64,000 bases of DNA from Nitriliruptorales bacterium (GTDB taxonomy: Bacteria; Actinomycetota; Nitriliruptoria; Euzebyales; JAHELV01), in NCBI GenBank assembly GCA_024644015.1, contig JAHELV010000002.1:57799-121798 (forward strand), given 5' to 3'. Made by a program: the position numbers and the translations under genes. Position 1 is the first letter of the stretch. Each line of letters begins with the position of its first letter. Shown one piece after another: positions 1-64,000 of this stretch. The notes under the pieces were generated by a model. That model searched no databases, was not told the origin of the DNA, and worked only from the letters and a program-made list of their open reading frames with translations.

Positions 1-346
1 CAACCTCGGCTCGGGCGCGGTGCATGCCCCGACGGCGGGCGTCGGCGGCTACGCCGCCGTCAAAGCGGCCATCACGGCGCTGAGCCGGACCGCGGCACTC
101 GAGTTCGCCGACGACGGCATCCGCGTCAACACCATCGTGCCGTTCGCGCTGACCCCGTCGGTGCAGGCCGTGTTCGACGCCAACCCCGACCACCGCGACG
201 CAGCCGTCGCCAGCGTCCCGCTCGGACGGATCGGTGACCCGCTTGCCGACATCGGTCGTGCGGTGGCGTTCCTGTGCGGTCCCGACGCGGGCTACATCAC
301 CGGCACGGTTCTGACGATCGACGGCGGGGAAACCTACCTGCGGTGA
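1..346 (+). CDS. Short-chain dehydrogenase/reductase (SDR), C-terminal fragment; the N-terminus lies upstream of the window
   Basis: Frame 2 is open from the window edge. The translation carries the SDR catalytic Y-x-x-x-K (GGYAAVKAA) and the typical C-terminal ITGTVLTIDGG. Stop at 344-346. Confidence 0.85.
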   Translation, partial: NLGSGAVHAPTAGVGGYAAVKAAITALSRTAALEFADDGIRVNTIVPFALTPSVQAVFDANPDHRDAAVASVPLGRIGDPLADIGRAVAFLCGPDAGYITGTVLTIDGGETYLR

Positions 347-476
347 ACCGAAGCGGCACGTGGGCGACGCGGAAGATGGCCAGGCACCGACGCCCCCTCG
401 TCTCCGGCCTTGACCTTCCACGACTCCACGTGTTTGCTGGCGTCCAAGCCCGATCTCGTCGTCGGAAGGGTGGGCG

Positions 477-1391
477 ATGACCAGCGTCGTCGTGTCGTCC
501 GGTCGACTTCGGATGCTCGACGGCGATGTCCCGGGCGAGCCGCACGACGGTGGTCAGATGACCGCGCTGGCGACCCGCGACGGCACGACGTGGTACGCCG
601 TCGTCGATCATCACGTTGTGCTGCGCGGTGCGCCCACCGCCACGTGGAGCGTGGTCGCCGAGGCCGAAGATGCCGGGATCACCTGCCTGCTCGAGACGAG
701 CGTGGGGCTGTTCGCCGGAACCGAGGGCGCGCACCTGCTGCGCCTCGACGGGGAAACCCTGGTGCCCGTCGCGTCGTTCGAGCACGCGCCGGGCAGAACC
801 GGCTGGTACACCCCGTGGGGTGGTCCGCCTGCGGTGCGCACCCTGAGCGAGGCAGCCGACGGCACGCTGTACGTCAACGTGCACGTCGGCGGCATCGTGC
901 GGTCGCGTGACGCCGGGCTGACGTGGCACCCGACGATCGACATCGACACCGACGTCCACCAGGTTCTCGTGCACCGTGGGTCGGGCGTGGTGTTCGCCGC
1001 ATGCGGCGTCGGTGGTCTCGCGACCAGCACCGACGGTGGAGACCATTGGGCGATCGACGCGGACGGACTGCACGGCCAGTACTGCCGTGCCGTCGCCGTG
1101 TCGGGTCGCACGGTGCTCGTCAGCGCGTCGACCGGTCCGGGCAGCCGACGGGGTGCGTTGTACCGCCGGAGCTTGTCGGGCGGTCAGTTCGAGCGGTGCG
1201 AGGCGGGCCTGCCTGAATGGTTCGCCGGCAACATCGACAGCGGCTGGTTGGACGCGGACGACCAGCGGTGCCTGTTCGCCGAGCCAGACGGTCGGGTCTA
1301 CGAATCGGTCGACGAGGGCCGTTCCTGGACGGAGGTCGCGCACGGACTTCGCGACGTCCGCGCCGTCATCTCGTCTGCCGACGCCGGGTAG
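477..1391 (+). CDS. BNR/Asp-box repeat beta-propeller protein (sialidase-like or Ycf48-like), function unknown
   Basis: ATG at 477 is preceded by GGAAGGG. Three Asp-box motifs (S-x-D-x-G-x-T/H/S-W) are present: SRDAGLTWH, STDGGDHWA, SVDEGRSWT. GC3 is high. Confidence 0.6.
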   Translation: MTSVVVSSGRLRMLDGDVPGEPHDGGQMTALATRDGTTWYAVVDHHVVLRGAPTATWSVVAEAEDAGITCLLETSVGLFAGTEGAHLLRLDGETLVPVASFEHAPGRTGWYTPWGGPPAVRTLSEAADGTLYVNVHVGGIVRSRDAGLTWHPTIDIDTDVHQVLVHRGSGVVFAACGVGGLATSTDGGDHWAIDADGLHGQYCRAVAVSGRTVLVSASTGPGSRRGALYRRSLSGGQFERCEAGLPEWFAGNIDSGWLDADDQRCLFAEPDGRVYESVDEGRSWTEVAHGLRDVRAVISSADAG

Positions 1392-1501
1392 GCGCGTTCG
1401 TCGCGGAAGCGAGAACCCCTTGACGGCGTCGGCGTGTCGGCCTTCAATCGCAGCGTCGTCCGCGCCGCTCGGCATCCCGATCGGACGACGGGGAGTACAC
1501 G

Positions 1502-2557
1502 ATGAAGGCGCTCGTCTACCACGGTCCCGGCAACAAGGCGTGGGAGGAGGTACCGGATCCCCAGCTCCGCGAGCCCACCGACGTGATCGTGCAGATCGAC
1601 ACGACGACGATCTGTGGGACCGACCTGCACATCCTGAAGGGGGACGTCCCGGCGGTGACCGATGGTCGGGTGCTCGGCCACGAGGGCGTCGGCACGGTGA
1701 CCGCGGTCGGTTCGGCGGTCAACAGCCTCTCCGACGGCGACCGCGTGATCATCTCGTGCATCACGTCGTGCGGGTCGTGTTCGTACTGCCAGCGACAGCT
1801 TCCGTCGCATTGCCTCGCCGACGAGGGCACGTCGGGGATCGGTTGGATCTTCGGGCACCTCATCGACGGCACCCAGGCGGAGTACGTGCGAGTACCGTTC
1901 GCCGACACGTCGCTGTACAAGCTCCCGGAGGGGGTCGGCGACGAGGCGGCTGCGATGCTCTCGGACATCCTGCCGACCGGCTTCGAGATCGGCGTGCGCA
2001 ACGGTCGCGTCAAGCCCGGTGATGTCGTCGCCGTCGTCGGTGCCGGCCCGGTCGGGCTGTCCGCCATCATGACCGCAGGCCTGTACGGGGCGGCACGCGT
2101 GATCGCGATCGACCTCGACGACAACCGCCGAGAGCTGGCGAAGTCGTTCGGCGCCACCGACAGCGTCGACAGCGGCGCCGCCGGATGGAGGGACCAGGTG
2201 CTGGCGATGACCGACGGACTCGGCGTCGATGTCGCCATCGAAGCGGTCGGGATTCCTCAGACCTTCGACATGTGCACGCAGCTCATCCGCCCCGGAGGCA
2301 CGGTTGCCAACGTCGGCGTGCACGGCGCCCCGGTCGAGCTCCAGCTGCAGGATCTGTGGATCAAGGACGTCGCCATCACCACCGGCCTCGTCAGCGCCAC
2401 GACCACGTCCATGCTGCTCAAGCTGGTCGCCCAGGGCAAGCTGCACCCCGAGCAGTTCGTCACGCACCGGTTCAAGCTGGACGAGGTGATGGACGCCTAC
2501 GACACGTTCGGGCGCGCTGCCGAGACCAAGGCCATCAAGGTCGCGCTCGCGAGGTGA
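1502..2557 (+). CDS. Zinc-dependent (MDR family) alcohol dehydrogenase
   Basis: N-terminus MKALVYHGPG. Catalytic-zinc region ICGTDLH...GHEGVGTVTAVG. Structural-zinc Cys cluster CITSCGSCSYC. Rossmann motif VVGAGPVGL. RBS GGGGAG lies upstream. Confidence 0.9.
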   Translation: MKALVYHGPGNKAWEEVPDPQLREPTDVIVQIDTTTICGTDLHILKGDVPAVTDGRVLGHEGVGTVTAVGSAVNSLSDGDRVIISCITSCGSCSYCQRQLPSHCLADEGTSGIGWIFGHLIDGTQAEYVRVPFADTSLYKLPEGVGDEAAAMLSDILPTGFEIGVRNGRVKPGDVVAVVGAGPVGLSAIMTAGLYGAARVIAIDLDDNRRELAKSFGATDSVDSGAAGWRDQVLAMTDGLGVDVAIEAVGIPQTFDMCTQLIRPGGTVANVGVHGAPVELQLQDLWIKDVAITTGLVSATTTSMLLKLVAQGKLHPEQFVTHRFKLDEVMDAYDTFGRAAETKAIKVALAR

Positions 2558-2596
2558 GGCGCTCGGCGCCGGGCGCGGGTTGGCTCGGTCGCGTGA

Positions 2597-2917
2597 TCAG
2601 GTGGTCGACAGTTCGTCGGTGAACATGCGATAGGAACCGACGAGGGTTGCGGGTTGTGCGTCGGGTTCGTGACCGGGTTCGCAGCGGTCGTTGATCTCGC
2701 GCTGGAACTCGGTGAAGGCGGCGCTGCTGCCCAGCGGGTTGGTGTCGCCTTCGATGTCGGCGATGTGCACGAAGGTGCCGTCGGCGAGTCGGAACGTGGC
2801 GTAGCGGAGCCCACCAGGATCAGCGGAGCCGAGCTCGGCGAACACGGCCTCGACGAGGCGCTGGTTCTCGTCAGCGCGGTCGGCTTTCGGTCGGTAGCGA
2901 ACGACGACGGTGCTCAT
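2597..2917 (-). CDS. Small ABM-like (dimeric alpha-beta barrel, antibiotic-biosynthesis-monooxygenase fold) protein
   Basis: I trimmed the 143-aa track ORF to the internal ATG (MSTVVVRYRPKADRADEN...). Size (~106 aa) and sequence pattern fit ABM/DUF-type barrels. It lies downstream of, and on the same strand as, the ArsR gene. Confidence 0.5.
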   Translation of the reverse strand: MSTVVVRYRPKADRADENQRLVEAVFAELGSADPGGLRYATFRLADGTFVHIADIEGDTNPLGSSAAFTEFQREINDRCEPGHEPDAQPATLVGSYRMFTDELSTT

Positions 2918-3032
2918 GTCGGTGTCCTTCTCACGAGACGGCTGGAAGGTGTGCCGCCTGCGTATGTGTTCGGTAACCGTAGCGGCATGGTTGTCGAATC
3001 GCTCGGGGCCACGTCCATGGCCCGGCATCCGG

Positions 3033-3395
3033 TCACCGGCCCTCGTCGAGGACAGTGCAGCAACCCACGGCGACGGTGTTGTCAGTCAGGAACTGGCGGG
3101 CGATGGCGATGAACCGTTCGGCTCGGGGATCGATCACCCGATAGGTGACGGTGCGGCCGTCGCGTTCGGCGGCCACGAACCCGCACCACGCGAGGCAGGC
3201 CAGGTGCTCCGACACGCGTGGCTGCGGGGCGCCGAGCACCTCGACGAGTTCACGCTGGGTCGCTTCGCCTCGGTCCAGCAGCGTCTCCAGCAGCCGTAGC
3301 CGAGTGGCGTCTCCCAGCGTGCGAAAGACGCGAGCGAGCAGTTCGTGCTCGGGCAGCGCGATCGGTTCGGCGGTGACGATGCTGGGGCGCGCCAC
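3033..3395 (-). CDS. ArsR/SmtB family metal-responsive transcriptional regulator (actinobacterial MerR-equivalent type)
   Basis: Winged-HTH core LLARVFRTLGDATRLRLLETLLDRGEATQRELVEVLGAPQPRVSEHLACLAWCGFV with Cys residues in the alpha5-like region, and a C-terminal VGCC. GTG start at 3395 was chosen because the track ORF upstream of it runs through the AT-rich promoter island. Confidence 0.8.
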   Translation of the reverse strand: MARPSIVTAEPIALPEHELLARVFRTLGDATRLRLLETLLDRGEATQRELVEVLGAPQPRVSEHLACLAWCGFVAAERDGRTVTYRVIDPRAERFIAIARQFLTDNTVAVGCCTVLDEGR

Positions 3396-3436
3396 GGGTG
3401 TGGGCTCCTGACGAGGGCGAGGTCTGCAGGCCCACA

Positions 3437-3497
3437 ATATCGGTTGAAGCGATGAATGCTCTTGAAAGATATGTTTTAGCAGATATGATTTGGACGG
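3437..3497. promoter_or_regulatory. AT-rich divergent promoter/operator island between the ArsR-type regulator and the flavoprotein-merB genes
   Basis: This is the only strongly AT-rich stretch in this part of the window. It contains AGATATG twice in direct repeat (3467-3473 and 3481-3487, 14-bp period) and an ATATC...GATAT inverted arrangement. It sits between two divergent start codons (3395 and 3620). Confidence 0.4.
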
Positions 3498-3619
3498 TTG
3501 GGCACCGAGGTCCGAACCCGGCGCTGCAGGAGCGAACACGATGACAGGGCGAATGAGCGCGTTGGCTGCCCTCACGCTCGACGGCGACGTCGTCGAGCTG
3601 CGATGCGTCGCCGCCTGAC

Positions 3620-4996
3620 ATGGTCACCCGGTACGACACCATGGTCGTCGGCGGTGGGATGTCCGGTCTGCCCATCGCGCTGCGCGCTGCGCGTCACGGC
3701 CGTACCGCGTTCGTCGAGCGTGAGCTGCTGGGCGGGACATGCCTCAACCGTGGCTGCATCCCGACCAAGACGATGATCGCCTCGGCGAAGGCAGCGCAGC
3801 AGGTCCGGCGCTCCGCAGACTTCGGCGTGCACAGCGATGGGCTGCGGGTCGACCTCGGCGAGGTGGTGGACCGCAAGGATCAGGTCGTGGAGTCGATCCG
3901 CAGCGGCTCGTATCGTGCCGTCGGCAGAAGCAGCGACCTGGACCTGATCGCCGCGCACGGCCGGTTCACCGGCCCCCACCGGCTCGAGGTCGATGGCGGC
4001 ACGATCGTGGCGGACCGGGTCTTTCTCAACACGGGCACTCGCGACACGATCCCGCCGATCGACGGGCTCGACGGCGTGCCGTATCTCACGTCGCGCACCG
4101 TCCTCGACCAGCGCGAGCTTCCCGGCCACCTCATCGTGGTCGGCGGCGGGTTCGTCGGCGTCGAGTTCGCCCAGATGTTCGCCCGGTATGGCTCGCGGGT
4201 GACCGTTGTCCAGCGGGCCGAGCGGCTCGTCCCGTCCGAGGACCCCGCGGCCTCCGACGTTGTCGCCGAGGCGTTCCGTGACGAGAGCATCGAGATGCTG
4301 CTGTCGACGGCCTGCGTCGGCGTGGACGGCACCGCTGGCAACATCCGCGTCGCCTGCGAGGGTGCCGAGACCGCAGAGGTGGTCGGCACGCACGTGCTCA
4401 TCGCCGCCGGCCGCACCCCGAACACCGACGATGTCGGCGTCGAGCATCTCGGGCTCGACCTCGACGACCGCGGTTACGTACCCGTCGACGGGCGGCTGCA
4501 TGCCGAGGCGGACGGGGTCTGGGCACTGGGCGACCTGCGCGGGCGCGACATGTTCACCCACACCGCGCGCGACGACGCCGACGTCGCCTACCGCACCGTG
4601 TTCAAGGGCCAGGACCGCACGATCGCTGACCGCATCGTGCCCCACGCGGTGTTCGTCGATCCTGAGATCGCGTCGGTCGGCATGACAGAACAGCAGGCGC
4701 GCGACGCCGGCCACGACGTCGCGATCGGCATCCAACGTTTCGCCGGTGTCGCCAGGGCCAGGGCCATCGGCGAGACCCGCGGGTTCATTCGGTTCGTCGC
4801 AGACGCCGCAACCGACCGCATCCTGGGCTGTCACATCGTCGGCCCCGAGGCCGGCAATCTGGTCCACGAGGCGGTCGTCGCGATGGTCGCCGGCGCGTCG
4901 TACAGCGACATCGGCCGCGCCATCCACATCCATCCCACGCTGGCCGAGGGTGTCAACTCGGCCGCCGGCGGCGTGCACCGACCGTCGTCTGACTGA
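3620..4996 (+). CDS. Class I FAD-dependent pyridine nucleotide-disulfide oxidoreductase. It sits in the MerA position but has lipoamide-dehydrogenase/glutathione-reductase-type motifs.
   Basis: FAD dinucleotide fold YDTMVVGGGMSGL. Redox-active disulfide GGTCLNRGCIPTK. NAD fold LIVVGGGFVGVEFA. The C-terminal HIHPTLAEGV is a His-Glu dyad. There is no C-terminal Cys-Cys pair and no NmerA domain. Confidence 0.85.
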   Translation: MVTRYDTMVVGGGMSGLPIALRAARHGRTAFVERELLGGTCLNRGCIPTKTMIASAKAAQQVRRSADFGVHSDGLRVDLGEVVDRKDQVVESIRSGSYRAVGRSSDLDLIAAHGRFTGPHRLEVDGGTIVADRVFLNTGTRDTIPPIDGLDGVPYLTSRTVLDQRELPGHLIVVGGGFVGVEFAQMFARYGSRVTVVQRAERLVPSEDPAASDVVAEAFRDESIEMLLSTACVGVDGTAGNIRVACEGAETAEVVGTHVLIAAGRTPNTDDVGVEHLGLDLDDRGYVPVDGRLHAEADGVWALGDLRGRDMFTHTARDDADVAYRTVFKGQDRTIADRIVPHAVFVDPEIASVGMTEQQARDAGHDVAIGIQRFAGVARARAIGETRGFIRFVADAATDRILGCHIVGPEAGNLVHEAVVAMVAGASYSDIGRAIHIHPTLAEGVNSAAGGVHRPSSD

Positions 4997-5012
4997 GTCT
5001 GGAGGCCACGTG

Positions 5013-5666
5013 ATGACCGCCACCGCACCGACCTACGACGAGATCGTCGCCCGGCTGTCCGACGCCAGCGTCGCGCTCGACCCCGACGACCAGCGCCTCG
5101 CGCTCACGCTGCTGCGCACCCTCGCCGACGGCGACCCGGTGTCGGCTGCGGCGCTGGCCGGGCGCACAGGCCAGAGCCCGCGGCAGGCCGCGGCGTTCAT
5201 CGACCGCCTGCCCGGCATCTACAGCAATGACGACGGCGACGTCGTCGGGATGTGGGGGCTGGCCGCCACCCACTTCCCGCCCCACGCCTACCGCGTCGGC
5301 GACACGGACCTGTTCACGTGGTGCGCGTGGGATCCGTTCATCCTGACCGACTGGCTCGGCGGCACCGCCGAGGTGACGTCGGTCGATGCGCACACAACGC
5401 AACCGGTCAGCTTTCGAATCGACCACGGACGCGCCGTCGACCTGTCCCATCCCGGGCTGGTGCTGTCGTTCAAGCTCGTCGATGAATGGGACGCCGACGT
5501 GATCGCCAGCTTCTGCCACTTCGTGCACTACTTCACCGACGAGCAGTCCGCACGCGCCTGGACCGCCGAGCACCCCGACACGTTCGTGCTGTCACTGGAC
5601 GACGCGATCCGGCTCGGGCAGGTCTGGGGCCGGCTGGTGTTCCCCGACCTCGACCCGCACGACTGA
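5013..5666 (+). CDS. merB: Organomercurial lyase MerB
   Basis: GGAGG RBS at 5001-5005, ATG at 5013. Clear colinear similarity to R831b MerB as recalled from memory: LFTWCAWDPFILTDWLGGTAEVTS (Cys96/Asp99 equivalents) and VIASFCHFVHYFTD (Cys159 equivalent). Confidence 0.85.
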   Translation: MTATAPTYDEIVARLSDASVALDPDDQRLALTLLRTLADGDPVSAAALAGRTGQSPRQAAAFIDRLPGIYSNDDGDVVGMWGLAATHFPPHAYRVGDTDLFTWCAWDPFILTDWLGGTAEVTSVDAHTTQPVSFRIDHGRAVDLSHPGLVLSFKLVDEWDADVIASFCHFVHYFTDEQSARAWTAEHPDTFVLSLDDAIRLGQVWGRLVFPDLDPHD

Positions 5667-5754
5667 CATGTACGGCGCCGGAGGGGTGGAGTCCACGGTG
5701 GGGAGGCGTCCGCAGCGCCGGTCTGCGGGGGCGGCGCACGTGTAGGGTCTGGCG

Positions 5755-7017
5755 ATGAGCGCTGGCGTTCGTCGTGTGATTCGGACCTACCTGACGCTGA
5801 CGTTGCTCTCGACGCTGGCCGCGTCGTTCATCTGGGGGATCAACACGCTGTTCCTGCTGGACGCCGGGTTGAGCAACACCGGTGCGTTCACGGCCAACGC
5901 GTTCTTCACCGCGGGGCAGGTCGGATTCGAGATCCCGACCGGTGTTGTGGCGGACACACGCGGCAGACGGACGTCCTACCTGCTGGGCGCGGCCACGCTC
6001 TTCGCATCGACCCTGCTGTACGTGTGGATGTGGCAGGCCCAGGCGGCGCTGTGGGGCTGGGCGCTCGCGTCGATCCTCATCGGGCTGGGGTTCACGTTCT
6101 TCTCGGGCGCGGTCGAGGCGTGGCTGGTCGACGCGCTCGGCGCGAACGGCTACGACGGGGACCTCGAGTCCGTGTTCGCCAGGGGACAGGTCGTCGCGGG
6201 CGTGGCGATGCTCACAGGGTCGGTGACGGGCGGAGCAGTCGCGCAGGTCACGAACCTCGGCGTGCCGTACGTCATGCGCGCCGTGCTGCTCGCCGCGGTG
6301 TTCGCCGTCGCGTACATTGCGATGCGCGACGAGGGGTTCACGCCGCACCGCGGCAGCGGTCCCATCGACGAGATCCGGTCGGTTGTCAGTGCCTCACTCG
6401 ACCACGGGTGGCGCAACCCGCCGGTGCGGTGGGTCATGCTGGCTGCGCCCTTCACGATGGGTGCCGGCATCTTCGCGTTCTACGCCATGCAGCCGTATCT
6501 GCTGGAGCTGTACGGAGACCAGTCGGCCTTCGGCATCGCGGGGCTGGCGGCGGCCATCGTCGCCGGCGCCCAGGTCGTCGGTGGCATCCTCGTCCCGCGG
6601 ATCCGCAGGATCTTCGCGCGCAGGACCGACGCGCTGATCGCTGCCGCCGCAGTCAGCGTAGTGGTGCTTGCGGGTCTCGGGCTGACGTCGAGCTTCTGGG
6701 TCGCGTTGACGCTGATCTCGGTGTGGGCGCTGACCTTCGCCGCCAGCAGCCCGCTCCGGCAGGCGTTCATCAACGGGGTGATCCCATCGGAGCAACGCGC
6801 GACGGTGCTGTCGTTCGACGCACTCATGGGTTCAGCGGGAGGAGTCGTCGCCCAGCCGGCGTTGGGACGCGCCGCGGACGTCTGGAGCTTCTCGGTCGCG
6901 TACGGCATCACTGCGATCGTCACGGCTGTCGCCGTTCCGTTCTATGCTCTCGCCCGCCGGGAGCGTGCGGTCTCCGACCCGATCGAACAGTATCGCCCGA
7001 TCGCCGCCGCACCGTAG
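5755..7017 (+). CDS. MFS transporter (12-TM type)
   Basis: Hydrophobic multi-span sequence with the MFS loop 2-3 motif GVVADTRGRRTSYLLG. 420 aa. Confidence 0.85.
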   Translation: MSAGVRRVIRTYLTLTLLSTLAASFIWGINTLFLLDAGLSNTGAFTANAFFTAGQVGFEIPTGVVADTRGRRTSYLLGAATLFASTLLYVWMWQAQAALWGWALASILIGLGFTFFSGAVEAWLVDALGANGYDGDLESVFARGQVVAGVAMLTGSVTGGAVAQVTNLGVPYVMRAVLLAAVFAVAYIAMRDEGFTPHRGSGPIDEIRSVVSASLDHGWRNPPVRWVMLAAPFTMGAGIFAFYAMQPYLLELYGDQSAFGIAGLAAAIVAGAQVVGGILVPRIRRIFARRTDALIAAAAVSVVVLAGLGLTSSFWVALTLISVWALTFAASSPLRQAFINGVIPSEQRATVLSFDALMGSAGGVVAQPALGRAADVWSFSVAYGITAIVTAVAVPFYALARRERAVSDPIEQYRPIAAAP

Positions 7018-7075
7018 CCCCCCGCGGAGACCGCTGGCGCGACAGGCGATCCCGCGACCGACCGCCGCGTGCTGT

Positions 7076-7564
7076 TCAGTTGTCGATCGGCTCGGTGAAC
7101 GGAGCTCGCCACCTCGGCGCTTCGAACGGCTCGGCGAAGTAGTTGGTCTCCCTCCAGACCAGGCCGTCACGGTACTCCAGGATCTGCACCCAGTAGTAGA
7201 CCTTCCCGTCCGGCCAGCGACCCTTTCCCTCGAGCGTCACGAGGTCGCCCGTGTCAGATACCTGAATGATCGGTGTCGATACGAACGGCATCGGCGTCAC
7301 CGCGCTGGACACCTTGGCCTTCTGCCGTCCGCCTCGCACCGTCTGGTGGGCAAGATGCTCGCGGCCGAAACGGGTGGCGTAGTCGGTGTGCGCTCCGACC
7401 CAGTTGTCATGGCCTCGGAACCGCTCGCCGGACTGCGGATACGTGCAGATGTAGTCCGGATGCCGGAGTTCGCCCAGCGCTGCGAAGTCCAACCGCGCGG
7501 TAGCTTCCTGGTACCGGCGAACCCGTTCGCTCACGCCCGCCTCCTCAGACCGTGCAGCGGTCAT
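7076..7564 (-). CDS. SnoaL-like / NTF2-fold (ketosteroid-isomerase-like) protein
   Basis: I trimmed the track ORF to the internal ATG (MTAARSEEAGVSERVRRYQEA...). The pattern RLDFAALGELRHPDY...GKVYYWVQILEYRDGLVWRETNYF is typical of the NTF2-like cone fold. Confidence 0.6.
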   Translation of the reverse strand: MTAARSEEAGVSERVRRYQEATARLDFAALGELRHPDYICTYPQSGERFRGHDNWVGAHTDYATRFGREHLAHQTVRGGRQKAKVSSAVTPMPFVSTPIIQVSDTGDLVTLEGKGRWPDGKVYYWVQILEYRDGLVWRETNYFAEPFEAPRWRAPFTEPIDN

Positions 7565-7697
7565 CCAAGCATAGTGTCGTCGCTGTGCACGGCCGACCGG
7601 GTGGCGGTCGCTATCTCGAGTCGGCGGGGAAGCCAAGCGCGAACTTCATGACCTCGCGGCCGAACAGGAAGATCGCGGGAGCGGGTCTTCCCGCGCG

Positions 7698-10600
7698 GTG
7701 CACTTGCCCGTACATTCGACGTCTGCAACTGCGGCCGGAGCGGCGGTGGACGGAGCGAGCGGGCTGGTCCTGCGGGTGCTCGGCGAGTTCGACGCGATAC
7801 AGGACGGTGTCGCCGTGGACCTCGGCGGGCGGCGCCAGCGTGCGGCGCTCGCCGCCCTTGTCATCGCCCGTGGTCAGGCAGTCGGCGCCGAGCGCCTCGC
7901 CGAGTGCGTATGGGGCGACGCTGCGTCGGCACGCAACGCCGGCGCGCTGCAGTCCTACATCAGTCACCTGCGCCGCCGCCTGCAGCCGGAGGCCAGCGCC
8001 CGCAGCCGTGACGGCGTGATCGTCCGCGCGGGCCGTGGCTACGCCCTGCGCCTGGGCCCCGAGGCGGTCGACGCGTGGCGCTTCGAGCGCGCGCTCGAGT
8101 CCACGCCGGGCCTGCCCGCCACTGACGCCGTACGCGTGCTCGACGAGGTGCTGCAGCTGTGGCGCGGACCGGCGTACGTCGAGTACGCCGGGGAGCCGTG
8201 GACCGCGGCGGAGATCGCGCGCCTGACCGAGCTGCACGCGGTGGCCCGTGAGCGCCTGCTGGACGCTCGCCTGTCCATCGGCGAATCGGCGCTGCTCGTC
8301 GGTGAACTGGAGACGCTCGTCGCCGAGGACCCGCTGCGAGAGGAGCGCTGGCGGCTACTGGTCCTCGCGCTGTACCGCGCACAGCGGCAGGCCGACGCAC
8401 TGGCCGCGCTGCGTCGGGCGCGCGAAACACTCGCCGACGAGCTCGGGGTCGACCCCGGCCCGGCACTTCGCTCGCTGGAGCGTGACGTCCTCGCGCAGTC
8501 GCCTGACCTCGACGGACCACGCGTCCTGCTCGCCGCGCCGACCGCATCGGCGCTTCCAACGCCCGCGCTGCAGTCTGAAGGCGCGCGCGCGGACCTCGTG
8601 GACCGCGACCATGAGACCGCGGCACTCGTCCGCGTGGTGGACGATCTGCGCGCCGGTGCCGGTGGGATCGTCCTCGTCGAGGGACCGGCGGGCATCGGCA
8701 AGACACGACTGCTCGTCGAGACCGCGCGACTCGCGACCGCGGCCGGTGTCACCGTTCTGTCGGCGCGGGGCAGCCAGCTCGAGCGCACCTTCGGCTTCGG
8801 CGCCGTGCGACAGCTGTTCGAGCCGCTGGTTGTTGATGGCGCGCGCCGGGATGTCCTACTGGGAGGCGCGGCGGCGAGCGCCAGGGGCGTGTTCGAGGAC
8901 ATCTCGGACGATCAGCGAGCTGACGGTACGTTCGCGGTGCTGCACGGTCTGTACTGGCTGACGGTCAACCTCACCATCGACGGACCGCTCGTGCTCGCAG
9001 TCGACGACGTTCAATGGTGCGACAGCGCCTCCCTGCGCTTCCTGGCCTACCTCGTCAAGCGGCTCGAGGGGTTGCCGGTCGTCGTGGTCATGACCCTGCG
9101 GACCGGGGAACACCACCCCGACGATGCGTTGCTCGCCGAGTTGGCCCTCGAACCGTCCGCGAACGTGCTGCGCCCGCAGCCGCTGTCACACGAGGCGACG
9201 GGGACGCTCGTGGCCTCGCGACTCGGCGAGGCGGCCGACGCCTTCGTCGGCGTCTGTCACCGAACCACGTCGGGGAACCCGCTGCTGCTGCGTCAGTTGC
9301 TGCGCGCGCTCGAATCCGAGAACGTCCGGCCGGACGTGTCGCACACCGACACGGTCCGCGCCGTCGGTTCACGTGCGGTCTCCAGCCTGGTCATGCTGCG
9401 CCTGCGCCGGATGCCGGCCGACGTGACAGCGGCGGCTCACGCAGTCGCCGTGCTGGGTCAGAGCGCCGACCTGCCCACGACCGCGGCGCTCGCCCGCCTG
9501 CCCGAGGAGCGCGCCGCCATTGCCCTCGATCTGCTCAGCCGCAGCGAGGTGCTCAAGGTCGAGCGGCCACTGACGTTCGTCCACCCGCTCGTGCGTGACG
9601 CTGTGTACGACGACCTTCCGGCAGCCGAGCGCGCGCAGTACCACGAGCGAGCGGCACACATCCTCACGCAGCACGGCGCGCCCGCGGAGCAGGTTGCGGC
9701 GCACGTGCTGCTTGCCCCTCGTCGTGGCAGCGGCGCGAGCGTTGCGGTCCTGCGCGCCGCGGCCCGCACCGCCGCGGATCGCGGTGCGTCCGACAGCGCC
9801 GTGACGCTACTTCGACGTGCAATCGAAGAGCCGGCGCTGGGCCGCGAACGGGTTGACGTGCTCGTCGAGCTGGGACTCGTCGAGACCCACGTCGACGGTC
9901 CCGCAGCCGTCGCGCATCTGTCCGAGGCCTATGCGTTCCTCGACGATGCCCGCGAGCGCGCCGAGATCGCAATGGTCATTGCGCGCACCCAGGTCTTCGC
10001 CTCGCCGCCCGGCGTGGCGACGGCCTTCGCGCGCGACGCCGCGGACACACTGCCGGCGGAGTGCGACGACGCCCGGCAGGGGCTGCTCGCCCTGCAGCGC
10101 ATCACAGGTTTCATGCACGGACTGCCGCCGTCGACCTATCGCGCGGACCCGCCGTCGATTGCCGAGGGTGACGGCCACGGCGCGCGGATGCTCGCCGCCA
10201 CCCTGGCATTCGAGGGTGTGCTCGACGGGGTGGACCGAGACGGCGCCATCGAGTTGGCACGTTTCGCCCTGGACGGCGACCGCTTGCTCGCCGTCGACAG
10301 CGGCCTGCTGTGGGTCGTCGCCGCGAATGCGCTGCTGCTCGCCGACGCTGAGCTCGGCGATTTCTGGGAACGCGCCCTCTCGCGGGCACATGCAACCGGA
10401 AGCCTGTTCGCGGTGCTGTCGGTGAACGTGTGGCGCGGGTTCACCCAGTGGCGGCGCGGCCAGCTCGACGACGCACTTCAGTCGCTGAGTGATGCCCGGG
10501 AGCAGCAGCGGATGTGGGGCGGCTCCGGCACCGGCGACCTGTACACCATTGCCTTCACGGCCGGCGTGCACGTCGACAGCGGTGACCTCGATGCCGCCGA

Positions 10601-11309
10601 CCGTGTGCTGGACGGCTCGCGCTCGTTGCCGGAGGTCGGTGAGGGTGCGCGGCTGCTGGGTCAGGTGGCCGCCCGCCTGCGCATCGAACAGGGACGACCC
10701 GCCGAGGCGCTCGCCGCGCTCGCCGCGACCGCCGACCCGCTTGGCATCGTCAACCCCGTCTGGGCACCGTGGCGGCGACTGAGGGCGCGCGCGCTCGCTG
10801 CGCTCGGACGGGTCGACGAGGCAGTGGCGCTCATCGACGACGAGGTCGCGCTGCTGCGTCGCTGGGCAGCGCCGTCAGCGCTGGGGCGCTCGCTGCGGCT
10901 CGCCGGTGAGCTGCGTGGCGCGGAGGGGTCGCGCCTGCTGCGTGAGGCGGTCGACGTGCTGGCGCCGACCGACGCCGCCCTGGAACTGGCTCGTGCCCGG
11001 CTCGCGCTGGGGTGCAGCCCCGACGTCGGTGACGCTGAGGCGGTGTCGCTGCTGCGGCTGGCCGTCGAAGGCGCCAGGACGTGTGGCGCGCGAGGCGTGC
11101 TGCGCGACGCCGCGAGCGCGCTGGCGGAACGGGGCCACCGGCTCGACTGCACCTCCGAGACCAGGGTCGGCCTCACCGGCAGGCAGCGCCAGGTGCTCGA
11201 TCTCGCCGCTGCTGGACTGGACGTCCACCAGGTCGCGCAGCGGCTGTTCCTGACGCCCGGGACCGTTCGTACGATCCTGCAGGCGGCGAGTGCGCGGACG
11301 CCCACGTGA
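7698..11309 (+). CDS. Large hybrid transcriptional regulator: SARP (OmpR-type winged helix + BTAD) N-terminus, AAA/STAND ATPase, helical repeats, and a C-terminal LuxR-type HTH
   Basis: SARP region: LRVLGEFDAIQDGVAVDLGG...WRFERALE...LWRGPAYVEY...REERWRLLVLALYRAQRQADALAALRRARETLADELGVDPGPALRSLERDVL. P-loop VLVEGPAGIGKTRLL. Walker B LVLAVDDVQWCD. C-terminal LTGRQRQVLDLAAAGLDVHQVAQRLFLTPGTVRTIL. The start is uncertain (GTG 7698 or GTG 7746). Confidence 0.85.
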   Translation: MHLPVHSTSATAAGAAVDGASGLVLRVLGEFDAIQDGVAVDLGGRRQRAALAALVIARGQAVGAERLAECVWGDAASARNAGALQSYISHLRRRLQPEASARSRDGVIVRAGRGYALRLGPEAVDAWRFERALESTPGLPATDAVRVLDEVLQLWRGPAYVEYAGEPWTAAEIARLTELHAVARERLLDARLSIGESALLVGELETLVAEDPLREERWRLLVLALYRAQRQADALAALRRARETLADELGVDPGPALRSLERDVLAQSPDLDGPRVLLAAPTASALPTPALQSEGARADLVDRDHETAALVRVVDDLRAGAGGIVLVEGPAGIGKTRLLVETARLATAAGVTVLSARGSQLERTFGFGAVRQLFEPLVVDGARRDVLLGGAAASARGVFEDISDDQRADGTFAVLHGLYWLTVNLTIDGPLVLAVDDVQWCDSASLRFLAYLVKRLEGLPVVVVMTLRTGEHHPDDALLAELALEPSANVLRPQPLSHEATGTLVASRLGEAADAFVGVCHRTTSGNPLLLRQLLRALESENVRPDVSHTDTVRAVGSRAVSSLVMLRLRRMPADVTAAAHAVAVLGQSADLPTTAALARLPEERAAIALDLLSRSEVLKVERPLTFVHPLVRDAVYDDLPAAERAQYHERAAHILTQHGAPAEQVAAHVLLAPRRGSGASVAVLRAAARTAADRGASDSAVTLLRRAIEEPALGRERVDVLVELGLVETHVDGPAAVAHLSEAYAFLDDARERAEIAMVIARTQVFASPPGVATAFARDAADTLPAECDDARQGLLALQRITGFMHGLPPSTYRADPPSIAEGDGHGARMLAATLAFEGVLDGVDRDGAIELARFALDGDRLLAVDSGLLWVVAANALLLADAELGDFWERALSRAHATGSLFAVLSVNVWRGFTQWRRGQLDDALQSLSDAREQQRMWGGSGTGDLYTIAFTAGVHVDSGDLDAADRVLDGSRSLPEVGEGARLLGQVAARLRIEQGRPAEALAALAATADPLGIVNPVWAPWRRLRARALAALGRVDEAVALIDDEVALLRRWAAPSALGRSLRLAGELRGAEGSRLLREAVDVLAPTDAALELARARLALGCSPDVGDAEAVSLLRLAVEGARTCGARGVLRDAASALAERGHRLDCTSETRVGLTGRQRQVLDLAAAGLDVHQVAQRLFLTPGTVRTILQAASARTPT

Positions 11310-11372
11310 CCGGCTCAAGCGATCCTCAAGTGCGCGCTGGCACGCTGGCGCACGCCCGGAGGTGAGAAGCCC

Positions 11373-12764
11373 GTGACCACCACGCCGCCCGCTCCCGCCC
11401 GACGCGCGCAGCTCGAGGTCCTGCGCGAGCTGTGCGGCGGCGCCGTGTCTCTGCCGGGCGACCCGCTCTACGACGAGGCGCGCGTGCCGTGGAACCTGCA
11501 GGTGGATGACCGGCCCGCTGCCGTCGCCTACCCGGCGTTCCCCGATGAGGTGGCCGCCGTTGTTCGGGCGGCGGCGGCCGCGGATCTGCAGGTCGCCCCG
11601 CAGGGCACGGGCCACGGTGCGCCTCCGCTCGCCGGCCGCCTCGCCGACGCCGTCCTTCTCCGCACGTCCGCGATGACTGAGCTGCGCATCGACGCCGGGA
11701 ACCGCACCGCCCGCGTCGGCGCCGGCGTGCTGTGGGGTGACGTCGTCGAGCGCGCCGGCGCCGCGCGGCTGGCGAGCCGGCACATGAGCAGCCCGGGCGT
11801 CGGCGTCGTCGGCTCGTCATTGGGTGGTGGCCTGAGCTGGTACGGGCGGCGCCACGGCCTGCAGTGCAGCGCGATCACGGCGGTCGAGGTCGTGCTGGCC
11901 GACGGGAGCTTCGTGCGCGCCACGGACGACAGCGACAGCGAGCTGCTGTGGGCCGCCCGCGGCGGCGGGGGAGGGTTCGGGGTCGTCACCGCACTCGAGT
12001 TCGACCTGTTGCCGATCAGCCACCCGTACGCCGGGATGCTCGTCTGGGACTGGGCGCAGGCGCGGCGCGTGCTCGAGGTCTGGGCGGAGTGGGCGTCCGA
12101 CGCGGCGGATGTCGCGACGACGGTGGCGCGGCTGTTCCAGGCGCCCGAACTCGCGTGGCTGCCGCCCGGCATCCGCGGTCGGCAGGTGGTCGTCATCGAC
12201 GGCGCCGTCGTCGGCGACGCCCAGCGGGCCGCCGAGCTGCTCGCGCCGCTGCGCGCCATGCGACCCGAGATCGACACGTTCGCCGTCGTCCCGGCGGCCA
12301 CGCTGGCGCGCCTGCACCTCGAACCCGAGGAACCCGCCGCCGCCTACGCCAGCAGTGTGCTGGTCGACGACCTGCCGGACGACGCCATCGAGGCGCTCGT
12401 CGCCACCGCCGGCCCCGGCTCGGGCTCACGCCTGTTGTTCACCGAAGTGCGTCAGCTCGGCGGCGCGCTGTCCAGACCCGCACCGCGGGGCGGCGCACTG
12501 GACCGCATGGACGGCACGTTCCTCGTGTTGGGTGTGGGAGTCGACGCCGACCCGTCGGGCTGGGCGAGTCTGCGTGACGATGCGGACCGGGTGATGCGTG
12601 CGCTCGAACCGTGGGCAACCGGCGGGCTGTACCTGTCGATGGTCGACGACGAGGTCGACGTGCGCCGTGGGTGGCCGCAGGAAGCGTGGCGTCGCCTGGC
12701 TTCGATCCGCGCCGCCGCCGACCCGCAGGGGCTGTTCGTCAACCCGCGGCCCCCGCCCAAGTAG
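11373..12764 (+). CDS. FAD-binding (FAD_binding_4 / BBE-like, vanillyl-alcohol-oxidase superfamily) oxidoreductase, paralog 1
   Basis: GGAGG RBS at 11359, GTG at 11373. Motifs PAAVAYPAFPDEVAAVVR...QGTGHG...VGVVGSSLGGGLSWYGRRHGL...ELLWAARGGGGGFGVVTALEF. Confidence 0.85.
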   Translation: MTTTPPAPARRAQLEVLRELCGGAVSLPGDPLYDEARVPWNLQVDDRPAAVAYPAFPDEVAAVVRAAAAADLQVAPQGTGHGAPPLAGRLADAVLLRTSAMTELRIDAGNRTARVGAGVLWGDVVERAGAARLASRHMSSPGVGVVGSSLGGGLSWYGRRHGLQCSAITAVEVVLADGSFVRATDDSDSELLWAARGGGGGFGVVTALEFDLLPISHPYAGMLVWDWAQARRVLEVWAEWASDAADVATTVARLFQAPELAWLPPGIRGRQVVVIDGAVVGDAQRAAELLAPLRAMRPEIDTFAVVPAATLARLHLEPEEPAAAYASSVLVDDLPDDAIEALVATAGPGSGSRLLFTEVRQLGGALSRPAPRGGALDRMDGTFLVLGVGVDADPSGWASLRDDADRVMRALEPWATGGLYLSMVDDEVDVRRGWPQEAWRRLASIRAAADPQGLFVNPRPPPK

Positions 12765-12859
12765 GGCTCAAGTACACGCCCAAGACGTCCGCAAGGGCCG
12801 CTCAAGCTCTCCGGGCCACGGTGCAGACCATCAGTACCGCACCGATCCCGGAGGCACTC

Positions 12860-14239
12860 ATGAGCATCGCCGAACCCCTCGTCGGCCTGTTGCCGGCGCC
12901 CGCACCCTTCTCGGAACTGCGCGCTCGCACCACCGGCACCGTCGCCGTCAAGGGCGACGCCGACTACGAGGCCCTCGTTTCGCCGTGGAACCTCGCCATC
13001 CCCGTACGCCCCGACGCCGTCCTCGACGCGCGCACCGCGCAGGACGTCGTGGAAGCCGTCCGCTTCGCACGCCGTCACCGCCTCGTGGTCACGCCGCAGG
13101 CAACCGGCCACGGCGCCATCTCGGCGCTGGTCGGGCAGTTGCTGGTGGCCACAGCCGGTCTCGACGAGTGCGTCGTGCACCCGGAGGGCTGGGCCCGCGT
13201 CGGTGCCGGCGTGAAGTGGCTCCGCGTCGTCGAAGCCGCCGCGCCGTACGGTCTTGCGCCGTTGTCGGGCTCCATCACCGACGTTGGCGTCGTCGGCTAC
13301 ACCACCGGGGGAGGGCTGGGCCCGATGGCCCGCACCTACGGGCTCGCAATCGACCGCGTCCGCGCCATCGAGGTGGTCACCGGCGATGGTGTGCTGCGCC
13401 GTGTGACGCCCACCGCGCATCCAGAGCTGTTCTTCGGCCTGCGGGGCGGCAAGGGAGCCCTGGGCATCGTCACCGCCATCGAGTTCGACCTGGTGCACCA
13501 GCCGACGTTCTACGGTGGCTCGCTGTGGTTCGACGGCGAACACGCAGCGGCGGTCATCGAGCGCTGGCGCGACTGGTCCGACGGCCTTCCCGAGCTGGCG
13601 ACGACGTCCTTCGCGCTGTTCCAGCTGCCCGCGATGCCCGGCGTCCCGCCGGAGCTGGCCGAGCGGCTGACGCTGTCGGTGCGGTACGTGTGGACCGGCG
13701 ACGCCGCGGAAGGAGCACGGTGGTTCGCCGACATGCGCGAGGCGGCGCCGGTCATCCTCGACGACGTCTCGAACAAGCCGTACACGGCCATCGACTCGGT
13801 GCACACCGACCCGCTCGACCCGCTTCCCGCGTTCGAATCGGCGGCGGTCCTCACGGGCTTCCCCGCCGAGGCCGCGGACGCGCTCCTGGCGATGACCGGC
13901 CCGGGCTCGGCGTCACCGCAGGTGCTCGTTGAGGTGCGGCAGATGGGAGGGGCGACCGCGCGCGCCGGCACGCACGACAGCGCCTTCTGCTCGCGGCAGG
14001 CCGCGTACTCGTTGCTGACCGTCGGCATACCAGAGATCCCCGGGGTCGAGGACCACGCTTCAGTGGTGCAGCGGGCGCTCGGCCCGTGGATCGGCGGTCA
14101 CCGCCTGCCGAACTTCACCTTCGACGCAGGCGAGTACGTCGACGCGTACGACGAGCAGACGCTCGCGCGCCTACGCGGCGCGATCCGCACGTACGACCCG
14201 GATGGGGTCGTGGCCATCGGGCACGCGTTCGGGGCCTGA
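12860..14239 (+). CDS. FAD-binding (BBE-like) oxidoreductase, paralog 2
   Basis: I trimmed the track ORF to ATG 12860 (GGAGG just upstream). It has the same motif order as paralog 1: PDAVLDARTAQDVVEAVR...QATGHG...VGVVGYTTGGGLGPMARTYGL...ELFFGLRGGKGALGIVTAIEF. Confidence 0.85.
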   Translation: MSIAEPLVGLLPAPAPFSELRARTTGTVAVKGDADYEALVSPWNLAIPVRPDAVLDARTAQDVVEAVRFARRHRLVVTPQATGHGAISALVGQLLVATAGLDECVVHPEGWARVGAGVKWLRVVEAAAPYGLAPLSGSITDVGVVGYTTGGGLGPMARTYGLAIDRVRAIEVVTGDGVLRRVTPTAHPELFFGLRGGKGALGIVTAIEFDLVHQPTFYGGSLWFDGEHAAAVIERWRDWSDGLPELATTSFALFQLPAMPGVPPELAERLTLSVRYVWTGDAAEGARWFADMREAAPVILDDVSNKPYTAIDSVHTDPLDPLPAFESAAVLTGFPAEAADALLAMTGPGSASPQVLVEVRQMGGATARAGTHDSAFCSRQAAYSLLTVGIPEIPGVEDHASVVQRALGPWIGGHRLPNFTFDAGEYVDAYDEQTLARLRGAIRTYDPDGVVAIGHAFGA

Positions 14240-14265
14240 CCACCGGCGGTGATATCGACGGCGCG

Positions 14266-15075
14266 TCACGAGAGGATGTCCTTGCGCCGGAACCGCCAGA
14301 ACGCCGCGGTCAGCAGAACCGCGACGTAGGGGATCTGCAGGAGCAGGCCACGGGTGAGGTCGCCGGGTCGCGGGGGTGTCGCGAGCAGCGCGATCCAGGC
14401 GACCGACTCGTGGGTCGGCAGCCACTCGCGCACCGCCCCGAGGGCGGTGATGGCGTCGAGGATCTGCACGACGATGGTGATGACGATCGTGCCCGCCACG
14501 GCGCCGACCGGTGCGTCGGTCACCGTCGACAGCAGGAAGGCCAGAGCGGCCACCCAGGCGGCGGTCCACGCGACGTACGCCGTAATCCCGACCAGGCGCA
14601 CGATTGCGACGTCGGGCGTCAGCGACCCGAACGGGGTCTGCACCCCGCCCCAGCCGAACGCGACGGTGCCGGCGACCGCGCCCGACACCGGAACCAGCGC
14701 CACCGCGAGCAGGCTGAGCACAACACCGACCGCGAGCTTGCGCCGCAGCAGCCGTGACCGTGGCACGGGCCGAGTGAGCAGATAGCGCAGGCTGCCCCAG
14801 CTGGCCTCCGACGACACCGTGTCGCCGGTGAACAGCGCGATCACGGTCAGCAGCAGGAACGGGCTCATGGCGGCAACCGACACGAGTGCGAAGTTCAGGC
14901 CGGAGGCGGTCGCGAACTGGAACAGCCCGGTGGGGTCACCGCCGCCGTCGTCACCCCCGTTGCCGCCGCCGGTGACGACGAACGCGACCGCGATGAGCAC
15001 CGGCACGGCCGCGGTGCCCACCAGCCCCAGCAACGTGCGGCGGCGACGCAGCTGCCGGATCAGCTCGGTGGTCAT
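14266..15075 (-). CDS. ABC-2 type transporter permease
   Basis: Six predicted hydrophobic spans, N-terminus MTTELIRQLRRRRTLLGLVG. Its start ATG overlaps the stop of the upstream ATPase fusion gene (ATGA at 15072-15075). Confidence 0.75.
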   Translation of the reverse strand: MTTELIRQLRRRRTLLGLVGTAAVPVLIAVAFVVTGGGNGGDDGGGDPTGLFQFATASGLNFALVSVAAMSPFLLLTVIALFTGDTVSSEASWGSLRYLLTRPVPRSRLLRRKLAVGVVLSLLAVALVPVSGAVAGTVAFGWGGVQTPFGSLTPDVAIVRLVGITAYVAWTAAWVAALAFLLSTVTDAPVGAVAGTIVITIVVQILDAITALGAVREWLPTHESVAWIALLATPPRPGDLTRGLLLQIPYVAVLLTAAFWRFRRKDILS

Positions 15076-17777
15076 TGCTGGTCCGACCGCACGAGGCGCA
15101 GGAACGCGTCCTCGAGCCGGCGGCGGGGCGTGACGCTGCGCACGCGCACGCCGGCCGCGACCAACGCGTCGACCAGGTCCGGCGGTTCGCGACCGTCGAG
15201 ATCGATCAGCAGACCCGACCCCTGGGGCCGGACGTGGTCTGCGCCCACCAGGTCGACCAGCACCCGCTGCGCGGCCGGGCGATCGTCCGTGGTGATCTCG
15301 AGGCTGCGGGTGTCGCCTGCGAGCTCGGCGGTCGGCCCGGCCGCGACCACGTACCCGGCGTTCATCACCGCGACGTGGGTGCAGACCTGCTCGACCTCGG
15401 CGAGCAGGTGGCTGGAGATCAGCACGGTCCGTCCGCCGCCGGCCAGTCCGGCGAGCAGATCGCGCATGCCACGGATCTGGCCGGGGTCCAGTCCGTCGGT
15501 CGGCTCGTCGAGCACCAACAGGTGCGGTGCGCCGAGCAGCGCCTGGGCGATGCCGAGCCGTTGCCGCATGCCGTGCGAGTACGTACGCACAGGCCGCTCG
15601 ATGGCGTCACCGAGCGCGGCGACCGCCAGCGCGTCGTCGAGGTGTGCCTCGGCGAGAGGACGCCCGCCGGCCCGCCAGTAGGAGACGAGGTTGTCCCGGC
15701 CCGAGAGGTACGGGGCGAAGCCGGGTCCCTCCACGAGCGCGCCGACGTGGTGCAGCACAGGATGACCGGGCGTGATGCGATGGCCGAGCAGCTCGGCGCT
15801 GCCGCCGGTCGGCGTGATGAGCCCCAGGAGCATCCGCAGGGTGGTCGTCTTGCCCGCACCGTTGGGGCCCAGCAGCCCGAACACCTGCCCCCGCTGGACG
15901 CGAAGGTCGATACCACCGACCGCAACGATGCCGTCGGGGTAGGCCTTGCGAAGGTCGCGCACCACAACCGCGTCAGCCGCGTCGTCCGGTGTGCCGTCGT
16001 CGCGGTGCGCCCGCCGGCGTGCCGCCGCGACAGCGGACCCGGCGACGACCAGCAGTGCGATCGCGGACAGGACGATGACGGCAGCGGCGACCGTCACGCC
16101 GCCCGGCGGCGGCACCGTCGGCAGCGCCAGCGTCGCCTCGGAGCCGGCGGTCAGCCGCGTGACGCTGGCAGCACGCGGGTTCGCGTACGCGCGGTCGGTC
16201 GCCGACAGCACGAGTCGCACGCGGTGCCCGGCGCGAAACCGGTGCGCCAGCGTCGGCAGCTCCAGCGTGACCGTCGCCGGCGTCGACCGCATACGCGCGG
16301 GCGCCACCGCCTGCTGCGGCAAGGTCACCAGGCCGCCGGGGGCGACGTCGTACAGCTTGGCGAACACCACCACGTCGGTCGTGGTCGCGTCGATGGGGAC
16401 ACGCAGCCGGGGTTCGCCGAGCACCTGCAGGTCGCGCTCGAGCGCGGACGTCTCGAACGTCACGTGCTGCCCCGGTACGTCGGTCGGCGGCAGCGCGTCG
16501 GCGACCGCGCCGAGACCAGGCAGGCTCGACAGCGCGGCCGGCTCGCCGCCGGGCGGGCCCGCCCACGCCACGACGCCGTCGCCGGGTCCGTCCTCCCGTG
16601 GCGCAGCGCCATCCACCAGGCGGCCGTCGGCCGACAGCGTGAGGGTGCGTGACCCTGCAGGCTCGGCGAGGGCGGTGCCGCTCCGCGTCGCGCCGGAGGC
16701 GCGATCAGTCCACTCGAAGACCGGCCCGGTGTCGACCGACTCGTCATCGCGTAGCCACCGGTCGAACCAGTTCAGCGTCAGCGCTCGCACCCGCTCGATG
16801 TTGCCGTCGGACGCGCCAACGGCGTGGCCGCCGGGGATCCAGACCAGCTTGACGGCGGTGCCCGCTCGGGCGATGCCGCGGGCGTTGGCGACCGACTGGT
16901 CGAGGGGGAACAGCGTGTCGGACTGCGCCTGGACGAGCAGCGTCGGCGCCGCGATGCGATCGAGCGCTCCGTCGAGGTCGGCCCGCCGCAGCAGGACGAC
17001 GGCTTCGGACGTCAACGCGCCGGCCTCCGCGCTGGCGCTGTAGGCGTCGCAGATCTCCCGCGTGAAACGGCCGCACAGCACCGAGCGGTCCGACTGGGGC
17101 CGTGCCGGAGCGGGAGGCGACCGTCTCGCGGCCGCCAGCTCGCGTGGCGAGGCTCCGGCGGTGAACAGCAGGCTCGCCCACTGCTGCTTGAACACGCCGG
17201 GGGTGTCACCCGCCGCGTTGGGCGCCAGCGACTCGACCAGCGAGTGCCACGCGACGACAGGCACGATCGCGTCGATGCGGTCGTCTGCGGCAGCAGCCAG
17301 CAGCGACGCGCCGCCACCGTAGCTGGCGCCGGTCATGCCGACGCGCGGGTCGCCGGCGCGGTCGCGGCGCACGTCGGGGCGCTCGGCGAGCCAGTCGATC
17401 AGGCTGGACACGTCGGCGATCTCGGCGTCCGTGGAGTTCAGCGCGATCCGCCCCTCGGAGGTACCGAAGCCGCGTGCGGACCAGGCGAGCACCACATACC
17501 CGTTGCGTGCGACCGTGAGAGCATCGCTGGTGACGCTGCGCTTGGAGCCTCCGAAGCCGTGGGCCATCAGCACGGCGGGAGCGGGAACGTCGGCCGTGAC
17601 GCCGGCCGGCACGAACAGCGTGGCGTCGAGCGTCAGGCGGCCATCGGCCACCGCGATGCGGTGCTCTGAGCGTGTGACCGGCTCGGGGCGTGCGCCCAGC
17701 ATCGTCCACAAGATGACGACGACGCCCACGGCAACTGCCGTGAGCATCACCGACGCACGGGTTGCGCGGGATGCCAT
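15072..17777 (-). CDS. Fusion protein: signal-anchor TM, CocE/NonD (S15 X-Pro dipeptidyl-peptidase-like) alpha/beta hydrolase, second TM, ABC transporter ATP-binding domain
   Basis: Hydrolase part: VLMAHGFGGSKRS...nucleophile elbow GMTGASYGGG. Second TM: VTVAAAVIVLSAIALLVVAGSAVAAA. ABC part: Walker A GLLGPNGAGKTT, signature YSHGMRQRLGIA, Walker B LLVLDEPTDGLD. I trimmed the start to the internal ATG (MASRATRASVMLTAVAVG...). Confidence 0.8.
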   Translation of the reverse strand: MASRATRASVMLTAVAVGVVVILWTMLGARPEPVTRSEHRIAVADGRLTLDATLFVPAGVTADVPAPAVLMAHGFGGSKRSVTSDALTVARNGYVVLAWSARGFGTSEGRIALNSTDAEIADVSSLIDWLAERPDVRRDRAGDPRVGMTGASYGGGASLLAAAADDRIDAIVPVVAWHSLVESLAPNAAGDTPGVFKQQWASLLFTAGASPRELAAARRSPPAPARPQSDRSVLCGRFTREICDAYSASAEAGALTSEAVVLLRRADLDGALDRIAAPTLLVQAQSDTLFPLDQSVANARGIARAGTAVKLVWIPGGHAVGASDGNIERVRALTLNWFDRWLRDDESVDTGPVFEWTDRASGATRSGTALAEPAGSRTLTLSADGRLVDGAAPREDGPGDGVVAWAGPPGGEPAALSSLPGLGAVADALPPTDVPGQHVTFETSALERDLQVLGEPRLRVPIDATTTDVVVFAKLYDVAPGGLVTLPQQAVAPARMRSTPATVTLELPTLAHRFRAGHRVRLVLSATDRAYANPRAASVTRLTAGSEATLALPTVPPPGGVTVAAAVIVLSAIALLVVAGSAVAAARRRAHRDDGTPDDAADAVVVRDLRKAYPDGIVAVGGIDLRVQRGQVFGLLGPNGAGKTTTLRMLLGLITPTGGSAELLGHRITPGHPVLHHVGALVEGPGFAPYLSGRDNLVSYWRAGGRPLAEAHLDDALAVAALGDAIERPVRTYSHGMRQRLGIAQALLGAPHLLVLDEPTDGLDPGQIRGMRDLLAGLAGGGRTVLISSHLLAEVEQVCTHVAVMNAGYVVAAGPTAELAGDTRSLEITTDDRPAAQRVLVDLVGADHVRPQGSGLLIDLDGREPPDLVDALVAAGVRVRSVTPRRRLEDAFLRLVRSDQQ

Positions 17778-17978
17778 CACGGCAAGTCTGCCTTCGGCGG
17801 CGGCGGCCGGCGGCGTGTCGCGATCGACGTCGGTCGTAACGTTGCCGTAGCGCACCACCGGTACCGTCACGCCCGTCGACACCGGGCAGGCGCGAATGCC
17901 CGGCATGCAGTCCTGCCGGCAGTCCCGGAGGCATGCCGAGCATGAAGTGCTCCAGGAAGCCCGGAAGGAGCCGCCACC

Positions 17979-18920
17979 ATGTCACAGCGCACCCTCTCCG
18001 CGGACCGTGAAGCGACCACCGCACCAGACGTCGTGACCGCACACCGACGGGCGAGCACCCGTTTCGGTGAGCTCGTCCGCGCCGTCGAGCCTGACCAGTG
18101 GGAGTTGCCGACACCCTGTGCGGACTGGTCGGTGCGCGACCTCGTCAATCACGTCGTCGCCGAGAACCTGTGGACGGCGCCGCTGCTGGCCGGCCGTACG
18201 ATTGCCGACGTCGGCAGCACCTACGACGGCGACGTGCTCGGCGGCGATCCGGTCGCGGCGACCGATGCCGCCACGACGTCCGCCGGCGAAGCGGTCGACG
18301 AACCGGGCGTGACGCAACGCATCGTGCACCTGTCGTTCGGCGATACACCGGCGGCCGAGTACGTCTACCAGTTGTTCGCCGACCACCTGCTGCACGGCTG
18401 GGATCTCGCCCAGGCGATCGGCGCCGACGACAGCATGGATCCCGACCTCGTCGACGCGTGCGCCTCCTGGTTCACGACGGTCGAGGACGCCTACCGCCAG
18501 GCGGGTGCCATCGGGCCGCGCCCGTCGGTGCCGCCCGATGCGGACGCGCGGGCGCTGCTGCTCGCCCGCTTCGGACGCAGTGACACGATCTCCGTGGCCA
18601 CCCGCTTCAACGCGGAGTTCGCCCGGCGCGACGTTGCGCGGATCATGGCGCACATGACCGAGGACTGCGTGTTCGAGAGCACGGACCCCGCACCCGACGG
18701 CCGTCGCGTCGAGGGCGCCGACGCCGTCGCCAACGTCTGGCGCGAGCTCTTCACGGCGTCACCAACTGCGCGCTTCGACGTCGAGGAGATCATCGGCGCC
18801 GGCGACCGCGCCGTGGTCCGTTGGACCTTCGACTGGGGCGACGGACATGTCCGCGGCGTCGATGTCATGCGCGTCCGCGACGGCAAGGTCGCCGAGAAGC
18901 TGTCGTACGTCAAGGGCTGA
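17979..18920 (+). CDS. DinB/TIGR03086-like (mycothiol maleylpyruvate isomerase N-terminal fold) domain fused to a C-terminal SnoaL-like domain
   Basis: N-terminus: FGELVRAVEPDQWELPTPCADWSVRDLVNHVVAEN (DinB-type metal-binding helix bundle). C-terminus: FNAEFARRDVARIMAHMTEDCVFES...AVVRWTFDWGDGHVRGVDVMRVRDGKVAEKLSYVKG (NTF2-like). Confidence 0.75.
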   Translation: MSQRTLSADREATTAPDVVTAHRRASTRFGELVRAVEPDQWELPTPCADWSVRDLVNHVVAENLWTAPLLAGRTIADVGSTYDGDVLGGDPVAATDAATTSAGEAVDEPGVTQRIVHLSFGDTPAAEYVYQLFADHLLHGWDLAQAIGADDSMDPDLVDACASWFTTVEDAYRQAGAIGPRPSVPPDADARALLLARFGRSDTISVATRFNAEFARRDVARIMAHMTEDCVFESTDPAPDGRRVEGADAVANVWRELFTASPTARFDVEEIIGAGDRAVVRWTFDWGDGHVRGVDVMRVRDGKVAEKLSYVKG

Positions 18921-19065
18921 CACCGCGTCGTGTCGCACCGCACCAGCGCGAGCCGCTGAAGGCGAGGCGAACCGATCGAACCGGCGTGACGTGCGGGACC
19001 GCTCACGATGACCGGTACCGTGGGCGGGCCACAGAACCCATGGATCGAGAGGGGACGCGACGTGC

Positions 19066-19509
19066 GTGCTCCGGCGTGCGTCGCGCATGTTGGCGGCAAT
19101 GGACGATGACGAGCAGCGGCGCCGGTTCGCGGCCGGGAGGGTCGCCCGGCTCGCGTCGGTGCGTCCCGACGGAGGGCCGCACCTGGTGCCGGTCACCTTC
19201 GCTGTCGACGGCGCCACCGTGTACACCGCAGTGGACGCCAAACCCAAGCGCACGCAGCGGTTGCAGCGGCTCGACAACCTGCGCTGGCAGCCGCGGTGCA
19301 GCCTGCTCGTCGACCACTACGACGACGACTGGGCACAGCTGTGGTGGGTGCGCGCCGACGGCGTCGCCGACGTCGTCGATGCGCCTGACCCGGCACATCG
19401 CGGGCTCGCGCTCCTGGCCAACCGCTACCCTGCATACACAGCGGCGCCGCCGACCGGGCCGCTGGTCGTCGTGACGGTGACCCGGTGGAATGGATGGTCG
19501 GCGACCTGA
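19066..19509 (+). CDS. PPOX-class (pyridoxamine-5'-phosphate-oxidase fold) probable F420-dependent enzyme
   Basis: RRRFAAGRVARLASVRPDGGPHLVPVTFAVDGATVYTAVD...SLLVDHYDDDWAQLWWVRADG matches the split-barrel PPOX/F420 family pattern. The true start may be ATG 19087 or 19099. Confidence 0.7.
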   Translation: MLRRASRMLAAMDDDEQRRRFAAGRVARLASVRPDGGPHLVPVTFAVDGATVYTAVDAKPKRTQRLQRLDNLRWQPRCSLLVDHYDDDWAQLWWVRADGVADVVDAPDPAHRGLALLANRYPAYTAAPPTGPLVVVTVTRWNGWSAT

Positions 19510-19586
19510 ACGACCATCGGGCGAGGGAGAGTTCGTCGACAACGACCGCGACAACCGACGCGGTCGTTCAGTGAGGAGTTCGTGGC

Positions 19587-20450
19587 ATGGACATTGGCAT
19601 TGGCGTTCCCAACAGCATCCCGGGCGCGACCGGAGCCCAGCTGATCGAATGGGCCCGCCGCGCAGACGACGCCGGGTTCTCCAGCCTCGCATCGATCGGC
19701 GCGGTGTCGTACCCCAGCTACGAGGAGCTGACGGTCTTCGCGGCGGCCGGCGCCGTCACCGAGCGCATCAGGTTCACGCCCAACGTGATGATCGCGCCGG
19801 CGAGGAGCAACGCGGAGCTCGCCAAGCAGGCGGCGACGGTGGACCAGCTGACGAACGGTCGGCTGACGCTGGGGCTCGGTGTGGGATGGCGGGCCGCCGA
19901 CTACCAGCTGACCGGTCGTTCGTTCGACGACCGCGGCGCCCTGTTCGACGCGCAGCTCGCAGACCTGCACAAGGCCTGGGCAGGCGAGGCGCTGTCGGAC
20001 GACACGCGCCGGGTCGCGCCGCCAACGGTGCAGGAGGGCGGCGTGCCGATGCTGATCGGCGGCACCACCGACGCGGCGATCCGCCGTGTCGTCGAGTTCG
20101 GGGTGGGCTGGACGGCCGGCGGCATGCCGCCGGACGCCGTCGAGCAGTTCGCGAACCGCGTCCGGGCAGCATGGGCCGACGCAGGGCGGGACGGCACACC
20201 AAGTATCACGGCGCTGGCCTACTTCGCGCTCGGAGACACGACCGAGGAGTCGCGCCAGGCGCTGCTCGACTACTACGCACCAAGGGGCGCCGACACGGCG
20301 GAGATGATCGCCGGCAGCGCGCTGCGGTCGCCCGAGGCGATCACCGGCGCGATCGGCGCGTTCGCTGACGCCGGCATCGACGAGCTCATCCTCGATCCGA
20401 CCGTCTCGGACCCCGCCCAGGTCGACATGCTGGCCGACGTCGTGTTCTGA
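19587..20450 (+). CDS. LLM-class (luciferase-like) F420-dependent oxidoreductase
   Basis: GAGGAG RBS. MDIGIGVPNS...AGFSSLASIG...TERIRFTPNVMIAPARSNAELAKQAATVDQLTNGRLTLGLGVGW is typical of TIM-barrel LLM enzymes. Confidence 0.8.
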   Translation: MDIGIGVPNSIPGATGAQLIEWARRADDAGFSSLASIGAVSYPSYEELTVFAAAGAVTERIRFTPNVMIAPARSNAELAKQAATVDQLTNGRLTLGLGVGWRAADYQLTGRSFDDRGALFDAQLADLHKAWAGEALSDDTRRVAPPTVQEGGVPMLIGGTTDAAIRRVVEFGVGWTAGGMPPDAVEQFANRVRAAWADAGRDGTPSITALAYFALGDTTEESRQALLDYYAPRGADTAEMIAGSALRSPEAITGAIGAFADAGIDELILDPTVSDPAQVDMLADVVF

Positions 20451-20523
20451 TCTGGGGTGCGACCCTGGCGTCGCTGACGTACGGACGTCGGTCGCGGACC
20501 AGAGGCCGCAGGCGGAGGAGCCT

Positions 20524-22137
20524 ATGACACGCTGGCGTGCGCTCGCGGTGCTTGCGGCCGCGCAGTTCCTCATGGTTCTGGACCAGGCCGTGATGAATGT
20601 CTCGATCAGCCAGCTGGTCTCGGACTTCGGCACCACGGTGACGGTCATCCAGGGAGTCATCACCCTGTACTCGTTGATGATGGCCGCCCTCATGATCACC
20701 GGGGGCAAGATCGGCGACCTGATCGGACGGCGCCGGGCATTCGCGGTCGGACTGGTCATCTACGCCGCCGGCTCCGCGCTGACGGCCGTGGCGTGGTCGG
20801 TCCCCGCGCTGGCGCTGGGGTGGTCGGTGCTGGAGGGTATCGGCGCGGCGCTGGTGCTGCCGGCACTCGTGGCGCTCATCGCCGGGAACTACCGCGGCCG
20901 CGAGCGCGTGGTCGCGTATGCGGTGATCGGCGGCGTGGCCGGAGTGGGCATCGCTGTTGGGCCGATCCTGGGGGGTTGGCTCACCACCGACTTCACCTGG
21001 CGGCTCGTGTTCGTGGGGGAGGTCGTCGTGGCCGTGGCGATCCTCGCGTCGCTGAAGGTCATCGACGAACCGCGGCGCTCGGGACCGGTCCCGCAGCTCG
21101 ATTGGGTCGGCTCGGTGCTGTCGGCGACCGGTATTGCGATCGTCGTGTTCGCCGTCCTGCAGGCCAGCACGTGGGGGTGGCTCGTACCGAACGACTCGCC
21201 GCTCGAGCCGTTCGGGTTCGCGTTGACGCCGTTCGCCGTCGCCGGCGGCGTGGGTGTCCTGCTGCTGTTCGTCAGGTGGGAGCGGCGTCGCGAAGCGCAG
21301 GGACGCGATCCGCTGGTGCGGCTCGAGATGTTCAACAATCTGCCGCTGCGGGCCGGGCTGCAGACGTTTCTCGCCCAGAACCTGGTGCTGATGGGCACCT
21401 TCTTCAGTGTGCCGCTGTACCTCCAGTTGGTGCTGGGTCTCAACGCGCTCGAGACCGGCGTGCGGATGCTGCCGGTCTCTGTCGCCATGTTCGTGACGTC
21501 GATCTCGGGTTCGGCCCTCGCGGCCCGGTACGCGCCGCGTGCGATCGTGCGGACGGGGTTCGCCATCCTCGTCGTGGCTCTGCTCCTGCTGATGGGCGCG
21601 ATCGGGCCGACGCTCGACGGCGGCAGCTTCGCGTCGGCGATGGCCGTGCTCGGGGTCGGCATGGGCCTGGTCGCGTCACAGCTGGGCAACGTGGTGCAGT
21701 CGGCGGTCGGCCCGTCCGAACGCAGCGAAGCGGGCGGGCTCCAGTGGACCGCGCAGCAGCTCGGGTCATCCCTTGGGGTCGCACTGGTCGGCGCCATCGT
21801 CCTGACCGGGCTCTCGGCGACCTTCGTGAACCAGGTCGCCGGTGACGAACGTATCTCGGACGCGGTCGCGCAGGAGGTCAGCGTCAGGGTGTCGGGAGGA
21901 GTCGACTTCGTCGCGACCGCTGCCGTTGCCGAAGCCGCCAGTGAAGCTGGTCTCGACGCCGGCACCAGCGAAGCGCTCGTCGAGTCATACGCCAACGCGC
22001 AACTGCTCGCGCTCAAGGCGGGGCTGCTCGCTGCGCTCGCCATGGCGGCGGGCGCGCTGATCTTCACACGTCACCTGCCGTCCCTGCGTCCACAGCCAGA
22101 CCCCGACCCGGACGTCGTCGAGCCGACGTCGGCGTGA
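20524..22137 (+). CDS. MFS transporter, DHA2 (EmrB/QacA-like, 14-TM) family
   Basis: GGAGG RBS. LAAAQFLMVLDQAVMNVSI...GGKIGDLIGRRRAF motifs. 537 aa with many hydrophobic spans. Confidence 0.85.
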   Translation: MTRWRALAVLAAAQFLMVLDQAVMNVSISQLVSDFGTTVTVIQGVITLYSLMMAALMITGGKIGDLIGRRRAFAVGLVIYAAGSALTAVAWSVPALALGWSVLEGIGAALVLPALVALIAGNYRGRERVVAYAVIGGVAGVGIAVGPILGGWLTTDFTWRLVFVGEVVVAVAILASLKVIDEPRRSGPVPQLDWVGSVLSATGIAIVVFAVLQASTWGWLVPNDSPLEPFGFALTPFAVAGGVGVLLLFVRWERRREAQGRDPLVRLEMFNNLPLRAGLQTFLAQNLVLMGTFFSVPLYLQLVLGLNALETGVRMLPVSVAMFVTSISGSALAARYAPRAIVRTGFAILVVALLLLMGAIGPTLDGGSFASAMAVLGVGMGLVASQLGNVVQSAVGPSERSEAGGLQWTAQQLGSSLGVALVGAIVLTGLSATFVNQVAGDERISDAVAQEVSVRVSGGVDFVATAAVAEAASEAGLDAGTSEALVESYANAQLLALKAGLLAALAMAAGALIFTRHLPSLRPQPDPDPDVVEPTSA

Positions 22138-23183
22138 ATCCGGGTGCAGCAGGCCGGCCGGGGATCGTTGGCATCGTCGCCAATCCGGCGTCGGCTCGCG
22201 ACATCCGGCGGCTCGTGGCCGACGCCGCGCCGGTGACCACGAACGACAAGATCAACATGCTCAGGCGGACGCTCACCGGGCTCCGCAGCGTGGGAGTGGT
22301 CCGCGCGTTGTCGATGACGGACCTCGGTGGGATCTCCGCGGCACTGGCCGGTCTGGCGAACGGTCCCGCGTCGCAGGCATGGCCGGCCGTCGACTTCGTC
22401 GACCAGGTCCTCACGCAGTCCGCCGCCGACACGACGACCGCGGTCGAGGCCATGGTCGCAGCCGGTGTCGGCGCGATCGTCGTGCTCGGCGGCGACGGCA
22501 CCAACGCGGTCGTGGCCGACGCCTGCGGCGACGTTCCGATCGCGTCCATCTCGACGGGCACCAACAACGCGTTCCCCCGTAGCGCCGAACCCACGGTCGT
22601 CGGGATCGCCGCGGGTCTGGTCGCCACCGGCGCGCTCGACGCAGACGAGGCGGCATGCCGTACCAAGACGCTCACGGTGCGTTCGGGCCAGCGCCGGCAC
22701 CGGGCGCTCGTCGATGTCGCGATCACGGCACACGACAGCGTCGCCTCCGGCGCCGTGTGGGACTCCTCGAAGGTCCGCGAGCTCTTCCTGTGCTTCGCCG
22801 AGCCGCACGCGATCGGCTTGTCGGCGATCGGGGCCCACGTCCGGACCGTGCGACGCGAGGACCCGTTCGGCCTGCACCTCCGCCTCGGCCGGCCGGCGAC
22901 GGCAGCGGTCCGCGTCCCGTTGGGTCCCGGACTCATCGCCGACGTCGAGCTGTCCGAGGTCGCCGAGTTCGCGACGGGAATGACCGCGAGGGTGGCGACC
23001 CCGTTCGGCGTGGTGGCGGTCGACGGCGAGCGTGCCTTTCGTTTCGGCCCGCACGACACGGTGACCGTCACGCTCTCGGCGGACGGGCCCCGAGCCATCG
23101 ACGTCCAAGGTGCGATGGAACTGGCCTCAGCGCGTGGACTGCTCACCCGCTCGGACACGCTGCCGCCGACGTCGGACCGCTGA
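22134..23183 (+). CDS. ATP-NAD kinase-like protein (COG3199, AcoX-type)
   Basis: The GTG start overlaps the MFS stop (GTGA). Diacylglycerol/NAD-kinase motifs VVLGGDGTNAVV and STGTNNAFP are present. It sits directly upstream of the E1 alpha/beta genes, as in aco operons. Confidence 0.7.
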   Translation: MNPGAAGRPGIVGIVANPASARDIRRLVADAAPVTTNDKINMLRRTLTGLRSVGVVRALSMTDLGGISAALAGLANGPASQAWPAVDFVDQVLTQSAADTTTAVEAMVAAGVGAIVVLGGDGTNAVVADACGDVPIASISTGTNNAFPRSAEPTVVGIAAGLVATGALDADEAACRTKTLTVRSGQRRHRALVDVAITAHDSVASGAVWDSSKVRELFLCFAEPHAIGLSAIGAHVRTVRREDPFGLHLRLGRPATAAVRVPLGPGLIADVELSEVAEFATGMTARVATPFGVVAVDGERAFRFGPHDTVTVTLSADGPRAIDVQGAMELASARGLLTRSDTLPPTSDR

Positions 23184-23186
23184 ACA

Positions 23187-23213
23187 GCGGCAGCGCCGCG
23201 AGCGCGCTGCCGC
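23187..23213 (+). terminator. GC-rich hairpin (10-bp perfect stem, 7-nt loop) just after the AcoX-like stop; possible terminator or attenuator before the E1 genes
   Basis: GCGGCAGCGC-cgcgagc-GCGCTGCCGC, read directly from the sequence. It begins 4 nt after the TGA at 23181-23183 and is followed by a slightly T-richer stretch (GCTGTTTCC). Confidence 0.4.
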
Positions 23214-23344
23214 CCGAAGATGCTGTTTCCCGACACGACACCCTCGAATATCATCACGACAACGACCGCCGGAGACCTCACGGGGTGGGCTGATGTCCCG
23301 GCGCTCTGCGCCGCCGAGTCAGACACACGTCAAGGAGGACGTCG

Positions 23345-24322
23345 ATGGGCCAGCTCAACCGACTCGATCTCTATCGGCAGATGGTGCGGATCCGCCAGTA
23401 CGAATCACGGATCCTGCAGGAATATCACGCCGACAAGAAGCCCGCGTGGGACATCGGTGCTGGGCTCATTCCCGGCGAGATGCACCTGTCGGCCGGTCAG
23501 GAACCGGTCGCCGTCGGCGTGTGCGCGAACCTGAAGAAGGGCGACGCCATCACCGCCCCCCACCGCCCCCACCACTTCGCGTTGGCCCACGGCGTCGACA
23601 TGAACGCGATGACCGCCGAGATCTACGGACGCGACACCGGGCTGTGCCGCGGCAAGGGCGGCCACATGCATCTGTTCGACCCCGAGAACCACTTCTCCTG
23701 CTCGGGGATCATCGGTCAGGGCTACCCGGTCGCGTGCGGTCAGGCGATGGCGTTCAAACGGAAGGGCACCGACCATGTCGCCGTCGCGGTCGCCGGCGAC
23801 GGCGCGGCCAACCAGGGTGCCTTCCACGAGTCGCTGAACCTGGCTGCGCTGTGGAAGCTGCCGGTGATCTTCGTCATCGAGGACAACGACTGGGCGATCT
23901 CGGTGCACCGGTCGTTCTCCACCGCCAACGCGTCGAACGCCGACCGCGCCGTCGGATACGGCATGCCCGGCGTACGGATCGAGAACAACGACGTCGAGGC
24001 CGTCTTCGAGGCCGCCGGTGCGGCGATCGATCGGGCCCGTGCGGGCGAGGGTCCGAGCCTGATCGAGGTCCACACACTGCGCTTGTGGGGGCACTTCGAA
24101 GGTGACGCGCAGGCGTATCGGGGAGCCGACCTCGAGACCGTGGACGAACGCGACCCGATCCCGCTCTACGCCGCCGCACTCACCGAACTCGGGGAGTTGT
24201 CGGAGGGGCAGATCGAATCGATCGCCTCAGAGGCGGCAGCCGAAGTCGACGCTGCGATCACGTTTGCAACGTCCAGTCCCTCACCGACCGCCGACGATGC
24301 CCTGCTGCACGTCTTCGCCTGA
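23345..24322 (+). CDS. Thiamine-pyrophosphate-dependent dehydrogenase E1 component, alpha subunit (acetoin:acceptor oxidoreductase AcoA-like)
   Basis: AGGAGG RBS. TPP-binding GDGAANQGAFHESLNLAALWKLPVIFVIEDNDWAIS. The HRPHH region is equivalent to the YR-x-HG region of E1 alpha. Confidence 0.9.
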   Translation: MGQLNRLDLYRQMVRIRQYESRILQEYHADKKPAWDIGAGLIPGEMHLSAGQEPVAVGVCANLKKGDAITAPHRPHHFALAHGVDMNAMTAEIYGRDTGLCRGKGGHMHLFDPENHFSCSGIIGQGYPVACGQAMAFKRKGTDHVAVAVAGDGAANQGAFHESLNLAALWKLPVIFVIEDNDWAISVHRSFSTANASNADRAVGYGMPGVRIENNDVEAVFEAAGAAIDRARAGEGPSLIEVHTLRLWGHFEGDAQAYRGADLETVDERDPIPLYAAALTELGELSEGQIESIASEAAAEVDAAITFATSSPSPTADDALLHVFA

Positions 24323-24334
24323 GCACGACAAGGG

Positions 24335-25366
24335 ATGACAGTCATGACGACCACTGAGACCCAGACGCGCAGAATCACCACCGCCAAGGCAATGGCCGAG
24401 GGCATCGCGCTCGAGATGCGCCGCGACCCGGACGTCTTCGTCATGGGCGAAGACGTCGGCCCGTACGGCGGGATCTTCGGATCCACGACCGACCTGTTCG
24501 ATGAGTTCGGTGCCGACCGGGTCATCGACACGCCGATCTCCGAGACAGGGTTCATTGGCGCCGGCATCGGCGCCGCCGTCGAAGGACTGCGACCGATCGT
24601 GGAGTTGATGTTCATCGACTTCTACGGCGTGTGCATGGACCAGATCACGAACCACATGGCCAAGATCCACTACGAGTCCGGCGGCAACGTCAACGTGCCG
24701 ATGGTGCTCATGTCCGCGACCGGAGGCGGCTACTCCGACGCTGCGCAACACAGCCAGTGCCTGTGGGGTACGTTCGCGCACCTGCCCGGCATCAAGGTGG
24801 TCGTTCCGTCGAACCCATACGACGCCAAGGGGCTGATGATCTCAGCCATCCGTGACGACAACCCGGTCCTGTACCTGTTCCACAAGGGTGCGCAGGGCCT
24901 GGTGTGGATGGAGAAGAACCCGCGCTCGATCGGCCACGTGCCGGAGGAGTCCTACACCGTTCCGATCGGCGAGGCCGCGGTCGCCCGCGAAGGCACCGAC
25001 GTCACCATCGTGACCCTGTCGCTCTCGGTGCAGCACAGCCTCGATGTCGCCGAACAGCTCTCGGACGAAGGGGTCAGCGTCGAGGTCGTCGACCTGCGAA
25101 GCCTCGTGCCGCTCGACACCGGAACCATCCTCGAATCGGTCGCCAAGACGGGCCGCGTGCTGGTGGTCGACGAGGACTACAAGAGCTTCGGAGTCACCGG
25201 CGAGATCGCGGCGGTCATCGCAGAACACGACCCGACCATGCTGACGAAGCCGTTTCGACGTCTCGCCGTCCCCGACGTGCCGATTCCGTACGCACGTGTG
25301 CTGGAACAGGGCATCCTGCCGACCCGGGACAAGATCGCTGCCGGCGTCAAGGACCTGATGTCGTGA
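24335..25366 (+). CDS. 2-oxoacid dehydrogenase E1 component, beta subunit (AcoB-like)
   Basis: Transketolase-like pyrimidine-binding motifs: VFVMGEDVGPYGGIFGSTTDLFDEFGADRVIDTPISETGFIGAGIGAA. C-terminal domain VEVVDLRSLVPLD. Confidence 0.9.
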   Translation: MTVMTTTETQTRRITTAKAMAEGIALEMRRDPDVFVMGEDVGPYGGIFGSTTDLFDEFGADRVIDTPISETGFIGAGIGAAVEGLRPIVELMFIDFYGVCMDQITNHMAKIHYESGGNVNVPMVLMSATGGGYSDAAQHSQCLWGTFAHLPGIKVVVPSNPYDAKGLMISAIRDDNPVLYLFHKGAQGLVWMEKNPRSIGHVPEESYTVPIGEAAVAREGTDVTIVTLSLSVQHSLDVAEQLSDEGVSVEVVDLRSLVPLDTGTILESVAKTGRVLVVDEDYKSFGVTGEIAAVIAEHDPTMLTKPFRRLAVPDVPIPYARVLEQGILPTRDKIAAGVKDLMS

Positions 25367-25599
25367 CGGCCGAGGTCCTGTTCCCCGTGATCTCCACCGA
25401 CGAGCCAGATGCCGAAGGCGTCGTCGGCACCTGGTTCGTCAACAACGGCGAGACGGTGGCCGCGGGCCAGGTGATCGCCGAGGTGCAGGTCGACAAGATC
25501 TCCCAGGACGTCGAGGCGCCCGTGGCCGGGGTCGTGCACCAGGCCGTTGCTGAAGGTGTCGGGGTGCGTCAGGGCGAACCGTTCGCCAGAATCGACTGA
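25363..25599 (+). CDS. Stand-alone lipoyl/biotinyl-attachment domain protein (78 aa)
   Basis: The GTG overlaps the E1 beta stop (GTGA at 25363-25366). GETVAAGQVIAEVQVDKISQDVEAPVAGVV matches the lipoyl-lysine hairpin (E-x-x-x-DK-x-x-x-x-x-x-P-x-x-G). No E2 catalytic domain follows. Confidence 0.75.
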   Translation: MTAEVLFPVISTDEPDAEGVVGTWFVNNGETVAAGQVIAEVQVDKISQDVEAPVAGVVHQAVAEGVGVRQGEPFARID

Positions 25600-25631
25600 C
25601 TGCGACCCCCACGCAGCCGCCGAGGGGTTTC

Positions 25632-25668
25632 GTCGGGCGACGCGGCCCCCAGGCTTGCGGCGCCCGAC
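25632..25668. terminator. Weak inverted repeat between the convergent lipoyl-domain and AMP nucleosidase genes
   Basis: GTCGGGCG (25632-25639) and CGCCCGAC (25661-25668) form an 8-bp stem, but the loop is large (21 nt) and there is no T-tract. Confidence 0.2.
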
Positions 25669-25680
25669 GGGTGGTGGCGT

Positions 25681-26850
25681 TCACGTCGTCCCGAACAGCG
25701 GCTCGTCGGCGGAGCGGATGTCGTGGGTCGGCAGACCGTGCGGGTATTCGCGGCGCACCCGGTCGAGACAGGCGAGCGCGATGTCGAGATGCTTGCGCTT
25801 GCTGGCCTCGTAGAACGCCGACGCGGCCGTCGACAGCTTGGGCGACGCGTGCAGCGGCTTGTCCGAGACACACAACAGCGTCGCGTTCGGAATGCGGTAG
25901 CGAAACCCGTTCGCCGCGATCGTGGCCGACTCCATGTCGATCCCGACGCACCGCGCCGAACGGATCGCCGCCATCGTCGTGCCCTGGTTGAACTCCCAGT
26001 TGCGGTTGTCGGTGGTGTGCACGACGCCGAGCCGGTGGGGCGCATTCCGGGCCTCGAGGGCGTCGAGCAGGAACGTGTTGAGCCAGTGGTTGGGGATCAC
26101 TGGAATATTGGTGGGCAGGACGTCGTCGAGGACGCGGTCAGCGCGCAGATACGACGTGGCCAGCACGTAGTCGCCGATCTCCTGATGGTTGCGCAGCCCA
26201 CCGCAGTGACCGATCATCAGCATCGTGTCGGGCCGCAGCACCGCGACGTGGTCGCTGATGGTCTTCGCGTTCGACGGGCCGACACCGATGTTGATCAGGC
26301 TCACCCCGTCGCCGTCGCCGGTGCGAAGATGCCAGGCCGGCATCTGCACGCCATCGCGGGTTGGTCCCTCGGCGTCCGCAAAGCGCTCCCGAAACGCGTC
26401 GACGTGCATGGAGTAGTTGGTCAGCAGCACATGCCGCTGAAACTTCTCCGCCGGCGTGCCGCAGTAGTGCGACAACCGGTCGATCGACAACGCCATGCGC
26501 TCGGGACCGAACAGGAACAGTTTCTTCGCTCGCAGGTCGAAGCGATCCTCGTCGAGCGCACCGAACAGGTCCGGGTCGTCGAAGGCGAGTGCGGGGCGCG
26601 ACGGCCGCGCGGTCACGACCGCACCCCGGTTCAGCAGTGCGGTGAGCTCGCGCTGCAGATAGCGGTGGATGGCGGCCGGCCGGGCGAACTCGCCCGTGAT
26701 GCACGGGTTGTGCTCGGACCAGGGTCGTACGATCTCGAGCCTCGAATACCAGCCGTCGCTGTCGATCGCGTCGAGTGCGTCGAGCAGACGTACGACGGCG
26801 GCATCGATCTGGTCCGGTGCGAGCCCGTCCGGATCAACCACCTCGTCCAC
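25681..26850 (-). CDS. amn: AMP nucleosidase
   Basis: The 3' part of the 840-aa track ORF matches E. coli Amn, as recalled, almost motif for motif: INIGVGPSNAKTISDHVAVLRPDTMLMIGHCGGLRNHQEIGDYVLA...DNRNWE...VGIDMESATIAANGFRYRIPNATLLCVSDKPLH. The start is placed at GTG 26850 (alternative GTG 26841). Further upstream the ORF is antisense to the CBS gene. Confidence 0.8.
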   Translation of the reverse strand: MDEVVDPDGLAPDQIDAAVVRLLDALDAIDSDGWYSRLEIVRPWSEHNPCITGEFARPAAIHRYLQRELTALLNRGAVVTARPSRPALAFDDPDLFGALDEDRFDLRAKKLFLFGPERMALSIDRLSHYCGTPAEKFQRHVLLTNYSMHVDAFRERFADAEGPTRDGVQMPAWHLRTGDGDGVSLINIGVGPSNAKTISDHVAVLRPDTMLMIGHCGGLRNHQEIGDYVLATSYLRADRVLDDVLPTNIPVIPNHWLNTFLLDALEARNAPHRLGVVHTTDNRNWEFNQGTTMAAIRSARCVGIDMESATIAANGFRYRIPNATLLCVSDKPLHASPKLSTAASAFYEASKRKHLDIALACLDRVRREYPHGLPTHDIRSADEPLFGTT

Positions 26851-27006
26851 GGCGGTGATGATAGCGGACCGCTGGGATTGAGACTGTCGTCGGTGGGGAC
26901 GGTTGGGTCTCCGCTTCCCTGACCCCGGAGCGTCGCAAGGGCCGCAAGCCGCTGTGAGCCACGCGCCGCAGCGGGCCGCAAACCGATACCCACACAGGGG
27001 GTACAC

Positions 27007-28134
27007 ATGGCAGTACACAACACCGTCGCCCGGAGCCTGCACGACGCCGGCCTGGCCGGTTGGTTCGGCGGATCGCTGATGGGCGCCATCGGACTCAACG
27101 GGGCCAGCGACGAGGTCGCCGATCCGCGCGAACGCGCCGCGGTCGCCAACGCCGGCTGGGCGCGATGGACTCCGGTCAACGCGGCAGCTATCGTCGCCCA
27201 CCTGCTCGGTGGCGCGCAGATCGTCCGTGGCAACAAAGATCGGCTGCTCGTGCAGCCGCAGGCTCGTCGGGTCGGTGTCGCCAAGGCGGCGTTGACGTTG
27301 ACGGCGCTCGGCGCGACCGCATACAGCCGCTGGCTGGGCCAGCAGCTGATGGACGCCGGCGACGCGCAGACCGGCGTTGTCGACCGCACCGACGAGGTCC
27401 CGGTGGACGACGCCGTCACACCGCTGCCGTCGACGCCCGATCGGGCGGCGGGGGCTCAGCGTCAACTCAATGCACTGCAGTGGGTCGTCCCCGCGTCGAC
27501 GGGCGTGCTGCTGGTGCTCAACGCGAAGGCAGGTGAGCAGCAGCGGCCGATGTCGATTCTGCGTGACCGGATGCGTGCAGGCGTCCCACTGGCCGGGCGT
27601 GCGGCGCCGTCGGCGCTGACAAACCTGCCGTGGAAGGCGGTCGCGGGTGGTGTCGTCAGCGCGTTCGCGCTCCGGCGACTGGCGCGGCGTCGGGGCCGGC
27701 GCACCCTCACCGGCGGCCACGCGACCGCGCGCGACATCATGACTGGAGACGTCACGGTGGTCGCCCCACACGATTCGCTCCGCGTGGCGGCGCAGCGCAT
27801 GATCGACCGCAACGTCGGGGCGCTGCCCGTCACCAGCAACGGTCGCCTGGAGGGCATCGTGACGGACCGCGACATCGTCGCGCGCGCCGTCGCCGAAGGT
27901 GCTGACCTGTCGAACACCACGGTCCGTGAAGTCGCGTCGACGTCGGTGCAGTCCGTCGCCGCTGACGACCCGGTCCGCGACGTCGTACGTACGATGGCAT
28001 CCGAGCGAGTGCGACGCGTGCCGGTGACGGACAACGGCACGCTGGTCGGCATGATCAGCCAGGCCGACGTGGCCGCCACCGGCGACGACGCGGTCACCGG
28101 CGAACTCGTCGAGATCATCTCGACCACGACGTGA
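27007..28134 (+). CDS. Membrane protein with a C-terminal CBS-domain pair
   Basis: The N-terminal ~230 aa have several hydrophobic segments (GWFGGSLMGAIGL, NAAAIVAHLLGGAQIV, LQWVVPASTGVLLVLNA). The C-terminus has two CBS motifs (ARDIMTGDVTVVAPHDSLRVAAQRMIDRNVGALPV...GIVTDRDIV; VREVASTSVQSVAADDPVRDVVRTMASERVRRVPV...GMISQADV). Confidence 0.75.
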   Translation: MAVHNTVARSLHDAGLAGWFGGSLMGAIGLNGASDEVADPRERAAVANAGWARWTPVNAAAIVAHLLGGAQIVRGNKDRLLVQPQARRVGVAKAALTLTALGATAYSRWLGQQLMDAGDAQTGVVDRTDEVPVDDAVTPLPSTPDRAAGAQRQLNALQWVVPASTGVLLVLNAKAGEQQRPMSILRDRMRAGVPLAGRAAPSALTNLPWKAVAGGVVSAFALRRLARRRGRRTLTGGHATARDIMTGDVTVVAPHDSLRVAAQRMIDRNVGALPVTSNGRLEGIVTDRDIVARAVAEGADLSNTTVREVASTSVQSVAADDPVRDVVRTMASERVRRVPVTDNGTLVGMISQADVAATGDDAVTGELVEIISTTT

Positions 28135-28199
28135 CGGCGACCGGCCGCCGGGGCGGACCCCCGGCGGCCGGTCGGCTCCCGTGCAGACACGCCAGCGCA

Positions 28200-29978
28200 T
28201 CACCAGGCCAACAGCAGGACTCCGCTGGAAACGACGGCGAGCGACAGCACCGTCAATGGGATGCCGAGTCGGGCGTAGTCCCAGAAGCGGTAGCCGCCGA
28301 GTCCGTAGACCATCGTGTTGGTCTGGTAGCCGATCGGCGTCAGGAACGACGCGGACGATGCGATCGCCACGCCCGCTGCGAACACGATCGGGTCGCCATC
28401 GAGTTGGGCCGCGATGTTCAGCGCGACCGGCAGCATCAGCGCCGCCGCGGCGGCGTTGCTGAGTGGCTCGGTGAGCAGCATGGTGGCGATCACGACTGCG
28501 ATCACACCGCCGGAACGGCCGCCCAGCAGTGCAGCCGCGGACGTGAGGTCGGCCACCTGCTCGGCCAGCCCAGACCGGTCCATGGCGGCACCCAGTGCGA
28601 ACGATCCGGCCACGACGAGCAGGACGTCGAGATCGACGGCGTCGCGGGCCTCCGTGACCGAGACGGTCCGGGTCAACACCAGCAACAGCACCGCGGTCAG
28701 TGACGCCTCGAGGATGGGTACGACACCGGCGGCAGCGGCGGCGACCATCACGCCGACGACGACGGCGGCGATGCGGCTGCGACGCGTATCGGTCGGCGCA
28801 GCTGCGGCGCCGAGCGGTGCGAGCACGGCGAAGTCGTCGCGCTCGGCCCAGCGCCCGGCGAACTCGGTGTCGCTGAGGACGAGCAGCGCGTCACCTGGGC
28901 GCAGCGGCACCGTGCCCAGCTTGCCCTCGACCGGACGGCCGTCGCGGTGGATCGCGAGGACCGCTGCAGCGTAGCGGCCGCGAAATCCGACGTCTGCCAG
29001 AGTACGCCCCACCAAGGGTGACTCGGCCCCGACGACCGCCTCCACGAGCTGGCCGGCTCCTGGCGCGAAGTCGGGTAGGTGTCGTCGCTCGATCGCGTCG
29101 AGCCCTGGGTGGTCGAGCAGGGCCGCCAGCTGCGTACCTTCGCCGACGAACGTCACGACGTCCTCGCCGCGCAGCACATCTCGGCCGGTCGCGACCTGCA
29201 CGCTGTGGCCGCGCTCGACGGCGGCGAGGAAGCCAGCAGGCAGTCGGCGCAGGCCCGCGTCCGCCACTCGGGCCCCGTCGAGCTCGCCGCCGGCGCGGAC
29301 GACGAAACTCGCCGAGTACTGGCGTGGGAGCTGGACGAGGCCCGACCCCGGTGGTGCACGGTCGGGCAACAACCGCGGCGCGGTGGCAATCAGCAACATG
29401 ATGCCGGTGACGGCGAGTGGGAGTCCGATCGGGGTCATCGTGAACAGCCCGAACGGCGGAAGCCCGCGTTGCTCGAGCAGCCCGGAGACGACCAGGTTCG
29501 TCGACGTGCCGATCGTGGTGACGACTCCGCCGAGGATCGTGGCGTACGACAGCGGCATGAGGTACCGCGAGGGTGGCAGACCCCGGCGCGACGCCCGGGT
29601 GAACACGGCCGGGGCCGTCGCTGCGACGATCGGGGTGTTGTTCAAGAACGCTGACGCGGCCGCAACCGGTGCGAGCAGCCGCAGCAGCGTTCCGGGTTTG
29701 CGCTCATCGGTGGACAACATCCGAGCGACAGCCGTGTCCAGAAGGCCCGTGCGTTGGACGACGTACGCGACGATGTAGAGCGCAGCAATCGTGGCGACCG
29801 CAGCATTCGAGAACCCCGCGAACGCCTCCTCGGGCGTGATCACCTGGGTGAGCAGCAGGACGATCGCGGCGCCCATGATCCCACCAGAGGGCGAGACCTT
29901 ACCCAGCACGAGCAAGATCAACAGGCCGAGCAGCACCGTCAGGGTGATGCCAGCGTCGAGGCTCGTAGAGACCTCCAT
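28200..29978 (-). CDS. SLC13/DASS-type (CitMHS/YbiR-like) anion permease with two internal TrkA-C regulatory domains
   Basis: The hydrophobic N- and C-terminal halves are separated by two TrkA-C-like repeats (VVRAGGELDGARVADAGLRRLPAGFLAAVERG...; VVGAESPLVGRTLADVGFRGRYAAAVLAIHRDG...GDALLVLSD). Confidence 0.8.
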   Translation of the reverse strand: MEVSTSLDAGITLTVLLGLLILLVLGKVSPSGGIMGAAIVLLLTQVITPEEAFAGFSNAAVATIAALYIVAYVVQRTGLLDTAVARMLSTDERKPGTLLRLLAPVAAASAFLNNTPIVAATAPAVFTRASRRGLPPSRYLMPLSYATILGGVVTTIGTSTNLVVSGLLEQRGLPPFGLFTMTPIGLPLAVTGIMLLIATAPRLLPDRAPPGSGLVQLPRQYSASFVVRAGGELDGARVADAGLRRLPAGFLAAVERGHSVQVATGRDVLRGEDVVTFVGEGTQLAALLDHPGLDAIERRHLPDFAPGAGQLVEAVVGAESPLVGRTLADVGFRGRYAAAVLAIHRDGRPVEGKLGTVPLRPGDALLVLSDTEFAGRWAERDDFAVLAPLGAAAAPTDTRRSRIAAVVVGVMVAAAAAGVVPILEASLTAVLLLVLTRTVSVTEARDAVDLDVLLVVAGSFALGAAMDRSGLAEQVADLTSAAALLGGRSGGVIAVVIATMLLTEPLSNAAAAALMLPVALNIAAQLDGDPIVFAAGVAIASSASFLTPIGYQTNTMVYGLGGYRFWDYARLGIPLTVLSLAVVSSGVLLLAW

Positions 29979-30151
29979 GTCGACGTGTGGATCGGCACAA
30001 CATAGCGTCGTCGAACGTACGGCTGACGACGGCGCACCATTCCTTGGCGGGCGATCGCACCCGACCGCAGCAAGGCGTGCGTTGCGTTCCGCATGACAGG
30101 TCGGCCCGGGGGTACATCGGCGGTCTTCGAACGAGGGCAGGACGAAACACC

Positions 30152-31198
30152 ATGGAGCGACCGTTGCGCGTCGGGATCCTTGCGCCCATTGCCTGGCGTG
30201 TCCCGCCGCGCGGGTACGGTCCGTGGGAGCGGTTCGTCGGGTTGCTGAGCGACGGCCTGGTCAAGGCCGGCCTCGATGTCACGCTGTTCGCGACCGCCGA
30301 CTCCCGGACGGCTGCGGAACTGGTCGGCACGGCACCGCATGGATGGTCCGAAGGTGGGTCGTTGGACCCCAAGGTCGAGGAGTGCCTGCACATCGCGAGC
30401 GCGATGGAACGCGCCGGCCAGTTCGACGTGCTCCACAACAGCTTCGACTTCCTCCCGCTGACCTACGCCGGGCTGGTCGAGACGCCGATGCTCACCACGA
30501 TCCATGGGTTCTCGTCCGAGGCCATCGTTCCGGTCTACGAGCGCTACGACGACCGCACCTGGTACGTGGCCATAAGCACGGCCGATCGACATCCCCGTCT
30601 GCACTACGCCGGGACCATCCCGCACGGCATCGACGTCGCGCGCGGGCGTGCCCGGACCACGCCGGGCGATCACCTGCTGTTCTTCGGCCGCATCCATCCC
30701 GAAAAGGGCACGGCACAGGCGATCGAGGTCGCTCGCGCCGCCGGGCTGCCGCTGCACATCGCGGGCATCGTCCAGGATCCCGACTACTTCGCGCGACACG
30801 TCGAACCGCACGTCGACGGCACGTCCGTGGTGTGGCTCGGCGCGGTCGACGCAGAACACCGTGGCGAGACGCTCGCCGGCGCCCGGGCCCTGCTGCACCT
30901 CATCGACTTCGAGGAGCCGTTCGGCCTGTCGGTCGCCGAGGCGATGGCGTGCGGCACACCGGTGATCGCGTACCGTCGCGGGTCGATGCCCGAGCTCGTC
31001 GACGACTGCTCGACCGGATTCCTGGTCGACGGGATCGACGAGGCGGTCGCCGCGGTCGCGGCCGTGGCCGACCTCGACCGTGCCAAGATCCGCCGGGTCG
31101 CAGCCGAGCGCTTCGACGTTCAGGTCATGGTCGACCGCTACATCGACGTGTATCACCGCATCGTCACCGGCGAGATCGCGCCGCTCGACGATCGTTAG
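30152..31198 (+). CDS. GT4-family glycosyltransferase
   Basis: I trimmed the track ORF to ATG 30152 (MERPLRVGILAPIAWRVPPRGYGPWERFV). The C-terminal GT-B motif EPFGLSVAEAMACGTPVIAYRRGSMPELV (E-x7-E type) is present. Confidence 0.85.
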   Translation: MERPLRVGILAPIAWRVPPRGYGPWERFVGLLSDGLVKAGLDVTLFATADSRTAAELVGTAPHGWSEGGSLDPKVEECLHIASAMERAGQFDVLHNSFDFLPLTYAGLVETPMLTTIHGFSSEAIVPVYERYDDRTWYVAISTADRHPRLHYAGTIPHGIDVARGRARTTPGDHLLFFGRIHPEKGTAQAIEVARAAGLPLHIAGIVQDPDYFARHVEPHVDGTSVVWLGAVDAEHRGETLAGARALLHLIDFEEPFGLSVAEAMACGTPVIAYRRGSMPELVDDCSTGFLVDGIDEAVAAVAAVADLDRAKIRRVAAERFDVQVMVDRYIDVYHRIVTGEIAPLDDR

Positions 31199-32709
31199 CC
31201 GGGCCGGGTGCTGCCGCCGTTGAGCCGTGCGCGCCCGCTCCTGACGAGGCGGTCGAGCAACTCGGCCAGCGGGAACGTCGCTATGGCCGAGCCGGTGTCG
31301 GAAAAGCCATAGGGCACCACCAGGTTGTCGGCGTGGACCAGACCGCCGCACGAGTAGACGACATTGGGCACATAGCCGTCCCGTTCGTCGCCCGCCGGCT
31401 CGAGCAGGGCGTGGGGGAGGTATCCCAGCGGGCGGACAGGATCGTGCAGATCGAGCAGCAGCGCGCCGATGGCGTAGCGGCGCATCGGCCCGACACCGTG
31501 GGTGAGCACCAGCCAACCGGCGTCGGTCTCGATCGGCGACCCGTTGTTGCCGAGTTGGATCAGGTCCCACGTGACGGTGCCCGGACGCCAGACGACCGCG
31601 GGCTCGGCTTCCCAGTCGCGCGGATGGTCCGACGTTGCGAAGGCGATGCTCTCGCGGTCGGGGCGCGTCAGGGCCGCGTAGCGACCGTCGATGCGACGCG
31701 GGAACAACGCCATCCCCTTCGTCTGATCTTCGACGCCGTGCAGGGTCAGGATGCGAAACGAGCGAAAGTCGGGAGTCTCGATCAGCTGCGGGCGCACGGT
31801 GAAGCCGTCATACGCCGTGTAGGTCGCGTAGTAGCGCACGCCGTCGTCGTCGACGAAGCGGACGAACCGCGCGTCCTCCATGCCCCGGCTCTCGCTCGGG
31901 CCCGCCGGGAACAGCACGCGGTCGCCGACCTGGGAGTCGTCCGGGAACGACGCGATGTAGTTGGTGGACGCCAGCCAGTGCGACAGCCGTAGCATGTCGT
32001 GCGTCGCCTTGTCGACCGACTGGTCGGCGGTGAACGCGTGCAGCCAGCTCTCGAGCTCCTCCATCGAGAAGCGAGGGGGGAGGTGGCGCAGCAGCGCGGC
32101 GACGATGTCGGCGTCTGCTCCGGCGGTGACCAGCTGCCGGCTGAACATCGCGGCGTCGTACGCCGGCGCGCTGCGCTGCGCTCCGACGACGTAGCCGCTG
32201 AGCGGATCGACCTGCGCGCCGCCGGCGGCGTCGAGCACGCCGCTGCGGAACACGATCGACGACAGGTGCCCCTCACCGATGGCGCGCGCAGACATGATGA
32301 ACGGCAGGTCGCCGTCCGACGTCGTCGCCGGGTCGGGCGCGGCGACCATCGACGGGTTCGTGAGCGCGGCGGCTTCGATCGCGTACTCCTGCGTGAAGTA
32401 GGCGCCGAGCAGGCGCACGCGCTCGTCGGAGAGGTCCACCAGGCCGTCGTGTGAGCTTTGGACCATCGCTGCATGGCGTCTGAGCAGCGCATCGAGGTCG
32501 TGGTGCCGTCCGGCGAAGGTGTCTTTGACCTGACCGAGGACAGTACCGACTTCGGCGTCGGGTATGGCGAGCACGCGATCGATGACGGCCGTGACCCGTG
32601 AGGTCGTCGAGATGCCACCCCACTCCCCGGGAACGAAAGGGCGGGCGAGCACCCGACGGGGATCCGGACGCAAGACGGTGGACAGCCGGTGCGCGCGAAC
32701 CCCGGTCAT
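31195..32709 (-). CDS. GH130-like glycoside phosphorylase/hydrolase (beta-mannoside phosphorylase fold) with a ~190-aa N-terminal extension
   Basis: C-terminal five-bladed-propeller pattern: GMEDARFVRFVDDDGVRYYATYTAYDG...KGMALFPRRIDGRYAALTRP...WDLIQLGNNGSPIETDAGWLVLTHGVG...YAIGALLLDLHDP...VPNVVYSCG...VVPYGFSD. Its stop overlaps the convergent GT4 stop. Confidence 0.7.
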   Translation of the reverse strand: MTGVRAHRLSTVLRPDPRRVLARPFVPGEWGGISTTSRVTAVIDRVLAIPDAEVGTVLGQVKDTFAGRHHDLDALLRRHAAMVQSSHDGLVDLSDERVRLLGAYFTQEYAIEAAALTNPSMVAAPDPATTSDGDLPFIMSARAIGEGHLSSIVFRSGVLDAAGGAQVDPLSGYVVGAQRSAPAYDAAMFSRQLVTAGADADIVAALLRHLPPRFSMEELESWLHAFTADQSVDKATHDMLRLSHWLASTNYIASFPDDSQVGDRVLFPAGPSESRGMEDARFVRFVDDDGVRYYATYTAYDGFTVRPQLIETPDFRSFRILTLHGVEDQTKGMALFPRRIDGRYAALTRPDRESIAFATSDHPRDWEAEPAVVWRPGTVTWDLIQLGNNGSPIETDAGWLVLTHGVGPMRRYAIGALLLDLHDPVRPLGYLPHALLEPAGDERDGYVPNVVYSCGGLVHADNLVVPYGFSDTGSAIATFPLAELLDRLVRSGRARLNGGSTRPG

Positions 32710-32877
32710 GGACCGGGCCCCCGAGATCGGCCGGCCCTGCTCATGGCGTCTGACCTGATGCGTTCGCCACCAGAGGTCATCGCACGTCGTTCGTCGGTCG
32801 CAGAATCAAGGATTGTACGCGACGCGCGGAGGGAAGCGTTGCGGCGCTCACTTCTCTCCCAGTCGAGGACACCCCAC

Positions 32878-34077
32878 ATGGCCACCTCGCTGCCGCATCT
32901 CCACAGACCCCCCACGTCCGCGTCGATCGCCGTGCTCAGCACGTATCCGCCGACACGCTGCGGCCTGGCGTCGTTCTCGTCCGCGCTCGTCGATGCACTC
33001 GTGACCCAAGACCCCGGACGCCACGTCGGAGTCGTCGCCATCGACGGCACCCGGCAGCCCAGCGGAGAGGTCGTCGCCACGCTCGCCGGAGGCGGGCCGC
33101 ACCATCTGCAGGCCGCCGCGGCCGCGCTCAACCGGTTCGAGACGGTCATCCTCCAGCACGAGTACGGCATCTTCGCCGGGCCGGACGGCGATTCGGCGGT
33201 CGCCCTGCTCGAACGCGTCGTGCGGCCCGTGATCACCGTGCTCCACACCGTGCTCGACCAGCCGACGCCCTGCCAGCGGCGTGTGCTGGAACAGGTGGTC
33301 GATGGCAGCGTCGCCGCAGTCGTCATGACCGAAGTCGCGAAGGCGCGACTGCTCCGGCGCTACGTCGTGGACCCGGCGAAGGTGCGTGTCATCCCACACG
33401 GGTCGTCGGCCCCGGCCGGTGCGCGCGTGCGGCGGGACGAGCGGCCGCTGCTGCTGACCTGGGGGCTGCTCGGCCCCGGCAAGGGCGTCGAGCTCGCGAT
33501 CGACGCGCTGCGCGGACTGCGCGACCTGCGGCCTCTGCCGCGGTACGTGGTCGCCGGTCAGACGCATCCGAAGGTGCGCGAGCAGTCCGGCGAGGCGTAT
33601 CGCGAGCTGCTGATGGCGCGGGCGTGCGACCGGGACGTCGACGCGATGGTCGAGTTCGACGATCGCTACCTCGATCGCCGCGCGCTCGGCGCGCTGATCC
33701 AGCGGGCCAGCGTGGTGGTCCTGCCCTACGAGTCACGCGAACAGGTGACCTCCGGCGTGCTGGTCGATGCGCTGGCGTGCGGAACGCCCGTGGTGACGAC
33801 CGCGTTCCCGCACGCGGCCGAGGTCTGTGCGCGGGGCGCCGGCATCGCCGTGCCCCATGGAGACGTCGATGCCCTGGCGGAGGCGTTGCGGCGGGTGATC
33901 GCCGATCGCAGGCTCGCCTCCCGCCTGCGGGCCGCCGCGAGGGGCATCGGCAGCGAGCTGTCATGGCAGTCCGTCGCCGTGCGGTACGCAGCCCTGGCCG
34001 ACGAGGTCACCGGCCGCAACCACCCGCTGCCGTTCGCCGGTGCGACCCGTGCGCCTGCGATCGTGGCCGCGCGGTGA
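32878..34077 (+). CDS. GT4-family glycosyltransferase (second copy)
   Basis: I trimmed the track ORF to ATG 32878 (MATSLPHLHRPPTSASIAVLSTYPPTRCGLASFS). C-terminal motif YESREQVTSGVLVDALACGTPVVTTAFPHAAEV. Confidence 0.8.
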   Translation: MATSLPHLHRPPTSASIAVLSTYPPTRCGLASFSSALVDALVTQDPGRHVGVVAIDGTRQPSGEVVATLAGGGPHHLQAAAAALNRFETVILQHEYGIFAGPDGDSAVALLERVVRPVITVLHTVLDQPTPCQRRVLEQVVDGSVAAVVMTEVAKARLLRRYVVDPAKVRVIPHGSSAPAGARVRRDERPLLLTWGLLGPGKGVELAIDALRGLRDLRPLPRYVVAGQTHPKVREQSGEAYRELLMARACDRDVDAMVEFDDRYLDRRALGALIQRASVVVLPYESREQVTSGVLVDALACGTPVVTTAFPHAAEVCARGAGIAVPHGDVDALAEALRRVIADRRLASRLRAAARGIGSELSWQSVAVRYAALADEVTGRNHPLPFAGATRAPAIVAAR

Positions 34078-35126
34078 GCATCCGCATGCACGCCTTGGCT
34101 GGTGAGCGGCCCGGCGGCCGGCGGCCGGGAAGTCTCGCGCATCTCCTCCGGCTCACCGACGACGTCGGCCTGCTCGAACACGCCGACCACGCTGTTCCGC
34201 GGGTCGAACATGGATACTGCGTCGACGACAACGCCCGGGCGGTCGTCGTCGTCGAGCGTGCGCTGACTGAGGTGCCCGGTGTCGCCGGCATCTTCGATCG
34301 CTACGTCGAGTTCGTGCTCGCGGCGCAGGCGCCCGACGGTCGCTTCCACAATCGCCTCGACTACGCCGAACGTCGGTGGCTGGACCCCGCTGGGACAGGC
34401 GACTGGTGGGGTCGGGCCATGTGGGCGATGGGTCACGTCGCGGCTCGTCGACCGACACACCGGCTCGCCGAACGCGCGCGAGCGGCGTTCGTCGCGGGCG
34501 CGAACCACCGCAGCGCCCATCGCCGTGCGATGGCGTTCGCGGCGCTCGGGGCCGCAGAGCTGCACCGCGGCGCAGCATCGCCGCACGAGGCGTCGGTCGC
34601 CGCGGAAGTGCTGAACGACGCGGTCACCGTGATCGGCCGCCCAGGCGAGCCCGGCTGGCCGTGGCCGGAGCCGCGACTGACATACGCCAACGCGAGGCTG
34701 CCGGAGGCCCTGATCGCGGCTGGGACGACGCTACACCACGCCACCGCGTTGAACGACGGCCTGGCGCTGCTGGGCTGGCTCGCCGATGTCGAGACCCGTG
34801 GTGCCATGATGAGCTTCACGCCGGTCGGCGGGTGGGCGCCAGGTGAGCCCCGCCCGGCGTTCGATCAGCAGCCCATCGAGGCGTGGGCGATGGCGGCGGC
34901 GGCCGCCCGCGCGTCGCGCGCCACCGGCGACGAGCGCTGGGCGACGCTCGTCGCGCACTGCGACGCGTGGTTCACTGGCGCCAATGACCGCGGAGTCCCA
35001 GTCGTCGATCTCGAATCCGGCGGTGGCTGCGACGGCCTCACCGCCGACGGCCGCAACGAGAACCAGGGCGCCGAATCGACGTTGGCGTTCATTGCGACAC
35101 GCCAGATCGCACAACGGGGACCGTAA
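34074..35126 (+). CDS. Conserved hypothetical protein translationally coupled to GT4; a glycoside-hydrolase-like helical barrel fold is only a weak guess
   Basis: GTG 34074 overlaps the GT4 stop (GTGA). GC3 is high throughout. Motifs HGYCVDDNARAVVVV and GDWWGRAMWAMGH. No family could be named with certainty. Confidence 0.5.
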   Translation: MSIRMHALAGERPGGRRPGSLAHLLRLTDDVGLLEHADHAVPRVEHGYCVDDNARAVVVVERALTEVPGVAGIFDRYVEFVLAAQAPDGRFHNRLDYAERRWLDPAGTGDWWGRAMWAMGHVAARRPTHRLAERARAAFVAGANHRSAHRRAMAFAALGAAELHRGAASPHEASVAAEVLNDAVTVIGRPGEPGWPWPEPRLTYANARLPEALIAAGTTLHHATALNDGLALLGWLADVETRGAMMSFTPVGGWAPGEPRPAFDQQPIEAWAMAAAAARASRATGDERWATLVAHCDAWFTGANDRGVPVVDLESGGGCDGLTADGRNENQGAESTLAFIATRQIAQRGP

Positions 35127-35183
35127 CCCGGTGAACGCGAGCGGTTGCCGGCTGAGACCCGGCAACCAAGGGAGTGGCGCGAC

Positions 35184-36014
35184 GTGAGCGGAAGCGTCAG
35201 CGTGGTGGTTGCCCGGCGCGTGCGGGACGGCGCGGAGGGCGCATTCGTCCAGTGGGCGACGCGCATCATCGCGGAGGCGGCGCGTGCTCCGGGGTTCCTC
35301 GGCGCCGAGCTGCAAAGACCCGACCAGGCGCATCCGGACGCGTGGGTCACCGTGTACCGCTTCGCGACCGCCGAGGAGTTGGCCGCGTGGCGCTCGTCTG
35401 AGCGGCGGGCCGCTCTGATCGACGAGATCGCTCCTTCATTGCAGGGGACGGTCAAGGAGCAGTTGGTCGCCGAGCCGGCGCGCTCCGACACACCGGTGAC
35501 CGTTGTGATGTCCCAACAGATCCGTCGTGGGCGCGCGCGGGACTTCGAGGCGGCTCACGACGGTGTGGTCACGAAGCTGTCGGCGTTCCCCGGGTTTCTG
35601 CGGTCCGAGCTCATCCCGCCGGTCGACGGCGTCTCCGGCGACCACGTCATCGTCTTCGCGTTCGACGCTCGCGCCAACCTGGATCGCTGGCTCGAATCCG
35701 ACGAACGTCGATCGTGGCTGGAACAGGTCACCCCACTGATCGAGGGGGACCGCAAGATGAACGTCGTCGGCGGTTTCGCAGGCTGGTTCCGAGCGACCGA
35801 CGATGCACACACGCCGAAATGGAAGCAGGCGACGGCGGTCCTGCTGGCGTTGTTCCCGACGGCCCTCACCCTGAGCCTTCTTCGCCAGGCGCTCCTGCCC
35901 GACCTGGCGCTGGTCCCGAGCGTGTTTCTGTCCAACGTGCTGGGCGTCGCAGTGTTGACGTGGCTGCTCATGCCGTGGGTCACCCGCGCGCTCGGACCGT
36001 GGCTCAAGCACTGA
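35184..36014 (+). CDS. Tandem ABM (antibiotic-biosynthesis-monooxygenase-like) domains with a C-terminal two-span membrane anchor
   Basis: Two repeats of the ferredoxin-like barrel (VSVVVARRVRDGAEGAFVQWATRI...VTVYRFATAEELAAWRSSERR and VTVVMSQQIRRGRARDFEAAHDGV...VIVFAFDARANLDRWLESDER). These are followed by hydrophobic KQATAVLLALFPTALTLSLL...VLGVAVLTWLLMPWV. GTG 35184 with AAGGGAG upstream is preferred over the TTG at 35145. Confidence 0.65.
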   Translation: MSGSVSVVVARRVRDGAEGAFVQWATRIIAEAARAPGFLGAELQRPDQAHPDAWVTVYRFATAEELAAWRSSERRAALIDEIAPSLQGTVKEQLVAEPARSDTPVTVVMSQQIRRGRARDFEAAHDGVVTKLSAFPGFLRSELIPPVDGVSGDHVIVFAFDARANLDRWLESDERRSWLEQVTPLIEGDRKMNVVGGFAGWFRATDDAHTPKWKQATAVLLALFPTALTLSLLRQALLPDLALVPSVFLSNVLGVAVLTWLLMPWVTRALGPWLKH

Positions 36015-36023
36015 GGTCAACAG

Positions 36024-37028
36024 TCAGGTCAGCGCCCGGCGACACGCGCGGAAGAACTCGATCACCGTCCGGCGCTGATCGTCGGCCTGCACGACCTCCG
36101 ACAACGCCAACTCGGCGCCGACGAACGCATCGGCGTTCCACAGCGTGGACTCAGGGACCGTTTCGGGGCGCCAAGGCGTCACGTAGGCGTACGGCTGCGG
36201 GTGGGCGGCATCGCCGGGCGACATGCCGAAGCCGGCGCGCCGATCACCGGCGAGGCACTCGAACGCCGCGTCGAAGTGCTCCGGCCACAGCTGCACCCTG
36301 CTCGCCTCCACGCTCTCGGCGTCGGCACGCACCTCCTCGAGCACCGACCAGGCGAAGCCGAACCAGTCGCCGAGGAACGCCGCCGCACCGGGTTCGACGT
36401 CGAGGTGAGCATCCATGTCGCCGGCCGGTGGTACGTCGAGGCCCGCCGCCCAGTCCACGGCCGGAGCTCCGTCCAGAGCGAACGCCGCTGCCTCGGTGAG
36501 CGTCGAGATGGGCAACGCCCACGCATTCGGGCCCCGTTGACGGATCACGTTCGTGCCGTCGACGCGAACCTGCTCGTCGGCTCCGAAGAACGGGGTGCCA
36601 AAGCCGCCCCGTGTGTAGCGCAGTGCCATCTTGCCCTCGCTGGCGCGCTGCCTGGCGGGCGACAGGACATACACCGCCAGGCGGTGCAGCGCGTTGCGTG
36701 TACGCGCGTAGCCGTCGGGTGGCCGCGACAGCCGCCGGTGCCGCCCGAGCCAGCGGTCGCGCAGCCATCCCGCCGGCAGGTCGATCGCGTCCGAGGAGGC
36801 CAACCTCGACCAGGTGAGATCGCCGCGTCCCCGGACCGGCGAGATGACCTGTGTGTCCGGATCGGACGAGGTCGCGTCGACAGGGTCGTCGGCCCACCAC
36901 GGCGAAGCGGTGATCGCGGGCGGCGACGGCTCGAGGACGCGGGGGTCGTAGTGCGCCCCGGCGACGGCACGCGCTTCGGCGCGTGGGTCGCGGGCGGCGA
37001 TGGCGGTGACGGGAAGTGAGGTGACCAT
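36024..37028 (-). CDS. Hypothetical protein (334 aa), last gene of the Rieske-TPP operon
   Basis: This is the 3' part of the chimeric 979-aa track ORF. ATG 37028 overlaps the stop of the upstream gene (ATGA). GC3 is high and the amino-acid composition is not Arg/Pro-biased. I recognise no motif. Confidence 0.6.
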   Translation of the reverse strand: MVTSLPVTAIAARDPRAEARAVAGAHYDPRVLEPSPPAITASPWWADDPVDATSSDPDTQVISPVRGRGDLTWSRLASSDAIDLPAGWLRDRWLGRHRRLSRPPDGYARTRNALHRLAVYVLSPARQRASEGKMALRYTRGGFGTPFFGADEQVRVDGTNVIRQRGPNAWALPISTLTEAAAFALDGAPAVDWAAGLDVPPAGDMDAHLDVEPGAAAFLGDWFGFAWSVLEEVRADAESVEASRVQLWPEHFDAAFECLAGDRRAGFGMSPGDAAHPQPYAYVTPWRPETVPESTLWNADAFVGAELALSEVVQADDQRRTVIEFFRACRRALT

Positions 37029-37030
37029 GA

Positions 37031-39037
37031 TCACACCAACTGCGGGTCGTTGACGATGTGGACCAGTGACGGGCCGGGGTGGGCCAGGGCCGCGCGCAGC
37101 GCCGGTTCGAGCTCGTCGAGCGTGCCGGCGCGCAGGCCCCGGACGCCGCACAACTCCGCGAACGCCGCGAAGTCGGGGTTGCGCAGCGACGTCTGCCACA
37201 CGTCCCACTCGCCCGCGCGCTGCTCCTTGGAGATCTTGCCCAGCTCGCCGTTGTCGAGCAGCACGTGGGTGATCGGCATGTCGTACTTGGCGAGCGTCGT
37301 CAGCTCCATGGCGTACTGCCCGAACCCGCCGTCGCCGCTGATCCCGATGACCTTGCGGCTGTCGCCGACCGCCGCCCATGCGCCCATCGCCGCCGGGAGA
37401 CCGAACCCGATGGAGCCGAGGTAGCCCGACATCAGCACGTCCTGCGCGCCCGACGACTCGAAGTAGCGCCCGAACGAGTACGCGTTGTTGCCGACGTCCA
37501 CGCACAGCACCGCATCGTGGGGCACGGTCCGGGTCAGCGCGTCGAAGATGGCCGCCGAGCCGACCCCGTGGCCGCGGTCGTCGCCTCGTCGCCGCTCCTT
37601 CTCGCGCTGCCACAGCGCCCGGCGCTCTGCCACCTCGCCGCGCAGGTCGACGCCGCCGGACGTGTCGGGCAGGCCGTCGATCAGCGCACGTGCGGTCACG
37701 CCAACGTCGCCGAGCACGGGCACGGTGACCGCGTGGAATCGCCCGAGCGCCATCGGGTCGCGATCGACCTGGACGATCGGCTTGTAGTCCGCGACTCCGG
37801 TGTGGTTGGAGAACGACGCGCCGAAGGCGATGACGAGGTCGCTTTCGTTCATGAACCACGACGCCACCGGTGTGCCGCTGCGGCCGAGCACGCCGCACCC
37901 GAGGGGATGCCGATCCGACATCATGCCCTTGGCCTTGAAGGTCGTCATCACGGGAGCGCCGAGTCGCTCGGCCACCGCGAGCACGTCGCGGATGCCGTCG
38001 CGCGCTCCGGCACCGACGATGATCAGCGGTCTGCGCGCCGCTGCGATCGCCGACCGCGCGGCCGCGAGCGCGTCGGCCGGAGGTGCGACGCGCAGGTCGC
38101 CGATGCGGCCGTCGGGCGGCTTCGCTGCCTGGTCGTCGCCGGCCGGCAGGTTCTGGACCTCGTCCGGGAACACCAGGTGGGCGACGTCGCGCTCGACGAT
38201 CGCCGTCTTGCATGCCAGCGCAACCAACTCGGCGTGGTCGCTGTCGGCCTGCACCGTCTTCGTGTAGCGGGCGACATCGGCGAACGCTCCGTTCAGGTCG
38301 ACATCCTGGAAGGCGCCACGGCCGAGCACCTTCGACGGCACCTGGCCCGACAGCGCCAGGACGGGCGCGCGGTCCGCCTTCGCGTCGTACAGCCCGGTCA
38401 GCAGGTTGGTCGACCCGGGCCCGGCGATGCCGAAACACGCCGCGGGGCGTCCAGTCAGCTTTCCGTACGCACCGGCGGCGAACGCGGCGGCACCCTCGTG
38501 ACGGATGCCGATGAAGCGCAGCTCGCCTTTGGCCTCGGCCGAGCGGAACGCGTCGGCGAGGCCGAGGTTGGAGTGGCCGACCATGCCGAACACATGGTCG
38601 ATGCCCCACGCCACCATGGTCTCGACCGCCACGTCGGCGATGGTGCGGGCGCGCGGTCGCTCGTCGGGAAGGGCGACCCAGACACCGTCGGACCGTACCT
38701 CGGTGCGGTAGCTGGCGGGTTTGTCGGAGAATGGTGGCGGCGGGGCACCGTTGCATGGCGAGTAGTCGTAGCCGTGCCAGGGGCAGCGCAGCCAGCCCTT
38801 CTCGATGGAACCCTCGCCCAGCGGGCCGCCCTGGTGCGGACAGCGGTTGTCGAGCGCGCCGTAACGACCGTTGAAGCGGGTCATCGCGAGCGTGCGGTGC
38901 CCGAGCGTCACTGTTGTGACGCGGCCGTCGGCCAGGTCGTCGGGGCCCAGCGCCCGCCACCACGTGTAGGCGCCGTCCGGGTGTTGCGGTGGGTCCAGCG
39001 AGGGGTCTGGCTTGACGGGTGCGGCGACGTCGGTCAT
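37031..39037 (-). CDS. Rieske [2Fe-2S] domain fused to a thiamine-pyrophosphate enzyme (pyruvate-oxidase / acetolactate-synthase superfamily)
   Basis: N-terminus: CPHQGGPLGEGSIEKGWLRCPWHG (C-x-H...C-x-x-H Rieske ligands). Then TPP_enzyme_N: GIDHVFGMVGHSNLGLADAF...IRHEGAAAFAAGAYGKLTGRPAACFGIAGPGSTNLLTGLYDA. Central domain: PLIIVGAGAR. TPP-binding: GISGDGGFGQYAMELTTLAKYDMPITHVLLDNGELG. I trimmed the start to ATG 39037 (MTDVAAPV). Confidence 0.85.
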   Translation of the reverse strand: MTDVAAPVKPDPSLDPPQHPDGAYTWWRALGPDDLADGRVTTVTLGHRTLAMTRFNGRYGALDNRCPHQGGPLGEGSIEKGWLRCPWHGYDYSPCNGAPPPPFSDKPASYRTEVRSDGVWVALPDERPRARTIADVAVETMVAWGIDHVFGMVGHSNLGLADAFRSAEAKGELRFIGIRHEGAAAFAAGAYGKLTGRPAACFGIAGPGSTNLLTGLYDAKADRAPVLALSGQVPSKVLGRGAFQDVDLNGAFADVARYTKTVQADSDHAELVALACKTAIVERDVAHLVFPDEVQNLPAGDDQAAKPPDGRIGDLRVAPPADALAAARSAIAAARRPLIIVGAGARDGIRDVLAVAERLGAPVMTTFKAKGMMSDRHPLGCGVLGRSGTPVASWFMNESDLVIAFGASFSNHTGVADYKPIVQVDRDPMALGRFHAVTVPVLGDVGVTARALIDGLPDTSGGVDLRGEVAERRALWQREKERRRGDDRGHGVGSAAIFDALTRTVPHDAVLCVDVGNNAYSFGRYFESSGAQDVLMSGYLGSIGFGLPAAMGAWAAVGDSRKVIGISGDGGFGQYAMELTTLAKYDMPITHVLLDNGELGKISKEQRAGEWDVWQTSLRNPDFAAFAELCGVRGLRAGTLDELEPALRAALAHPGPSLVHIVNDPQLV

Positions 39038-39068
39038 CAGCGTGCCTCCGGTGAGGTGTGTCCGCTGC

Positions 39069-39806
39069 TCAGCGGTGCTCGGGGTTGGGGTAGTCGAAAC
39101 GGCAGCCGGCGTCCCACTCGGAGCGCTGGTTGCCGTGCGCGGGGATCCCACCGGCGTCCTTGAGCATCCGCGCCATGTGCAGCAGGTTCCACGTCATGAA
39201 CGTCGTGTTGCGGTTCGTGAAGTCGTTCTCGGGTCCGCCGGAACCCGGGTCGGCGTACGACGGGCCGGGACCCGCCTCGCCGATCCAGCCCGCGTCTGCC
39301 TGCGGCGGGATCGTGTAGCCCAGGTGCTGCAGCGAGTACAGGATGTTCATGGCGCAGTGCTTGACGCCGTCCTCGTTGCCGGTGACCAGGCAGCCGGCGA
39401 CCCGCCCGTAGTAGGCGTACTGGCCGGCGTCGTTGAGTAGATGGCTGTTGCCGTACAGCCGCTCGATGACCTGGGTGCACACCGACGACTTCTCGCCCAG
39501 CCAGATCGGCGTGATGAGCACCAGGATGTCGGCGGCCATCACCTTCTCGAAGACGGCGGGCCAGTCGTCGCGCTCCCAGCCGTGTTCGGTCATGTCGGGC
39601 CACACGCCGGTGGCGATCGCTTGATCAACCGCACGCACCGACTCGACCTCCACGCCCTGCTTCTGCAGCAGCGAGATCGACCGGTCCGCGAGGACCTGCG
39701 TGTGTGACTGCTCCGGTGACCGTTTCAGCGTGCAGTTGATGAAGATCGCCCGCAGGTCGCTGTAGTCCTGCGCGCCGTTGCCGCTGGCCATGTCGGTGGT
39801 GCTCAT
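39069..39806 (-). CDS. NAD(P)H-dependent FMN reductase / flavodoxin-like fold protein
   Basis: LRAIFINCTLKRSPEQSHTQVLADRSISLLQKQGVEVESVRAV...ADILVLITPIWLGEKSS is the FMN_red/flavodoxin_2 pattern. It lies 31 nt upstream of the Rieske-TPP gene on the same strand. Confidence 0.8.
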   Translation of the reverse strand: MSTTDMASGNGAQDYSDLRAIFINCTLKRSPEQSHTQVLADRSISLLQKQGVEVESVRAVDQAIATGVWPDMTEHGWERDDWPAVFEKVMAADILVLITPIWLGEKSSVCTQVIERLYGNSHLLNDAGQYAYYGRVAGCLVTGNEDGVKHCAMNILYSLQHLGYTIPPQADAGWIGEAGPGPSYADPGSGGPENDFTNRNTTFMTWNLLHMARMLKDAGGIPAHGNQRSEWDAGCRFDYPNPEHR

Positions 39807-39912
39807 CAGGTGCTCCCTGTTCGCTGCGCTCCGCGCGTCGTCGGCCGAGGCGTGTCGTCCACTGCTGTCTCGGCGGCGCCCGACGCGTTACATCCGCGCC
39901 GCGGGATCCGCG

Positions 39913-39944
39913 GGTGGCCGACCCCGGGTTCGGAGCCGGCCACC
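39913..39944 (-). terminator. Hairpin downstream of the lactonase-like gene (possible intrinsic terminator without a T-tract)
   Basis: GGTGGCCG (39913-39920) and CGGCCACC (39937-39944) form an 8-bp GC stem with a 16-nt loop. It starts 17 nt past the stop codon at 39962-39964 on the minus strand. Confidence 0.3.
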
Positions 39945-39961
39945 TGACGCCCACGGCGCTG

Positions 39962-41296
39962 CTACAGCGCGGCGATTCCCGCCGGGCTGCCCAGGGGGCT
40001 GAAGTCGATCGGCGCCTGATCGCCGTCGATTGTCTTCGGTAGGCCCGGGAACTCGCCGAGCTTGGTGAGGCTGCCGTCGCTGCCGATCTGCCAGGCGCCG
40101 ACCTTGCCCGCGCCGGGCAGGACCACGTACAGGAACCGCCCGTTGCCACTGACGGCCATGTCGAGCGGCGTGGTGCCCTGCAGGTTGCCGGGATCATCGG
40201 TCGTGCCGGCGACCTGCTCGAGCAATGTCAGCTGCCCGTCGCTGCCGACGCGGAAGCTGGACACCGTGCCCGAGGTGTAGTTCGCGCCGAAGGCGTACCT
40301 GCCGTTGTTGACGACCCAGCACGTGTCGAACTGGTGGTCGAACTCGCCGTCGGTGATGGCTGTCAGCGTCCCGTCGTCGTTGATCCGGTACGAGCCGGCG
40401 GCGCCGGTCGGGATCGGCGTGCCGCCGAGGTCCTCGGGCGTGCCGCCGACGAAGAGCGCGACGAGCATGTTGCCGTGACGGTCGAACGAAAACCCGAACG
40501 GCCCGCGGAAGCCGAAGTCGGTTCGCGTGTAGTCGGCCGACGGCCGGCCGTCCCGCACCGACCAGACCAGCACGCGGCCCGGGCCGGTCGGCTCGACGCC
40601 GTCCACGAGGTCGGGCGACGGACCATCCTTGATCGTCACGACCAGCTGCCGGCCGTCGGGCGTGAACGACACCTGCGTCGGGTTGTACAGCGCGTCCGGC
40701 GCGAAGCGCTGCTGGTTGGCGTCGAGCGTCCGGCGTGAGCCCGCGATCGGCGTGAGCTTGCCGTCGTTCGACAGTCGGAAGCCGGTGATCGACCCCTCGT
40801 CGGCGGAGTTGAGGACGTACACCAGCTTGCCGTGCTGCGTGACGCTGTTGGGGAACCGCTGACCGGGCGAGCCGTCACCAGTGACCACGATGTCGGTGCG
40901 CTCCAAGCGGTCGCGGTGCACCCGGAAGACCGTCACGTCGTTGCTGCCCGCGTTCGTGACGAACAGGAACCGACGGTCGTGGCTGAGGGTCACCGAGCCA
41001 CCGGAGCCCAGCCCGTCGCCGGCGAAGCGCTGACCGGGACCCGACCCCTGGCCGCCGGTGTCGAAGTAGCCGCGCAGTTGCAGGCGACCGTCGGGCCCGC
41101 GGGTGTACATGGCCACCTGGTTCGCCGGCTCGGCCGGGTCAGTGGCGTTCGTGTTGTTGTGGTTCGTGCCTACGAAGACCGCGCCGGCGGGTGGTGTCTT
41201 CTCGGCGGCGAAGGCGGATGGGACGAGCATGCCGATCAGGAGCATGGAGGCCGTCACCCTGGCGATGACGCGCCGAAGCGTCGGGGTCATGGGCAT
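39962..41296 (-). CDS. Secreted lactonase-type 7-bladed beta-propeller protein
   Basis: I trimmed the track ORF to ATG 41296 (AAGGAA RBS). The signal peptide MPMTPTLRRVIARVTASMLLIGMLVPSAFAAE is followed by repeated propeller-blade patterns (RFLFVTNAGSNDVTVFRV; KLVYVLNSADEGSITGFRL; RQLVVT; RYAFGANYTSGTVSSFRV; RFLYVVLPGAGKVGAWQI). Confidence 0.75.
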   Translation of the reverse strand: MPMTPTLRRVIARVTASMLLIGMLVPSAFAAEKTPPAGAVFVGTNHNNTNATDPAEPANQVAMYTRGPDGRLQLRGYFDTGGQGSGPGQRFAGDGLGSGGSVTLSHDRRFLFVTNAGSNDVTVFRVHRDRLERTDIVVTGDGSPGQRFPNSVTQHGKLVYVLNSADEGSITGFRLSNDGKLTPIAGSRRTLDANQQRFAPDALYNPTQVSFTPDGRQLVVTIKDGPSPDLVDGVEPTGPGRVLVWSVRDGRPSADYTRTDFGFRGPFGFSFDRHGNMLVALFVGGTPEDLGGTPIPTGAAGSYRINDDGTLTAITDGEFDHQFDTCWVVNNGRYAFGANYTSGTVSSFRVGSDGQLTLLEQVAGTTDDPGNLQGTTPLDMAVSGNGRFLYVVLPGAGKVGAWQIGSDGSLTKLGEFPGLPKTIDGDQAPIDFSPLGSPAGIAAL

Positions 41297-41349
41297 TCCT
41301 TTCTCGTGGCGGGCCGACGTCGACCCACGCGGACGGGGGTGGCCCGCGA

Positions 41350-42543
41350 TCAGAAGTGGGCGATCAGCGGGCAGTTGGAGATCAGGCCGCTGGGCCCGAC
41401 GTCGCCGCCTTCGAGCGCGGTCAGCGACCCGGCGCGGGCGAGGCGGACGACCTCCAGCTCGCTGCCGATCCGGGACCGATACCCGTTGGCGATCGCGTCG
41501 TCGGTCCAGACGGCCACGTACAGGTCCCACATGGGGCTGTATGCGGCGCCGTTCAGCACGCCCGGCGCGCCGTCGAAGATGTCGAGCACCTGCGCGCCCG
41601 CGTCGCCGAGCGCGCTGTTGAGCCCCTGTCGCTGCGGGTTGTCGGCACCGGTGGGCCCGTTGACGATGATGTAGTTGGCCGACACCGCCGAGTCGCTCGC
41701 GTCGTTGCGGCCGACGGGCAGGCTCTTCTTGAGCCGCGGCACGAACGTCGTCGCCTCGAGCGCCGAGACGAGCTCGCTGTTCGAGTCGAGGCTGATGAAC
41801 AGGATCGGCCGGTCCGAGGACGTGCCGACGTTCATGGTCAGCGTGATCGTCTTGTTGGCCGGTGAGATCGCCACCGCCCGGTCGATGACCAGCGAGTAGT
41901 CGATGCCGCCGTCGGGGAACTCGATCTGCGCAGCCGACACGTCGAAGGCCACGATCGTGGCGTTGAGCACGACGTCGTGCTGGTTGCCCACCCGTACCAG
42001 CGGCGAGTAGGCCGCGTCGCCCTCCGACCCCGGTTGCGCCTGCGCCGGCGGGAAGAAGTCAGGCGCCGCACCGGCGGTGACGACCCGCTCAGGTGAGAAG
42101 TCGACCGTGCCCGCGTCGAAGACCAGCGTGCCGTGATGTCCACGCCGGGCGCTGCGGACCGCGGCGTCAGGCGCGTTGGCCAGTTTGGGCGACCAGTTGA
42201 CGCCCAGCCTGCGCGCGGTCGCACGGTCGGAGGCGTCGGTCACCACATACCACACGCTGCGGCCATCGCGCATCGCTCCTCGTCGCAACGGCAGCGTCAC
42301 GGTGCCCTGGTCGGCGTTGATCCGCCCCGAGGGCAGGATCGGCTCCAGGTCGTACCCGACGGGGAAGTAGTCGGCGACGACGGGTGGGGTCTCGACGAAC
42401 AGCGCGTCCGGGTCGCCGCCAGCTTGTTGATCGACGGGCGTCACCGCGGCGCTGCCGAGCAGCAGCACGACGGCGGGAGCGGCGATCAGCGAGCGCCAGC
42501 GGCCGGAGACAAGTGGCCGCCCGGGTATGCGGAACCTGTGCAT
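41350..42543 (-). CDS. Secreted hypothetical protein (~397 aa)
   Basis: I trimmed the track ORF to the internal ATG (MHRFRIPGRPLVSGRWRSLIAAPAVVLLLGSAAV looks like a signal peptide or anchor). GC3 is high and the composition is balanced. I recognise no catalytic motif. Confidence 0.6.
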   Translation of the reverse strand: MHRFRIPGRPLVSGRWRSLIAAPAVVLLLGSAAVTPVDQQAGGDPDALFVETPPVVADYFPVGYDLEPILPSGRINADQGTVTLPLRRGAMRDGRSVWYVVTDASDRATARRLGVNWSPKLANAPDAAVRSARRGHHGTLVFDAGTVDFSPERVVTAGAAPDFFPPAQAQPGSEGDAAYSPLVRVGNQHDVVLNATIVAFDVSAAQIEFPDGGIDYSLVIDRAVAISPANKTITLTMNVGTSSDRPILFISLDSNSELVSALEATTFVPRLKKSLPVGRNDASDSAVSANYIIVNGPTGADNPQRQGLNSALGDAGAQVLDIFDGAPGVLNGAAYSPMWDLYVAVWTDDAIANGYRSRIGSELEVVRLARAGSLTALEGGDVGPSGLISNCPLIAHF

Positions 42544-42613
42544 GGCATCGTCCTGACTGTTGAGTTCGCACGTTGCGTGCGGCAACAGTCACGACGCGTG
42601 GACGACCGTTACA

Positions 42614-43294
42614 TCAGACGACGCCAACGTTCGTGCGCAGGATGTGTTCGTGGAACCATGAGGCCTGCAGTGCGCGCTCCAGCGCGGCGGCGTCGGCGGT
42701 GCGTTGAGCGACGTGGGCGGCCGTGAACGCGACGAGGTTCGCCCGTCCGGCCGCACCGAACATGATCGCGTCGGCGAGATAGCCGACGACGTCCGCGGCA
42801 TCCGTGACGCCGGTCTGGTCCGGAGTTGTCGCCGCGGCCCGCTTGGTGCCGCTCGGCGCTGTCAACGTCGCGCTCGTCACGCCGTGCAGCTCGTCGATGC
42901 GTGAACAGGCCCCGAGCTGCGCCGCGCGCGCCACATCGCCGACGCCCGTCAAGGCGACGACGGCGTGGTCACGGATCCGCCAGATGCACGCGTGCGCGAA
43001 CGCCACGGCGGCGTTGGCGTCCCAGGCCGCGATCCGTTCGACCAGGCGGCCGGACGGTGCGACGACGTGGTACGGCTCGTCGACGTGCGCTCCGCCGAGC
43101 TCGAGCGCCCACAGCTCGTCGCAGATCCAGTACGGCAGGTCGGCGGGTTGGCACGCGTGGATCCCGTTGCGGCACGGCGACGGCGCGCCGCCGGCGTGCA
43201 CCCACGGGCCCGGTGTCGGACCCGTCGGGCGCGGCCACGCGAACCCGGTGAACGGACCGACCGCACCTGTGCGCAGGAACTTGTACGCCAACAC
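42614..43294 (-). CDS. Hypothetical cytoplasmic protein (~226 aa) immediately downstream of the anti-sigma gene
   Basis: GTG 43294 lies 16 nt after the anti-sigma stop. The N-terminal block is VLAYKFLRTGAVGPFTGFAWP...PCRNGIHACQPADLPYWICDELWALEL (spaced Cys/His). The C-terminal half is helical and Ala-rich. I cannot name a family. Confidence 0.55.
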   Translation of the reverse strand: MLAYKFLRTGAVGPFTGFAWPRPTGPTPGPWVHAGGAPSPCRNGIHACQPADLPYWICDELWALELGGAHVDEPYHVVAPSGRLVERIAAWDANAAVAFAHACIWRIRDHAVVALTGVGDVARAAQLGACSRIDELHGVTSATLTAPSGTKRAAATTPDQTGVTDAADVVGYLADAIMFGAAGRANLVAFTAAHVAQRTADAAALERALQASWFHEHILRTNVGVV

Positions 43295-43310
43295 GAGCGG
43301 ACTCCGACCG

Positions 43311-43556
43311 TCAGTGTTCGTGCCAGTCGCGGAAGGCACGCAGCAGCTCGTCCCGCGACGTGGGCGGGATGGACTCGGCGGGAAGCCTGCCAACGGCGGC
43401 GATGGTGGCTCGCATCTGGTCCAGGTACGTGGTGCAGTCCTCGCAGATGCTGATGTGCAGCTCGAACCGCACGCGCTCCGACGGTGGCAGGTCGCCTTCG
43501 AGGTAGTCAGTGACCAGCTCCACGAGCTCCTTGCAGGTCACGCCGCGGTCGATCAT
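43311..43556 (-). CDS. Soluble zinc-binding anti-sigma factor (ZAS, RsrA-like, 81 aa)
   Basis: These are the last 81 codons of the 354-aa track ORF. MIDRGVTCKELVELVTDYLEGDL...FELHISICEDCTTYLDQM carries C-x26-H-x3-C-x2-C, the spacing of the RsrA zinc/redox ligands. There is no TM segment. The ATG overlaps the sigma stop (ATGA). Confidence 0.8.
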   Translation of the reverse strand: MIDRGVTCKELVELVTDYLEGDLPPSERVRFELHISICEDCTTYLDQMRATIAAVGRLPAESIPPTSRDELLRAFRDWHEH

Positions 43557-44230
43557 CGCGTCACCAACCGTCGGTCCATGTACTCCTCGAGCCGCGCGCG
43601 GACCGCCGCACGCGCGCGGTGCAGCAGCACCCGCTGGTTCGCCTCGGACAGTCCCAACGTCGCACACACTTCCTTTGAGGTGAAGCCCTGCTCGTCGCGC
43701 AGCGTGATCACCGCTCGCTGTCGCGGCCCGAGCTCGTCGATCGCCCGTCGGATGACGTCGCCCGTCTCCTTCGACAGCAGGCTGTCCTCGGGCGCCCACT
43801 CGCGTGGGGGTCTGGCCCAGTCGTGGCCCCAGCGGTGTGAGGCGTCGAGGAACCGGTCCGCGTCGACGGTCGCGGCGTGGTCGCGTTCGTCGTGCACCGC
43901 CGACAGCGGGATGCTGCGTGCTTCCCGCACTCCTCGGGTCTTGCTGAGGTTGGTGACGATGCGAAAGACCCATGTCCGCAGGGACGACCGGCCCTCGAAA
44001 CGCGAGATGCCCCGCACCACCCCCATCCAGGCATCCTGCACGACCTCCTCGGCCACGGCGCGGCTGGAGACGTGGAGCAGGGCGACACGCAACATCGCGG
44101 AGGACCATCGGTCGATGAGCGCGGCGAAGGTCGGCTCGTGCCCGGCCCGCAGCGCCGCGATGACGGCGGCGTCGTCGGACAGGTCCACAGGGACGGCGGT
44201 CGACGCCGAACGTTCGACCGGCACGGCCAT
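43553..44230 (-). CDS. ECF (group 4) RNA polymerase sigma factor
   Basis: Sigma-2: AEEVVQDAWMGVVRGISRFEGRSSLRTWVFRIVTNLSKTR. Sigma-4: LGPRQRAVITLRDEQGFTSKEVCATLGLSEANQRVLLHRARAAVR. The two regions are joined by a long linker. I trimmed the start to ATG 44230 (MAVPVER). Confidence 0.85.
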   Translation of the reverse strand: MAVPVERSASTAVPVDLSDDAAVIAALRAGHEPTFAALIDRWSSAMLRVALLHVSSRAVAEEVVQDAWMGVVRGISRFEGRSSLRTWVFRIVTNLSKTRGVREARSIPLSAVHDERDHAATVDADRFLDASHRWGHDWARPPREWAPEDSLLSKETGDVIRRAIDELGPRQRAVITLRDEQGFTSKEVCATLGLSEANQRVLLHRARAAVRARLEEYMDRRLVTR

Positions 44231-44459
44231 GGGCGCCCCCTGTTCGATCTCGGCGCAGCGTACTCGACCCGCGCTGCGGGTGGGTAGGTCGATGCGCGAG
44301 ATCACGTGGATACCGTCTCGCGACGGCGGTGAGCGTTACACAGCAATTCGCCTTCGGCCGCGACAGCGGTGGCATGTCGACGCCGGCGGGTCATGCGTAA
44401 CGAACCGAGCACGCGCGAGACAGCACGCTCACCACACTCCCACGCGCTGTGAGGACGTC

Positions 44460-45683
44460 ATGCCCGAGGTATCGCTCAGCGGCTTCGCGATCGTGACGGC
44501 GGTCGCGTTCGCCGTCCCGTTGATTGCGGGGCTGTTCCCACGTGTCCGCCTTCCCGGTGCGGTACTCGAGATCGTCGCGGGCATCGTGATCGGCCCGTCC
44601 GTTCTCGGTTGGGTCCAGATCGACGAACCGTTGCAGGTGCTGGGGCTCATCGGGTTGGCGTTCCTGTTGTTCCTGGCGGGCCTCGAGATCGACTTCGTCC
44701 ACCTGCGCGGCACGCTCCTGCGCGCCGCCGTCCTCGGATTCGCGCTGTCGTTCGCGATCGCGCTGCTGATCGGCGGGGGCCTGGCCGCGTTCGGGGTGGT
44801 GCAGTCCGCGTTGCTGGTGGCGATCATCCTCACGTCGACGTCGCTGGGCGTCATCGTGCCGCTGCTCAAGGACGCCGGACAGGCGGGAGCGCGGTTCGGT
44901 CAGCTCGTGATCGCCGCGGCGTCCATCGCGGACTTCGGCGCGGTGATCCTGCTGTCGCTGTTCTTCTCCCGCGAGGCCACGGGCATCGGCGCCCAGTTGC
45001 TCCTGCTCGGCGGCCTGGCCGTCCTGGCCCTCGTGCTCGGGTTCGGCGTCGCCGAGGCGTCGCGTTCCGCACGCCTGTCCGCGGAGCTCATCGCGCTGCA
45101 GGACAGCAGCGCCCAGATTCGCGTCCGCGGTGCGGTCGTATTGCTCGCCGTGTTCATCTGGTTCGCGCAGCTCGTCGGACTCGAGGTGATCCTGGGCGCC
45201 TTCATCGCCGGCGCGGTGCTGCGTCTGGTCGACCGGTCGACCATGACCCATCCGACGTTCCGCACGAAGCTCGACGCGCTCGGCTACGGCATGTTCATCC
45301 CGATCTTCTTCGTCACCAGCGGGGTGCGCTTCGACGTCGCGGCGCTGACCGCAGACCGCTCTGCGCTGGCAACGATCCCGCTGTTCGTCGTCGCGCTTCT
45401 GGCCGTGCGCGGACTGCCGGCACTGCTGTACACCCGCCAGATCGGTGCGCGACTGACCGGCGTTGCGGCGCTGTTGCAGGCGACGTCGCTGCCGTTCATC
45501 GTCGCCGCCGCCCAGATCGGCATGGAACTGGGTGTCCTGAGCACCGCGGTCGGTGCGGCGCTCGTCGCGGCCGGGCTGGTGTCGGTCCTGGTGTTCCCGC
45601 TGGCGGCGCTTTCGCTGCTGCGCCCGATGCCGACGCCCATGGTCGCCGGCGTCGACACGGCGGCGCCGTCAACGACCAGTTGA
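44460..45683 (+). CDS. Cation:proton antiporter (CPA2/Kef-type Na+/H+ exchanger family)
   Basis: Only the 3' 407 codons of the 959-aa track ORF look real. MPEVSLSGFAIVTAVAFAVPLIAGLF...LEIVAGIVIGPSVLGW...LLFLAGLEIDF is the classic Na_H_Exchanger N-terminal pattern. Confidence 0.85.
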   Translation: MPEVSLSGFAIVTAVAFAVPLIAGLFPRVRLPGAVLEIVAGIVIGPSVLGWVQIDEPLQVLGLIGLAFLLFLAGLEIDFVHLRGTLLRAAVLGFALSFAIALLIGGGLAAFGVVQSALLVAIILTSTSLGVIVPLLKDAGQAGARFGQLVIAAASIADFGAVILLSLFFSREATGIGAQLLLLGGLAVLALVLGFGVAEASRSARLSAELIALQDSSAQIRVRGAVVLLAVFIWFAQLVGLEVILGAFIAGAVLRLVDRSTMTHPTFRTKLDALGYGMFIPIFFVTSGVRFDVAALTADRSALATIPLFVVALLAVRGLPALLYTRQIGARLTGVAALLQATSLPFIVAAAQIGMELGVLSTAVGAALVAAGLVSVLVFPLAALSLLRPMPTPMVAGVDTAAPSTTS

Positions 45684-45972
45684 GGTTCGCATCGAGGCCG
45701 ATCTCGGGCTGGGCAGGGCCACCATCGGCCCCTGGAACGGATCCTGCGCCCCCGCCCACCGGTTCCCCAACCTCCTGGCGGTCGCCGGGCAGTCCACCGG
45801 TGGCGATCCGACGAGCAGTTCGCGCTGCTCATCGATCTGTTCGTCGACGGCCTCGCAACGAGAGGGCGTGAGCAGTCGAAGCGATCCTGTCGCGGCCGCG
45901 CTACCGCACGCCGGGCGGCCGCCGAAGTCGGCGGTAGGGTGCGACCTGGACCGGTCCCCGTGGAGGCACCCC

Positions 45973-46842
45973 ATGAGCCAGCTCAGCGAGCCGCTGCCGT
46001 CGTTCCTTGCCGAACCATCGAGGATTGGTGAGGAGATCAGCGTCACGGGCAAGTGGGTCCCGGCGAAACCGGGCGGGCGGTTCCGGAAGTCAGCGTCCTC
46101 ACAGGAGATGCTCCGGGAGTGGGAGGACATCCATGCGGCTGCCAGGGCCGATGCGGGCGTCCTGTCGACCGAGATCAACCATGCGGTCGGTGAGGACGCC
46201 GTGCTCGTCCATCACGTCTTCGCCGACCCCCACGCGTTGATCGAGTACTTCTCCACGACCGCCACCCAGCACATGGGCCCGCTCCTGACCGTTGCCACAC
46301 CCCAGCTGCACCTGGCCCGCGGCGTCAGCGTTCCTGCTGCTGCACGAAACGCGCTGCTGGCCAAGCAGGTGCCCGCGGTGTTCGGAGAGCTGCTGTTCGG
46401 CTACGTCCGGGATGACTACCGGCGCCCCGATCCGACGACCGCCATCCAGGTCACCGCGAAGTGGACGTGCAAGGACGGCGCGGCCAGCCACCTCGACGAG
46501 CTGACGCACTGGTGGCAGCGAGTGGGGACCGACGCGCATTCGATGGAACAGGGCCTCCTGCGATTCGAGGCCTACCAAGCTGTGGGCGAGGACGCCCTGA
46601 TCATCCACGAGACCTTCGCCAGCAGCGACGAGCTGAAGTTCCACCTGTCCAAGGGCACCGCGGAGAAGTACAAGAAAGACATCGACCAGGTCGCCGTGCC
46701 GGAGGCCTACTTCTTCCGCGGACCCGTGTCCTGGACCATCCGGACCTACTCCAGGTTCATGCACCTGCCGGCGACCTACTCCAGCCGTGGCAGCCACTTC
46801 ACCCAGCCCGGGGGCACCATGAGCGAGGGCACCACAGCCTGA
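45973..46842 (+). CDS. Hypothetical protein, probably a tandem ABM-like (dimeric alpha-beta barrel) fold
   Basis: I trimmed the track ORF to ATG 45973 (GGAGG 7 nt upstream). There are two repeats of the pattern ...GEDAVLVHHVFADPHALIEYF... and ...GEDALIIHETFASSDELKFHL.... GC3 is high. Confidence 0.55.
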   Translation: MSQLSEPLPSFLAEPSRIGEEISVTGKWVPAKPGGRFRKSASSQEMLREWEDIHAAARADAGVLSTEINHAVGEDAVLVHHVFADPHALIEYFSTTATQHMGPLLTVATPQLHLARGVSVPAAARNALLAKQVPAVFGELLFGYVRDDYRRPDPTTAIQVTAKWTCKDGAASHLDELTHWWQRVGTDAHSMEQGLLRFEAYQAVGEDALIIHETFASSDELKFHLSKGTAEKYKKDIDQVAVPEAYFFRGPVSWTIRTYSRFMHLPATYSSRGSHFTQPGGTMSEGTTA

Positions 46843-46850
46843 TCACCCCT

Positions 46851-47699
46851 TCATGCAGCCCCTGGACTGACAGGCGCGCCGGACTGACCGGACACCGTCG
46901 CCAGCCGGCCCTGGCGCCAGGCGACCGCCGCCGCCACGCCGTCGCGCTGCACGATCGACAGGAACGCACGCGACTCCTTGGTGTCGGTCGTTTCGATCTG
47001 GACGTCGATCTCGAGTGCCTCGTCGAGCGCGGCGTCCAGGCCCATCAGCTCGTAGCTGCGGTTCACGGCCCGCTTGGTGAGCCGCACTGCGGTGGCGTCC
47101 AGCAGCGCACAACGCCGGGCCATCCGCGCGACCTCATCGTCCAGCGCGGCGCGCTCGACCAGGGCGTTGACCAGGCCGAGGTCGAGTGCGCGGTCCGCGC
47201 CCATCCGGTCCGTGCCGAACAGCAGCAGCTCCTTGGCCGCCTTCGGGCCGGTGAGCCAGGGCAGCAGCAGGGCCACGATGCCCGACCCGAACGTTGGCTC
47301 GGGCTCGCCGAACACCGCGTCGGTCGCCGCGATGGTCACGTCGCAGGCCAGTGCCAGCTCGAAGCCGCCGCCCAGCGCGTACCCGTGGACGGCCGACAGG
47401 GTGGGCTTCGGCGACCGCCAGAACCGCATGATGACGTCGAGGTCGGCCGCCAGCACGGTGCGGACTTCGTCGACCGACGCCCCGTCGTCGACCTCGTCGA
47501 GATCGAAGCCCGCGCAGAACGCCCGCCCGTCGCCCCGAAGCACGATGACGCGCACATCTGGGTCGGCCTCGGCCAGGTCCATCGCGAGGTGCAGTTCGGC
47601 GACCATCTCGGCCGTGATCGCGTTCAACTTCGCCGGCCGGGCGAGTGTGATCTGTGCAACAGGCCCGTTGGTCGCGAACCGGATGTTCTCGAAGCGCAT
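46851..47699 (-). CDS. Enoyl-CoA hydratase/isomerase (crotonase) family protein
   Basis: VAQITLARPAKLNAITAEM...VIVLRGDGRAFCAGFDL...VHGYALGGGFELALACD are the oxyanion-hole motifs. The ATG shares one base with the stop of the upstream synthetase (TGATG). Confidence 0.9.
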   Translation of the reverse strand: MRFENIRFATNGPVAQITLARPAKLNAITAEMVAELHLAMDLAEADPDVRVIVLRGDGRAFCAGFDLDEVDDGASVDEVRTVLAADLDVIMRFWRSPKPTLSAVHGYALGGGFELALACDVTIAATDAVFGEPEPTFGSGIVALLLPWLTGPKAAKELLLFGTDRMGADRALDLGLVNALVERAALDDEVARMARRCALLDATAVRLTKRAVNRSYELMGLDAALDEALEIDVQIETTDTKESRAFLSIVQRDGVAAAVAWRQGRLATVSGQSGAPVSPGAA

Positions 47700-49858
47700 C
47701 AGGACCGACCGTCCGCGACCCCGCCTGCGGGGACGATCAGGCAGTCGGCGGCGACCGCGCCGTCGGGTCCGACGAACACCGGGTTGATGTCCATCTCGGC
47801 GATCAGTGGGCCGACGTCGGCGGCGAGCCGGCTCAACTTGACGTACGTGTCGACGACGGCCTCCCGGTCGCAGGCCGGCGCACCGCGGTACCCGTCGAGC
47901 AGCTGTCTCAGTGTGAGATCGTCGATGCGACGCGCCGCGGTGTCGTGGTCGATCGGGACCATCGCGAGCTGCGTGTCCTTGAGCAGCTCGATCAGCGTCC
48001 CGCCGAACGCGACCAACAGGAAGCAGCCGAACCCATCGTCGCGCACGAGGCCGAAGGCCATCTCGACCGGTGTCGCCACCTGCTCACAGATGAGCGCCCT
48101 CGGACCCAGCCGGTCGGCGAGGTCGGCGTAGGCCGCGGCGAGCGCGTCCTCGTCGGCCAGCCCGAGCGCCACGCCGGCGACGTCGGACTTGTGGAGCACC
48201 CCCGGCATGGCGGTCTTGGCGACGACGGGGAAGCCGATGGCCCGGCCGATCTCGACGGCCTCGTCCGCCGACTCCGCGACGCCGTGCAGAGGTGTGGCGA
48301 TGCCGTAGTCGCGCAGCAGGGCATACCCCTCGTCTTCGGTCAGCGGGGCACGGCGTCCGGCGAGGGTGTGTCGCCATGCGTCGCGGGGTCCGGAGTGGGG
48401 TCCGGAGTGGCGCGGGTCGACGGGTCGCAGCACCGGACCGCGCGCAAGGAAGTCCCGGTAGTCGAACGCGTGCCTGATCGCCCGCAGCGACGCGATCGTG
48501 CCGTCCAGGACGGGAATGCCCGAGTGCGCGAGGCGCAGCGCGTGACGACGGTGCCCCCAGGCGCTGTAGTTGCTCATCACGACAACGGGTTTGTCCGTGG
48601 CCCGGGCCACGCTGCGGCACACCTCGAGGTAGCCGTCATGCAGGTCGAGTTCCTCGCTCAGGTCGGCGACCAGCATGGCCATGCCGGTGTCCTCATCGGC
48701 CAGCAGGGCGTTCAGGCAGTTCTCGAAGACCACCTCGTAGTCGTTGCCCGTACCCCATGCATCGACCGGGTTGACCGGTGTCAGACCCGGGTCGAGGTTG
48801 TCGCGCAGCTCCGCGGACGTCGCGGCGCTGATGTCGGCGAACCGCACGTTCTCGTCCGCCGCAACGTCGACGATCAGTTCCCGTTCACCGCCGGAGTCCA
48901 GCACGGCGGCCAGGCCACCCGCCGCCGGACGCCTGGGACTGCTGAGCAGCAGCGCAGTCGCGGCGAGCTCGTTGAGATCGCGGACGCTGGCCACGCCGTA
49001 TCGCCGGAACAGTGCCTCGTAGACCTGCGCGTCGCCGGCGATGGCCCCGGTGTGGCTCAGCGCGAAGCGTGCGCCCGCCTCGGTGCGACCGAGCTTGAGC
49101 GCGATGACGGGGATCTCGCGTTCGCACGCGGTCTCGAGTGCGGCGACGAACCGGTCCGGGTCGCGGATGGTCTCGACGACCAGGGCGATCGCGGTCGTGG
49201 ACTCCTGCGCCAGCGCGTACTGCATGTAGTCGGCGGTGCTGGTGACCAGCTCCTGCCCGGTCGAGATCGCCAGGTTGAACCGCAGCCGCTCGTCGTTGAA
49301 CAACAGCGCCTGCAGCAGCGAGCCCGACTGCGCAATGTACGTCACGCCGCCTACGCCGAGCGGCTCCGGATGGTACGACGCGAACGCGCGCAGACCGTGG
49401 GGCAGGTTGAAGAACCCCATGCAGTTCGCGCCGCACACGGGCACCTGCGCCTCACGCGCCATGGCGGCGATCCGGCCGCGCAGCACGTCACCGCCATGCC
49501 CTTCATCCTCGGCGCTCCCGAGGATCACGAGCGCCCGCGCGCCGGCCTCGAGCGCGTCGCGCACCGCCGTCTCGAGCACACGGTTCGGCACCGCGAGCAG
49601 CGCGAGGTCGACGGCGCCGGGAATCTGCGACACGCTGTCGACGCACCGGTAACCGGCCAACGAGTCGTACCTCGGGTTGACCGGATGGACCGCACCGGTG
49701 TACCCGCTGGGCGCCAGGTTGCGCAGCAGGTCGTTGCCGACGGTGTGCCGCCTGCGTGAGGCGCCGACCAGCGCGACGGAACGGGGCGCGAGCAGCGGCG
49801 TCAACCGCTGCGCGTCCGCGCCGGTCACGCGCATGTCAACGCGTTCGAGTGTCTGCAT
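47699..49858 (-). CDS. ADP-forming acyl-CoA synthetase (acetate--CoA ligase [ADP-forming] family: CoA-binding, succinyl-CoA-synthetase-like and ATP-grasp domains)
   Basis: LLAPRSVALVGASRR...GAVHPVNPRY (CoA_binding). GANCMGF...YIAQSGS (ligase-CoA). C-terminal ATP-grasp: EDEGYALLRDYGIATP...GFPVVAKTAMPGVLHKSDVGGV-like. Start is ATG 49858 (alternative ATG 49834). Confidence 0.85.
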   Translation of the reverse strand: MQTLERVDMRVTGADAQRLTPLLAPRSVALVGASRRRHTVGNDLLRNLAPSGYTGAVHPVNPRYDSLAGYRCVDSVSQIPGAVDLALLAVPNRVLETAVRDALEAGARALVILGSAEDEGHGGDVLRGRIAAMAREAQVPVCGANCMGFFNLPHGLRAFASYHPEPLGVGGVTYIAQSGSLLQALLFNDERLRFNLAISTGQELVTSTADYMQYALAQESTTAIALVVETIRDPDRFVAALETACEREIPVIALKLGRTEAGARFALSHTGAIAGDAQVYEALFRRYGVASVRDLNELAATALLLSSPRRPAAGGLAAVLDSGGERELIVDVAADENVRFADISAATSAELRDNLDPGLTPVNPVDAWGTGNDYEVVFENCLNALLADEDTGMAMLVADLSEELDLHDGYLEVCRSVARATDKPVVVMSNYSAWGHRRHALRLAHSGIPVLDGTIASLRAIRHAFDYRDFLARGPVLRPVDPRHSGPHSGPRDAWRHTLAGRRAPLTEDEGYALLRDYGIATPLHGVAESADEAVEIGRAIGFPVVAKTAMPGVLHKSDVAGVALGLADEDALAAAYADLADRLGPRALICEQVATPVEMAFGLVRDDGFGCFLLVAFGGTLIELLKDTQLAMVPIDHDTAARRIDDLTLRQLLDGYRGAPACDREAVVDTYVKLSRLAADVGPLIAEMDINPVFVGPDGAVAADCLIVPAGGVADGRS

Positions 49859-49891
49859 GGCTGGCACTGTGCGCCGGCGTGCCGCATTGCG

Positions 49892-49909
49892 ATACTCGTC
49901 ATCTCGTAT
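49892..49909. promoter_or_regulatory. Candidate LysR-type binding site in the divergent intergenic region
   Basis: ATAC-N10-GTAT dyad (ATACTCGTCATCTCGTAT) lies between the divergent starts at 49858 and 49957. It resembles the T-N11-A LysR box. The call rests on sequence pattern only. Confidence 0.25.
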
Positions 49910-49956
49910 GGGTTGCTCTAACCTCAAGGCATGGCAGGACCGATGGTTCACGAGCG

Positions 49957-50865
49957 ATGAGACGCATTGTCGACCGCGTTGGCCGCCTGCAGCGACTCGC
50001 GGTCTTCGAGGCGGCCGCCAGGCTCGGCAGCTTCTCCGCGGCGGCGCGTGACCTGGAGATGACCCAGCCGGCGGTGACGCGCCACATTCGCTCGCTGGAG
50101 CGCGCGCTCGGTGCGATGCTGTTCACGCGCAGCTCGAACCGCAGCGAGCTCACGGCGGCGGGTACACGGTTACAGCTTGCTGTGGGCGCGGGTTTCGACG
50201 CCATCGAGCAGGGACTGCGCGCGATTGACGCGACCAATGGGGTGTTCGTTCTGGGGGCGTCGCCCGGGCTCGCGGAACAGGTGCTGGTCCCCAACCTCGA
50301 GCACCTACAGAACGCCATCGGCGATCGGGATCTGCGGCTGTGGCTGTCCGATCGGGACAGCGATCTGTCAACCGACGGGTTCGACGCGGCCGCTCGGTTC
50401 GGCACGGGTGCCTGGCCGGGGCTGCAGTCGCGCCTGCTCATCCCTGAGGTTGTTGTCCCCGTCGCCGCACCTGCGCTGGCTGTGGAGCTCGAACTCGACC
50501 AGGAGAGCGCCGCAGCTGCGGTCGCCGGTGCGCCGCTGCTGCACGGCGACCAGGGTGATCGCCAGTGGATGTCGTGGACCACCTGGCTTGGGACGTTCGG
50601 GCTGACGGATCCGACCGGGCCTCGACGGGTCGTCTTCAACAACTACCCGATGGTGCTGCGGCAGGCACTCGCCGGCAACGGCGTCGCGCTGGGATGGCGG
50701 GTGCTTGTCGACGAACTGGTGGAGACAGGCATGCTCACCGTTGTGGGTCCCGAGGTCCGGACCAGGCACGGGTACTACCTGACGTGGGCTGCGGGGCCGA
50801 CAGCGTTGCGGGCCACCCGTCTCGCTGACGCGCTGATCGCGCTGCTCGCTGACCGACAACCGTGA
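49957..50865 (+). CDS. LysR family transcriptional regulator
   Basis: I trimmed the track ORF to ATG 49957. LQRLAVFEAAARLGSFSAAARDLEMTQPAVTRHIRSLERALGAMLFTR is the canonical LysR HTH. Confidence 0.9.
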   Translation: MRRIVDRVGRLQRLAVFEAAARLGSFSAAARDLEMTQPAVTRHIRSLERALGAMLFTRSSNRSELTAAGTRLQLAVGAGFDAIEQGLRAIDATNGVFVLGASPGLAEQVLVPNLEHLQNAIGDRDLRLWLSDRDSDLSTDGFDAAARFGTGAWPGLQSRLLIPEVVVPVAAPALAVELELDQESAAAAVAGAPLLHGDQGDRQWMSWTTWLGTFGLTDPTGPRRVVFNNYPMVLRQALAGNGVALGWRVLVDELVETGMLTVVGPEVRTRHGYYLTWAAGPTALRATRLADALIALLADRQP

Positions 50866-50950
50866 CACCGGAGAACCGGGCCGGCCGCAGGCGTCCGGTC
50901 GCTCGGCGGCGCCGCCGTGCGGTGCTGCGGCAAGGGTGCGAGGCCGCACC

Positions 50951-50979
50951 TTGACGAGCTGCGCGACACTTGCTATCCT
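50951..50979 (+). promoter_or_regulatory. Sigma-70/HrdB-like promoter upstream of the TetR gene, with an overlapping inverted repeat
   Basis: TTGACG (50951-50956), a 17-nt spacer, then TATCCT (50974-50979), inside a locally AT-richer island. CCTAAC (50977-50982) and GTTAGG (about 51005-51010) form an inverted repeat spanning the -10 element to the start codon at 51013. Confidence 0.45.
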
Positions 50980-51012
50980 AACGTCGTTCGGACTTATGAA
51001 CACTGTTAGGCA

Positions 51013-51618
51013 ATGGTGATGCAGCGACGGGTCGCACAGCGACGCAGCCGGACCCGCGACGACATCGTCGCCGCAGCGTGGCGGCTGGCCGAACGGGACG
51101 GCCTGGTGTCATTGACGCTGCGCGACCTGGCCGCGGAGGTCGGCATGCGAGCCCCCTCGCTGTACGGCTACTTCGACAGCAAGGCGGCGATCTATGACGC
51201 GATGTTCGCGCAGGCCTACCGCGAACTCAGCGCCGTCATGTCGACCGTTCTGGCAGACCCCTCCAGCGACCCGGCCGACGATCCCCACGCGTGGCTCGCG
51301 TCCGGTGTCCGGCAGTGGCTGGCATTCTGCCAGGACTCCATCCCGCGGTATCAGCTGATGTTCACCCGTGTCGTCCCCGACTGGGAACCATCACCCGACG
51401 CGTACGCCGCCAGCATCGACAGCTTCGCGCGCATGCGTGACTGGCTGGCGCGGGTTGGGGTGTCCGACGACCGCGACATCGACCTGTGGACGGCGCTGGT
51501 CTCCGGCCTGGCCGCACAGCAGATCGCCAACGAGCCAGACGGCCGGCGTTGGGTCGACCTCACTGACCGCGCCGCCCAGATGTTCCTTCAGGAGATCAAG
51601 GCAAGGACCGCGTCATGA
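51013..51618 (+). CDS. TetR/AcrR family transcriptional regulator
   Basis: TRDDIVAAAWRLAERDGLVSLTLRDLAAEVGMRAPSLYGYFDSKAAIYDAMF is the canonical TetR_N HTH. Confidence 0.9.
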   Translation: MVMQRRVAQRRSRTRDDIVAAAWRLAERDGLVSLTLRDLAAEVGMRAPSLYGYFDSKAAIYDAMFAQAYRELSAVMSTVLADPSSDPADDPHAWLASGVRQWLAFCQDSIPRYQLMFTRVVPDWEPSPDAYAASIDSFARMRDWLARVGVSDDRDIDLWTALVSGLAAQQIANEPDGRRWVDLTDRAAQMFLQEIKARTAS

Positions 51619-52391
51619 CCACGACCCACGTCGACATCGCGAACGTGCCACGGATCCGCCGCGGTCCAGAAGCCGACCGCCTCGCGGCGGCGGCCTACGA
51701 GCAGTTGATCGCGCTGCTCGAGACCCTGCCCGCCGACGCGTGGCGACGACCGACCGACTGCGAAGCGTGGACGGTGCACGACATGGTTGCCCACCTGGTC
51801 GGCGCCGCCCGCGGTCACGCCTCGCCGCTCGAGTTCATCCGACAGGCCGCCCATGGCCAGCAGCACAAGGACAGGTTCGACGGTAACGACATGGACGCGA
51901 TGAATGCCTACCAGGTGCGACGCAACGCGCATCTGACGCCGACCGAGCTCATCGCGGCGCTGCAGACACTGGCTCCGCGCGCGGTCCGTGGCCGCCGACG
52001 CATGCCTGGCGTGCTGCGCCGCAAGCGCATCCCGATGGCACCCAGCGGGTCGGTCCCCGAGGGCACGCCCGCTGACATCGGCCTCGGCGAACTGCTCGAC
52101 GTCATCCTCACCCGCGACGTGTGGCTGCACCGCATCGACATCTGCCGGGCGGTCGATCGCCGGCCCGACATCGATGTCGACATCGACGGCAGGATCGTCG
52201 CGGACGTCGTCGCCGACTGGGCCGCACGGCACGGTCAGCCGGTGCAACTGGAGCTGACCGGACCCGCCGGCGGCCACTACGTGCAGGGCGACGACGGCGA
52301 GCACATCCACGTGGACGCGGTCGAGTTCTGCCGGATCCTGTCCGGCCGCGCCGACGGCGACGGGCTACTGGGCACCAAAGTCGTGTTCTGA
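51615..52391 (+). CDS. Maleylpyruvate-isomerase-family mycothiol-dependent (DinB/MDMPI_N fold) enzyme
   Basis: The ATG overlaps the TetR stop (ATGA). LIALLETLPADAWRRPTDCEAWTVHDMVAHLVGAA matches the MDMPI N-terminal metal-binding pattern. Confidence 0.8.
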   Translation: MTTTHVDIANVPRIRRGPEADRLAAAAYEQLIALLETLPADAWRRPTDCEAWTVHDMVAHLVGAARGHASPLEFIRQAAHGQQHKDRFDGNDMDAMNAYQVRRNAHLTPTELIAALQTLAPRAVRGRRRMPGVLRRKRIPMAPSGSVPEGTPADIGLGELLDVILTRDVWLHRIDICRAVDRRPDIDVDIDGRIVADVVADWAARHGQPVQLELTGPAGGHYVQGDDGEHIHVDAVEFCRILSGRADGDGLLGTKVVF

Positions 52392-52457
52392 GCTGCCGAT
52401 GCGCTCGGTGTGAGGGGCATACTCGTCCTGAGCCAACGACCGAGCAGGTGGTGCGCG

Positions 52458-52556
52458 ATGGCCAACCAGCCGGTCGCTCCGGTCATGCCGCTCGATCCGG
52501 AGCCGGTCGCCGATGCGGCCGACGTGCGGGCGTGGTTCAACGACCGTGACCCGTGA
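52458..52556 (+). CDS. Candidate small ORF (32 aa) ending inside the heptamer repeat
   Basis: ATG 52458 is preceded by AGGTGG. The translation is MANQPVAPVMPLDPEPVADAADVRAWFNDRDP. Nearly every third position is G or C, as in real genes here. It is too short for the ORF track. I see no homology. Confidence 0.25.
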   Translation: MANQPVAPVMPLDPEPVADAADVRAWFNDRDP

Positions 52557-52571
52557 CCCGTGACCCGTGGC
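52544..52571 (+). repeat. Heptanucleotide tandem repeat (CCGTGAC x3 plus CCGTGGC)
   Basis: Read directly from the sequence: ccgtgac ccgtgac ccgtgac ccgtggc. Because 7 is not a multiple of 3, the TGAs at 52547, 52554 and 52561 close all three plus-strand frames. Confidence 0.9.
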
Positions 52572-52622
52572 GCGAGGGGTGCGAGCCGCGGACCGCCGTC
52601 GGCGGTCAACCGACGGTCGTGC

Positions 52623-53096
52623 TCAGACCCGGATGAGCTCGCGGTCGTCGTCGGGCACCGCCGGCGTGGGGCGCTCGCGGTCCCCGAGCTGCCGAGGAAT
52701 CCCGCAGACGCCGCGCTGACCGCAGCGGCCGAACACCGCCATCAGCGGAAACACGATCCACCAGACGCCGTTCATCAGCATGACGGCGGCGAAGACGACG
52801 GCCACCGTCGTGAGCAGGGTACGTCCGCTGGGCATGGGCAGCCGTAGCCGGGCATGCGGCGTGTCGGCGATCTGTGGCTGCAGCGCGGGCAGGTCGCGGA
52901 GCACCGGCGCGAGATCGGCGCGGGAGGTCGCGGCGAGTGCTTCGCCCACGCGCTCCTCGAACTCCTCCATGGTCAGCCGGCCGTCGGCGGTGTGCTGGCC
53001 GAGGGCCTCGATGACCTGATCCCGCTCGGTGTCCGACGCTCGGAGGTGTGCGTCTTCGGCAGCCACGGCGCGCTCCTGTCGATCGTTGCTCACCAT
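52623..53096 (-). CDS. DUF1707 (SHOCT-like) domain membrane protein
   Basis: LRASDTERDQVIEALGQHTADGRLTMEEFEERVGEAL is the DUF1707 signature. It is followed by the hydrophobic LLTTVAVVFAAVMLMNGVWWIVFPLMAVF. Confidence 0.75.
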   Translation of the reverse strand: MVSNDRQERAVAAEDAHLRASDTERDQVIEALGQHTADGRLTMEEFEERVGEALAATSRADLAPVLRDLPALQPQIADTPHARLRLPMPSGRTLLTTVAVVFAAVMLMNGVWWIVFPLMAVFGRCGQRGVCGIPRQLGDRERPTPAVPDDDRELIRV

Positions 53097-53317
53097 CCTA
53101 ACTTGCCGCGGGGGATGGACTCGTCATCCGTTCGGTGGACATCGCGCGGTCCGGCGGACCATGACACCATGACAGGCCGCTCGGCCGTGCACGCGCGAAA
53201 CGATCAACTGGCCTCCTTCACCTGACCGTCGTGCTCGTGCATCGTGATCGGCGTCGCGACCACGGCCGACAGCCTGCGATGATGCCACCACGCTCGATGC
53301 TCCGGAGGAGGTCGACG

Positions 53318-53932
53318 ATGCGATCGGCCAGGCTCACCGAGACGTCACCGATGCGCACATTCAACCCGAGCACCGTCGGCACGCTCGAGTGCACCGCGTG
53401 GACGTCCTACTACCGGCGCCAATGGCTGCGGTTCCTGTATGCGGTGCTGGCGGTCACGCGGCACGCATTCGGCCTGTCCCGAACACAGACGCTGCCCGCC
53501 GCGTGGTGGGTGCTGCGAGCCAACCAGGTGTGGGCGCCGTACCCCGACAACGATCCGGACGCCGCCCGGCGGCACATGGCGCGCTTCTACGCGCTTGTCG
53601 GCCGCGCCAACGGTGAGCAGGTCGACCCGGTCACGGCAGCTCGACTCGAGGTCCGTTGGTGGCACCTGCACCGGACCCTGCAGCGCGAGCAGCCGGGCGA
53701 CGATGGCGGCCCGCTCATCGACGCGCTCGCAGACCTGTACCGCTACGTCTACCAGGTCGACTCCCCGGCGGTCCGGATCGCTGCGGCCGAACGCGCGGGG
53801 GCCATGGGCCTGTCCGATCGTTGGGTCGGGTCGGGTTGTGATCTGTCGAGCCCGTTGATCCCGTTGGTGCGCGCCGCGTTGGTGCGCTCGTACGCTGCGC
53901 TACTCGCTGCCGTGCACGGTCCACGGGAGTGA
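53318..53932 (+). CDS. Hypothetical protein (204 aa)
   Basis: GGAGGAGG RBS lies 6 nt before ATG 53318. GC3 is high. The Trp/Arg-rich helical pattern (WTSYYRRQWLRFLY...WWVLRANQVWAPYP...RLEVRWWHLHR) does not match any family I can name. Confidence 0.55.
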   Translation: MRSARLTETSPMRTFNPSTVGTLECTAWTSYYRRQWLRFLYAVLAVTRHAFGLSRTQTLPAAWWVLRANQVWAPYPDNDPDAARRHMARFYALVGRANGEQVDPVTAARLEVRWWHLHRTLQREQPGDDGGPLIDALADLYRYVYQVDSPAVRIAAAERAGAMGLSDRWVGSGCDLSSPLIPLVRAALVRSYAALLAAVHGPRE

Positions 53933-54004
53933 TGGGCGAGCCGGGGACACGCCACGGGGCCGACGCCTGCACATCGACCCCGGGCGAAGTCGTGCAGAAG
54001 GGTG

Positions 54005-54850
54005 TCAGGCGCCCACCTCGACCGGAACCGCCACGAGGCTGCCGTACTCGGTCCACGATCCGTCGTAGTTACGTACATCCGGGTAGCCCAGCAGCTCCGC
54101 GAGGACGAACCAGCTGTGAGCGGACCGCTCACCGATGCGACAGTACGTGATGACCTGCCCGTCGGGCGTGATGCCGTGGCCCTCGTACAGCGCGCGCAGT
54201 TCGTCGACCGCCTTGAACGTGCCGTCGTCGTTGGCGGCCTGCGACCAGGGGATGTTGGCGGCCCCCGGTACGTGTCCGGCGACATAGGGCTGCTCCTGCG
54301 GCAGGTGCGGTGGTGCCATCACGTCGCCGCTGAACTCGCCGGGGGAACGCACGTCGACGAGCATCCCGTCGGTCGCTGTGTGGGCGATGACGTCGTCGCG
54401 AAACGCCCGCAGCTCGGGCCGGTCGGCGCCGCGGACGAAGACACCCTGCGACACGGCCTTCGTTTCGGTGGTGACCGGTCTGTCCTCGAGCTCCCACTTG
54501 GTGCGGCCGCCGTCGAGCACGGCGACGTTGTCGATGCCGCGGTAGCGGCACAGCCAGTAGGCGTAGGCGGCGAACCAGTTGTTGTTGCCGCCGTACAACA
54601 CGATGGTCTGGTCCGACGAGATGCCCTTGGATGCCAGGAGCGCCGCAAGTTCGTCGCCCGAGACGAAGTCGCGTCGCGGCAGGGCGTGCAGTTCGTGTTC
54701 CCAGTCGAGGGCGACGGCACCTCGGATGTGGTTCTCGGTGAATGCCGCGGTGTCCTCGTCGACCTCGACGACCGCGATGGCGGGGTCGTCAAGTCGGTCC
54801 ACGAGGTCGGCAGTGCTGATCAACGCCGTCGAGTGCGTGATGCTCGTCAT
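54005..54850 (-). CDS. Thiosulfate/3-mercaptopyruvate sulfurtransferase (tandem rhodanese domains)
   Basis: I trimmed the track ORF to ATG 54850 (MTSITHSTALISTADLV). There are two rhodanese domains. The active-site loop is YCRIGERSAH (C-R-x-G-x-R). Confidence 0.9.
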   Translation of the reverse strand: MTSITHSTALISTADLVDRLDDPAIAVVEVDEDTAAFTENHIRGAVALDWEHELHALPRRDFVSGDELAALLASKGISSDQTIVLYGGNNNWFAAYAYWLCRYRGIDNVAVLDGGRTKWELEDRPVTTETKAVSQGVFVRGADRPELRAFRDDVIAHTATDGMLVDVRSPGEFSGDVMAPPHLPQEQPYVAGHVPGAANIPWSQAANDDGTFKAVDELRALYEGHGITPDGQVITYCRIGERSAHSWFVLAELLGYPDVRNYDGSWTEYGSLVAVPVEVGA

Positions 54851-55036
54851 TGCTTTCTCCCAGGTCGTTCGTTCCGCGCGGCCGGTTGACCGCTGCGACT
54901 GCGAGGAGCATGGCGAGCGCCGGTAGAAGACGGGTAGATGTGCGGTACCGCCATGAGCGCGGCAGGTGGTCGGCGAAGGGCTCGGCCTGCCACGAGGAGG
55001 GCTGTGCACACGTGCGGCGGACGCGCTCGCTACCAT

Positions 55037-58000
55037 TCACGCGACGTGGGCGCCGAGCGCGAGCGCGACGGCCGCGTCGAGGTCCATGGCCTGACCCTGC
55101 CGCCACGCCCGGTCGAAGCCGGCGTCACCCATCGCTGCCCGCAGCTCGTGAATGGACCTGCGGCGCTTCCTGCGGGCAGCCGCCCTGACCGGGACCGCGT
55201 ACTCGCGTCCAAGCTTGTCGACGAAGCCATACAGCGTGGCGGCCTCCTGCAGCCGGCCCGATGACGCGAGCAGTCGGGCCATGCCGGCAACAGCCACGCG
55301 GCTGGTCTGCGCCTCGTCGAGCGTGCGGCCGAGCTCGATGCTTCGCCGCAGCGCCTCCGTGGCGCCGGCATGGTCGTCACGCTCGACCCTGGTGATGCCC
55401 AGCGCCGTCAGCGCCCGTACCGAGCACCGCAGGTCGCCCAGTCTGCGCAGGCGTGAGAACGCGTCCTGCAGCACGTCCTCGGCCTGGGCGTTGTGTCCCT
55501 GTCGCCGCAGGATCTTGCCGTACTCGAGGTGGGCGTGCGCCTCGTCCTGCGGGCTGCCGACCTCGTCGAAGATGGCAAGACTGCGCTCGACCCAGGCTCG
55601 GGCGTCGTCGAGGTTTCCCACCGCCTGGGCGCTTCGGGCCGCCAGCTTGTAGAGCACCACCGCCTGGCGGCGTCTGTCCCCCGCCTGGCGATAGCGGTCG
55701 AGGCTCTGCTCGAGGTAGCCGATCGACCGTTCCGGCCGCTCGTAGAGCGGCTGGCCGAGGCGTTCCAGGCACAGCGCGATCTCCCACGGATCTCCGATCC
55801 GTTCGAAGATGGCCAGCGCCCGCGTGCCCAGCGCCTCGGCGCGGTCATGGTCCTCCCGCACGCCTTCGGCCAGGGTCAGCGCCCGCAATGCCTTGGCCTG
55901 TCCGGCTTCGTCCCCGATGCGCCGTGCCTGCGCCAGCGCCTCGCTCGCATACCGAATGGAGTGCGACAGGTTGGTCGACACGAAGACATCGCTGGCTGCC
56001 ACCCGCGCGGCGATCGCGAGCTGCGGCGTCGTCTCGTCGGACAGCTCGACCGCTCGCCGGAGCTGTTCCTGCCCTTCGTCCCGGGCTCCCAGCGAGTCCC
56101 AGTAGTCGGCGAGGGCGACCGCCAGCCGGACCGCTGTCGTGGGGTGGTGGGGGAATGACCAGCGCAGCGCCTCGCGCAGGTTGTCCGCGTCGGATTCCAG
56201 ACGCCGCAGCCAGGGCTCCTGCCTGGGGCCTCGCAGTTGTGGTGCCGCCCGTTCAGCGACGGTGCGGAAGTACTCGGCATGCGCACGCCGCATGCGGTCG
56301 GCTTCTGCGCGGTCGAGTCGTCGCTGGCCGTACTCTCGAAGCGTCTCCAACAGGCGGTAGCGGGTCCCCACCGCCGGTCGATGGACGATGCCCACGAGGG
56401 ACTTGTCGACCAGGTCGGACAGCACGGTCAGGATGTGGTTCGGAGCCAGCGGGGCGGCCCCGCACACCTGTTGGGCGGCCTCGAAATCGAATCCCCCGCG
56501 GAACACGGAGAGGCGGCGGAACAGGGCTCTGCCCGCCGGTGCGAGCGAGTCGTAGCTCCAGTCGATCGCGGCCCGCAGTGTCTGGTGCCGTGGCGCGGCC
56601 GTACGTGTCGGGGACGACAAGAGGTCGAACCGTTCCCCGAGATGTCGGCTGAGCTGCTCGGGCGGGATGCTCCGCGCCTTGGCCGCCGCGAGCTCAAGCG
56701 CCAGCGGCAGGCCATCAAGACGGCGGCAGATCTGGGCCACCGCCGAGTCCGTGCTGCCGTTGAGCTCGAACTGCGGGTCGACCGCCTGCACCCGTTCGAC
56801 GAACAGCTGCACCGCATCGAACGCTGTGATCTGCGCGTCGTCATCGGTCGGGAATGCGAGCGGTGCGACGTCGTGGATGGTCTCCCCGACGACGCCCAAC
56901 GACTCGCGGCTGGTGGCGAGCACGGTGAGTCCCGGGTGGGCCGACAGCAGCCCGACAGCGAGCGGCGCGACCCCGTCGATGACATGCTCACAGTTGTCGA
57001 GCACGAGGAGCAGGACGCGTCCGGCCAGGTAGCTGTCCAGCACCGCCCGCGTGCGTTGCCCCGGCTGGCTCGTGACCCCGAGCGACGAGGTGATCGCTTC
57101 GACGACCTCCTCCGGCGACGCGGTCGGCGCCAGCTCGACGAGCCACACACCGTCCGGGTACGCGGCGGCAAGATCCTCGGCCACCTCGATCGCAAGCCGG
57201 GTCTTGCCCGAACCGGCCGGACCGACGAGGTTGACGAGCCGTGATACCGACAGCAGGCGACCGAGATCGGACAACTCCTTTGCCCTGCCGACGAAGCTCG
57301 TGAGTCGCGCTGGCAGATTGCCGGCAAGCGTCGGCGCCCTGAGCCGAAGCGCCGGGTCGTGCTGAAGGATCTGTTGCTCCAGATCGACGAGCTCGGGCGA
57401 CGGATCGACGCCAAGCTCCTCGCCGAGGGTGCTGCGGAGCCGGCTGAACGTCGCAAGCGCTTCCGCATGGCGCCCGCAGCGGTACAGGGCGAGCATCAGA
57501 TCCGCCCAGATTCCCTCACGGAACGGATGCTGGGACGCGAGCTCCTGGATCCGGGGTAGCAGCAGGTCGTGCCTGCCGAGTTGCAGGCCGACGTGCACCT
57601 GTTCCTCGACCGCGACGGCGTGCATCGCCTCGAGGCGGCGGATCTCACCGGACAGGCCGGCGCCCGCATCGAGGTCGGCCAGCGGGGCACCCCTCCACAG
57701 CGCCAGCGCGGCCGCAAGCTGGTCCCAAGCGTGCTGGGGATCCCCACGTTCCCGCGCCGCAGCTGCGGCCTCGACAAGGTGCTCGAAACGGAACGCGTCG
57801 ACGTGAACGCGATCCGCGGCAAGGGCGTAGCCGTCACCGTCGGTCACCACGACCTCGTCGCCGACGCGGCTTCGCAGCTCCCACACGTACTTGTGCAGCA
57901 TCTTGCGGGCCGTCGCGGGAGGCCGCTCCCTCCACATGACGTCGATCAGCTCGTCCACCGACACCGGTCGCGGCGTGCTGAGTGCGATACGTGCGACCAG

Positions 58001-58096
58001 GAGCTGGGGCTTCGGGCCGCCGATTGCGACGGGTCGGTCGTCCTTGAGGACCCGAACAGACCCCAGGATTTCGATCTGCACAGTGTTGGCGGTCAT
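55037..58096 (-). CDS. AfsR-like SARP family regulator (winged helix + BTAD + NB-ARC/STAND ATPase + TPR)
   Basis: I trimmed the track ORF to ATG 58096 (MTANTVQIEILGSVRVLKDDRPV). BTAD: FRFEHLVEAA...ALWRGAPLADL...REGIWADLMLALYRCGRHAEALATFSRLRSTLGEELGVDPSPELVDLEQQIL. P-loop: LVGPAGSGKTRLA. Walker B: LLVLDNCEHV. The C-terminus is long and TPR-like. Confidence 0.85.
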   Translation of the reverse strand: MTANTVQIEILGSVRVLKDDRPVAIGGPKPQLLVARIALSTPRPVSVDELIDVMWRERPPATARKMLHKYVWELRSRVGDEVVVTDGDGYALAADRVHVDAFRFEHLVEAAAAARERGDPQHAWDQLAAALALWRGAPLADLDAGAGLSGEIRRLEAMHAVAVEEQVHVGLQLGRHDLLLPRIQELASQHPFREGIWADLMLALYRCGRHAEALATFSRLRSTLGEELGVDPSPELVDLEQQILQHDPALRLRAPTLAGNLPARLTSFVGRAKELSDLGRLLSVSRLVNLVGPAGSGKTRLAIEVAEDLAAAYPDGVWLVELAPTASPEEVVEAITSSLGVTSQPGQRTRAVLDSYLAGRVLLLVLDNCEHVIDGVAPLAVGLLSAHPGLTVLATSRESLGVVGETIHDVAPLAFPTDDDAQITAFDAVQLFVERVQAVDPQFELNGSTDSAVAQICRRLDGLPLALELAAAKARSIPPEQLSRHLGERFDLLSSPTRTAAPRHQTLRAAIDWSYDSLAPAGRALFRRLSVFRGGFDFEAAQQVCGAAPLAPNHILTVLSDLVDKSLVGIVHRPAVGTRYRLLETLREYGQRRLDRAEADRMRRAHAEYFRTVAERAAPQLRGPRQEPWLRRLESDADNLREALRWSFPHHPTTAVRLAVALADYWDSLGARDEGQEQLRRAVELSDETTPQLAIAARVAASDVFVSTNLSHSIRYASEALAQARRIGDEAGQAKALRALTLAEGVREDHDRAEALGTRALAIFERIGDPWEIALCLERLGQPLYERPERSIGYLEQSLDRYRQAGDRRRQAVVLYKLAARSAQAVGNLDDARAWVERSLAIFDEVGSPQDEAHAHLEYGKILRRQGHNAQAEDVLQDAFSRLRRLGDLRCSVRALTALGITRVERDDHAGATEALRRSIELGRTLDEAQTSRVAVAGMARLLASSGRLQEAATLYGFVDKLGREYAVPVRAAARRKRRRSIHELRAAMGDAGFDRAWRQGQAMDLDAAVALALGAHVA

Positions 58097-58346
58097 GGTC
58101 CGTCGAGCGCGACGCCGTGCGACACGTCGGTAGCGAAGCGTTGCCGGCGCCGGCGGTCTCCATCCGAACGCCGCCGACGGGCGTTCCACGGACAGCACAC
58201 TGCAACGTCGAGCACGAACTGGAGTATCGCCGGTCCAGCCAGCGGGCGACAGGCCGGGCTGGCGACGAGCCGGCGGATCAGCTCGTCCACGGAGGAGCGG
58301 CGCGGCCGTGACACGCGCGACCCCGTGGTGCATGCTCGCTTTCCGA

Positions 58347-58853
58347 ATGGAAAGGGCGGCGACGGTGGCGACGAAAGACTACGAACGGCCCGAGATCACG
58401 GTGCACTGGGATTCGTCCCGCTGCATCCACACCGCGATCTGCCTGCGTGCGCTGCCGGAGGTGTTCGACGTCGACCGACGACCGTGGATCGACGTGGAGG
58501 CCGCGTCGCCCGAGGCCGTCGCGGACGCCGTGATGCGCTGCCCGACCGGCGCGCTGCGTTTCACGGCGGCGGCACTGACCGAGCCGGCACCGCCGTCCAC
58601 TGCGATGCGCCCGGTGCGCGGCGGGCCGATGGTCGTGCGGGGCGATGTCCAGATCGTCGACGCCGAGGGCAACCTCATCGCGCGCGAGACGCGTGTCACG
58701 CTGTGCCGCTGCGGCAACTCGGGCAATCAGCCGTTCTGCGACAACTCGCATCGCAGGGCCGGCTTCGACGAGCCTGAGATCCGCGCACCGCGCACCGCGG
58801 AGGCGCCGGACGACATCTGTGCACCGCAGCCAGGCTTCCGGGGGGATACGTGA
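58347..58853 (+). CDS. Iron-sulfur protein: divergent 4Fe-4S mono-cluster-like domain (DUF1271 type) fused to a CDGSH-type zinc-finger/2Fe-2S domain
   Basis: ITVHWDSSRCIHTAICLRALPEVFDVDRRPWIDV...MRCPTGALRF is followed by VTLCRCGNSGNQPFCDNSH (C-x-C-G-x-S...P-F-C-D-x-S-H). Start is ATG 58347 (MERAATV), preferred over GTG 58308. Confidence 0.75.
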   Translation: MERAATVATKDYERPEITVHWDSSRCIHTAICLRALPEVFDVDRRPWIDVEAASPEAVADAVMRCPTGALRFTAAALTEPAPPSTAMRPVRGGPMVVRGDVQIVDAEGNLIARETRVTLCRCGNSGNQPFCDNSHRRAGFDEPEIRAPRTAEAPDDICAPQPGFRGDT

Positions 58854-59011
58854 CCGCCGGCTGTGCTCGCAGGCGCTCGTGATGACGACTACGGTCGCCT
58901 GCTGCGACATGGCTGCAGGAGTCTCGACAGCCGCTCCAGCTTGATCTGTACGCCAGCTCCGATCGTGGCAGTGGTGGGCGCTCCAGCCGCACGTTGAATC
59001 GCGCGATGAGC

Positions 59012-59131
59012 TCATCGCCGGGACAGCCGGCCGGTGATGACTTCGTCGGCCCCGACGGCCAGCACGGTCTTGCGAAGTGTGTTGACGGTGAACCGCTCGG
59101 GGTTGACTGCGGTCGGCGACGTGACAGTCAT
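59012..59131 (-). CDS. Candidate small ORF or gene remnant (39 aa), divergent from ppdK
   Basis: The translation is MTVTSPTAVNPERFTVNTLRKTVLAVGADEVITGRLSRR. GC3 is very high, unlike the surrounding non-coding sequence. I see no RBS. The ATG abuts the AT-rich patch CTATAACTACAT. It is below the ORF-track length cutoff. Confidence 0.2.
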   Translation of the reverse strand: MTVTSPTAVNPERFTVNTLRKTVLAVGADEVITGRLSRR

Positions 59132-59311
59132 CTATAACTACATCGACCGTGCCGGACGCAGATCGACCGATCGTTGCCGGACCGCACTAGCATCAGTACC
59201 GAACCGGGTCCATCGGCCCCGCGATGACGTGCGAAACGGCCCTGGCCGGCCACCACGCACCGACGACGCTTCCGATCGGACGCGCCCACACGTACGACGG
59301 AGGAGCCTGGC

Positions 59312-62023
59312 GTGACCAAGACGTGGATCTACCGGTTCGATCAGCTCGCCGACGCCGAGAAGCACGCCGGCGGGACGTGGGACGACGTCCGCAGACTGTT
59401 GGGCGGCAAGGGGGCGAACCTGGCGGACATGACCCGGTTGGGAATCCCCGTGCCGCCCGGGTTCACCGTGACCACCGAGGCGTGCCTGGCGTACCTGGCG
59501 GAAGGCGACGGACTCCCGGACACGATGGTTGCGCAGGTTCGGGATGCGCTGGCGTCGGTCGAGCAGATGACCGACAGGGTCTTTGGCGGCAGCGAAAGGC
59601 CGCTGCTCGTGTCGTGCCGGTCGGGCGCCAAGTTCTCGATGCCCGGGATGATGGACACCGTCCTCAACATCGGGTTGAACGACGAGACCGCCGAGGGCCT
59701 GATCCGGGAGACCGGTGATGAGCGGTTCGTGTACGACTCCTACCGCCGTTTGGTGCAGATGTTCGGCACCGTGGTGCTGGGCCTGCGGGACGAGTTGTTC
59801 GAGCACGTACTCGCCGACGCCCGCACCAGGCAGGGGCTCGACACCGACGCGCAGCTTCCGGCGGTCGTCCTCCACGAGATCGTCGAGCGGTTCAAGGGCA
59901 TCGCGGGGCGGTTCCCCGAAGATCCGTTTGAGCAGCTGCGCATGGCGATCGAGGCGGTGTTCACGTCGTGGCGGGGCAAGCGCGCCGTCGATTACCGCAA
60001 GGCCGCGGGCATCTCTCACGACCTGGGGACCGCCGTCAACGTGCAGACCATGGTCTTTGGAAACCTGGGTGCCAGGTCGGTGACGGGGGTCGCCATGAGC
60101 AGGAGCGGCGCGACTGGAGCCCCTGGACTCGAAGGTGACTTCCTGGTCAACGCCCAGGGCGAGGACGTCGTGAGCGGGACCCGTGCGACGACGTCACTGG
60201 ACAGCCTCGAGCAGGCCTTTCCCGAGATCCACGCCGAACTGACCAGCGTCGCACGCCGGCTGGAAGGCCACTACCGCGACATGCAGGACATCGAGTTCAC
60301 GGTTGAGGAGGGCAAGCTGTGGCTGCTGCAGACACGTGACGGCAAGCGCACGGCGCAGGCGGCAGTGCGTATCGCCGTGGACATGGTGCACGAAGGTCTG
60401 ATCGCCCGTGAGGATGCGGTTCTCCGGGTCGAACCGGCGCAGGTCGACTTCTTCCTGCATCCGCAGCTGTCGATGCCGTCGCGGCGGGCCGCCGTCAGCG
60501 AGCAGCGGCTGCTCGGCAGAGGTCTCAACGTGTCGCCGGGTGCGGCTGTCGGCGTCGTCGCGTTCGACCCCGACCTCGCCGAGCGCTGGACCGGTGAAGG
60601 CCGGACGGTCATCCTGGTCCGGCCCGAGACCAAGCCCGATGACGTGCACGGCATGCTCGCGGCCGAGGGCATCGTCACCAGCCGCGGCGGTCGTACCAGC
60701 CACGCGGCGCTGGTCGCCCGGCAGTTCGGCAAGCCAGCCGTCGTCGGGGTTGGCGAGCTGGACATCGACCTGGTTCGCAGGCGCGCGTCCGTCGGCGCGA
60801 CGCTCATCGAGGAGGGCGACTGGCTGAGTATCGACGGCACGACTGGTGAGATCTTCGAGGGTCAACTGGACACAGTGGTGCCCGACATCACCGACCGCTG
60901 GCTCAGCACGCTGCTGGGGTGGGCCGACGACTTCCGCCGGTTGCGCATCCGCGCCAATGCCGACTACCCCGCCGACGCCGAGCGTGCGCGCAGCTACGGC
61001 GCCGAGGGCATCGGCCTGTGTCGGACCGAGCACATGTTCTTCGAAACCGAACGGCTGCCGATCGTGCGGCGCATGATCATGAGTGACGCGACAGCGGAGC
61101 GCCGCGCGGCGCTCGATGAACTCCTGCCGCTGCAGCGTGACGACTTCCTGGGGTTGTTCCGGGCGATGAAGGGCAGACCGGTGGTCATCCGGCTGCTGGA
61201 CCCGCCGCTGCACGAGTTCCTGCCGCAACACGAAGAGCTCAGCGACCGGGTCACCGACGCCAAGATCCGGCTACGCGTGGCGGCATCGCTGGAGGACATC
61301 GACGAGCTGCTCGCCAGGCTGAGCGAAGACCAGACGCTGCGTGACCGCGTCGACGCGTTGCGCGAGGCCAACCCGATGCTAGGGCTCCGTGGTGTGCGTC
61401 TTGCGATGCGCTATCCCGAGATCGCGCAGATGCAGGCACGAGCGGTGTTCGAAGCCGCCTGCGATGCGGTGGACGAAGGCGTCGACCCGCGGCCCGAGAT
61501 CATGGTCCCGCTGACGTCGCACGCGGAGGAGTTGCGACGCGTCCGTGCGCTGGTCGAGAAGGAGGCGCGTCGGGTCCTGGAGGAACGCACTGCCGAGGTC
61601 GACTATCAGATCGGCACGATGATCGAAACCCCCCGCGCCGCGCTGATCGCCGGTCAGCTCGCGAAGGACGCCGAGTTCTTCTCGTTCGGCACGAACGACC
61701 TCACGCAGACGACCTTCGCGATCAGCCGGGACGACGCGGAAGCCGGGTTCCTCGTCGAGTACCTGGCGAGTGGGATCCTGGCGCACAACCCGTTCGCCAC
61801 GATCGACACCGATGGCGTCGGCGTCCTGATCGACATGGCCACCCGCCGCGGACGGGACGCGCGAGCCGGTCTGGAGATCGGCGTCTGTGGCGAGCACGGC
61901 GGCGACCCCACCAGCATCGCCTGGTGTCACGAGCATGGGCTCGACTACGTCAGCTGCTCACCGTACCGCGTGCCCATCGCCCGGCTGGCCGCCGGTCAGG
62001 CCGCATTGGACGCCGCCGGATGA
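59312..62023 (+). CDS. ppdK: Pyruvate, phosphate dikinase
   Basis: GGAGGAG RBS, GTG 59312. N-terminus: LLGGKGANLADMTRLGIPVPPGFTVTTEAC. Phosphohistidine swivel: TSRGGRTSHAALVARQFGKPAV. PEP-utilising C-terminus: GIGLCRTEHMF...FFSFGTNDLTQ...GVCGEHGGDP...YVSCSPYRVP. Confidence 0.95.
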   Translation: MTKTWIYRFDQLADAEKHAGGTWDDVRRLLGGKGANLADMTRLGIPVPPGFTVTTEACLAYLAEGDGLPDTMVAQVRDALASVEQMTDRVFGGSERPLLVSCRSGAKFSMPGMMDTVLNIGLNDETAEGLIRETGDERFVYDSYRRLVQMFGTVVLGLRDELFEHVLADARTRQGLDTDAQLPAVVLHEIVERFKGIAGRFPEDPFEQLRMAIEAVFTSWRGKRAVDYRKAAGISHDLGTAVNVQTMVFGNLGARSVTGVAMSRSGATGAPGLEGDFLVNAQGEDVVSGTRATTSLDSLEQAFPEIHAELTSVARRLEGHYRDMQDIEFTVEEGKLWLLQTRDGKRTAQAAVRIAVDMVHEGLIAREDAVLRVEPAQVDFFLHPQLSMPSRRAAVSEQRLLGRGLNVSPGAAVGVVAFDPDLAERWTGEGRTVILVRPETKPDDVHGMLAAEGIVTSRGGRTSHAALVARQFGKPAVVGVGELDIDLVRRRASVGATLIEEGDWLSIDGTTGEIFEGQLDTVVPDITDRWLSTLLGWADDFRRLRIRANADYPADAERARSYGAEGIGLCRTEHMFFETERLPIVRRMIMSDATAERRAALDELLPLQRDDFLGLFRAMKGRPVVIRLLDPPLHEFLPQHEELSDRVTDAKIRLRVAASLEDIDELLARLSEDQTLRDRVDALREANPMLGLRGVRLAMRYPEIAQMQARAVFEAACDAVDEGVDPRPEIMVPLTSHAEELRRVRALVEKEARRVLEERTAEVDYQIGTMIETPRAALIAGQLAKDAEFFSFGTNDLTQTTFAISRDDAEAGFLVEYLASGILAHNPFATIDTDGVGVLIDMATRRGRDARAGLEIGVCGEHGGDPTSIAWCHEHGLDYVSCSPYRVPIARLAAGQAALDAAG

Positions 62024-62060
62024 TGACGCTCGCAGAGCCGGGTGTGCGCAGGACCACGAC

Positions 62061-63089
62061 ATGACGTACCGCGCGGACCCCAACCGCTATGACCGCCTGG
62101 TCTACCGCCGGTGCGGGCGTAGTGGCGTGCGCCTCCCCGCGATCACGCTGGGACTGTGGCAGAACTTCGGCGACGCCGCACCGTTCGCCACGGTCCGCTC
62201 GATGCTCACGCGCGCGTTCGATCTCGGGGTCAACCACTTCGACCTCGCGAACAACTACGGCCCGCCGTACGGCTTCGCCGAGGAAGCGTTCGGGCGCGTC
62301 CTCGCGACCGATCTCGCCGCCTACCGCGACGAGCTGTTCATCTCGACCAAGGCCGGCTACGACATGTGGCCGGGCCCCTACGGCATCGGGGGCTCCCGCA
62401 AGTACCTGCTCGCCAGTCTGGACCAGAGTCTGGCGCGCATGGGGGTGGACTACGTCGACGTCTTCTACTCCCACCGTTTCGACCCGGACACGCCGCTGGA
62501 GGAGACAATGGGCGCGCTTGCCAGCGCGGTCCAGCAAGGCAAGGCGCTGTACGTGGGCATCTCGTCGTACTCGCCGGCTACGACCCGCCAGGCCGCGGCG
62601 CTGCTACGCGACATGGGGGTCCCGCTGCTCATCCACCAGCCGTCCTACTCGATCCTCAACCGCTGGATCGAGACCGAGCTGCTCGACGTGCTCGCCGACG
62701 AGGGTGTCGGCTGCATCGCGTTCTCGGCGCTCGCGCAGGGCATGCTCACGGCGAAGTATCTCGACGGGGTGCCGGAGGATTCCCGGGCCGTCCAGTCGGG
62801 TTCGCTGAAGCGTGAGTGGTTGACCCCTGCGAACCTGCGGCAGATCCGGCATCTCAACGAGATCGCTGCGGCGCGCGGTCAGTCGCTGGCGCAGATGGCC
62901 GTCGCATGGACCTTGCGCGACGAGCGCGTGACGTCGGCGTTGATCGGTGCGCGCAACGTGTCGCAGCTCGAGGAGAACATCTCGGCGCTCGACCGGCTCG
63001 CGTTCTCCGACGACGAGCTGGCCCAGATCGACACGACCGTGACCGACGCCGGCGTCGACCTGTGGGCGACCTCGCGAGAAGCGGGCTAG
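62061..63089 (+). CDS. mgrA: Aldo/keto reductase, L-glyceraldehyde-3-phosphate reductase (YghZ/Gpr)-like
   Basis: I trimmed the track ORF to ATG 62061. It is near-colinear with E. coli YghZ as recalled: RCGRSGVRLPAITLGLWQNFG...FDLANNYGPPYG.AEE.FGR...YRDELFISTKAGYDMWPGPYGIGGSRKYLLASLDQSL.RMG.DYVD.FYSHR...GKALYVGISSYSP...LLIHQPSYS.LNRW. Confidence 0.9.
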   Translation: MTYRADPNRYDRLVYRRCGRSGVRLPAITLGLWQNFGDAAPFATVRSMLTRAFDLGVNHFDLANNYGPPYGFAEEAFGRVLATDLAAYRDELFISTKAGYDMWPGPYGIGGSRKYLLASLDQSLARMGVDYVDVFYSHRFDPDTPLEETMGALASAVQQGKALYVGISSYSPATTRQAAALLRDMGVPLLIHQPSYSILNRWIETELLDVLADEGVGCIAFSALAQGMLTAKYLDGVPEDSRAVQSGSLKREWLTPANLRQIRHLNEIAAARGQSLAQMAVAWTLRDERVTSALIGARNVSQLEENISALDRLAFSDDELAQIDTTVTDAGVDLWATSREAG

Positions 63090-63157
63090 GCCTGCCGTCT
63101 CGTCCGGCCGTTCACCGCACGCCGGCGCCCGACTGACGACAACGAGGATCCATCAGC

Positions 63158-63469
63158 TCACGCTGCTGGCTGGGTACCCCATTCGGCCTGTAGCGCCGCC
63201 GTCTGTACGTCAGGGACGCCGACTGACACATGCATGTGAACCAGACGCCACCGAGCGTCGGTCTTGTGCATGACGGCGGTCAGCCGCGTCGCCCAGGCTG
63301 TCCCATCGTCGAAGACGAAGCTCGGCTCGTCCACCGCCCACCCAAGCGTGCCCTCTGCGTAGCCCACCGGATCACGTCCCCGGCGCAGCACGAACCCCTC
63401 GGTCTCGAATCCGAGACGGATCGGATGGCTTGTTGCAATCTGATCTCCGTAGGCCGAAGCTTCCTTCAC
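63158..63469 (-). pseudogene. SnoaL/NTF2-like domain fragment (C-terminal two-thirds only); possibly truncated
   Basis: GTLGWAVDEPSFVFDDGTAWATRLTAVMHKTDARWRLVHMHVSV is the C-terminal beta-sheet pattern of NTF2-like proteins. The usual N-terminal helices are absent. Upstream in-frame sequence is antisense to the LuxR-type gene and is Arg/Pro-rich. GTG 63469 is the only plausible start. Confidence 0.35.
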
Positions 63470-63517
63470 CGCGGGGCCCCTGCGCGGGGCCCGCCACGGA
63501 GTGGAGGCTGGCGGCGA

Positions 63518-64000
63518 ATGCGGCTGCGATGCCCGGTCATCATCGGACGAGATGGCGAGCTCGCCCGATTGCGCGAGCTCGTCGAGGGCGTCCGTTCTGG
63601 ACATGGCGGGGCGGTCGGGTTGGTGGGCGAGGCTGGTGTGGGCAAGACCCGGCTGGCCGACGAGGCGCTGCGCCTCGCCGAGGGCGCCGACCTCTCGGGG
63701 CTCGTCGGCCGCACCACGCACATCGGCCAGCAGACGTGGCTGGCGCCCTACGCCGGAGCGCTGGCAGGCATCGCCGCACGCGACACCCGCAACCCACTGC
63801 CCGCCCTGGCCGACCTTCGTCCCCTGCTTGCGCACCTGCTGCCAGCGTTCGGCGACGCCGCGTTCCCCGCCATCGAGCCGTCCCCGGTGCTGATCGGCGA
63901 CGCGTTCGTGCGCGCGGTTGCCGCCGCCACCGATGGCGCGCTGGTCGTCCTCGAAGACATCCACGACATGGCGGACGACGCGTTGAGCGTGCTCGCGCAC
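63518..64000 (+). CDS. Large ATP-binding (AAA_16/STAND) LuxR-family-type regulator, N-terminal fragment running off the window
   Basis: This ORF is not in the supplied track because it has no stop within the window. GGAGG at 63503-63507, ATG 63518. I translated it by hand: MRLRCPVIIGRDGELARLRELVEGVRSGHGGAVGLVGEAGVGKTRLADEALRLAEG...GALVVLEDIHDMADDALSVLAH (P-loop and Walker B). Confidence 0.75.
   Translation, partial: MRLRCPVIIGRDGELARLRELVEGVRSGHGGAVGLVGEAGVGKTRLADEALRLAEGADLSGLVGRTTHIGQQTWLAPYAGALAGIAARDTRNPLPALADLRPLLAHLLPAFGDAAFPAIEPSPVLIGDAFVRAVAAATDGALVVLEDIHDMADDALSVLAH

Follow-up and report, generated by a model that had tools for sequence, protein, structure and literature searches.

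The 64,000-nt stretch of DNA analysed here (the window) encodes on its minus strand a 668-aa protein in which an N-terminal Rieske [2Fe-2S] domain is fused to a ThDP enzyme. This protein is best explained as a member of a widespread and so far uncharacterised family with a low-potential Rieske-type ferredoxin at its N-terminus. The sequence evidence taken as a whole suggests a soluble POX/PQO-like ThDP enzyme that would export electrons via this domain, a complete reading to which we give about an even chance of being right. The gene and its parts are:

37031..39037, minus strand: Rieske::ThDP-enzyme fusion gene (ORF, translation, Pfam Rieske and TPP_enzyme_N/M/C)
39045..39049, minus strand: GGAGG Shine-Dalgarno sequence/ribosome-binding site of the fusion, read from the sequence 7 nt before the ATG
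38666..38965, minus strand: Rieske ferredoxin-type [2Fe-2S] domain, aa 25-124 (Pfam, PDB sequence matches, AF2)
38774..38842, minus strand: cluster-ligand motif C66-P-H68-x16-C85-P-W-H88 (fusion sequence, family alignment)
38297..38644, minus strand: ThDP pyrimidine-binding (PYR) domain, aa 132-247 (TPP_enzyme_N, E 1.3e-33)
37682..38065, minus strand: central domain, aa 325-452 (TPP_enzyme_M, E 3.7e-33)
37055..37498, minus strand: ThDP diphosphate-binding (PP) domain, aa 514-661 (TPP_enzyme_C, E 9e-34)

The first-pass annotation had described a single 668-aa minus-strand ORF, and both sequence and translation agree with it: the frame runs without internal stop from the ATG at 39037 to the TGA at 37033-37031. 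The position of the GGAGG, together with homologues that start alike, favours this ATG over an upstream GTG at 39151 as the start. Pfam, suggested as a check of the Rieske-TPP fusion, matched all the expected domains, with Rieske (PF00355) at aa 26-98 (E 1.4e-14, 54 bits for a cutoff of 20) followed by TPP_enzyme_N, M and C, and the two motifs that had been noticed, GDGGF and LLDNGELG, lie at aa 568-572 and 593-600. The AF2 model (pTM 0.85) places a linker of ~7 residues between the Rieske domain (pLDDT 84-96) and the ThDP core.

The Rieske ligand set is complete, as had been claimed, although its spacing had been miscounted as 17 aa: 16 residues separate H68 from C85, and 13 lie between the strings CPHQGG and CPWHG. 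The four ligands C66, H68, C85 and H88 are unchanged in 102 of 102 family sequences from several phyla, and mean column conservation in the family alignment is 0.74 for the Rieske domain versus 0.75-0.83 for the catalytic domains. The same alignment contains none of the flanking disulfide cysteines of bc1-type Rieske domains. In the PDB, the domain is closest in sequence to the soluble Rieske ferredoxins CarAc (1vck), NDO ferredoxin (2qpz) and T4moC, with which it aligns along its whole length of ~100 residues and whose ligands are spaced identically. In the window protein, however, the ferredoxin is covalently joined to a ThDP enzyme and, unlike the oxygenase systems that these ferredoxins serve, the fusion and its two neighbouring genes include no oxygenase catalytic subunit.

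Comparison across genomes shows that the fusion is genuine and under strong selection. Relatives occur in at least 593 species-level genomes belonging to several phyla, more than 120 protein clusters with 68-100% identity have the same domain architecture, and all 80 species-level loci examined contain a full-length fusion (hosts: Actinomycetota, Acidobacteriota, Gemmatimonadota, Myxococcota, Poribacteria, Nitrospirales and a gammaproteobacterial MAG). An assembly chimera or frameshift joining separate Rieske and ThDP genes, against which the first-pass annotation had advised a check, has a practically negligible probability: nothing was found in its favour, the identical protein is recorded on an independent NCBI contig, and the same continuous ORF with its conserved ~7-residue junction recurs in hundreds of independent assemblies from different phyla. 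The annotator had known of no characterised TPP enzyme with a built-in Rieske domain; likewise, sequence and Foldseek searches of the PDB yielded no solved structure covering this architecture, and full-text literature searches no paper on it.

Outside the family, uncharacterised rubredoxin-ThDP fusions come closest (36-49% identity; P0265, P0269, P0280, P0287 and P0291). They share the truncated C-terminus and an N-terminal one-electron iron carrier, and P0265 and P0269 also the motif GMVGHSNLG, but their carrier is a rubredoxin of ~45 residues instead of a Rieske domain of ~100. The single rubredoxin-ThDP locus examined is set among housekeeping genes. Within the Rieske family, one variant stacks Fer4_19, two CDGSH domains and Rieske at its N-terminus. 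From these architectures, the N-terminal electron carrier of such ThDP enzymes appears to be interchangeable (rubredoxin, Rieske or Fer4_19 plus CDGSH). A rubredoxin at the same position and the Fer4_19/CDGSH variant provide independent support for the earlier idea of a built-in electron wire, probably a one-electron one.

Sequence and fold comparisons identify the redox-active FAD/ThDP enzymes POX, PoxB and PQO as the nearest characterised relatives of the ThDP part. The best NCBIfam match was pyruvate oxidase PRK08611 with 378 bits, versus ~280 bits for ALS models, but this score and that of PRK09124 (291 bits) are below the respective cutoffs of 742 and 792; no NCBIfam equivalog cutoff was reached, all scores being far below. 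The PDB sequence ranking was Lactobacillus plantarum POX (LpPOX, EC 1.2.3.3; E 3e-64), E. coli PoxB and C. glutamicum PQO (pyruvate:quinone oxidoreductase, EC 1.2.5.1), in this order, and Foldseek retrieved PQO (9ev5) and C-terminally truncated PoxB (3eya) as top matches (TM normalised to target 0.77-0.85) as well as LpPOX. The fusion has the three-domain ThDP fold in common with PoxB and PQO. Its PYR domain contains the catalytic Glu181 (in RHEGAA), Phe243-Gln244 (LpPOX F121/Q122) and His155, all near-invariant. The central domain, which we take to be the counterpart of the domain that binds FAD in POX, PoxB and PQO and which is by homology a candidate for FAD binding, conserves G342-x-G344-A-R, Arg386 (LpPOX R264) and Q423-x-D425-x-D427; the PP domain carries the Mg/diphosphate motif G568-D-G...N596, Ile543, Lys601 and Glu605. 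The POX active-site residues E181, F243/Q244, R386, E605 (LpPOX E483) and D569/N596 (LpPOX D447/N474) are thus kept and near-invariant in the family, and PoxB and PQO have in common with it the Mg/diphosphate motif, the catalytic Glu and the counterpart of PoxB E469.

The fusion also departs from these enzymes. Alignments with LpPOX and PoxB end ~45-60 residues short of the C-termini of those proteins, a tail missing throughout the fusion family: what is absent are the last ~60 residues of LpPOX and, for PoxB and PQO, the amphipathic membrane/quinone-docking tail of ~46 residues. Conversely, PoxB and PQO lack an N-terminal Rieske domain. The Phe serving as electron relay between ThDP and FAD (F479 in LpPOX, F465 in PoxB) is replaced by Lys601, although bona fide PQO, with Met at this site, also does without the Phe relay, as do several members of the fusion clade. 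His155 and Lys601/Lys604 are active-site residues specific to the fusion family, with His155 and Lys601 setting it apart from PoxB and PQO, so that the reaction may be something other than pyruvate oxidation, in its chemistry or in its substrate. Given its Rieske domain, the fusion would be expected to pass electrons to a protein rather than, as LpPOX does, to O2. In principle, the proposed chemistry would resemble that of PFOR/OFOR, where ThDP-based oxidation of 2-oxo acids is coupled to one-electron exit through protein-bound [4Fe-4S] clusters, without flavin. The domain organisation is nevertheless unrelated, the fusion combining a POX/ALS fold with a [2Fe-2S] Rieske domain, and the Pfam and NCBIfam tables contained no PFOR-type family.

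Two genes flank the fusion on the same strand:

39069..39806, minus strand: 245-aa FMN_red/WrbA-like flavoprotein gene (Pfam PF03358, E 1e-11)
36024..37034, minus strand: conserved protein of 334 aa (ATG 37028) or 336 aa (GTG 37034) (ORF, AF2, homologues)

The upstream gene had been recognised as an FMN-reductase/flavodoxin-fold gene, rightly so, and stops 31 nt before the fusion start; its product, a very common protein, matches PDB 5mji (E 8e-45) and falls into a 90%-identity cluster of 1264 members (JGI name 'multimeric flavodoxin WrbA'). Downstream, the ATGA overlap that had been reported is not there: the junction reads GTG-TGA-TC-ATG, so that ATG 37028 lies 2 nt past the fusion stop, as it likewise does in the orthologous locus L162, while the alternative in-frame start GTG 37034 overlaps the stop as GTGA. 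The 334-aa protein had been said to lack any recognisable motif, and it indeed had no match in Pfam, NCBIfam or PDB sequence searches. Its family comprises ~2950 homologous clusters, and among the 120 listed none has a Pfam domain and every named one is a 'hypothetical protein'. A confident AF2 model (pLDDT 88.9, pTM 0.89) found no fold match in the PDB with Foldseek (best E about 1, TM ≤0.14).

The three genes had been interpreted as a redox operon, which could mean an obligate three-component system: one dedicated complex or pathway with electrons passing from ThDP/FAD to Rieske to FMN_red and the 334-aa protein as substrate-specific subunit. We regard this as unlikely. In its favour, the genes stand close together in the window (an interval of 31 nt containing a Shine-Dalgarno sequence, then the 2-nt gap or GTGA overlap), the exact gene order recurs in L162/L163 (84% identity), FMN_red lies directly upstream in five of eight close relatives (≥73% identity), a 334-aa homologue or shorter relative lies within 4 kb of the fusion in four of the eight, and the two neighbours pair with each other in L145 and L151. 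However, L162/L163 are the only loci with this order, three of the eight close relatives have neither neighbour, and synteny fades with distance: among the 80 more distant species-level loci, FMN_red adjoins the fusion in two, on the opposite strand both times, and a 334-aa homologue is near it in 22 (7 full-length, 15 shorter), with no conserved three-gene unit. Both neighbours also live apart from the fusion. An FMN_red orthologue (≥90% identity) sits beside ABC/FtsX genes with no fusion close by, and in 80 metagenomic loci of the 334-aa family the usual neighbours are RibD_C (41), GH15 (23) and SDR (17), the fusion adjoining once. The two neighbouring genes are occasional companions, not fixed parts of one machine, and the 334-aa protein is best explained as a loosely linked accessory rather than a core subunit. 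The partner met most often is another one, a Rieske plus glutamate-synthase-FMN (Glu_synthase) protein, which is missing from the window and could not have been noticed in the first-pass annotation; its gene immediately precedes the fusion on the same strand in 17 of the 80 loci, with a 4-nt overlap in 10. Many loci are without any conserved redox partner.

Electrons might also flow inwards, from NAD(P)H through FMN_red and Rieske to the FAD/ThDP site as in three-component oxygenases, the ThDP enzyme being the terminal acceptor for a reductive or radical acyl transfer or carboxylation, or simply requiring reduced flavin. Rieske ferredoxins of known systems, which the fused domain most resembles, are usually reduced by a flavin reductase; in the window's clade, a gene for an NAD(P)H-type FMN reductase directly precedes the fusion; and in glutamate synthases, the type of the commonest partner, Fe-S clusters normally feed FMN. 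This direction nonetheless appears improbable, since 2-oxo acids release much free energy on oxidative decarboxylation, oxidation is what all the closest characterised homologues carry out, reductase genes are missing from the surroundings of most family members, and we know of no POX/ALS-fold enzyme with a characterised reductive reaction. Nor do we give much credence to a non-redox carboligase or lyase (ALS-, glyoxylate-carboligase- or Xsc-like) with vestigial flavin, if any, in which the Rieske domain would be a redox/O2 sensor or structural module and no electron conduit. Several POX/ALS-fold enzymes do hold a catalytically silent FAD, ALS models also match well, and Lys601 stands where POX and PoxB have their relay Phe; but the POX-specific R386 and E605 are kept, redox-active enzymes are the best sequence and fold matches, and the separate rubredoxin and CDGSH + Fer4 + Rieske fusions point to selected electron transfer.

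The reading that we prefer is thus the soluble enzyme with electron export through its Rieske domain, and it is probably further favoured by the partner genes, FMN_red and Rieske-Glu_synthase, both predicted to encode flavoproteins. We infer the oxidative direction, the substrate class and the identity of the acceptor as follows. The fusion would oxidatively decarboxylate a small 2-oxo acid on ThDP, the two electrons would reach a central-domain flavin, as the homology of this domain suggests, and a separate protein would receive them singly via the fused [2Fe-2S] cluster. The Rieske module would thereby stand in for the membrane/quinone-docking tail of PoxB and PQO. The acceptor would not be fixed across the family: the strongest candidate in the window's lineage is the WrbA-like FMN protein, whose gene ends 31 nt before the fusion and which could serve, for instance, as a link from Rieske to quinone, and in many other lineages this role may belong to the translationally coupled Rieske plus glutamate-synthase-type FMN/Fe-S protein.

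A single gene on the minus strand of the window encodes a 668-aa protein in which an N-terminal Rieske domain runs into a complete thiamine diphosphate (ThDP) enzyme. Pfam recovered all four domains, confirming the single Rieske and TPP N/M/C reading frame proposed by the first-pass annotation; its spacing of 17 residues between the two ligand pairs is corrected here to 16.

39037-37031, minus strand: fusion ORF, 668 codons, no internal stops
7 nt ahead of the fusion ATG, minus strand: GGAGG
aa 26-98 of the fusion: Rieske domain (Pfam PF00355, E 1.4e-14, 54 bits against a cutoff of 20)
aa 132-247 of the fusion: TPP_enzyme_N (Pfam, E ~1e-33)
aa 325-452 of the fusion: TPP_enzyme_M (Pfam, E ~1e-33)
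aa 514-661 of the fusion: TPP_enzyme_C (Pfam, E ~1e-33)
C66-P-H68-x16-C85-P-W-H88 of the fusion: Rieske ligand set
G568-D-G-G-F...N596 of the fusion: ThDP motif

The linker between the Rieske and ThDP parts measures only ~7 residues in an alignment of 103 sequences. An assembly chimera or a frameshift is excluded by the continuous full-length fusions present in independent genomes and by their conserved ligands, and we regard the chance of such an artefact as negligible.

The fusion has numerous relatives. The best 120 clusters listed from a search over 5.8 billion proteins share 68–100% identity with it, measure ~650–690 aa and all carry Rieske and TPP N/M/C domains, under generic names such as 'pyruvate oxidase', 'ThDP-dependent ALS-like / nitrite reductase ferredoxin subunit' or 'thiamine pyrophosphate-binding protein'. 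A species-level scan (one genome per species) detected a relative in at least 593 genomes, and all of the 80 loci kept from them encode full-length fusions (59–71% identity). Most of these loci belong to Acidimicrobiia, the others to Nitriliruptoria, Thermoleophilia, Acidobacteriota, Gemmatimonadota, Myxococcota, Poribacteria, Nitrospirales and one gammaproteobacterial MAG. Uncultured Actinomycetota commonly carry the fusion, as do marine lineages and lineages with sponge-associated MAGs (e.g., Poribacteria, Candidatus Poriferisodalis). The exact sequences of proteins P0001 and P0026 had no database record. The four cluster ligands were invariant (102/102 sequences of the 103-sequence alignment), with a mean column conservation of 0.74 in the Rieske domain and 0.75–0.83 in the catalytic domains. 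These data show a genuine fusion that is found in many lineages and maintained by selection.

Taken alone, the Rieske domain matched over its full length the PDB sequences of soluble Rieske ferredoxins of oxygenase systems (CarAc 1vck, naphthalene dioxygenase ferredoxin 2qpz, and T4moC). It displays, within a Rieske fold, the C-x-H-x(15-17)-C-x-x-H signature of low-potential Rieske [2Fe-2S] ferredoxins, and the alignment revealed no extra cysteine beside either ligand pair that could form the bc1-type disulfide. The catalytic alpha-subunit domain of Rieske non-haem iron oxygenases, with its mononuclear Fe site, was absent from the fusion, from both its neighbours and from the flanking genes scanned.

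The rest of the protein has the three domains (TPP_enzyme_N/M/C) of pyruvate oxidase (POX)/acetolactate synthase (ALS)-type enzymes. PDB sequence matches were led by the Lactobacillus plantarum POX (LpPOX; EC 1.2.3.3), Escherichia coli PoxB and the Corynebacterium glutamicum pyruvate:quinone oxidoreductase (PQO). A confident AF2 model (pLDDT 85.9, pTM 0.85) was aligned by Foldseek over ~550 columns to POX, PoxB, PQO, and AHAS, the best superpositions in PDB being with PQO, C-terminally truncated PoxB, and POX; neither sequence nor Foldseek searches found a PDB structure covering Rieske plus ThDP core. The best NCBIfam model was the pyruvate oxidase PRK08611 (378 bits vs an equivalog cutoff of 742); PRK09124 (PoxB/PQO) scored 291 bits vs 792, TIGR02720 (pyruvate oxidase) 287.5 bits vs 637.85, PoxB-type and related pyruvate dehydrogenase models ~290–320 bits and ALS models ~280. 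Every equivalog cutoff was missed widely. By these sequence scores, the fusion is classified as POX/PQO-like but outside every named orthologue group.

We mapped active-site residues through HMMER alignments and checked them against family conservation. E181, the D569/N596 region and I543 align with E59, D447/N474 and M422 of LpPOX and are near-invariant in the 103 sequences. E181 corresponds to the catalytic Glu activating ThDP N1′, I543 to the large hydrophobic residue for the V conformation, and the 25 residues between G568-D-G and N596 fit the Mg/diphosphate motif GDG-x(24-27)-N. Counterparts of other LpPOX active-site residues are also near-invariant: F243/Q244 (F121/Q122), R386 (R264), and E605 (E483). 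His155, at what we take to be the position of PDC Asp28 and BFD Ser26, and Lys601 are specific to the fusion family. Lys601, found in 102/103 sequences, occupies the site of the Phe relay (F479 in LpPOX, F465 in PoxB). We considered this replacement as possible evidence against flavin electron transfer and dropped it: because C. glutamicum PQO has Met at that site, Phe is not essential for flavin reduction. The central domain conserves G342-x-G-A-R and Q423-x-D-x-D, motifs that also occur in ADP-binding relatives.

The fusion terminates at the equivalent of about LpPOX residue 545 of 603, without the POX C-terminal extension, and its alignment to PoxB reaches residue 526 of 572, at which point only 6 residues of the fusion are left. 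Its C-terminus falls ~45–60 residues short of those of POX and PoxB, so the PoxB membrane anchor, the lipid/quinone-docking peptide at the end of PoxB/PQO (EC 1.2.5.1), is missing.

In an exhaustive HMMER search of 1.84 billion representatives, in which the Rieske family collapses to a few 50% clusters, the next-closest proteins were not plain POX enzymes but ThDP enzymes fused to an N-terminal rubredoxin (P0265, 49% identity to the fusion; P0269, 44%; P0280 and P0287, 38%; P0291, 36%), together with one unfused protein (P0272, 42%). All of them lack the POX C-terminal tail. One of the Rieske clusters, P0260 (873 aa), combines Fer4_19, two CDGSH [2Fe-2S] domains, Rieske and TPP N/M/C. The rubredoxin-fused gene of P0265 (L170:1911-3722) is located among housekeeping genes (SmpB, TilS, FtsH) and adjoins a Peripla_BP_6 gene.

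In the window, the fusion lies between two genes of the same strand, with which it had been proposed to form a three-gene redox operon:

39069-39806, minus strand: FMN_red, a 245-aa WrbA-like flavoprotein gene ending 31 nt upstream of the fusion (PF03358, 45.2 bits against a gathering cutoff of 24)
36024-37034, minus strand: ORF immediately downstream of the fusion, 334 aa from ATG 37028 (336 aa from GTG 37034)

The downstream junction, initially read as an ATGA overlap, is GTG-TGA-TC-ATG, which leaves a 2-nt gap or, if GTG is the start, a GTGA overlap. FMN_red matched PDB 5mji (E 8e-45) and its cluster is named 'multimeric flavodoxin WrbA' by JGI; 5mji, a 'BRAMP domain protein', is its only solved homologue, and we found no literature on the function of that protein. 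Scans of the 35.8–42.8 kb region, uninformative at 70% GC, yielded no sigma-70 promoter-like site and one terminator-like match, no more than in shuffled sequences.

To compare neighbourhoods, we replaced naive longest-ORF calling, which fused overlapping frames at this high GC content and overlooked both FMN_red and the 334-aa gene, by a GC3-based caller that recovers the window's genes, and clustered the products. FMN_red adjoins the fusion in only 2 of the 80 species-level loci (L049 and L057), both times on the opposite strand, and tblastn matches to the 334-aa protein occur in 22 of them (7 full length, 15 shorter, ~120–255 aa). Among the closest relatives (73–100% identity, eight distinct loci), the gene directly upstream is FMN_red in five (the window, L162/163, L164, L167, L001), four encode the 334-aa protein or a shorter relative within 4 kb, and three have neither gene; the exact three-gene order is repeated only in L162/163. 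Seen from the other genes, the FMN_red protein falls into a cluster of 1264 members at 90% identity, one orthologue adjoining ABC/FtsX genes with no fusion nearby, and the 80 metagenomic loci of the 334-aa family have as neighbours RibD_C (41), GH15 (23), SDR (17), the fusion once and FMN_red twice. Because of these counts from all three sides, the window genes are best described as linked well above chance, yet lineage-specific and loosely associated, and not as a conserved three-component machine. What stands of the operon is the tight linkage in the window and L162/163 and the frequent upstream position of FMN_red in close relatives; synteny is not conserved across the family. FMN_red is unusually conserved (77–93% identical where the fusion proteins are only 68–84% identical), and soil-metagenome neighbours of the 334-aa family also include cyclase and GMC oxidoreductase genes.

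The 334-aa protein, in which no motif had initially been recognised, indeed has no Pfam or NCBIfam match. Its family, for which Pfam has no model, comprises ~2950 clusters, and the 120 listed are called 'hypothetical protein' where named. Searching 26 members against Pfam with E up to 5 gave two isolated chance matches only, and a PDB profile search with E up to 10 gave none. The AF2 model is confident (pLDDT 88.9, pTM 0.89) and predicts two similar units, each a helix followed by ~four beta-strands; its best Foldseek match in PDB had E ~1 and a TM of at most 0.14. Invariant residues of the family include H115, E231, E250-H251-x-D253, and D273. These sequence and fold searches provided no functional lead, and we treat the protein as accessory.

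Other genes surround this set. The product of a convergent gene next to the 334-aa gene (35145-36014, plus strand) has 289 residues, two ABM (antibiotic biosynthesis monooxygenase) domains and, at its C-terminus, a hydrophobic stretch resembling a membrane segment. Upstream of FMN_red and in the same direction are a 7-bladed beta-propeller 'Lactonase' and a DUF7482 protein (39962-41296 and 41350-42585, minus strand), both probably exported because they start with signal-peptide-like segments. Close relatives (L162, L164, L168, L169) also have Lactonase and Na_H_Exchanger genes in the vicinity of the fusion, which may be no more than inherited gene order. Only residues 571–933 of a 959-aa ORF (42804-45683, plus strand) match Na_H_Exchanger; this ORF is probably over-extended, its long N-terminal part resembling a stop-free wrong-start stretch typical of the 70% GC DNA found throughout the window (~70%), and the same effect produces a spurious 979-aa ORF (36024-38963) reading through the fusion gene in another frame. 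A gene cluster at 30152-35126, with two GT4-type glycosyltransferases (30152-31198 and 32839-34077), a GH130-like phosphorylase (31195-32709) and a 350-aa protein without Pfam match (34074-35126), appears unrelated to the fusion.

The commonest neighbour of the fusion is a 535-aa protein with a Rieske domain, Glu_synthase (PF01645) and a C-x5-C-x4-C-P motif, which we take to resemble the [3Fe-4S] site of glutamate synthase. In 17 of the 80 loci its gene immediately precedes the fusion on the same strand, and in 10 of these 17 the two genes share a 4-nt start/stop overlap. The gene occupies this upstream position in L008, L010, L021, L037, L047, L050, L056, L061, L078, L081 and others, and in the following example:

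L044:4351-5958, plus strand: Rieske-Glu_synthase gene directly upstream of the fusion

Annotations of this widespread family go no further than 'glutamate synthase-related protein' or the automatic name 'methylamine-glutamate N-methyltransferase subunit C'. The gene is absent from the 64-kb window, so that the more general partner of the fusion lies outside it.

To the observed architecture, conservation, homology ranking, tail loss, interchangeable carriers and neighbourhood statistics we would fit, with roughly an even chance of being right, a soluble POX/PQO-like 2-oxo acid dehydrogenase that uses its Rieske cluster as electron exit. The ThDP-bound substrate, probably a 2-oxo acid, would be decarboxylated oxidatively and two electrons would pass to a flavin, presumably FAD, in the central domain. 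They would then leave singly through the fused Rieske cluster towards a separate protein acceptor, the Rieske module taking the place of the tail by which PoxB and PQO dock to quinone and membrane. For the lineage of the window, the WrbA-like FMN protein would be the most plausible acceptor and might, for example, pass electrons to quinone; in many other lineages, it would be the Rieske-glutamate-synthase-like protein. The built-in electron wire proposed in the first-pass annotation is thus strengthened by the recurring iron carriers; its direction, substrate class, acceptor and FAD binding we infer.

Other explanations deserve consideration. An obligate complex of the three window genes, which the tight linkage in two loci would favour, seems improbable, FMN_red being rare next to the fusion among the 80 species-level loci. 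Reverse flow, with NAD(P)H feeding electrons into the enzyme via FMN_red, is similarly unlikely. The fusion could also be a non-redox carboligase with a sensory Rieske domain; we consider this doubtful, since members of a single enzyme clade repeatedly bear different small iron electron carriers at their N-terminus, and this interchangeability is the strongest available argument for electron transfer over a sensory or structural role. Slightly less probable still is a proposal concerning the many genomes in which the fusion is translationally coupled to the Rieske plus glutamate-synthase-type FMN/[3Fe-4S] gene: the Rieske domain might be a docking 'plug' common to Rieske-tagged enzymes. Where the genes are coupled, ThDP-dependent 2-oxo acid oxidation would drive glutamate-synthase-like reductive amination, or both enzymes would feed a common acceptor, by Rieske-to-Rieske transfer without NAD(P)H or free ferredoxin. 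If this holds, such a soluble module for electron transfer would be new to the literature. Taken together with the relatives that carry rubredoxin or CDGSH tags, it would establish a new enzyme class, POX-fold 2-oxo acid dehydrogenases fused to an Fe carrier.

The ThDP enzymes of the POX/ALS fold are textbook cases, known to release their electrons to O2 or to membrane quinone. Full-text literature searches for this architecture yielded no account of a ThDP enzyme fused to a Rieske or rubredoxin domain; the components are familiar, and their combination is a new, uncharacterised POX/PQO variant. The Rieske-glutamate-synthase-like partner and the 334-aa protein without PDB fold match are further candidates for study. 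In a large, strongly conserved clade, the POX/ALS fold is hard-wired to an iron centre of the Rieske, rubredoxin or CDGSH type. Such a centre would open a third way out for electrons, through a one-electron carrier bound to the protein, and would give an oxygen-tolerant fold a PFOR-like logic. The likeness to PFOR is functional only: neither PFOR-type domains nor a [4Fe-4S] ferredoxin domain appear in the Pfam table of the fusion (Rieske and TPP_enzyme only), and no PFOR family is among the NCBIfam families shown. Given how common it is in Acidimicrobiia and in marine and sponge-associated lineages, the family may be an overlooked pathway by which abundant uncultured bacteria oxidise 2-oxo acids.

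Follow-up and report, generated by a model that had tools for sequence, protein, structure and literature searches.

A candidate three-component cytoplasmic ECF sigma factor switch and its predicted local regulon in a Nitriliruptorales genome

The pairing of an ECF sigma factor with a class I anti-sigma factor is a known arrangement. In the ECF11 system RpoE-ChrR of Rhodobacter sphaeroides, the class I anti-sigma domain is soluble, has its zinc site at HxxxCxxC and is joined to a second cytoplasmic domain on which the response depends, and in SigR-RsrA of the actinobacterium Streptomyces coelicolor and SigH-RshA (ECF12) the inhibitor is a small soluble ZAS protein. Bacillus subtilis SigM is controlled by YhdL-YhdK, a multi-protein anti-sigma complex of membrane proteins that senses the envelope, and the SigD-RsdA and ECF16 systems likewise use membrane anti-sigma factors (RsdA and NrsF/AbcS, respectively). 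Promoters read by Corynebacterium glutamicum SigD carry GTAAC(A/G) at -35 and GAT at -10, and SigD targets include an lpd-type flavoprotein gene (PMC6338062); ECF16 promoters follow the pattern (T/C)GTAAC-N17-CGAA (PMC8315932). We analyzed the window, a 64,000-nucleotide stretch of a 4.0-Mb Nitriliruptorales MAG from sediment, and consider it probable that one locus within it specifies a three-component cytoplasmic ECF switch together with a local regulon. What is new relative to the known sigma/anti-sigma pair is a putative partner domain that is cytoplasmic and detached.

Gene layout and the sigma/anti-sigma pair

The original prediction described five co-directional minus-strand genes separated by short gaps or overlaps, and the ORF coordinates and junctions bear this out for all five. 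The sigma stop and anti-sigma start overlap in ATGA, and 16 nt separate the anti-sigma gene from that of P3, a 226-aa cytoplasmic partner protein (42614..43294, minus strand) whose GTG at 43294 is preceded by a GGAG ribosome-binding site. The P3–P4 and P4–P5 spacings are 70 nt and 53 nt, respectively. The unit is larger than the five genes first proposed and adds the segment 36024-39806 and a divergent antiporter gene (44460-45683). P3 is missing from the four other genomes of the genus, which implies that the module is accessory.

The sigma factor gene (43553..44305, minus strand) encodes a member of the ECF (group IV) sigma-70 family, as evidenced by Pfam matches to Sigma70_r2 (PF04542, 46.7 bits) and r4_2 (PF08281, 51.4 bits) and by a TIGR02937 score of 85.1 against a cutoff of 42.9; among the NCBIfam equivalog models, none scored at or above its cutoff. 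The ECF identity assigned earlier to 43553-44230 thus stands, but its ATG start at 44230 gives way to a more probable GTG at 44305 (250 aa), which lies 7 nt past the -10 element of a predicted promoter, so that the transcript is probably leaderless. An in-frame GTG occurs 6-8 nt past the -10 element in four of five loci; in L018 the GTG codons near the -10 are out of frame, and a leaderless start is therefore not universal.

The 81-aa anti-sigma protein (43311..43556, minus strand) matches zf-HC2 at 45.7 bits (cutoff 22.2, residues 8-41) and has the attributes of a soluble class I, or ZAS, factor: an N-terminal anti-sigma domain, an HxxxCxxC motif and a gene adjoining that of the sigma factor. 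Its putative ligands are spaced C8-x25-H34-x3-C38-x2-C41, the same as C11/H37/C41/C44 of RsrA; the equality claimed previously is correct, with x25 in place of x26. Most extracted P3-linked ZAS proteins carry, with variation, the subfamily signature TCxELVELVTDYLEG...HxxxCxxC...LLxAFRxW. Beyond the ligand spacing, the label "RsrA-like" did not survive. The protein reaches 27.6 bits with TIGR03988 (RsrA/RshA), whose cutoff is 62.5, the promoter is of the form GTAACG-N16-GACGG, and none of the four redox determinants that flank the Cys pair in RsrA (E39, E40, L45 and E46; PMC3177212) has an equivalent in the 81-aa protein, where S, I, T and T stand instead (H34-I-S-I-C38-E-D-C41-T-T). The same four residues are missing from the extracted P3-linked ZAS homologues. 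With this sub-cutoff score the protein is not an RsrA orthologue, and the promoter is not of the SigR/SigH type. The ChrR model TIGR02451 gave 17.6 bits (cutoff 124.5), and a cupin is absent.

P3 as a predicted partner of the anti-sigma factor

In each of the 22 other loci examined, a ZAS gene adjoins the P3 homologue; most of these loci also hold the sigma gene, and they span Paraconexibacteraceae, Gaiellaceae, Anaeromyxobacteraceae and several families of the window's phylum. This adjacency is seen in three different gene orders across distant families, persists in loci that have neither P4 nor P5, and recurs as second-copy ZAS-P3 pairs in L003 and on the P0009 contig. In a reverse test, a 64%-identical sigma factor picked regardless of P3 was followed immediately 3' by a ZAS gene and a DUF7666-like gene at both places read. 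Seven family members of 285-314 aa are fusions in which an N-terminal ZAS region is joined to the P3 domain; five of these, P0166 among them, score above the zf-HC2 cutoff, and the match is absent from the N-terminally shortened P0193. The constant linkage and the fusions contradict the original assignment of the 226-aa protein to the cargo, and these genomic comparisons indicate that P3 most likely belongs to the sigma/anti-sigma switch as its conserved third component.

The AF2 model of P3 (pLDDT 90.6, pTM 0.87) comprises an N-terminal DUF7666-like beta domain (residues 1-87) and a helical bundle (93-219). P3 scores 14.3 bits against DUF7666 (PF24703), under the gathering cutoff of 27, and its relatives reach up to 24.4 bits or show weak precomputed matches. 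By Foldseek against BFVD, the ~95-aa beta domain aligns with DUF7666 proteins over 93-99 residues at an rmsd of 2.6-2.9 (probability 1.00, E ~1e-3); the model found no fold match among PDB structures. Some proteins of phages and giant viruses, unconnected with sigma factors, share the DUF7666 fold. Across the P3 family, which holds 2601 clusters at 50% identity (E<=1e-3), the conserved residues are C41/H46/C48/C103 and E206/R207/Q210, with H46, C48 and C103 retained in 89-96% of members and C41 in 73%, being missing in 27%.

In the mechanism that we favor, the 81-aa soluble ZAS would hold the sigma factor, and P3, by binding the ZAS, would act as its detached C-terminal partner or sensor domain. 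Since the ZAS is devoid of the RsrA redox-sensitivity residues, we infer that perception of the stimulus, which may be a thiol, oxidant or electrophile signal, sits in P3, possibly at the conserved Cys/His cluster C41, H46, C48 and C103. The freed sigma factor would then read YGTAACG-N16/17-GAC(G/T/A)G promoters of four adjacent units: the autoregulated sigma, ZAS and P3 genes; the secreted DUF7482 protein and lactonase-type propeller; the FMN reductase, Rieske::TPP oxidase and 36024 gene; and the divergent cation/proton antiporter.

The adjacency and fusion data suit any direct ZAS-P3 interaction, including one in which P3 is an anti-anti-sigma factor that, on a signal, binds the ZAS and detaches it from sigma. 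Partner switching of this kind is established for ECF systems by EcfG/NepR/PhyR (PMC7826278). An antagonist covalently and permanently fused to its own target is, however, less parsimonious, and a search of P3 for a sigma-mimic or receiver domain returned none. Moreover, ASD helix IV is missing in five of the seven fusions, and in the two fusion contexts read (P0248 and P0236) the partners are sigma-4-only regulators, giving ZAS-P3 the look of an integral inhibitor module. We regard the anti-anti-sigma mechanism as unlikely. Were the system a SigR/RsrA-like thiol switch of two components, the ZAS alone would sense oxidation and P3, P4 and P5 would all be output. This reading would accommodate the identical Cys/His spacing, the tight collinear arrangement of the five genes and the predicted co-transcription of P3 with the regulators; it conflicts with the RsrA model score, the loss of all four redox determinants, the retention of P3 beside the ZAS where P4 and P5 are missing, the second-copy pairs and the fusions, and appears improbable to us. 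We give still less credence to P3 as a non-signaling accessory, such as a zinc/thiol chaperone or repair enzyme for the ZAS, or an unrelated DUF7666 protein that drifted in. The conserved Cys and His residues and the viral occurrence of the fold would be in keeping with such a role, but operon drift would be expected to yield neither domain fusions nor an adjacency that held throughout the loci examined, in three gene orders and in distant families.

If the sensor-partner assignment is extended beyond this locus, P3 might constitute a cytoplasmic input domain that is widespread (~2600 clusters at 50% identity), so far undescribed and equipped with a Cys3His-type site, and that plugs into sigma-4-binding ZAS domains and serves as the actual thiol/metal/electrophile sensor, a proposal that we advance tentatively. 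Were it correct, the separate form of P3 would govern a large ECF subfamily of actinobacteria, and P3 fusions devoid of the sigma-2-binding helix would control giant STAND (AAA_16-TPR) regulators with only a sigma-4 DNA-binding domain.

A shared promoter motif and the predicted regulon

Six lineages (the window, L018, L002, L003, L004 and L026) carry a conserved ECF-type motif, YGTAACG-N16/17-GAC(G/T/A)G, 5' of the sigma gene. Its exact copy in the window, TGTAACG-N16-GACGGT (44312..44339, minus strand), is the predicted autoregulatory promoter and falls in the interval, 44231-44459, that the original prediction had proposed searching for such an element. Three further candidate promoters are found nearby: TGTAACG-N16-GACTGT (42585..42612, minus strand), immediately 3' of the P3 stop and ahead of P4-P5; TGTAACG-N16-GACAGC (39864..39891, minus strand), between P5 and the FMN-reductase gene; and CGTAACG-N16-GACAGC (44397..44424, plus strand), directed toward the divergent antiporter. 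The P4-P5 and antiporter sites are kept in L018 (at 5265-5292 and 3465-3492, respectively), and sites analogous to the latter precede antiporters in G108 and L023.

The pattern GTAACG-N16/17-GAC[GTA]G, the -10 part of which was set after the sites were seen, has eight matches in the 4.0-Mb genome, four of which fall within one 4.6-kb stretch at this locus, each between genes and in the right orientation; the looser a-priori version, GTAACG-N16/17-GAC, has 17 genome matches, including the same four at the locus against ~0.02 expected there by chance. It is highly improbable that these sites match by chance, serve as operators for a different regulator or are promoters read by another SigD-like or ECF16-like sigma factor, for although C. 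glutamicum SigD and ECF16 promoters share the GTAAC-type -35 and the -10 element differs among the four window sites, the motif stands before the sigma gene of six lineages and accompanies the sigma-ZAS-P3 triad in further genomes, and half of the eight genome-wide matches lie inside this one locus. The switch thus appears, from motif placement, to drive four adjoining transcription units, including both secreted proteins, via one common motif, in apparent agreement with the original proposal that the neighboring genes are the sigma output. Independent promoters for the cargo had been named as an argument against that proposal. P4-P5 do have a predicted promoter of their own, but it is the same ECF-type motif and so speaks for co-regulation.

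The first of the secreted products, P4 (41350..42543, minus strand; 397 aa), had been considered free of recognizable motifs; it matches the uncharacterised DUF7482 family (PF24298) at 43.8 bits against a gathering cutoff of 27.5. Its homologues, which number more than 745 and include cyanobacterial proteins, carry PF24298. Its AF2 model (pLDDT 87.3, with low confidence for residues 1-41) found no fold match among PDB structures. P5 (39962..41296, minus strand; 444 aa) was correctly recognized as a lactonase-type seven-bladed beta-propeller (PF10282, 63 bits against a cutoff of 21.7); the 6-phosphogluconolactonase equivalogs score below their cutoffs (41.6 against 500 and 34.9 against 370), and the assignment extends to the fold family, not to an enzyme activity. 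Secretion of both proteins is predicted from signal peptides judged by eye. A P5-type propeller is paired with DUF7482 in L018, L019 and L020 and adjoins the triad in L029.

Downstream lie genes for an NADPH-dependent FMN reductase/flavodoxin-fold protein (39069..39806, minus strand; PF03358, 45.2 bits), the region's only gene retained in same-genus genomes, and a Rieske [2Fe-2S]::TPP (pyruvate-oxidase-like) fusion enzyme assigned by Pfam (37031..39037, minus strand), whose ATG at 39037 has a GGAGG ribosome-binding site. A protein without an assigned family (36024..37028, minus strand) begins 2 nt 3' of the Rieske::TPP stop and is 43-44% identical to the products of L002 and L004 genes that have an exact upstream motif and a leaderless ATG. 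The Rieske::TPP orthologue has an exact motif upstream in L002 and a near-exact one in L004; upstream of the P4 genes in L005, L019 and L020 there is none. The cation/proton antiporter (Na_H_Exchanger family; 44460..45683, plus strand), 84% identical to an L018 gene annotated PF00999, recurs beside the triad in L003, L023, L025, L029 and L064.

Copies of the motif also cluster close to the triad in G315, G108, G148, L067, L021 and L023; the genes behind them encode antiporters, MerA/Lpd/RclA-like disulfide reductases and EgtB, the last scoring 379.8 bits (cutoff 360). Such placement points to a regulon with a thiol/redox-stress theme, and the predicted targets in other lineages, namely EgtB, flavoprotein disulfide reductases and GCS2, are compatible with the redox or electrophile theme suggested originally.

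Comparison with described systems

SigM-YhdL-YhdK resembles the present locus in that its inhibitor is split across two polypeptides co-encoded 3' of the sigma gene, but these are membrane proteins unrelated to ZAS and P3 in sequence and fold. The likeness to SigD-RsdA (C. glutamicum, Mycobacterium tuberculosis) and ECF16 SigF/BcrS is at the promoter level, where a -35 GTAAC(G) is shared, as is the geometry (GTAAC-N17/18-GA(C/T) and (T/C)GTAAC-N17-CGAA, respectively); these systems have neither a ZAS nor P3. With SigR-RsrA and SigH-RshA the locus has in common a small soluble ZAS in an actinobacterium, the C-x25-H-x3-C-x2-C spacing and thiol/redox targets, which are predicted here, and it differs in its obligate third gene, its promoter, the lack of E39/E40/L45/E46 and the sub-cutoff TIGR03988 score. 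L023 and L067 additionally hold true RsrA-type pairs next to the triad. RpoE-ChrR shares the soluble class I domain and its zinc site, and its two-domain logic is also that of the ZAS-P3 fusions. The RpoE promoter (TGATCC...CGTA) is distinct from the GTAACG type found here, and whereas the partner domain in ChrR is a C-terminal cupin, here it is a DUF7666-like beta domain with a helical bundle, carried on a separate polypeptide in most genomes, this one included.

Genes and predicted promoters of the sigma locus

The source genome is a 4.0-Mb MAG in 161 contigs from a sediment metagenome, and the GC content of the window is 70%. All five minus-strand ORFs of the original prediction are present exactly where it placed them, with the ATGA overlap between sigma and anti-sigma genes and the 16-nt gap before the third gene, in which a GGAG ribosome-binding site precedes the GTG at 43294. 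The sigma gene (43553-44230) encodes Sigma70_r2 and r4_2 domains and scores 85.1 bits against the ECF superfamily model (cutoff 42.9), and in the attempt to assign an ECF group no NCBIfam equivalog reached its cutoff. The soluble 81-aa zinc-finger anti-sigma factor (ZAS; 43311-43556) matches zf-HC2 at 45.7 bits (cutoff 22.2) with ligands C8, H34, C38 and C41, so that the first spacing is C-x25-H and not C-x26-H as predicted, although the proposed match to the RsrA spacing stands. The 226-aa cytoplasmic protein P3 (42614-43294) has a sub-threshold DUF7666 match alone (14.3 bits against 27). After gaps of 70 nt and 53 nt follow the genes for two predicted secreted proteins, P4 (41350-42543; DUF7482, 43.8 bits against 27.5) and P5 (39962-41296; lactonase-type propeller, 63 bits against 21.7). 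Further along the same strand, a Rieske::TPP gene (37031-39037) probably starts at ATG 39037, which has GGAGG 8 nt upstream, rather than at the GTG 39151 given by the ORF finder; an ORF beginning at that GTG would reach 83 nt into the FMN-reductase gene. The FMN-reductase stop lies 31 nt from ATG 39037, and only 2 nt separate the Rieske::TPP stop from ATG 37028 of the next gene (36024-37028, minus strand). The gene junctions are consistent with three tandem units.

The ECF-type promoter sought upstream of the sigma gene was found as predicted sites at 44312-44339 (minus) and 44397-44424 (plus). The sequence TGTAACG-N16-GACGGT is conserved upstream of the sigma gene in the window and in related loci L018, L002, L003, L004 and L026. 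An in-frame GTG lies 6-8 nt past the -10 element in four of five loci, which suggests leaderless transcripts and a sigma factor of 250 aa that would start at 44305. The motif GTAACG-N16/17-GAC[GTA]G occurs eight times in the 4.0-Mb genome, and four of these copies fall within 4.6 kb at the locus, all intergenic and correctly oriented. These predicted promoters would serve sigma, ZAS and P3 (44312-44339, minus); P4-P5 (42585-42612, minus, beginning right behind the P3 stop codon); FMN reductase, Rieske::TPP and the 36024-37028 gene (39864-39891, minus); and a cation/proton antiporter (44397-44424, plus). A looser motif ending in GAC, fixed ahead of inspection, has 17 copies genome-wide and the same four at the locus, where ~0.02 are expected by chance; the hexamer GTAACG alone has 330 genomic copies, of which the four at the locus are all part of these sites.

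The P4 and antiporter sites are kept in L018. Ahead of the Rieske::TPP gene L002 has the exact motif, with a leaderless ATG behind it, and L004 a near-exact motif, and in both loci the exact motif precedes a divergent homologue (43-44% identity) of the 36024-37028 gene. Upstream of P4 in L005, L019 and L020 the motif was not found with up to two mismatches allowed. Consensus scans of 35800-46000 returned neither a sigma-70-type promoter nor a minus-strand terminator, a result that is uninformative at 70% GC. The sequencing runs containing the locus are DNA metagenomes only.

The sole other exact GTAACG-N17-GACGGT in the genome lies outside the window (G000 C133:32123-32151, minus), and a crude ORF check of the next 200 nt downstream revealed no obvious gene. 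In four loci TGTAACG-N16-GAGAC falls within the 3' coding part of the sigma gene (L067:6533-6559, L068:1300-1326, L021:4168-4194, L023:8-34), where the codons spell C-N-x-L-x-L-S-E-T-N-Q. This match may be an internal ZAS-P3 promoter or may reflect the protein motif, and it is missing from the window's own sigma gene.

Proposed partnership of P3 with the anti-sigma factor

The original prediction treated P3, P4 and P5 alike as cargo. A word-indexed search returned only 15 relatives of P3; an exhaustive profile search placed the family at 2601 clusters at 50% identity (E<=1e-3; 450 at E<=1e-30), with none in 60 relatives examined, four same-genus genomes included. A zf-HC2 gene adjoins the P3 homologue at every readable locus (L002, L003, L004, L005, L018, L020-L030 and the P0007 and P0009 contigs), and an ECF sigma gene is also present in most; in L023 and L024 the contig end lies just upstream of the ZAS-P3 pair. 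These loci include Paraconexibacteraceae (L002, L004), Gaiellaceae (L003) and Anaeromyxobacteraceae (L005). In L020 and L028 the P3 and ZAS genes converge, so the association outlasts rearrangement. In the reverse test, a search with the sigma factor gave a 64%-identical sigma whose gene, at both places read, is immediately followed by ZAS and a DUF7666-like gene. Seven family members (285-314 aa) are natural fusions with the ZAS region N-terminal; five of these, P0166 included, pass the zf-HC2 Pfam cutoff, and the N-terminally shortened P0193 has no zf-HC2 match. Such fusions are evidence, of the classic kind, for physical cooperation of ZAS and P3. Constant adjacency and fusion together contradict a cargo role, and on these genomic grounds P3 is a predicted component of the switch.

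ZAS and P3 travel together also where P4 and P5 are absent. The DUF7482 and propeller genes form a separate cassette, occurring near the sigma-ZAS-P3 triad in four arrangements (window + L018, L020, L005, L029) and in L019 without a nearby sigma gene. As predicted, P4 has no assignable role; Foldseek of its confident model (pLDDT 87.3) against the PDB gave no match (best E 0.86), and a literature search on DUF7482 found no paper. Four same-genus genomes retain only the FMN-reductase gene of the region. Beside it, in one of these genomes, L015 (G003:C77, ~6097-6956) carries a different sigma/ZAS pair in convergent orientation on the opposite strand, an ECF sigma (44% identity) with a ZAS-like gene (49% identity), and no P3, P4 or P5 in that slot. 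The region is a variable hotspot for regulatory genes.

The AlphaFold2 model of P3 is confident (pLDDT 90.6, pTM 0.87); residues 1-87 fold as a beta domain and residues 93-219 as a helical bundle, and one loop is disordered. Foldseek found no PDB match (best E 0.55), and against BFVD the N-terminal domain alone matched phage and giant-virus DUF7666 proteins (over 93-99 residues at rmsd 2.6-2.9 and probability 1.0); the fold search gave a DUF7666-like domain but no PDB counterpart, and we found no paper on DUF7666. Among 162 family members K5, W20, W56, L61 and L84 are invariant, E206, R207 and Q210 are 96-99% conserved, and H46 (96%), C48 (91%), C103 (89%) and C41 (73%) may make up a metal or thiol site; 98 of the 162 members have the C-H-C-C combination.

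Two loci carry doubled ZAS-P3 pairs: L003 (773-1539 and 2322-3103, one inverted) and the P0009 contig, where one pair lies ahead of sigma, ZAS and a 224-aa gene. Both loci suggest duplication, with cross-talk as a possibility. At L031:1260-4888 and L033:1377-4858 the genes of the fused ZAS-P3 proteins P0248 and P0236 each overlap by 4 nt the end of a STAND-like regulator (875-914 aa; N-terminal AAA_16/AAA_22, C-terminal Sigma70_r4_2, without sigma-2; one of the two may also have a TPR repeat, which scores under the threshold). Five of the seven fusions lack anti-sigma helix IV, the usual sigma-2 binder, which agrees with a partner having sigma-4 only.

Predicted regulon in other genomes

Other P3-bearing genomes likewise have the motif grouped around the triad. 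It precedes the sigma gene and EgtB (TIGR03440, 379.8 bits against 360) in G315. In G108 it precedes an antiporter gene and the gene for a class I flavoprotein disulfide reductase, which is MerA/Lpd/RclA-like with scores under the equivalog cutoffs, and in G148 the same reductase. The reductase gene, divergent from sigma, has the motif in L067, L068 and L021, as does an antiporter in L023. Genes for GCS2 (glutamate-cysteine ligase family) and HMA (metal-binding) follow directly beside the triad at L023:2069-4912 and L067:7580-10064. Taken with the FMN reductase and Rieske::TPP oxidase of the window, these genes suggest a stress response of the thiol, oxidant or electrophile type. The same two intervals also hold a second, RsrA-like sigma/ZAS pair, and two putative thiol-stress sigma systems therefore stand side by side there.

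Signal perception and known systems

The usual assumption, modelled on RsrA, is that a soluble ZAS anti-sigma factor is itself the redox sensor. To our knowledge, the RsrA determinants are missing from most such proteins, which raises the question of how they perceive their signal. The RsrA-like label fits the window ZAS in its identical ligand spacing but not otherwise: the RsrA equivalog scores 27.6 bits (cutoff 62.5), and the residues that confer redox sensitivity on RsrA, E39, E40, L45 and E46 flanking C41 and C44 (Jung et al., PMC3177212), are S, I, T and T. None of the extracted P3-linked ZAS proteins has these determinants, and genuine RsrA-type pairs occur elsewhere in L023 and L067. 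Where the zinc motif of a class I anti-sigma domain is non-sensory, an extra domain usually perceives the stimulus (PMC7406223), which makes P3 the obvious sensor candidate.

The original observation is thus confirmed and its interpretation partly supported. For one large subfamily, the locus offers a testable answer to ZAS signal perception, namely a dedicated partner protein, sometimes fused to ZAS, and the sharply defined motif and compact predicted regulon make reporter assays straightforward. The locus also gives the uncharacterised DUF7666-like, DUF7482 and Rieske::TPP fusion families a first functional context and links all three to genes for ergothioneine and disulfide reductases in uncultured Actinomycetota from soil and sediment. 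We found no paper on the triad; the ECF Hub may list its gene context without interpretation. What the locus would add to the theme of ECF sigma and class I anti-sigma factors is a third component that is conserved, together with a local regulon of unusual clarity. Actinobacterial SigD and ECF16 have a similar -35 element, but these systems work with membrane anti-sigma factors, unlike the soluble ZAS here. The closest functional analogue is RpoE-ChrR, in which an anti-sigma domain is joined by a cytoplasmic sensor domain, whereas the second domain of the present system has another fold and is mostly a separate protein.
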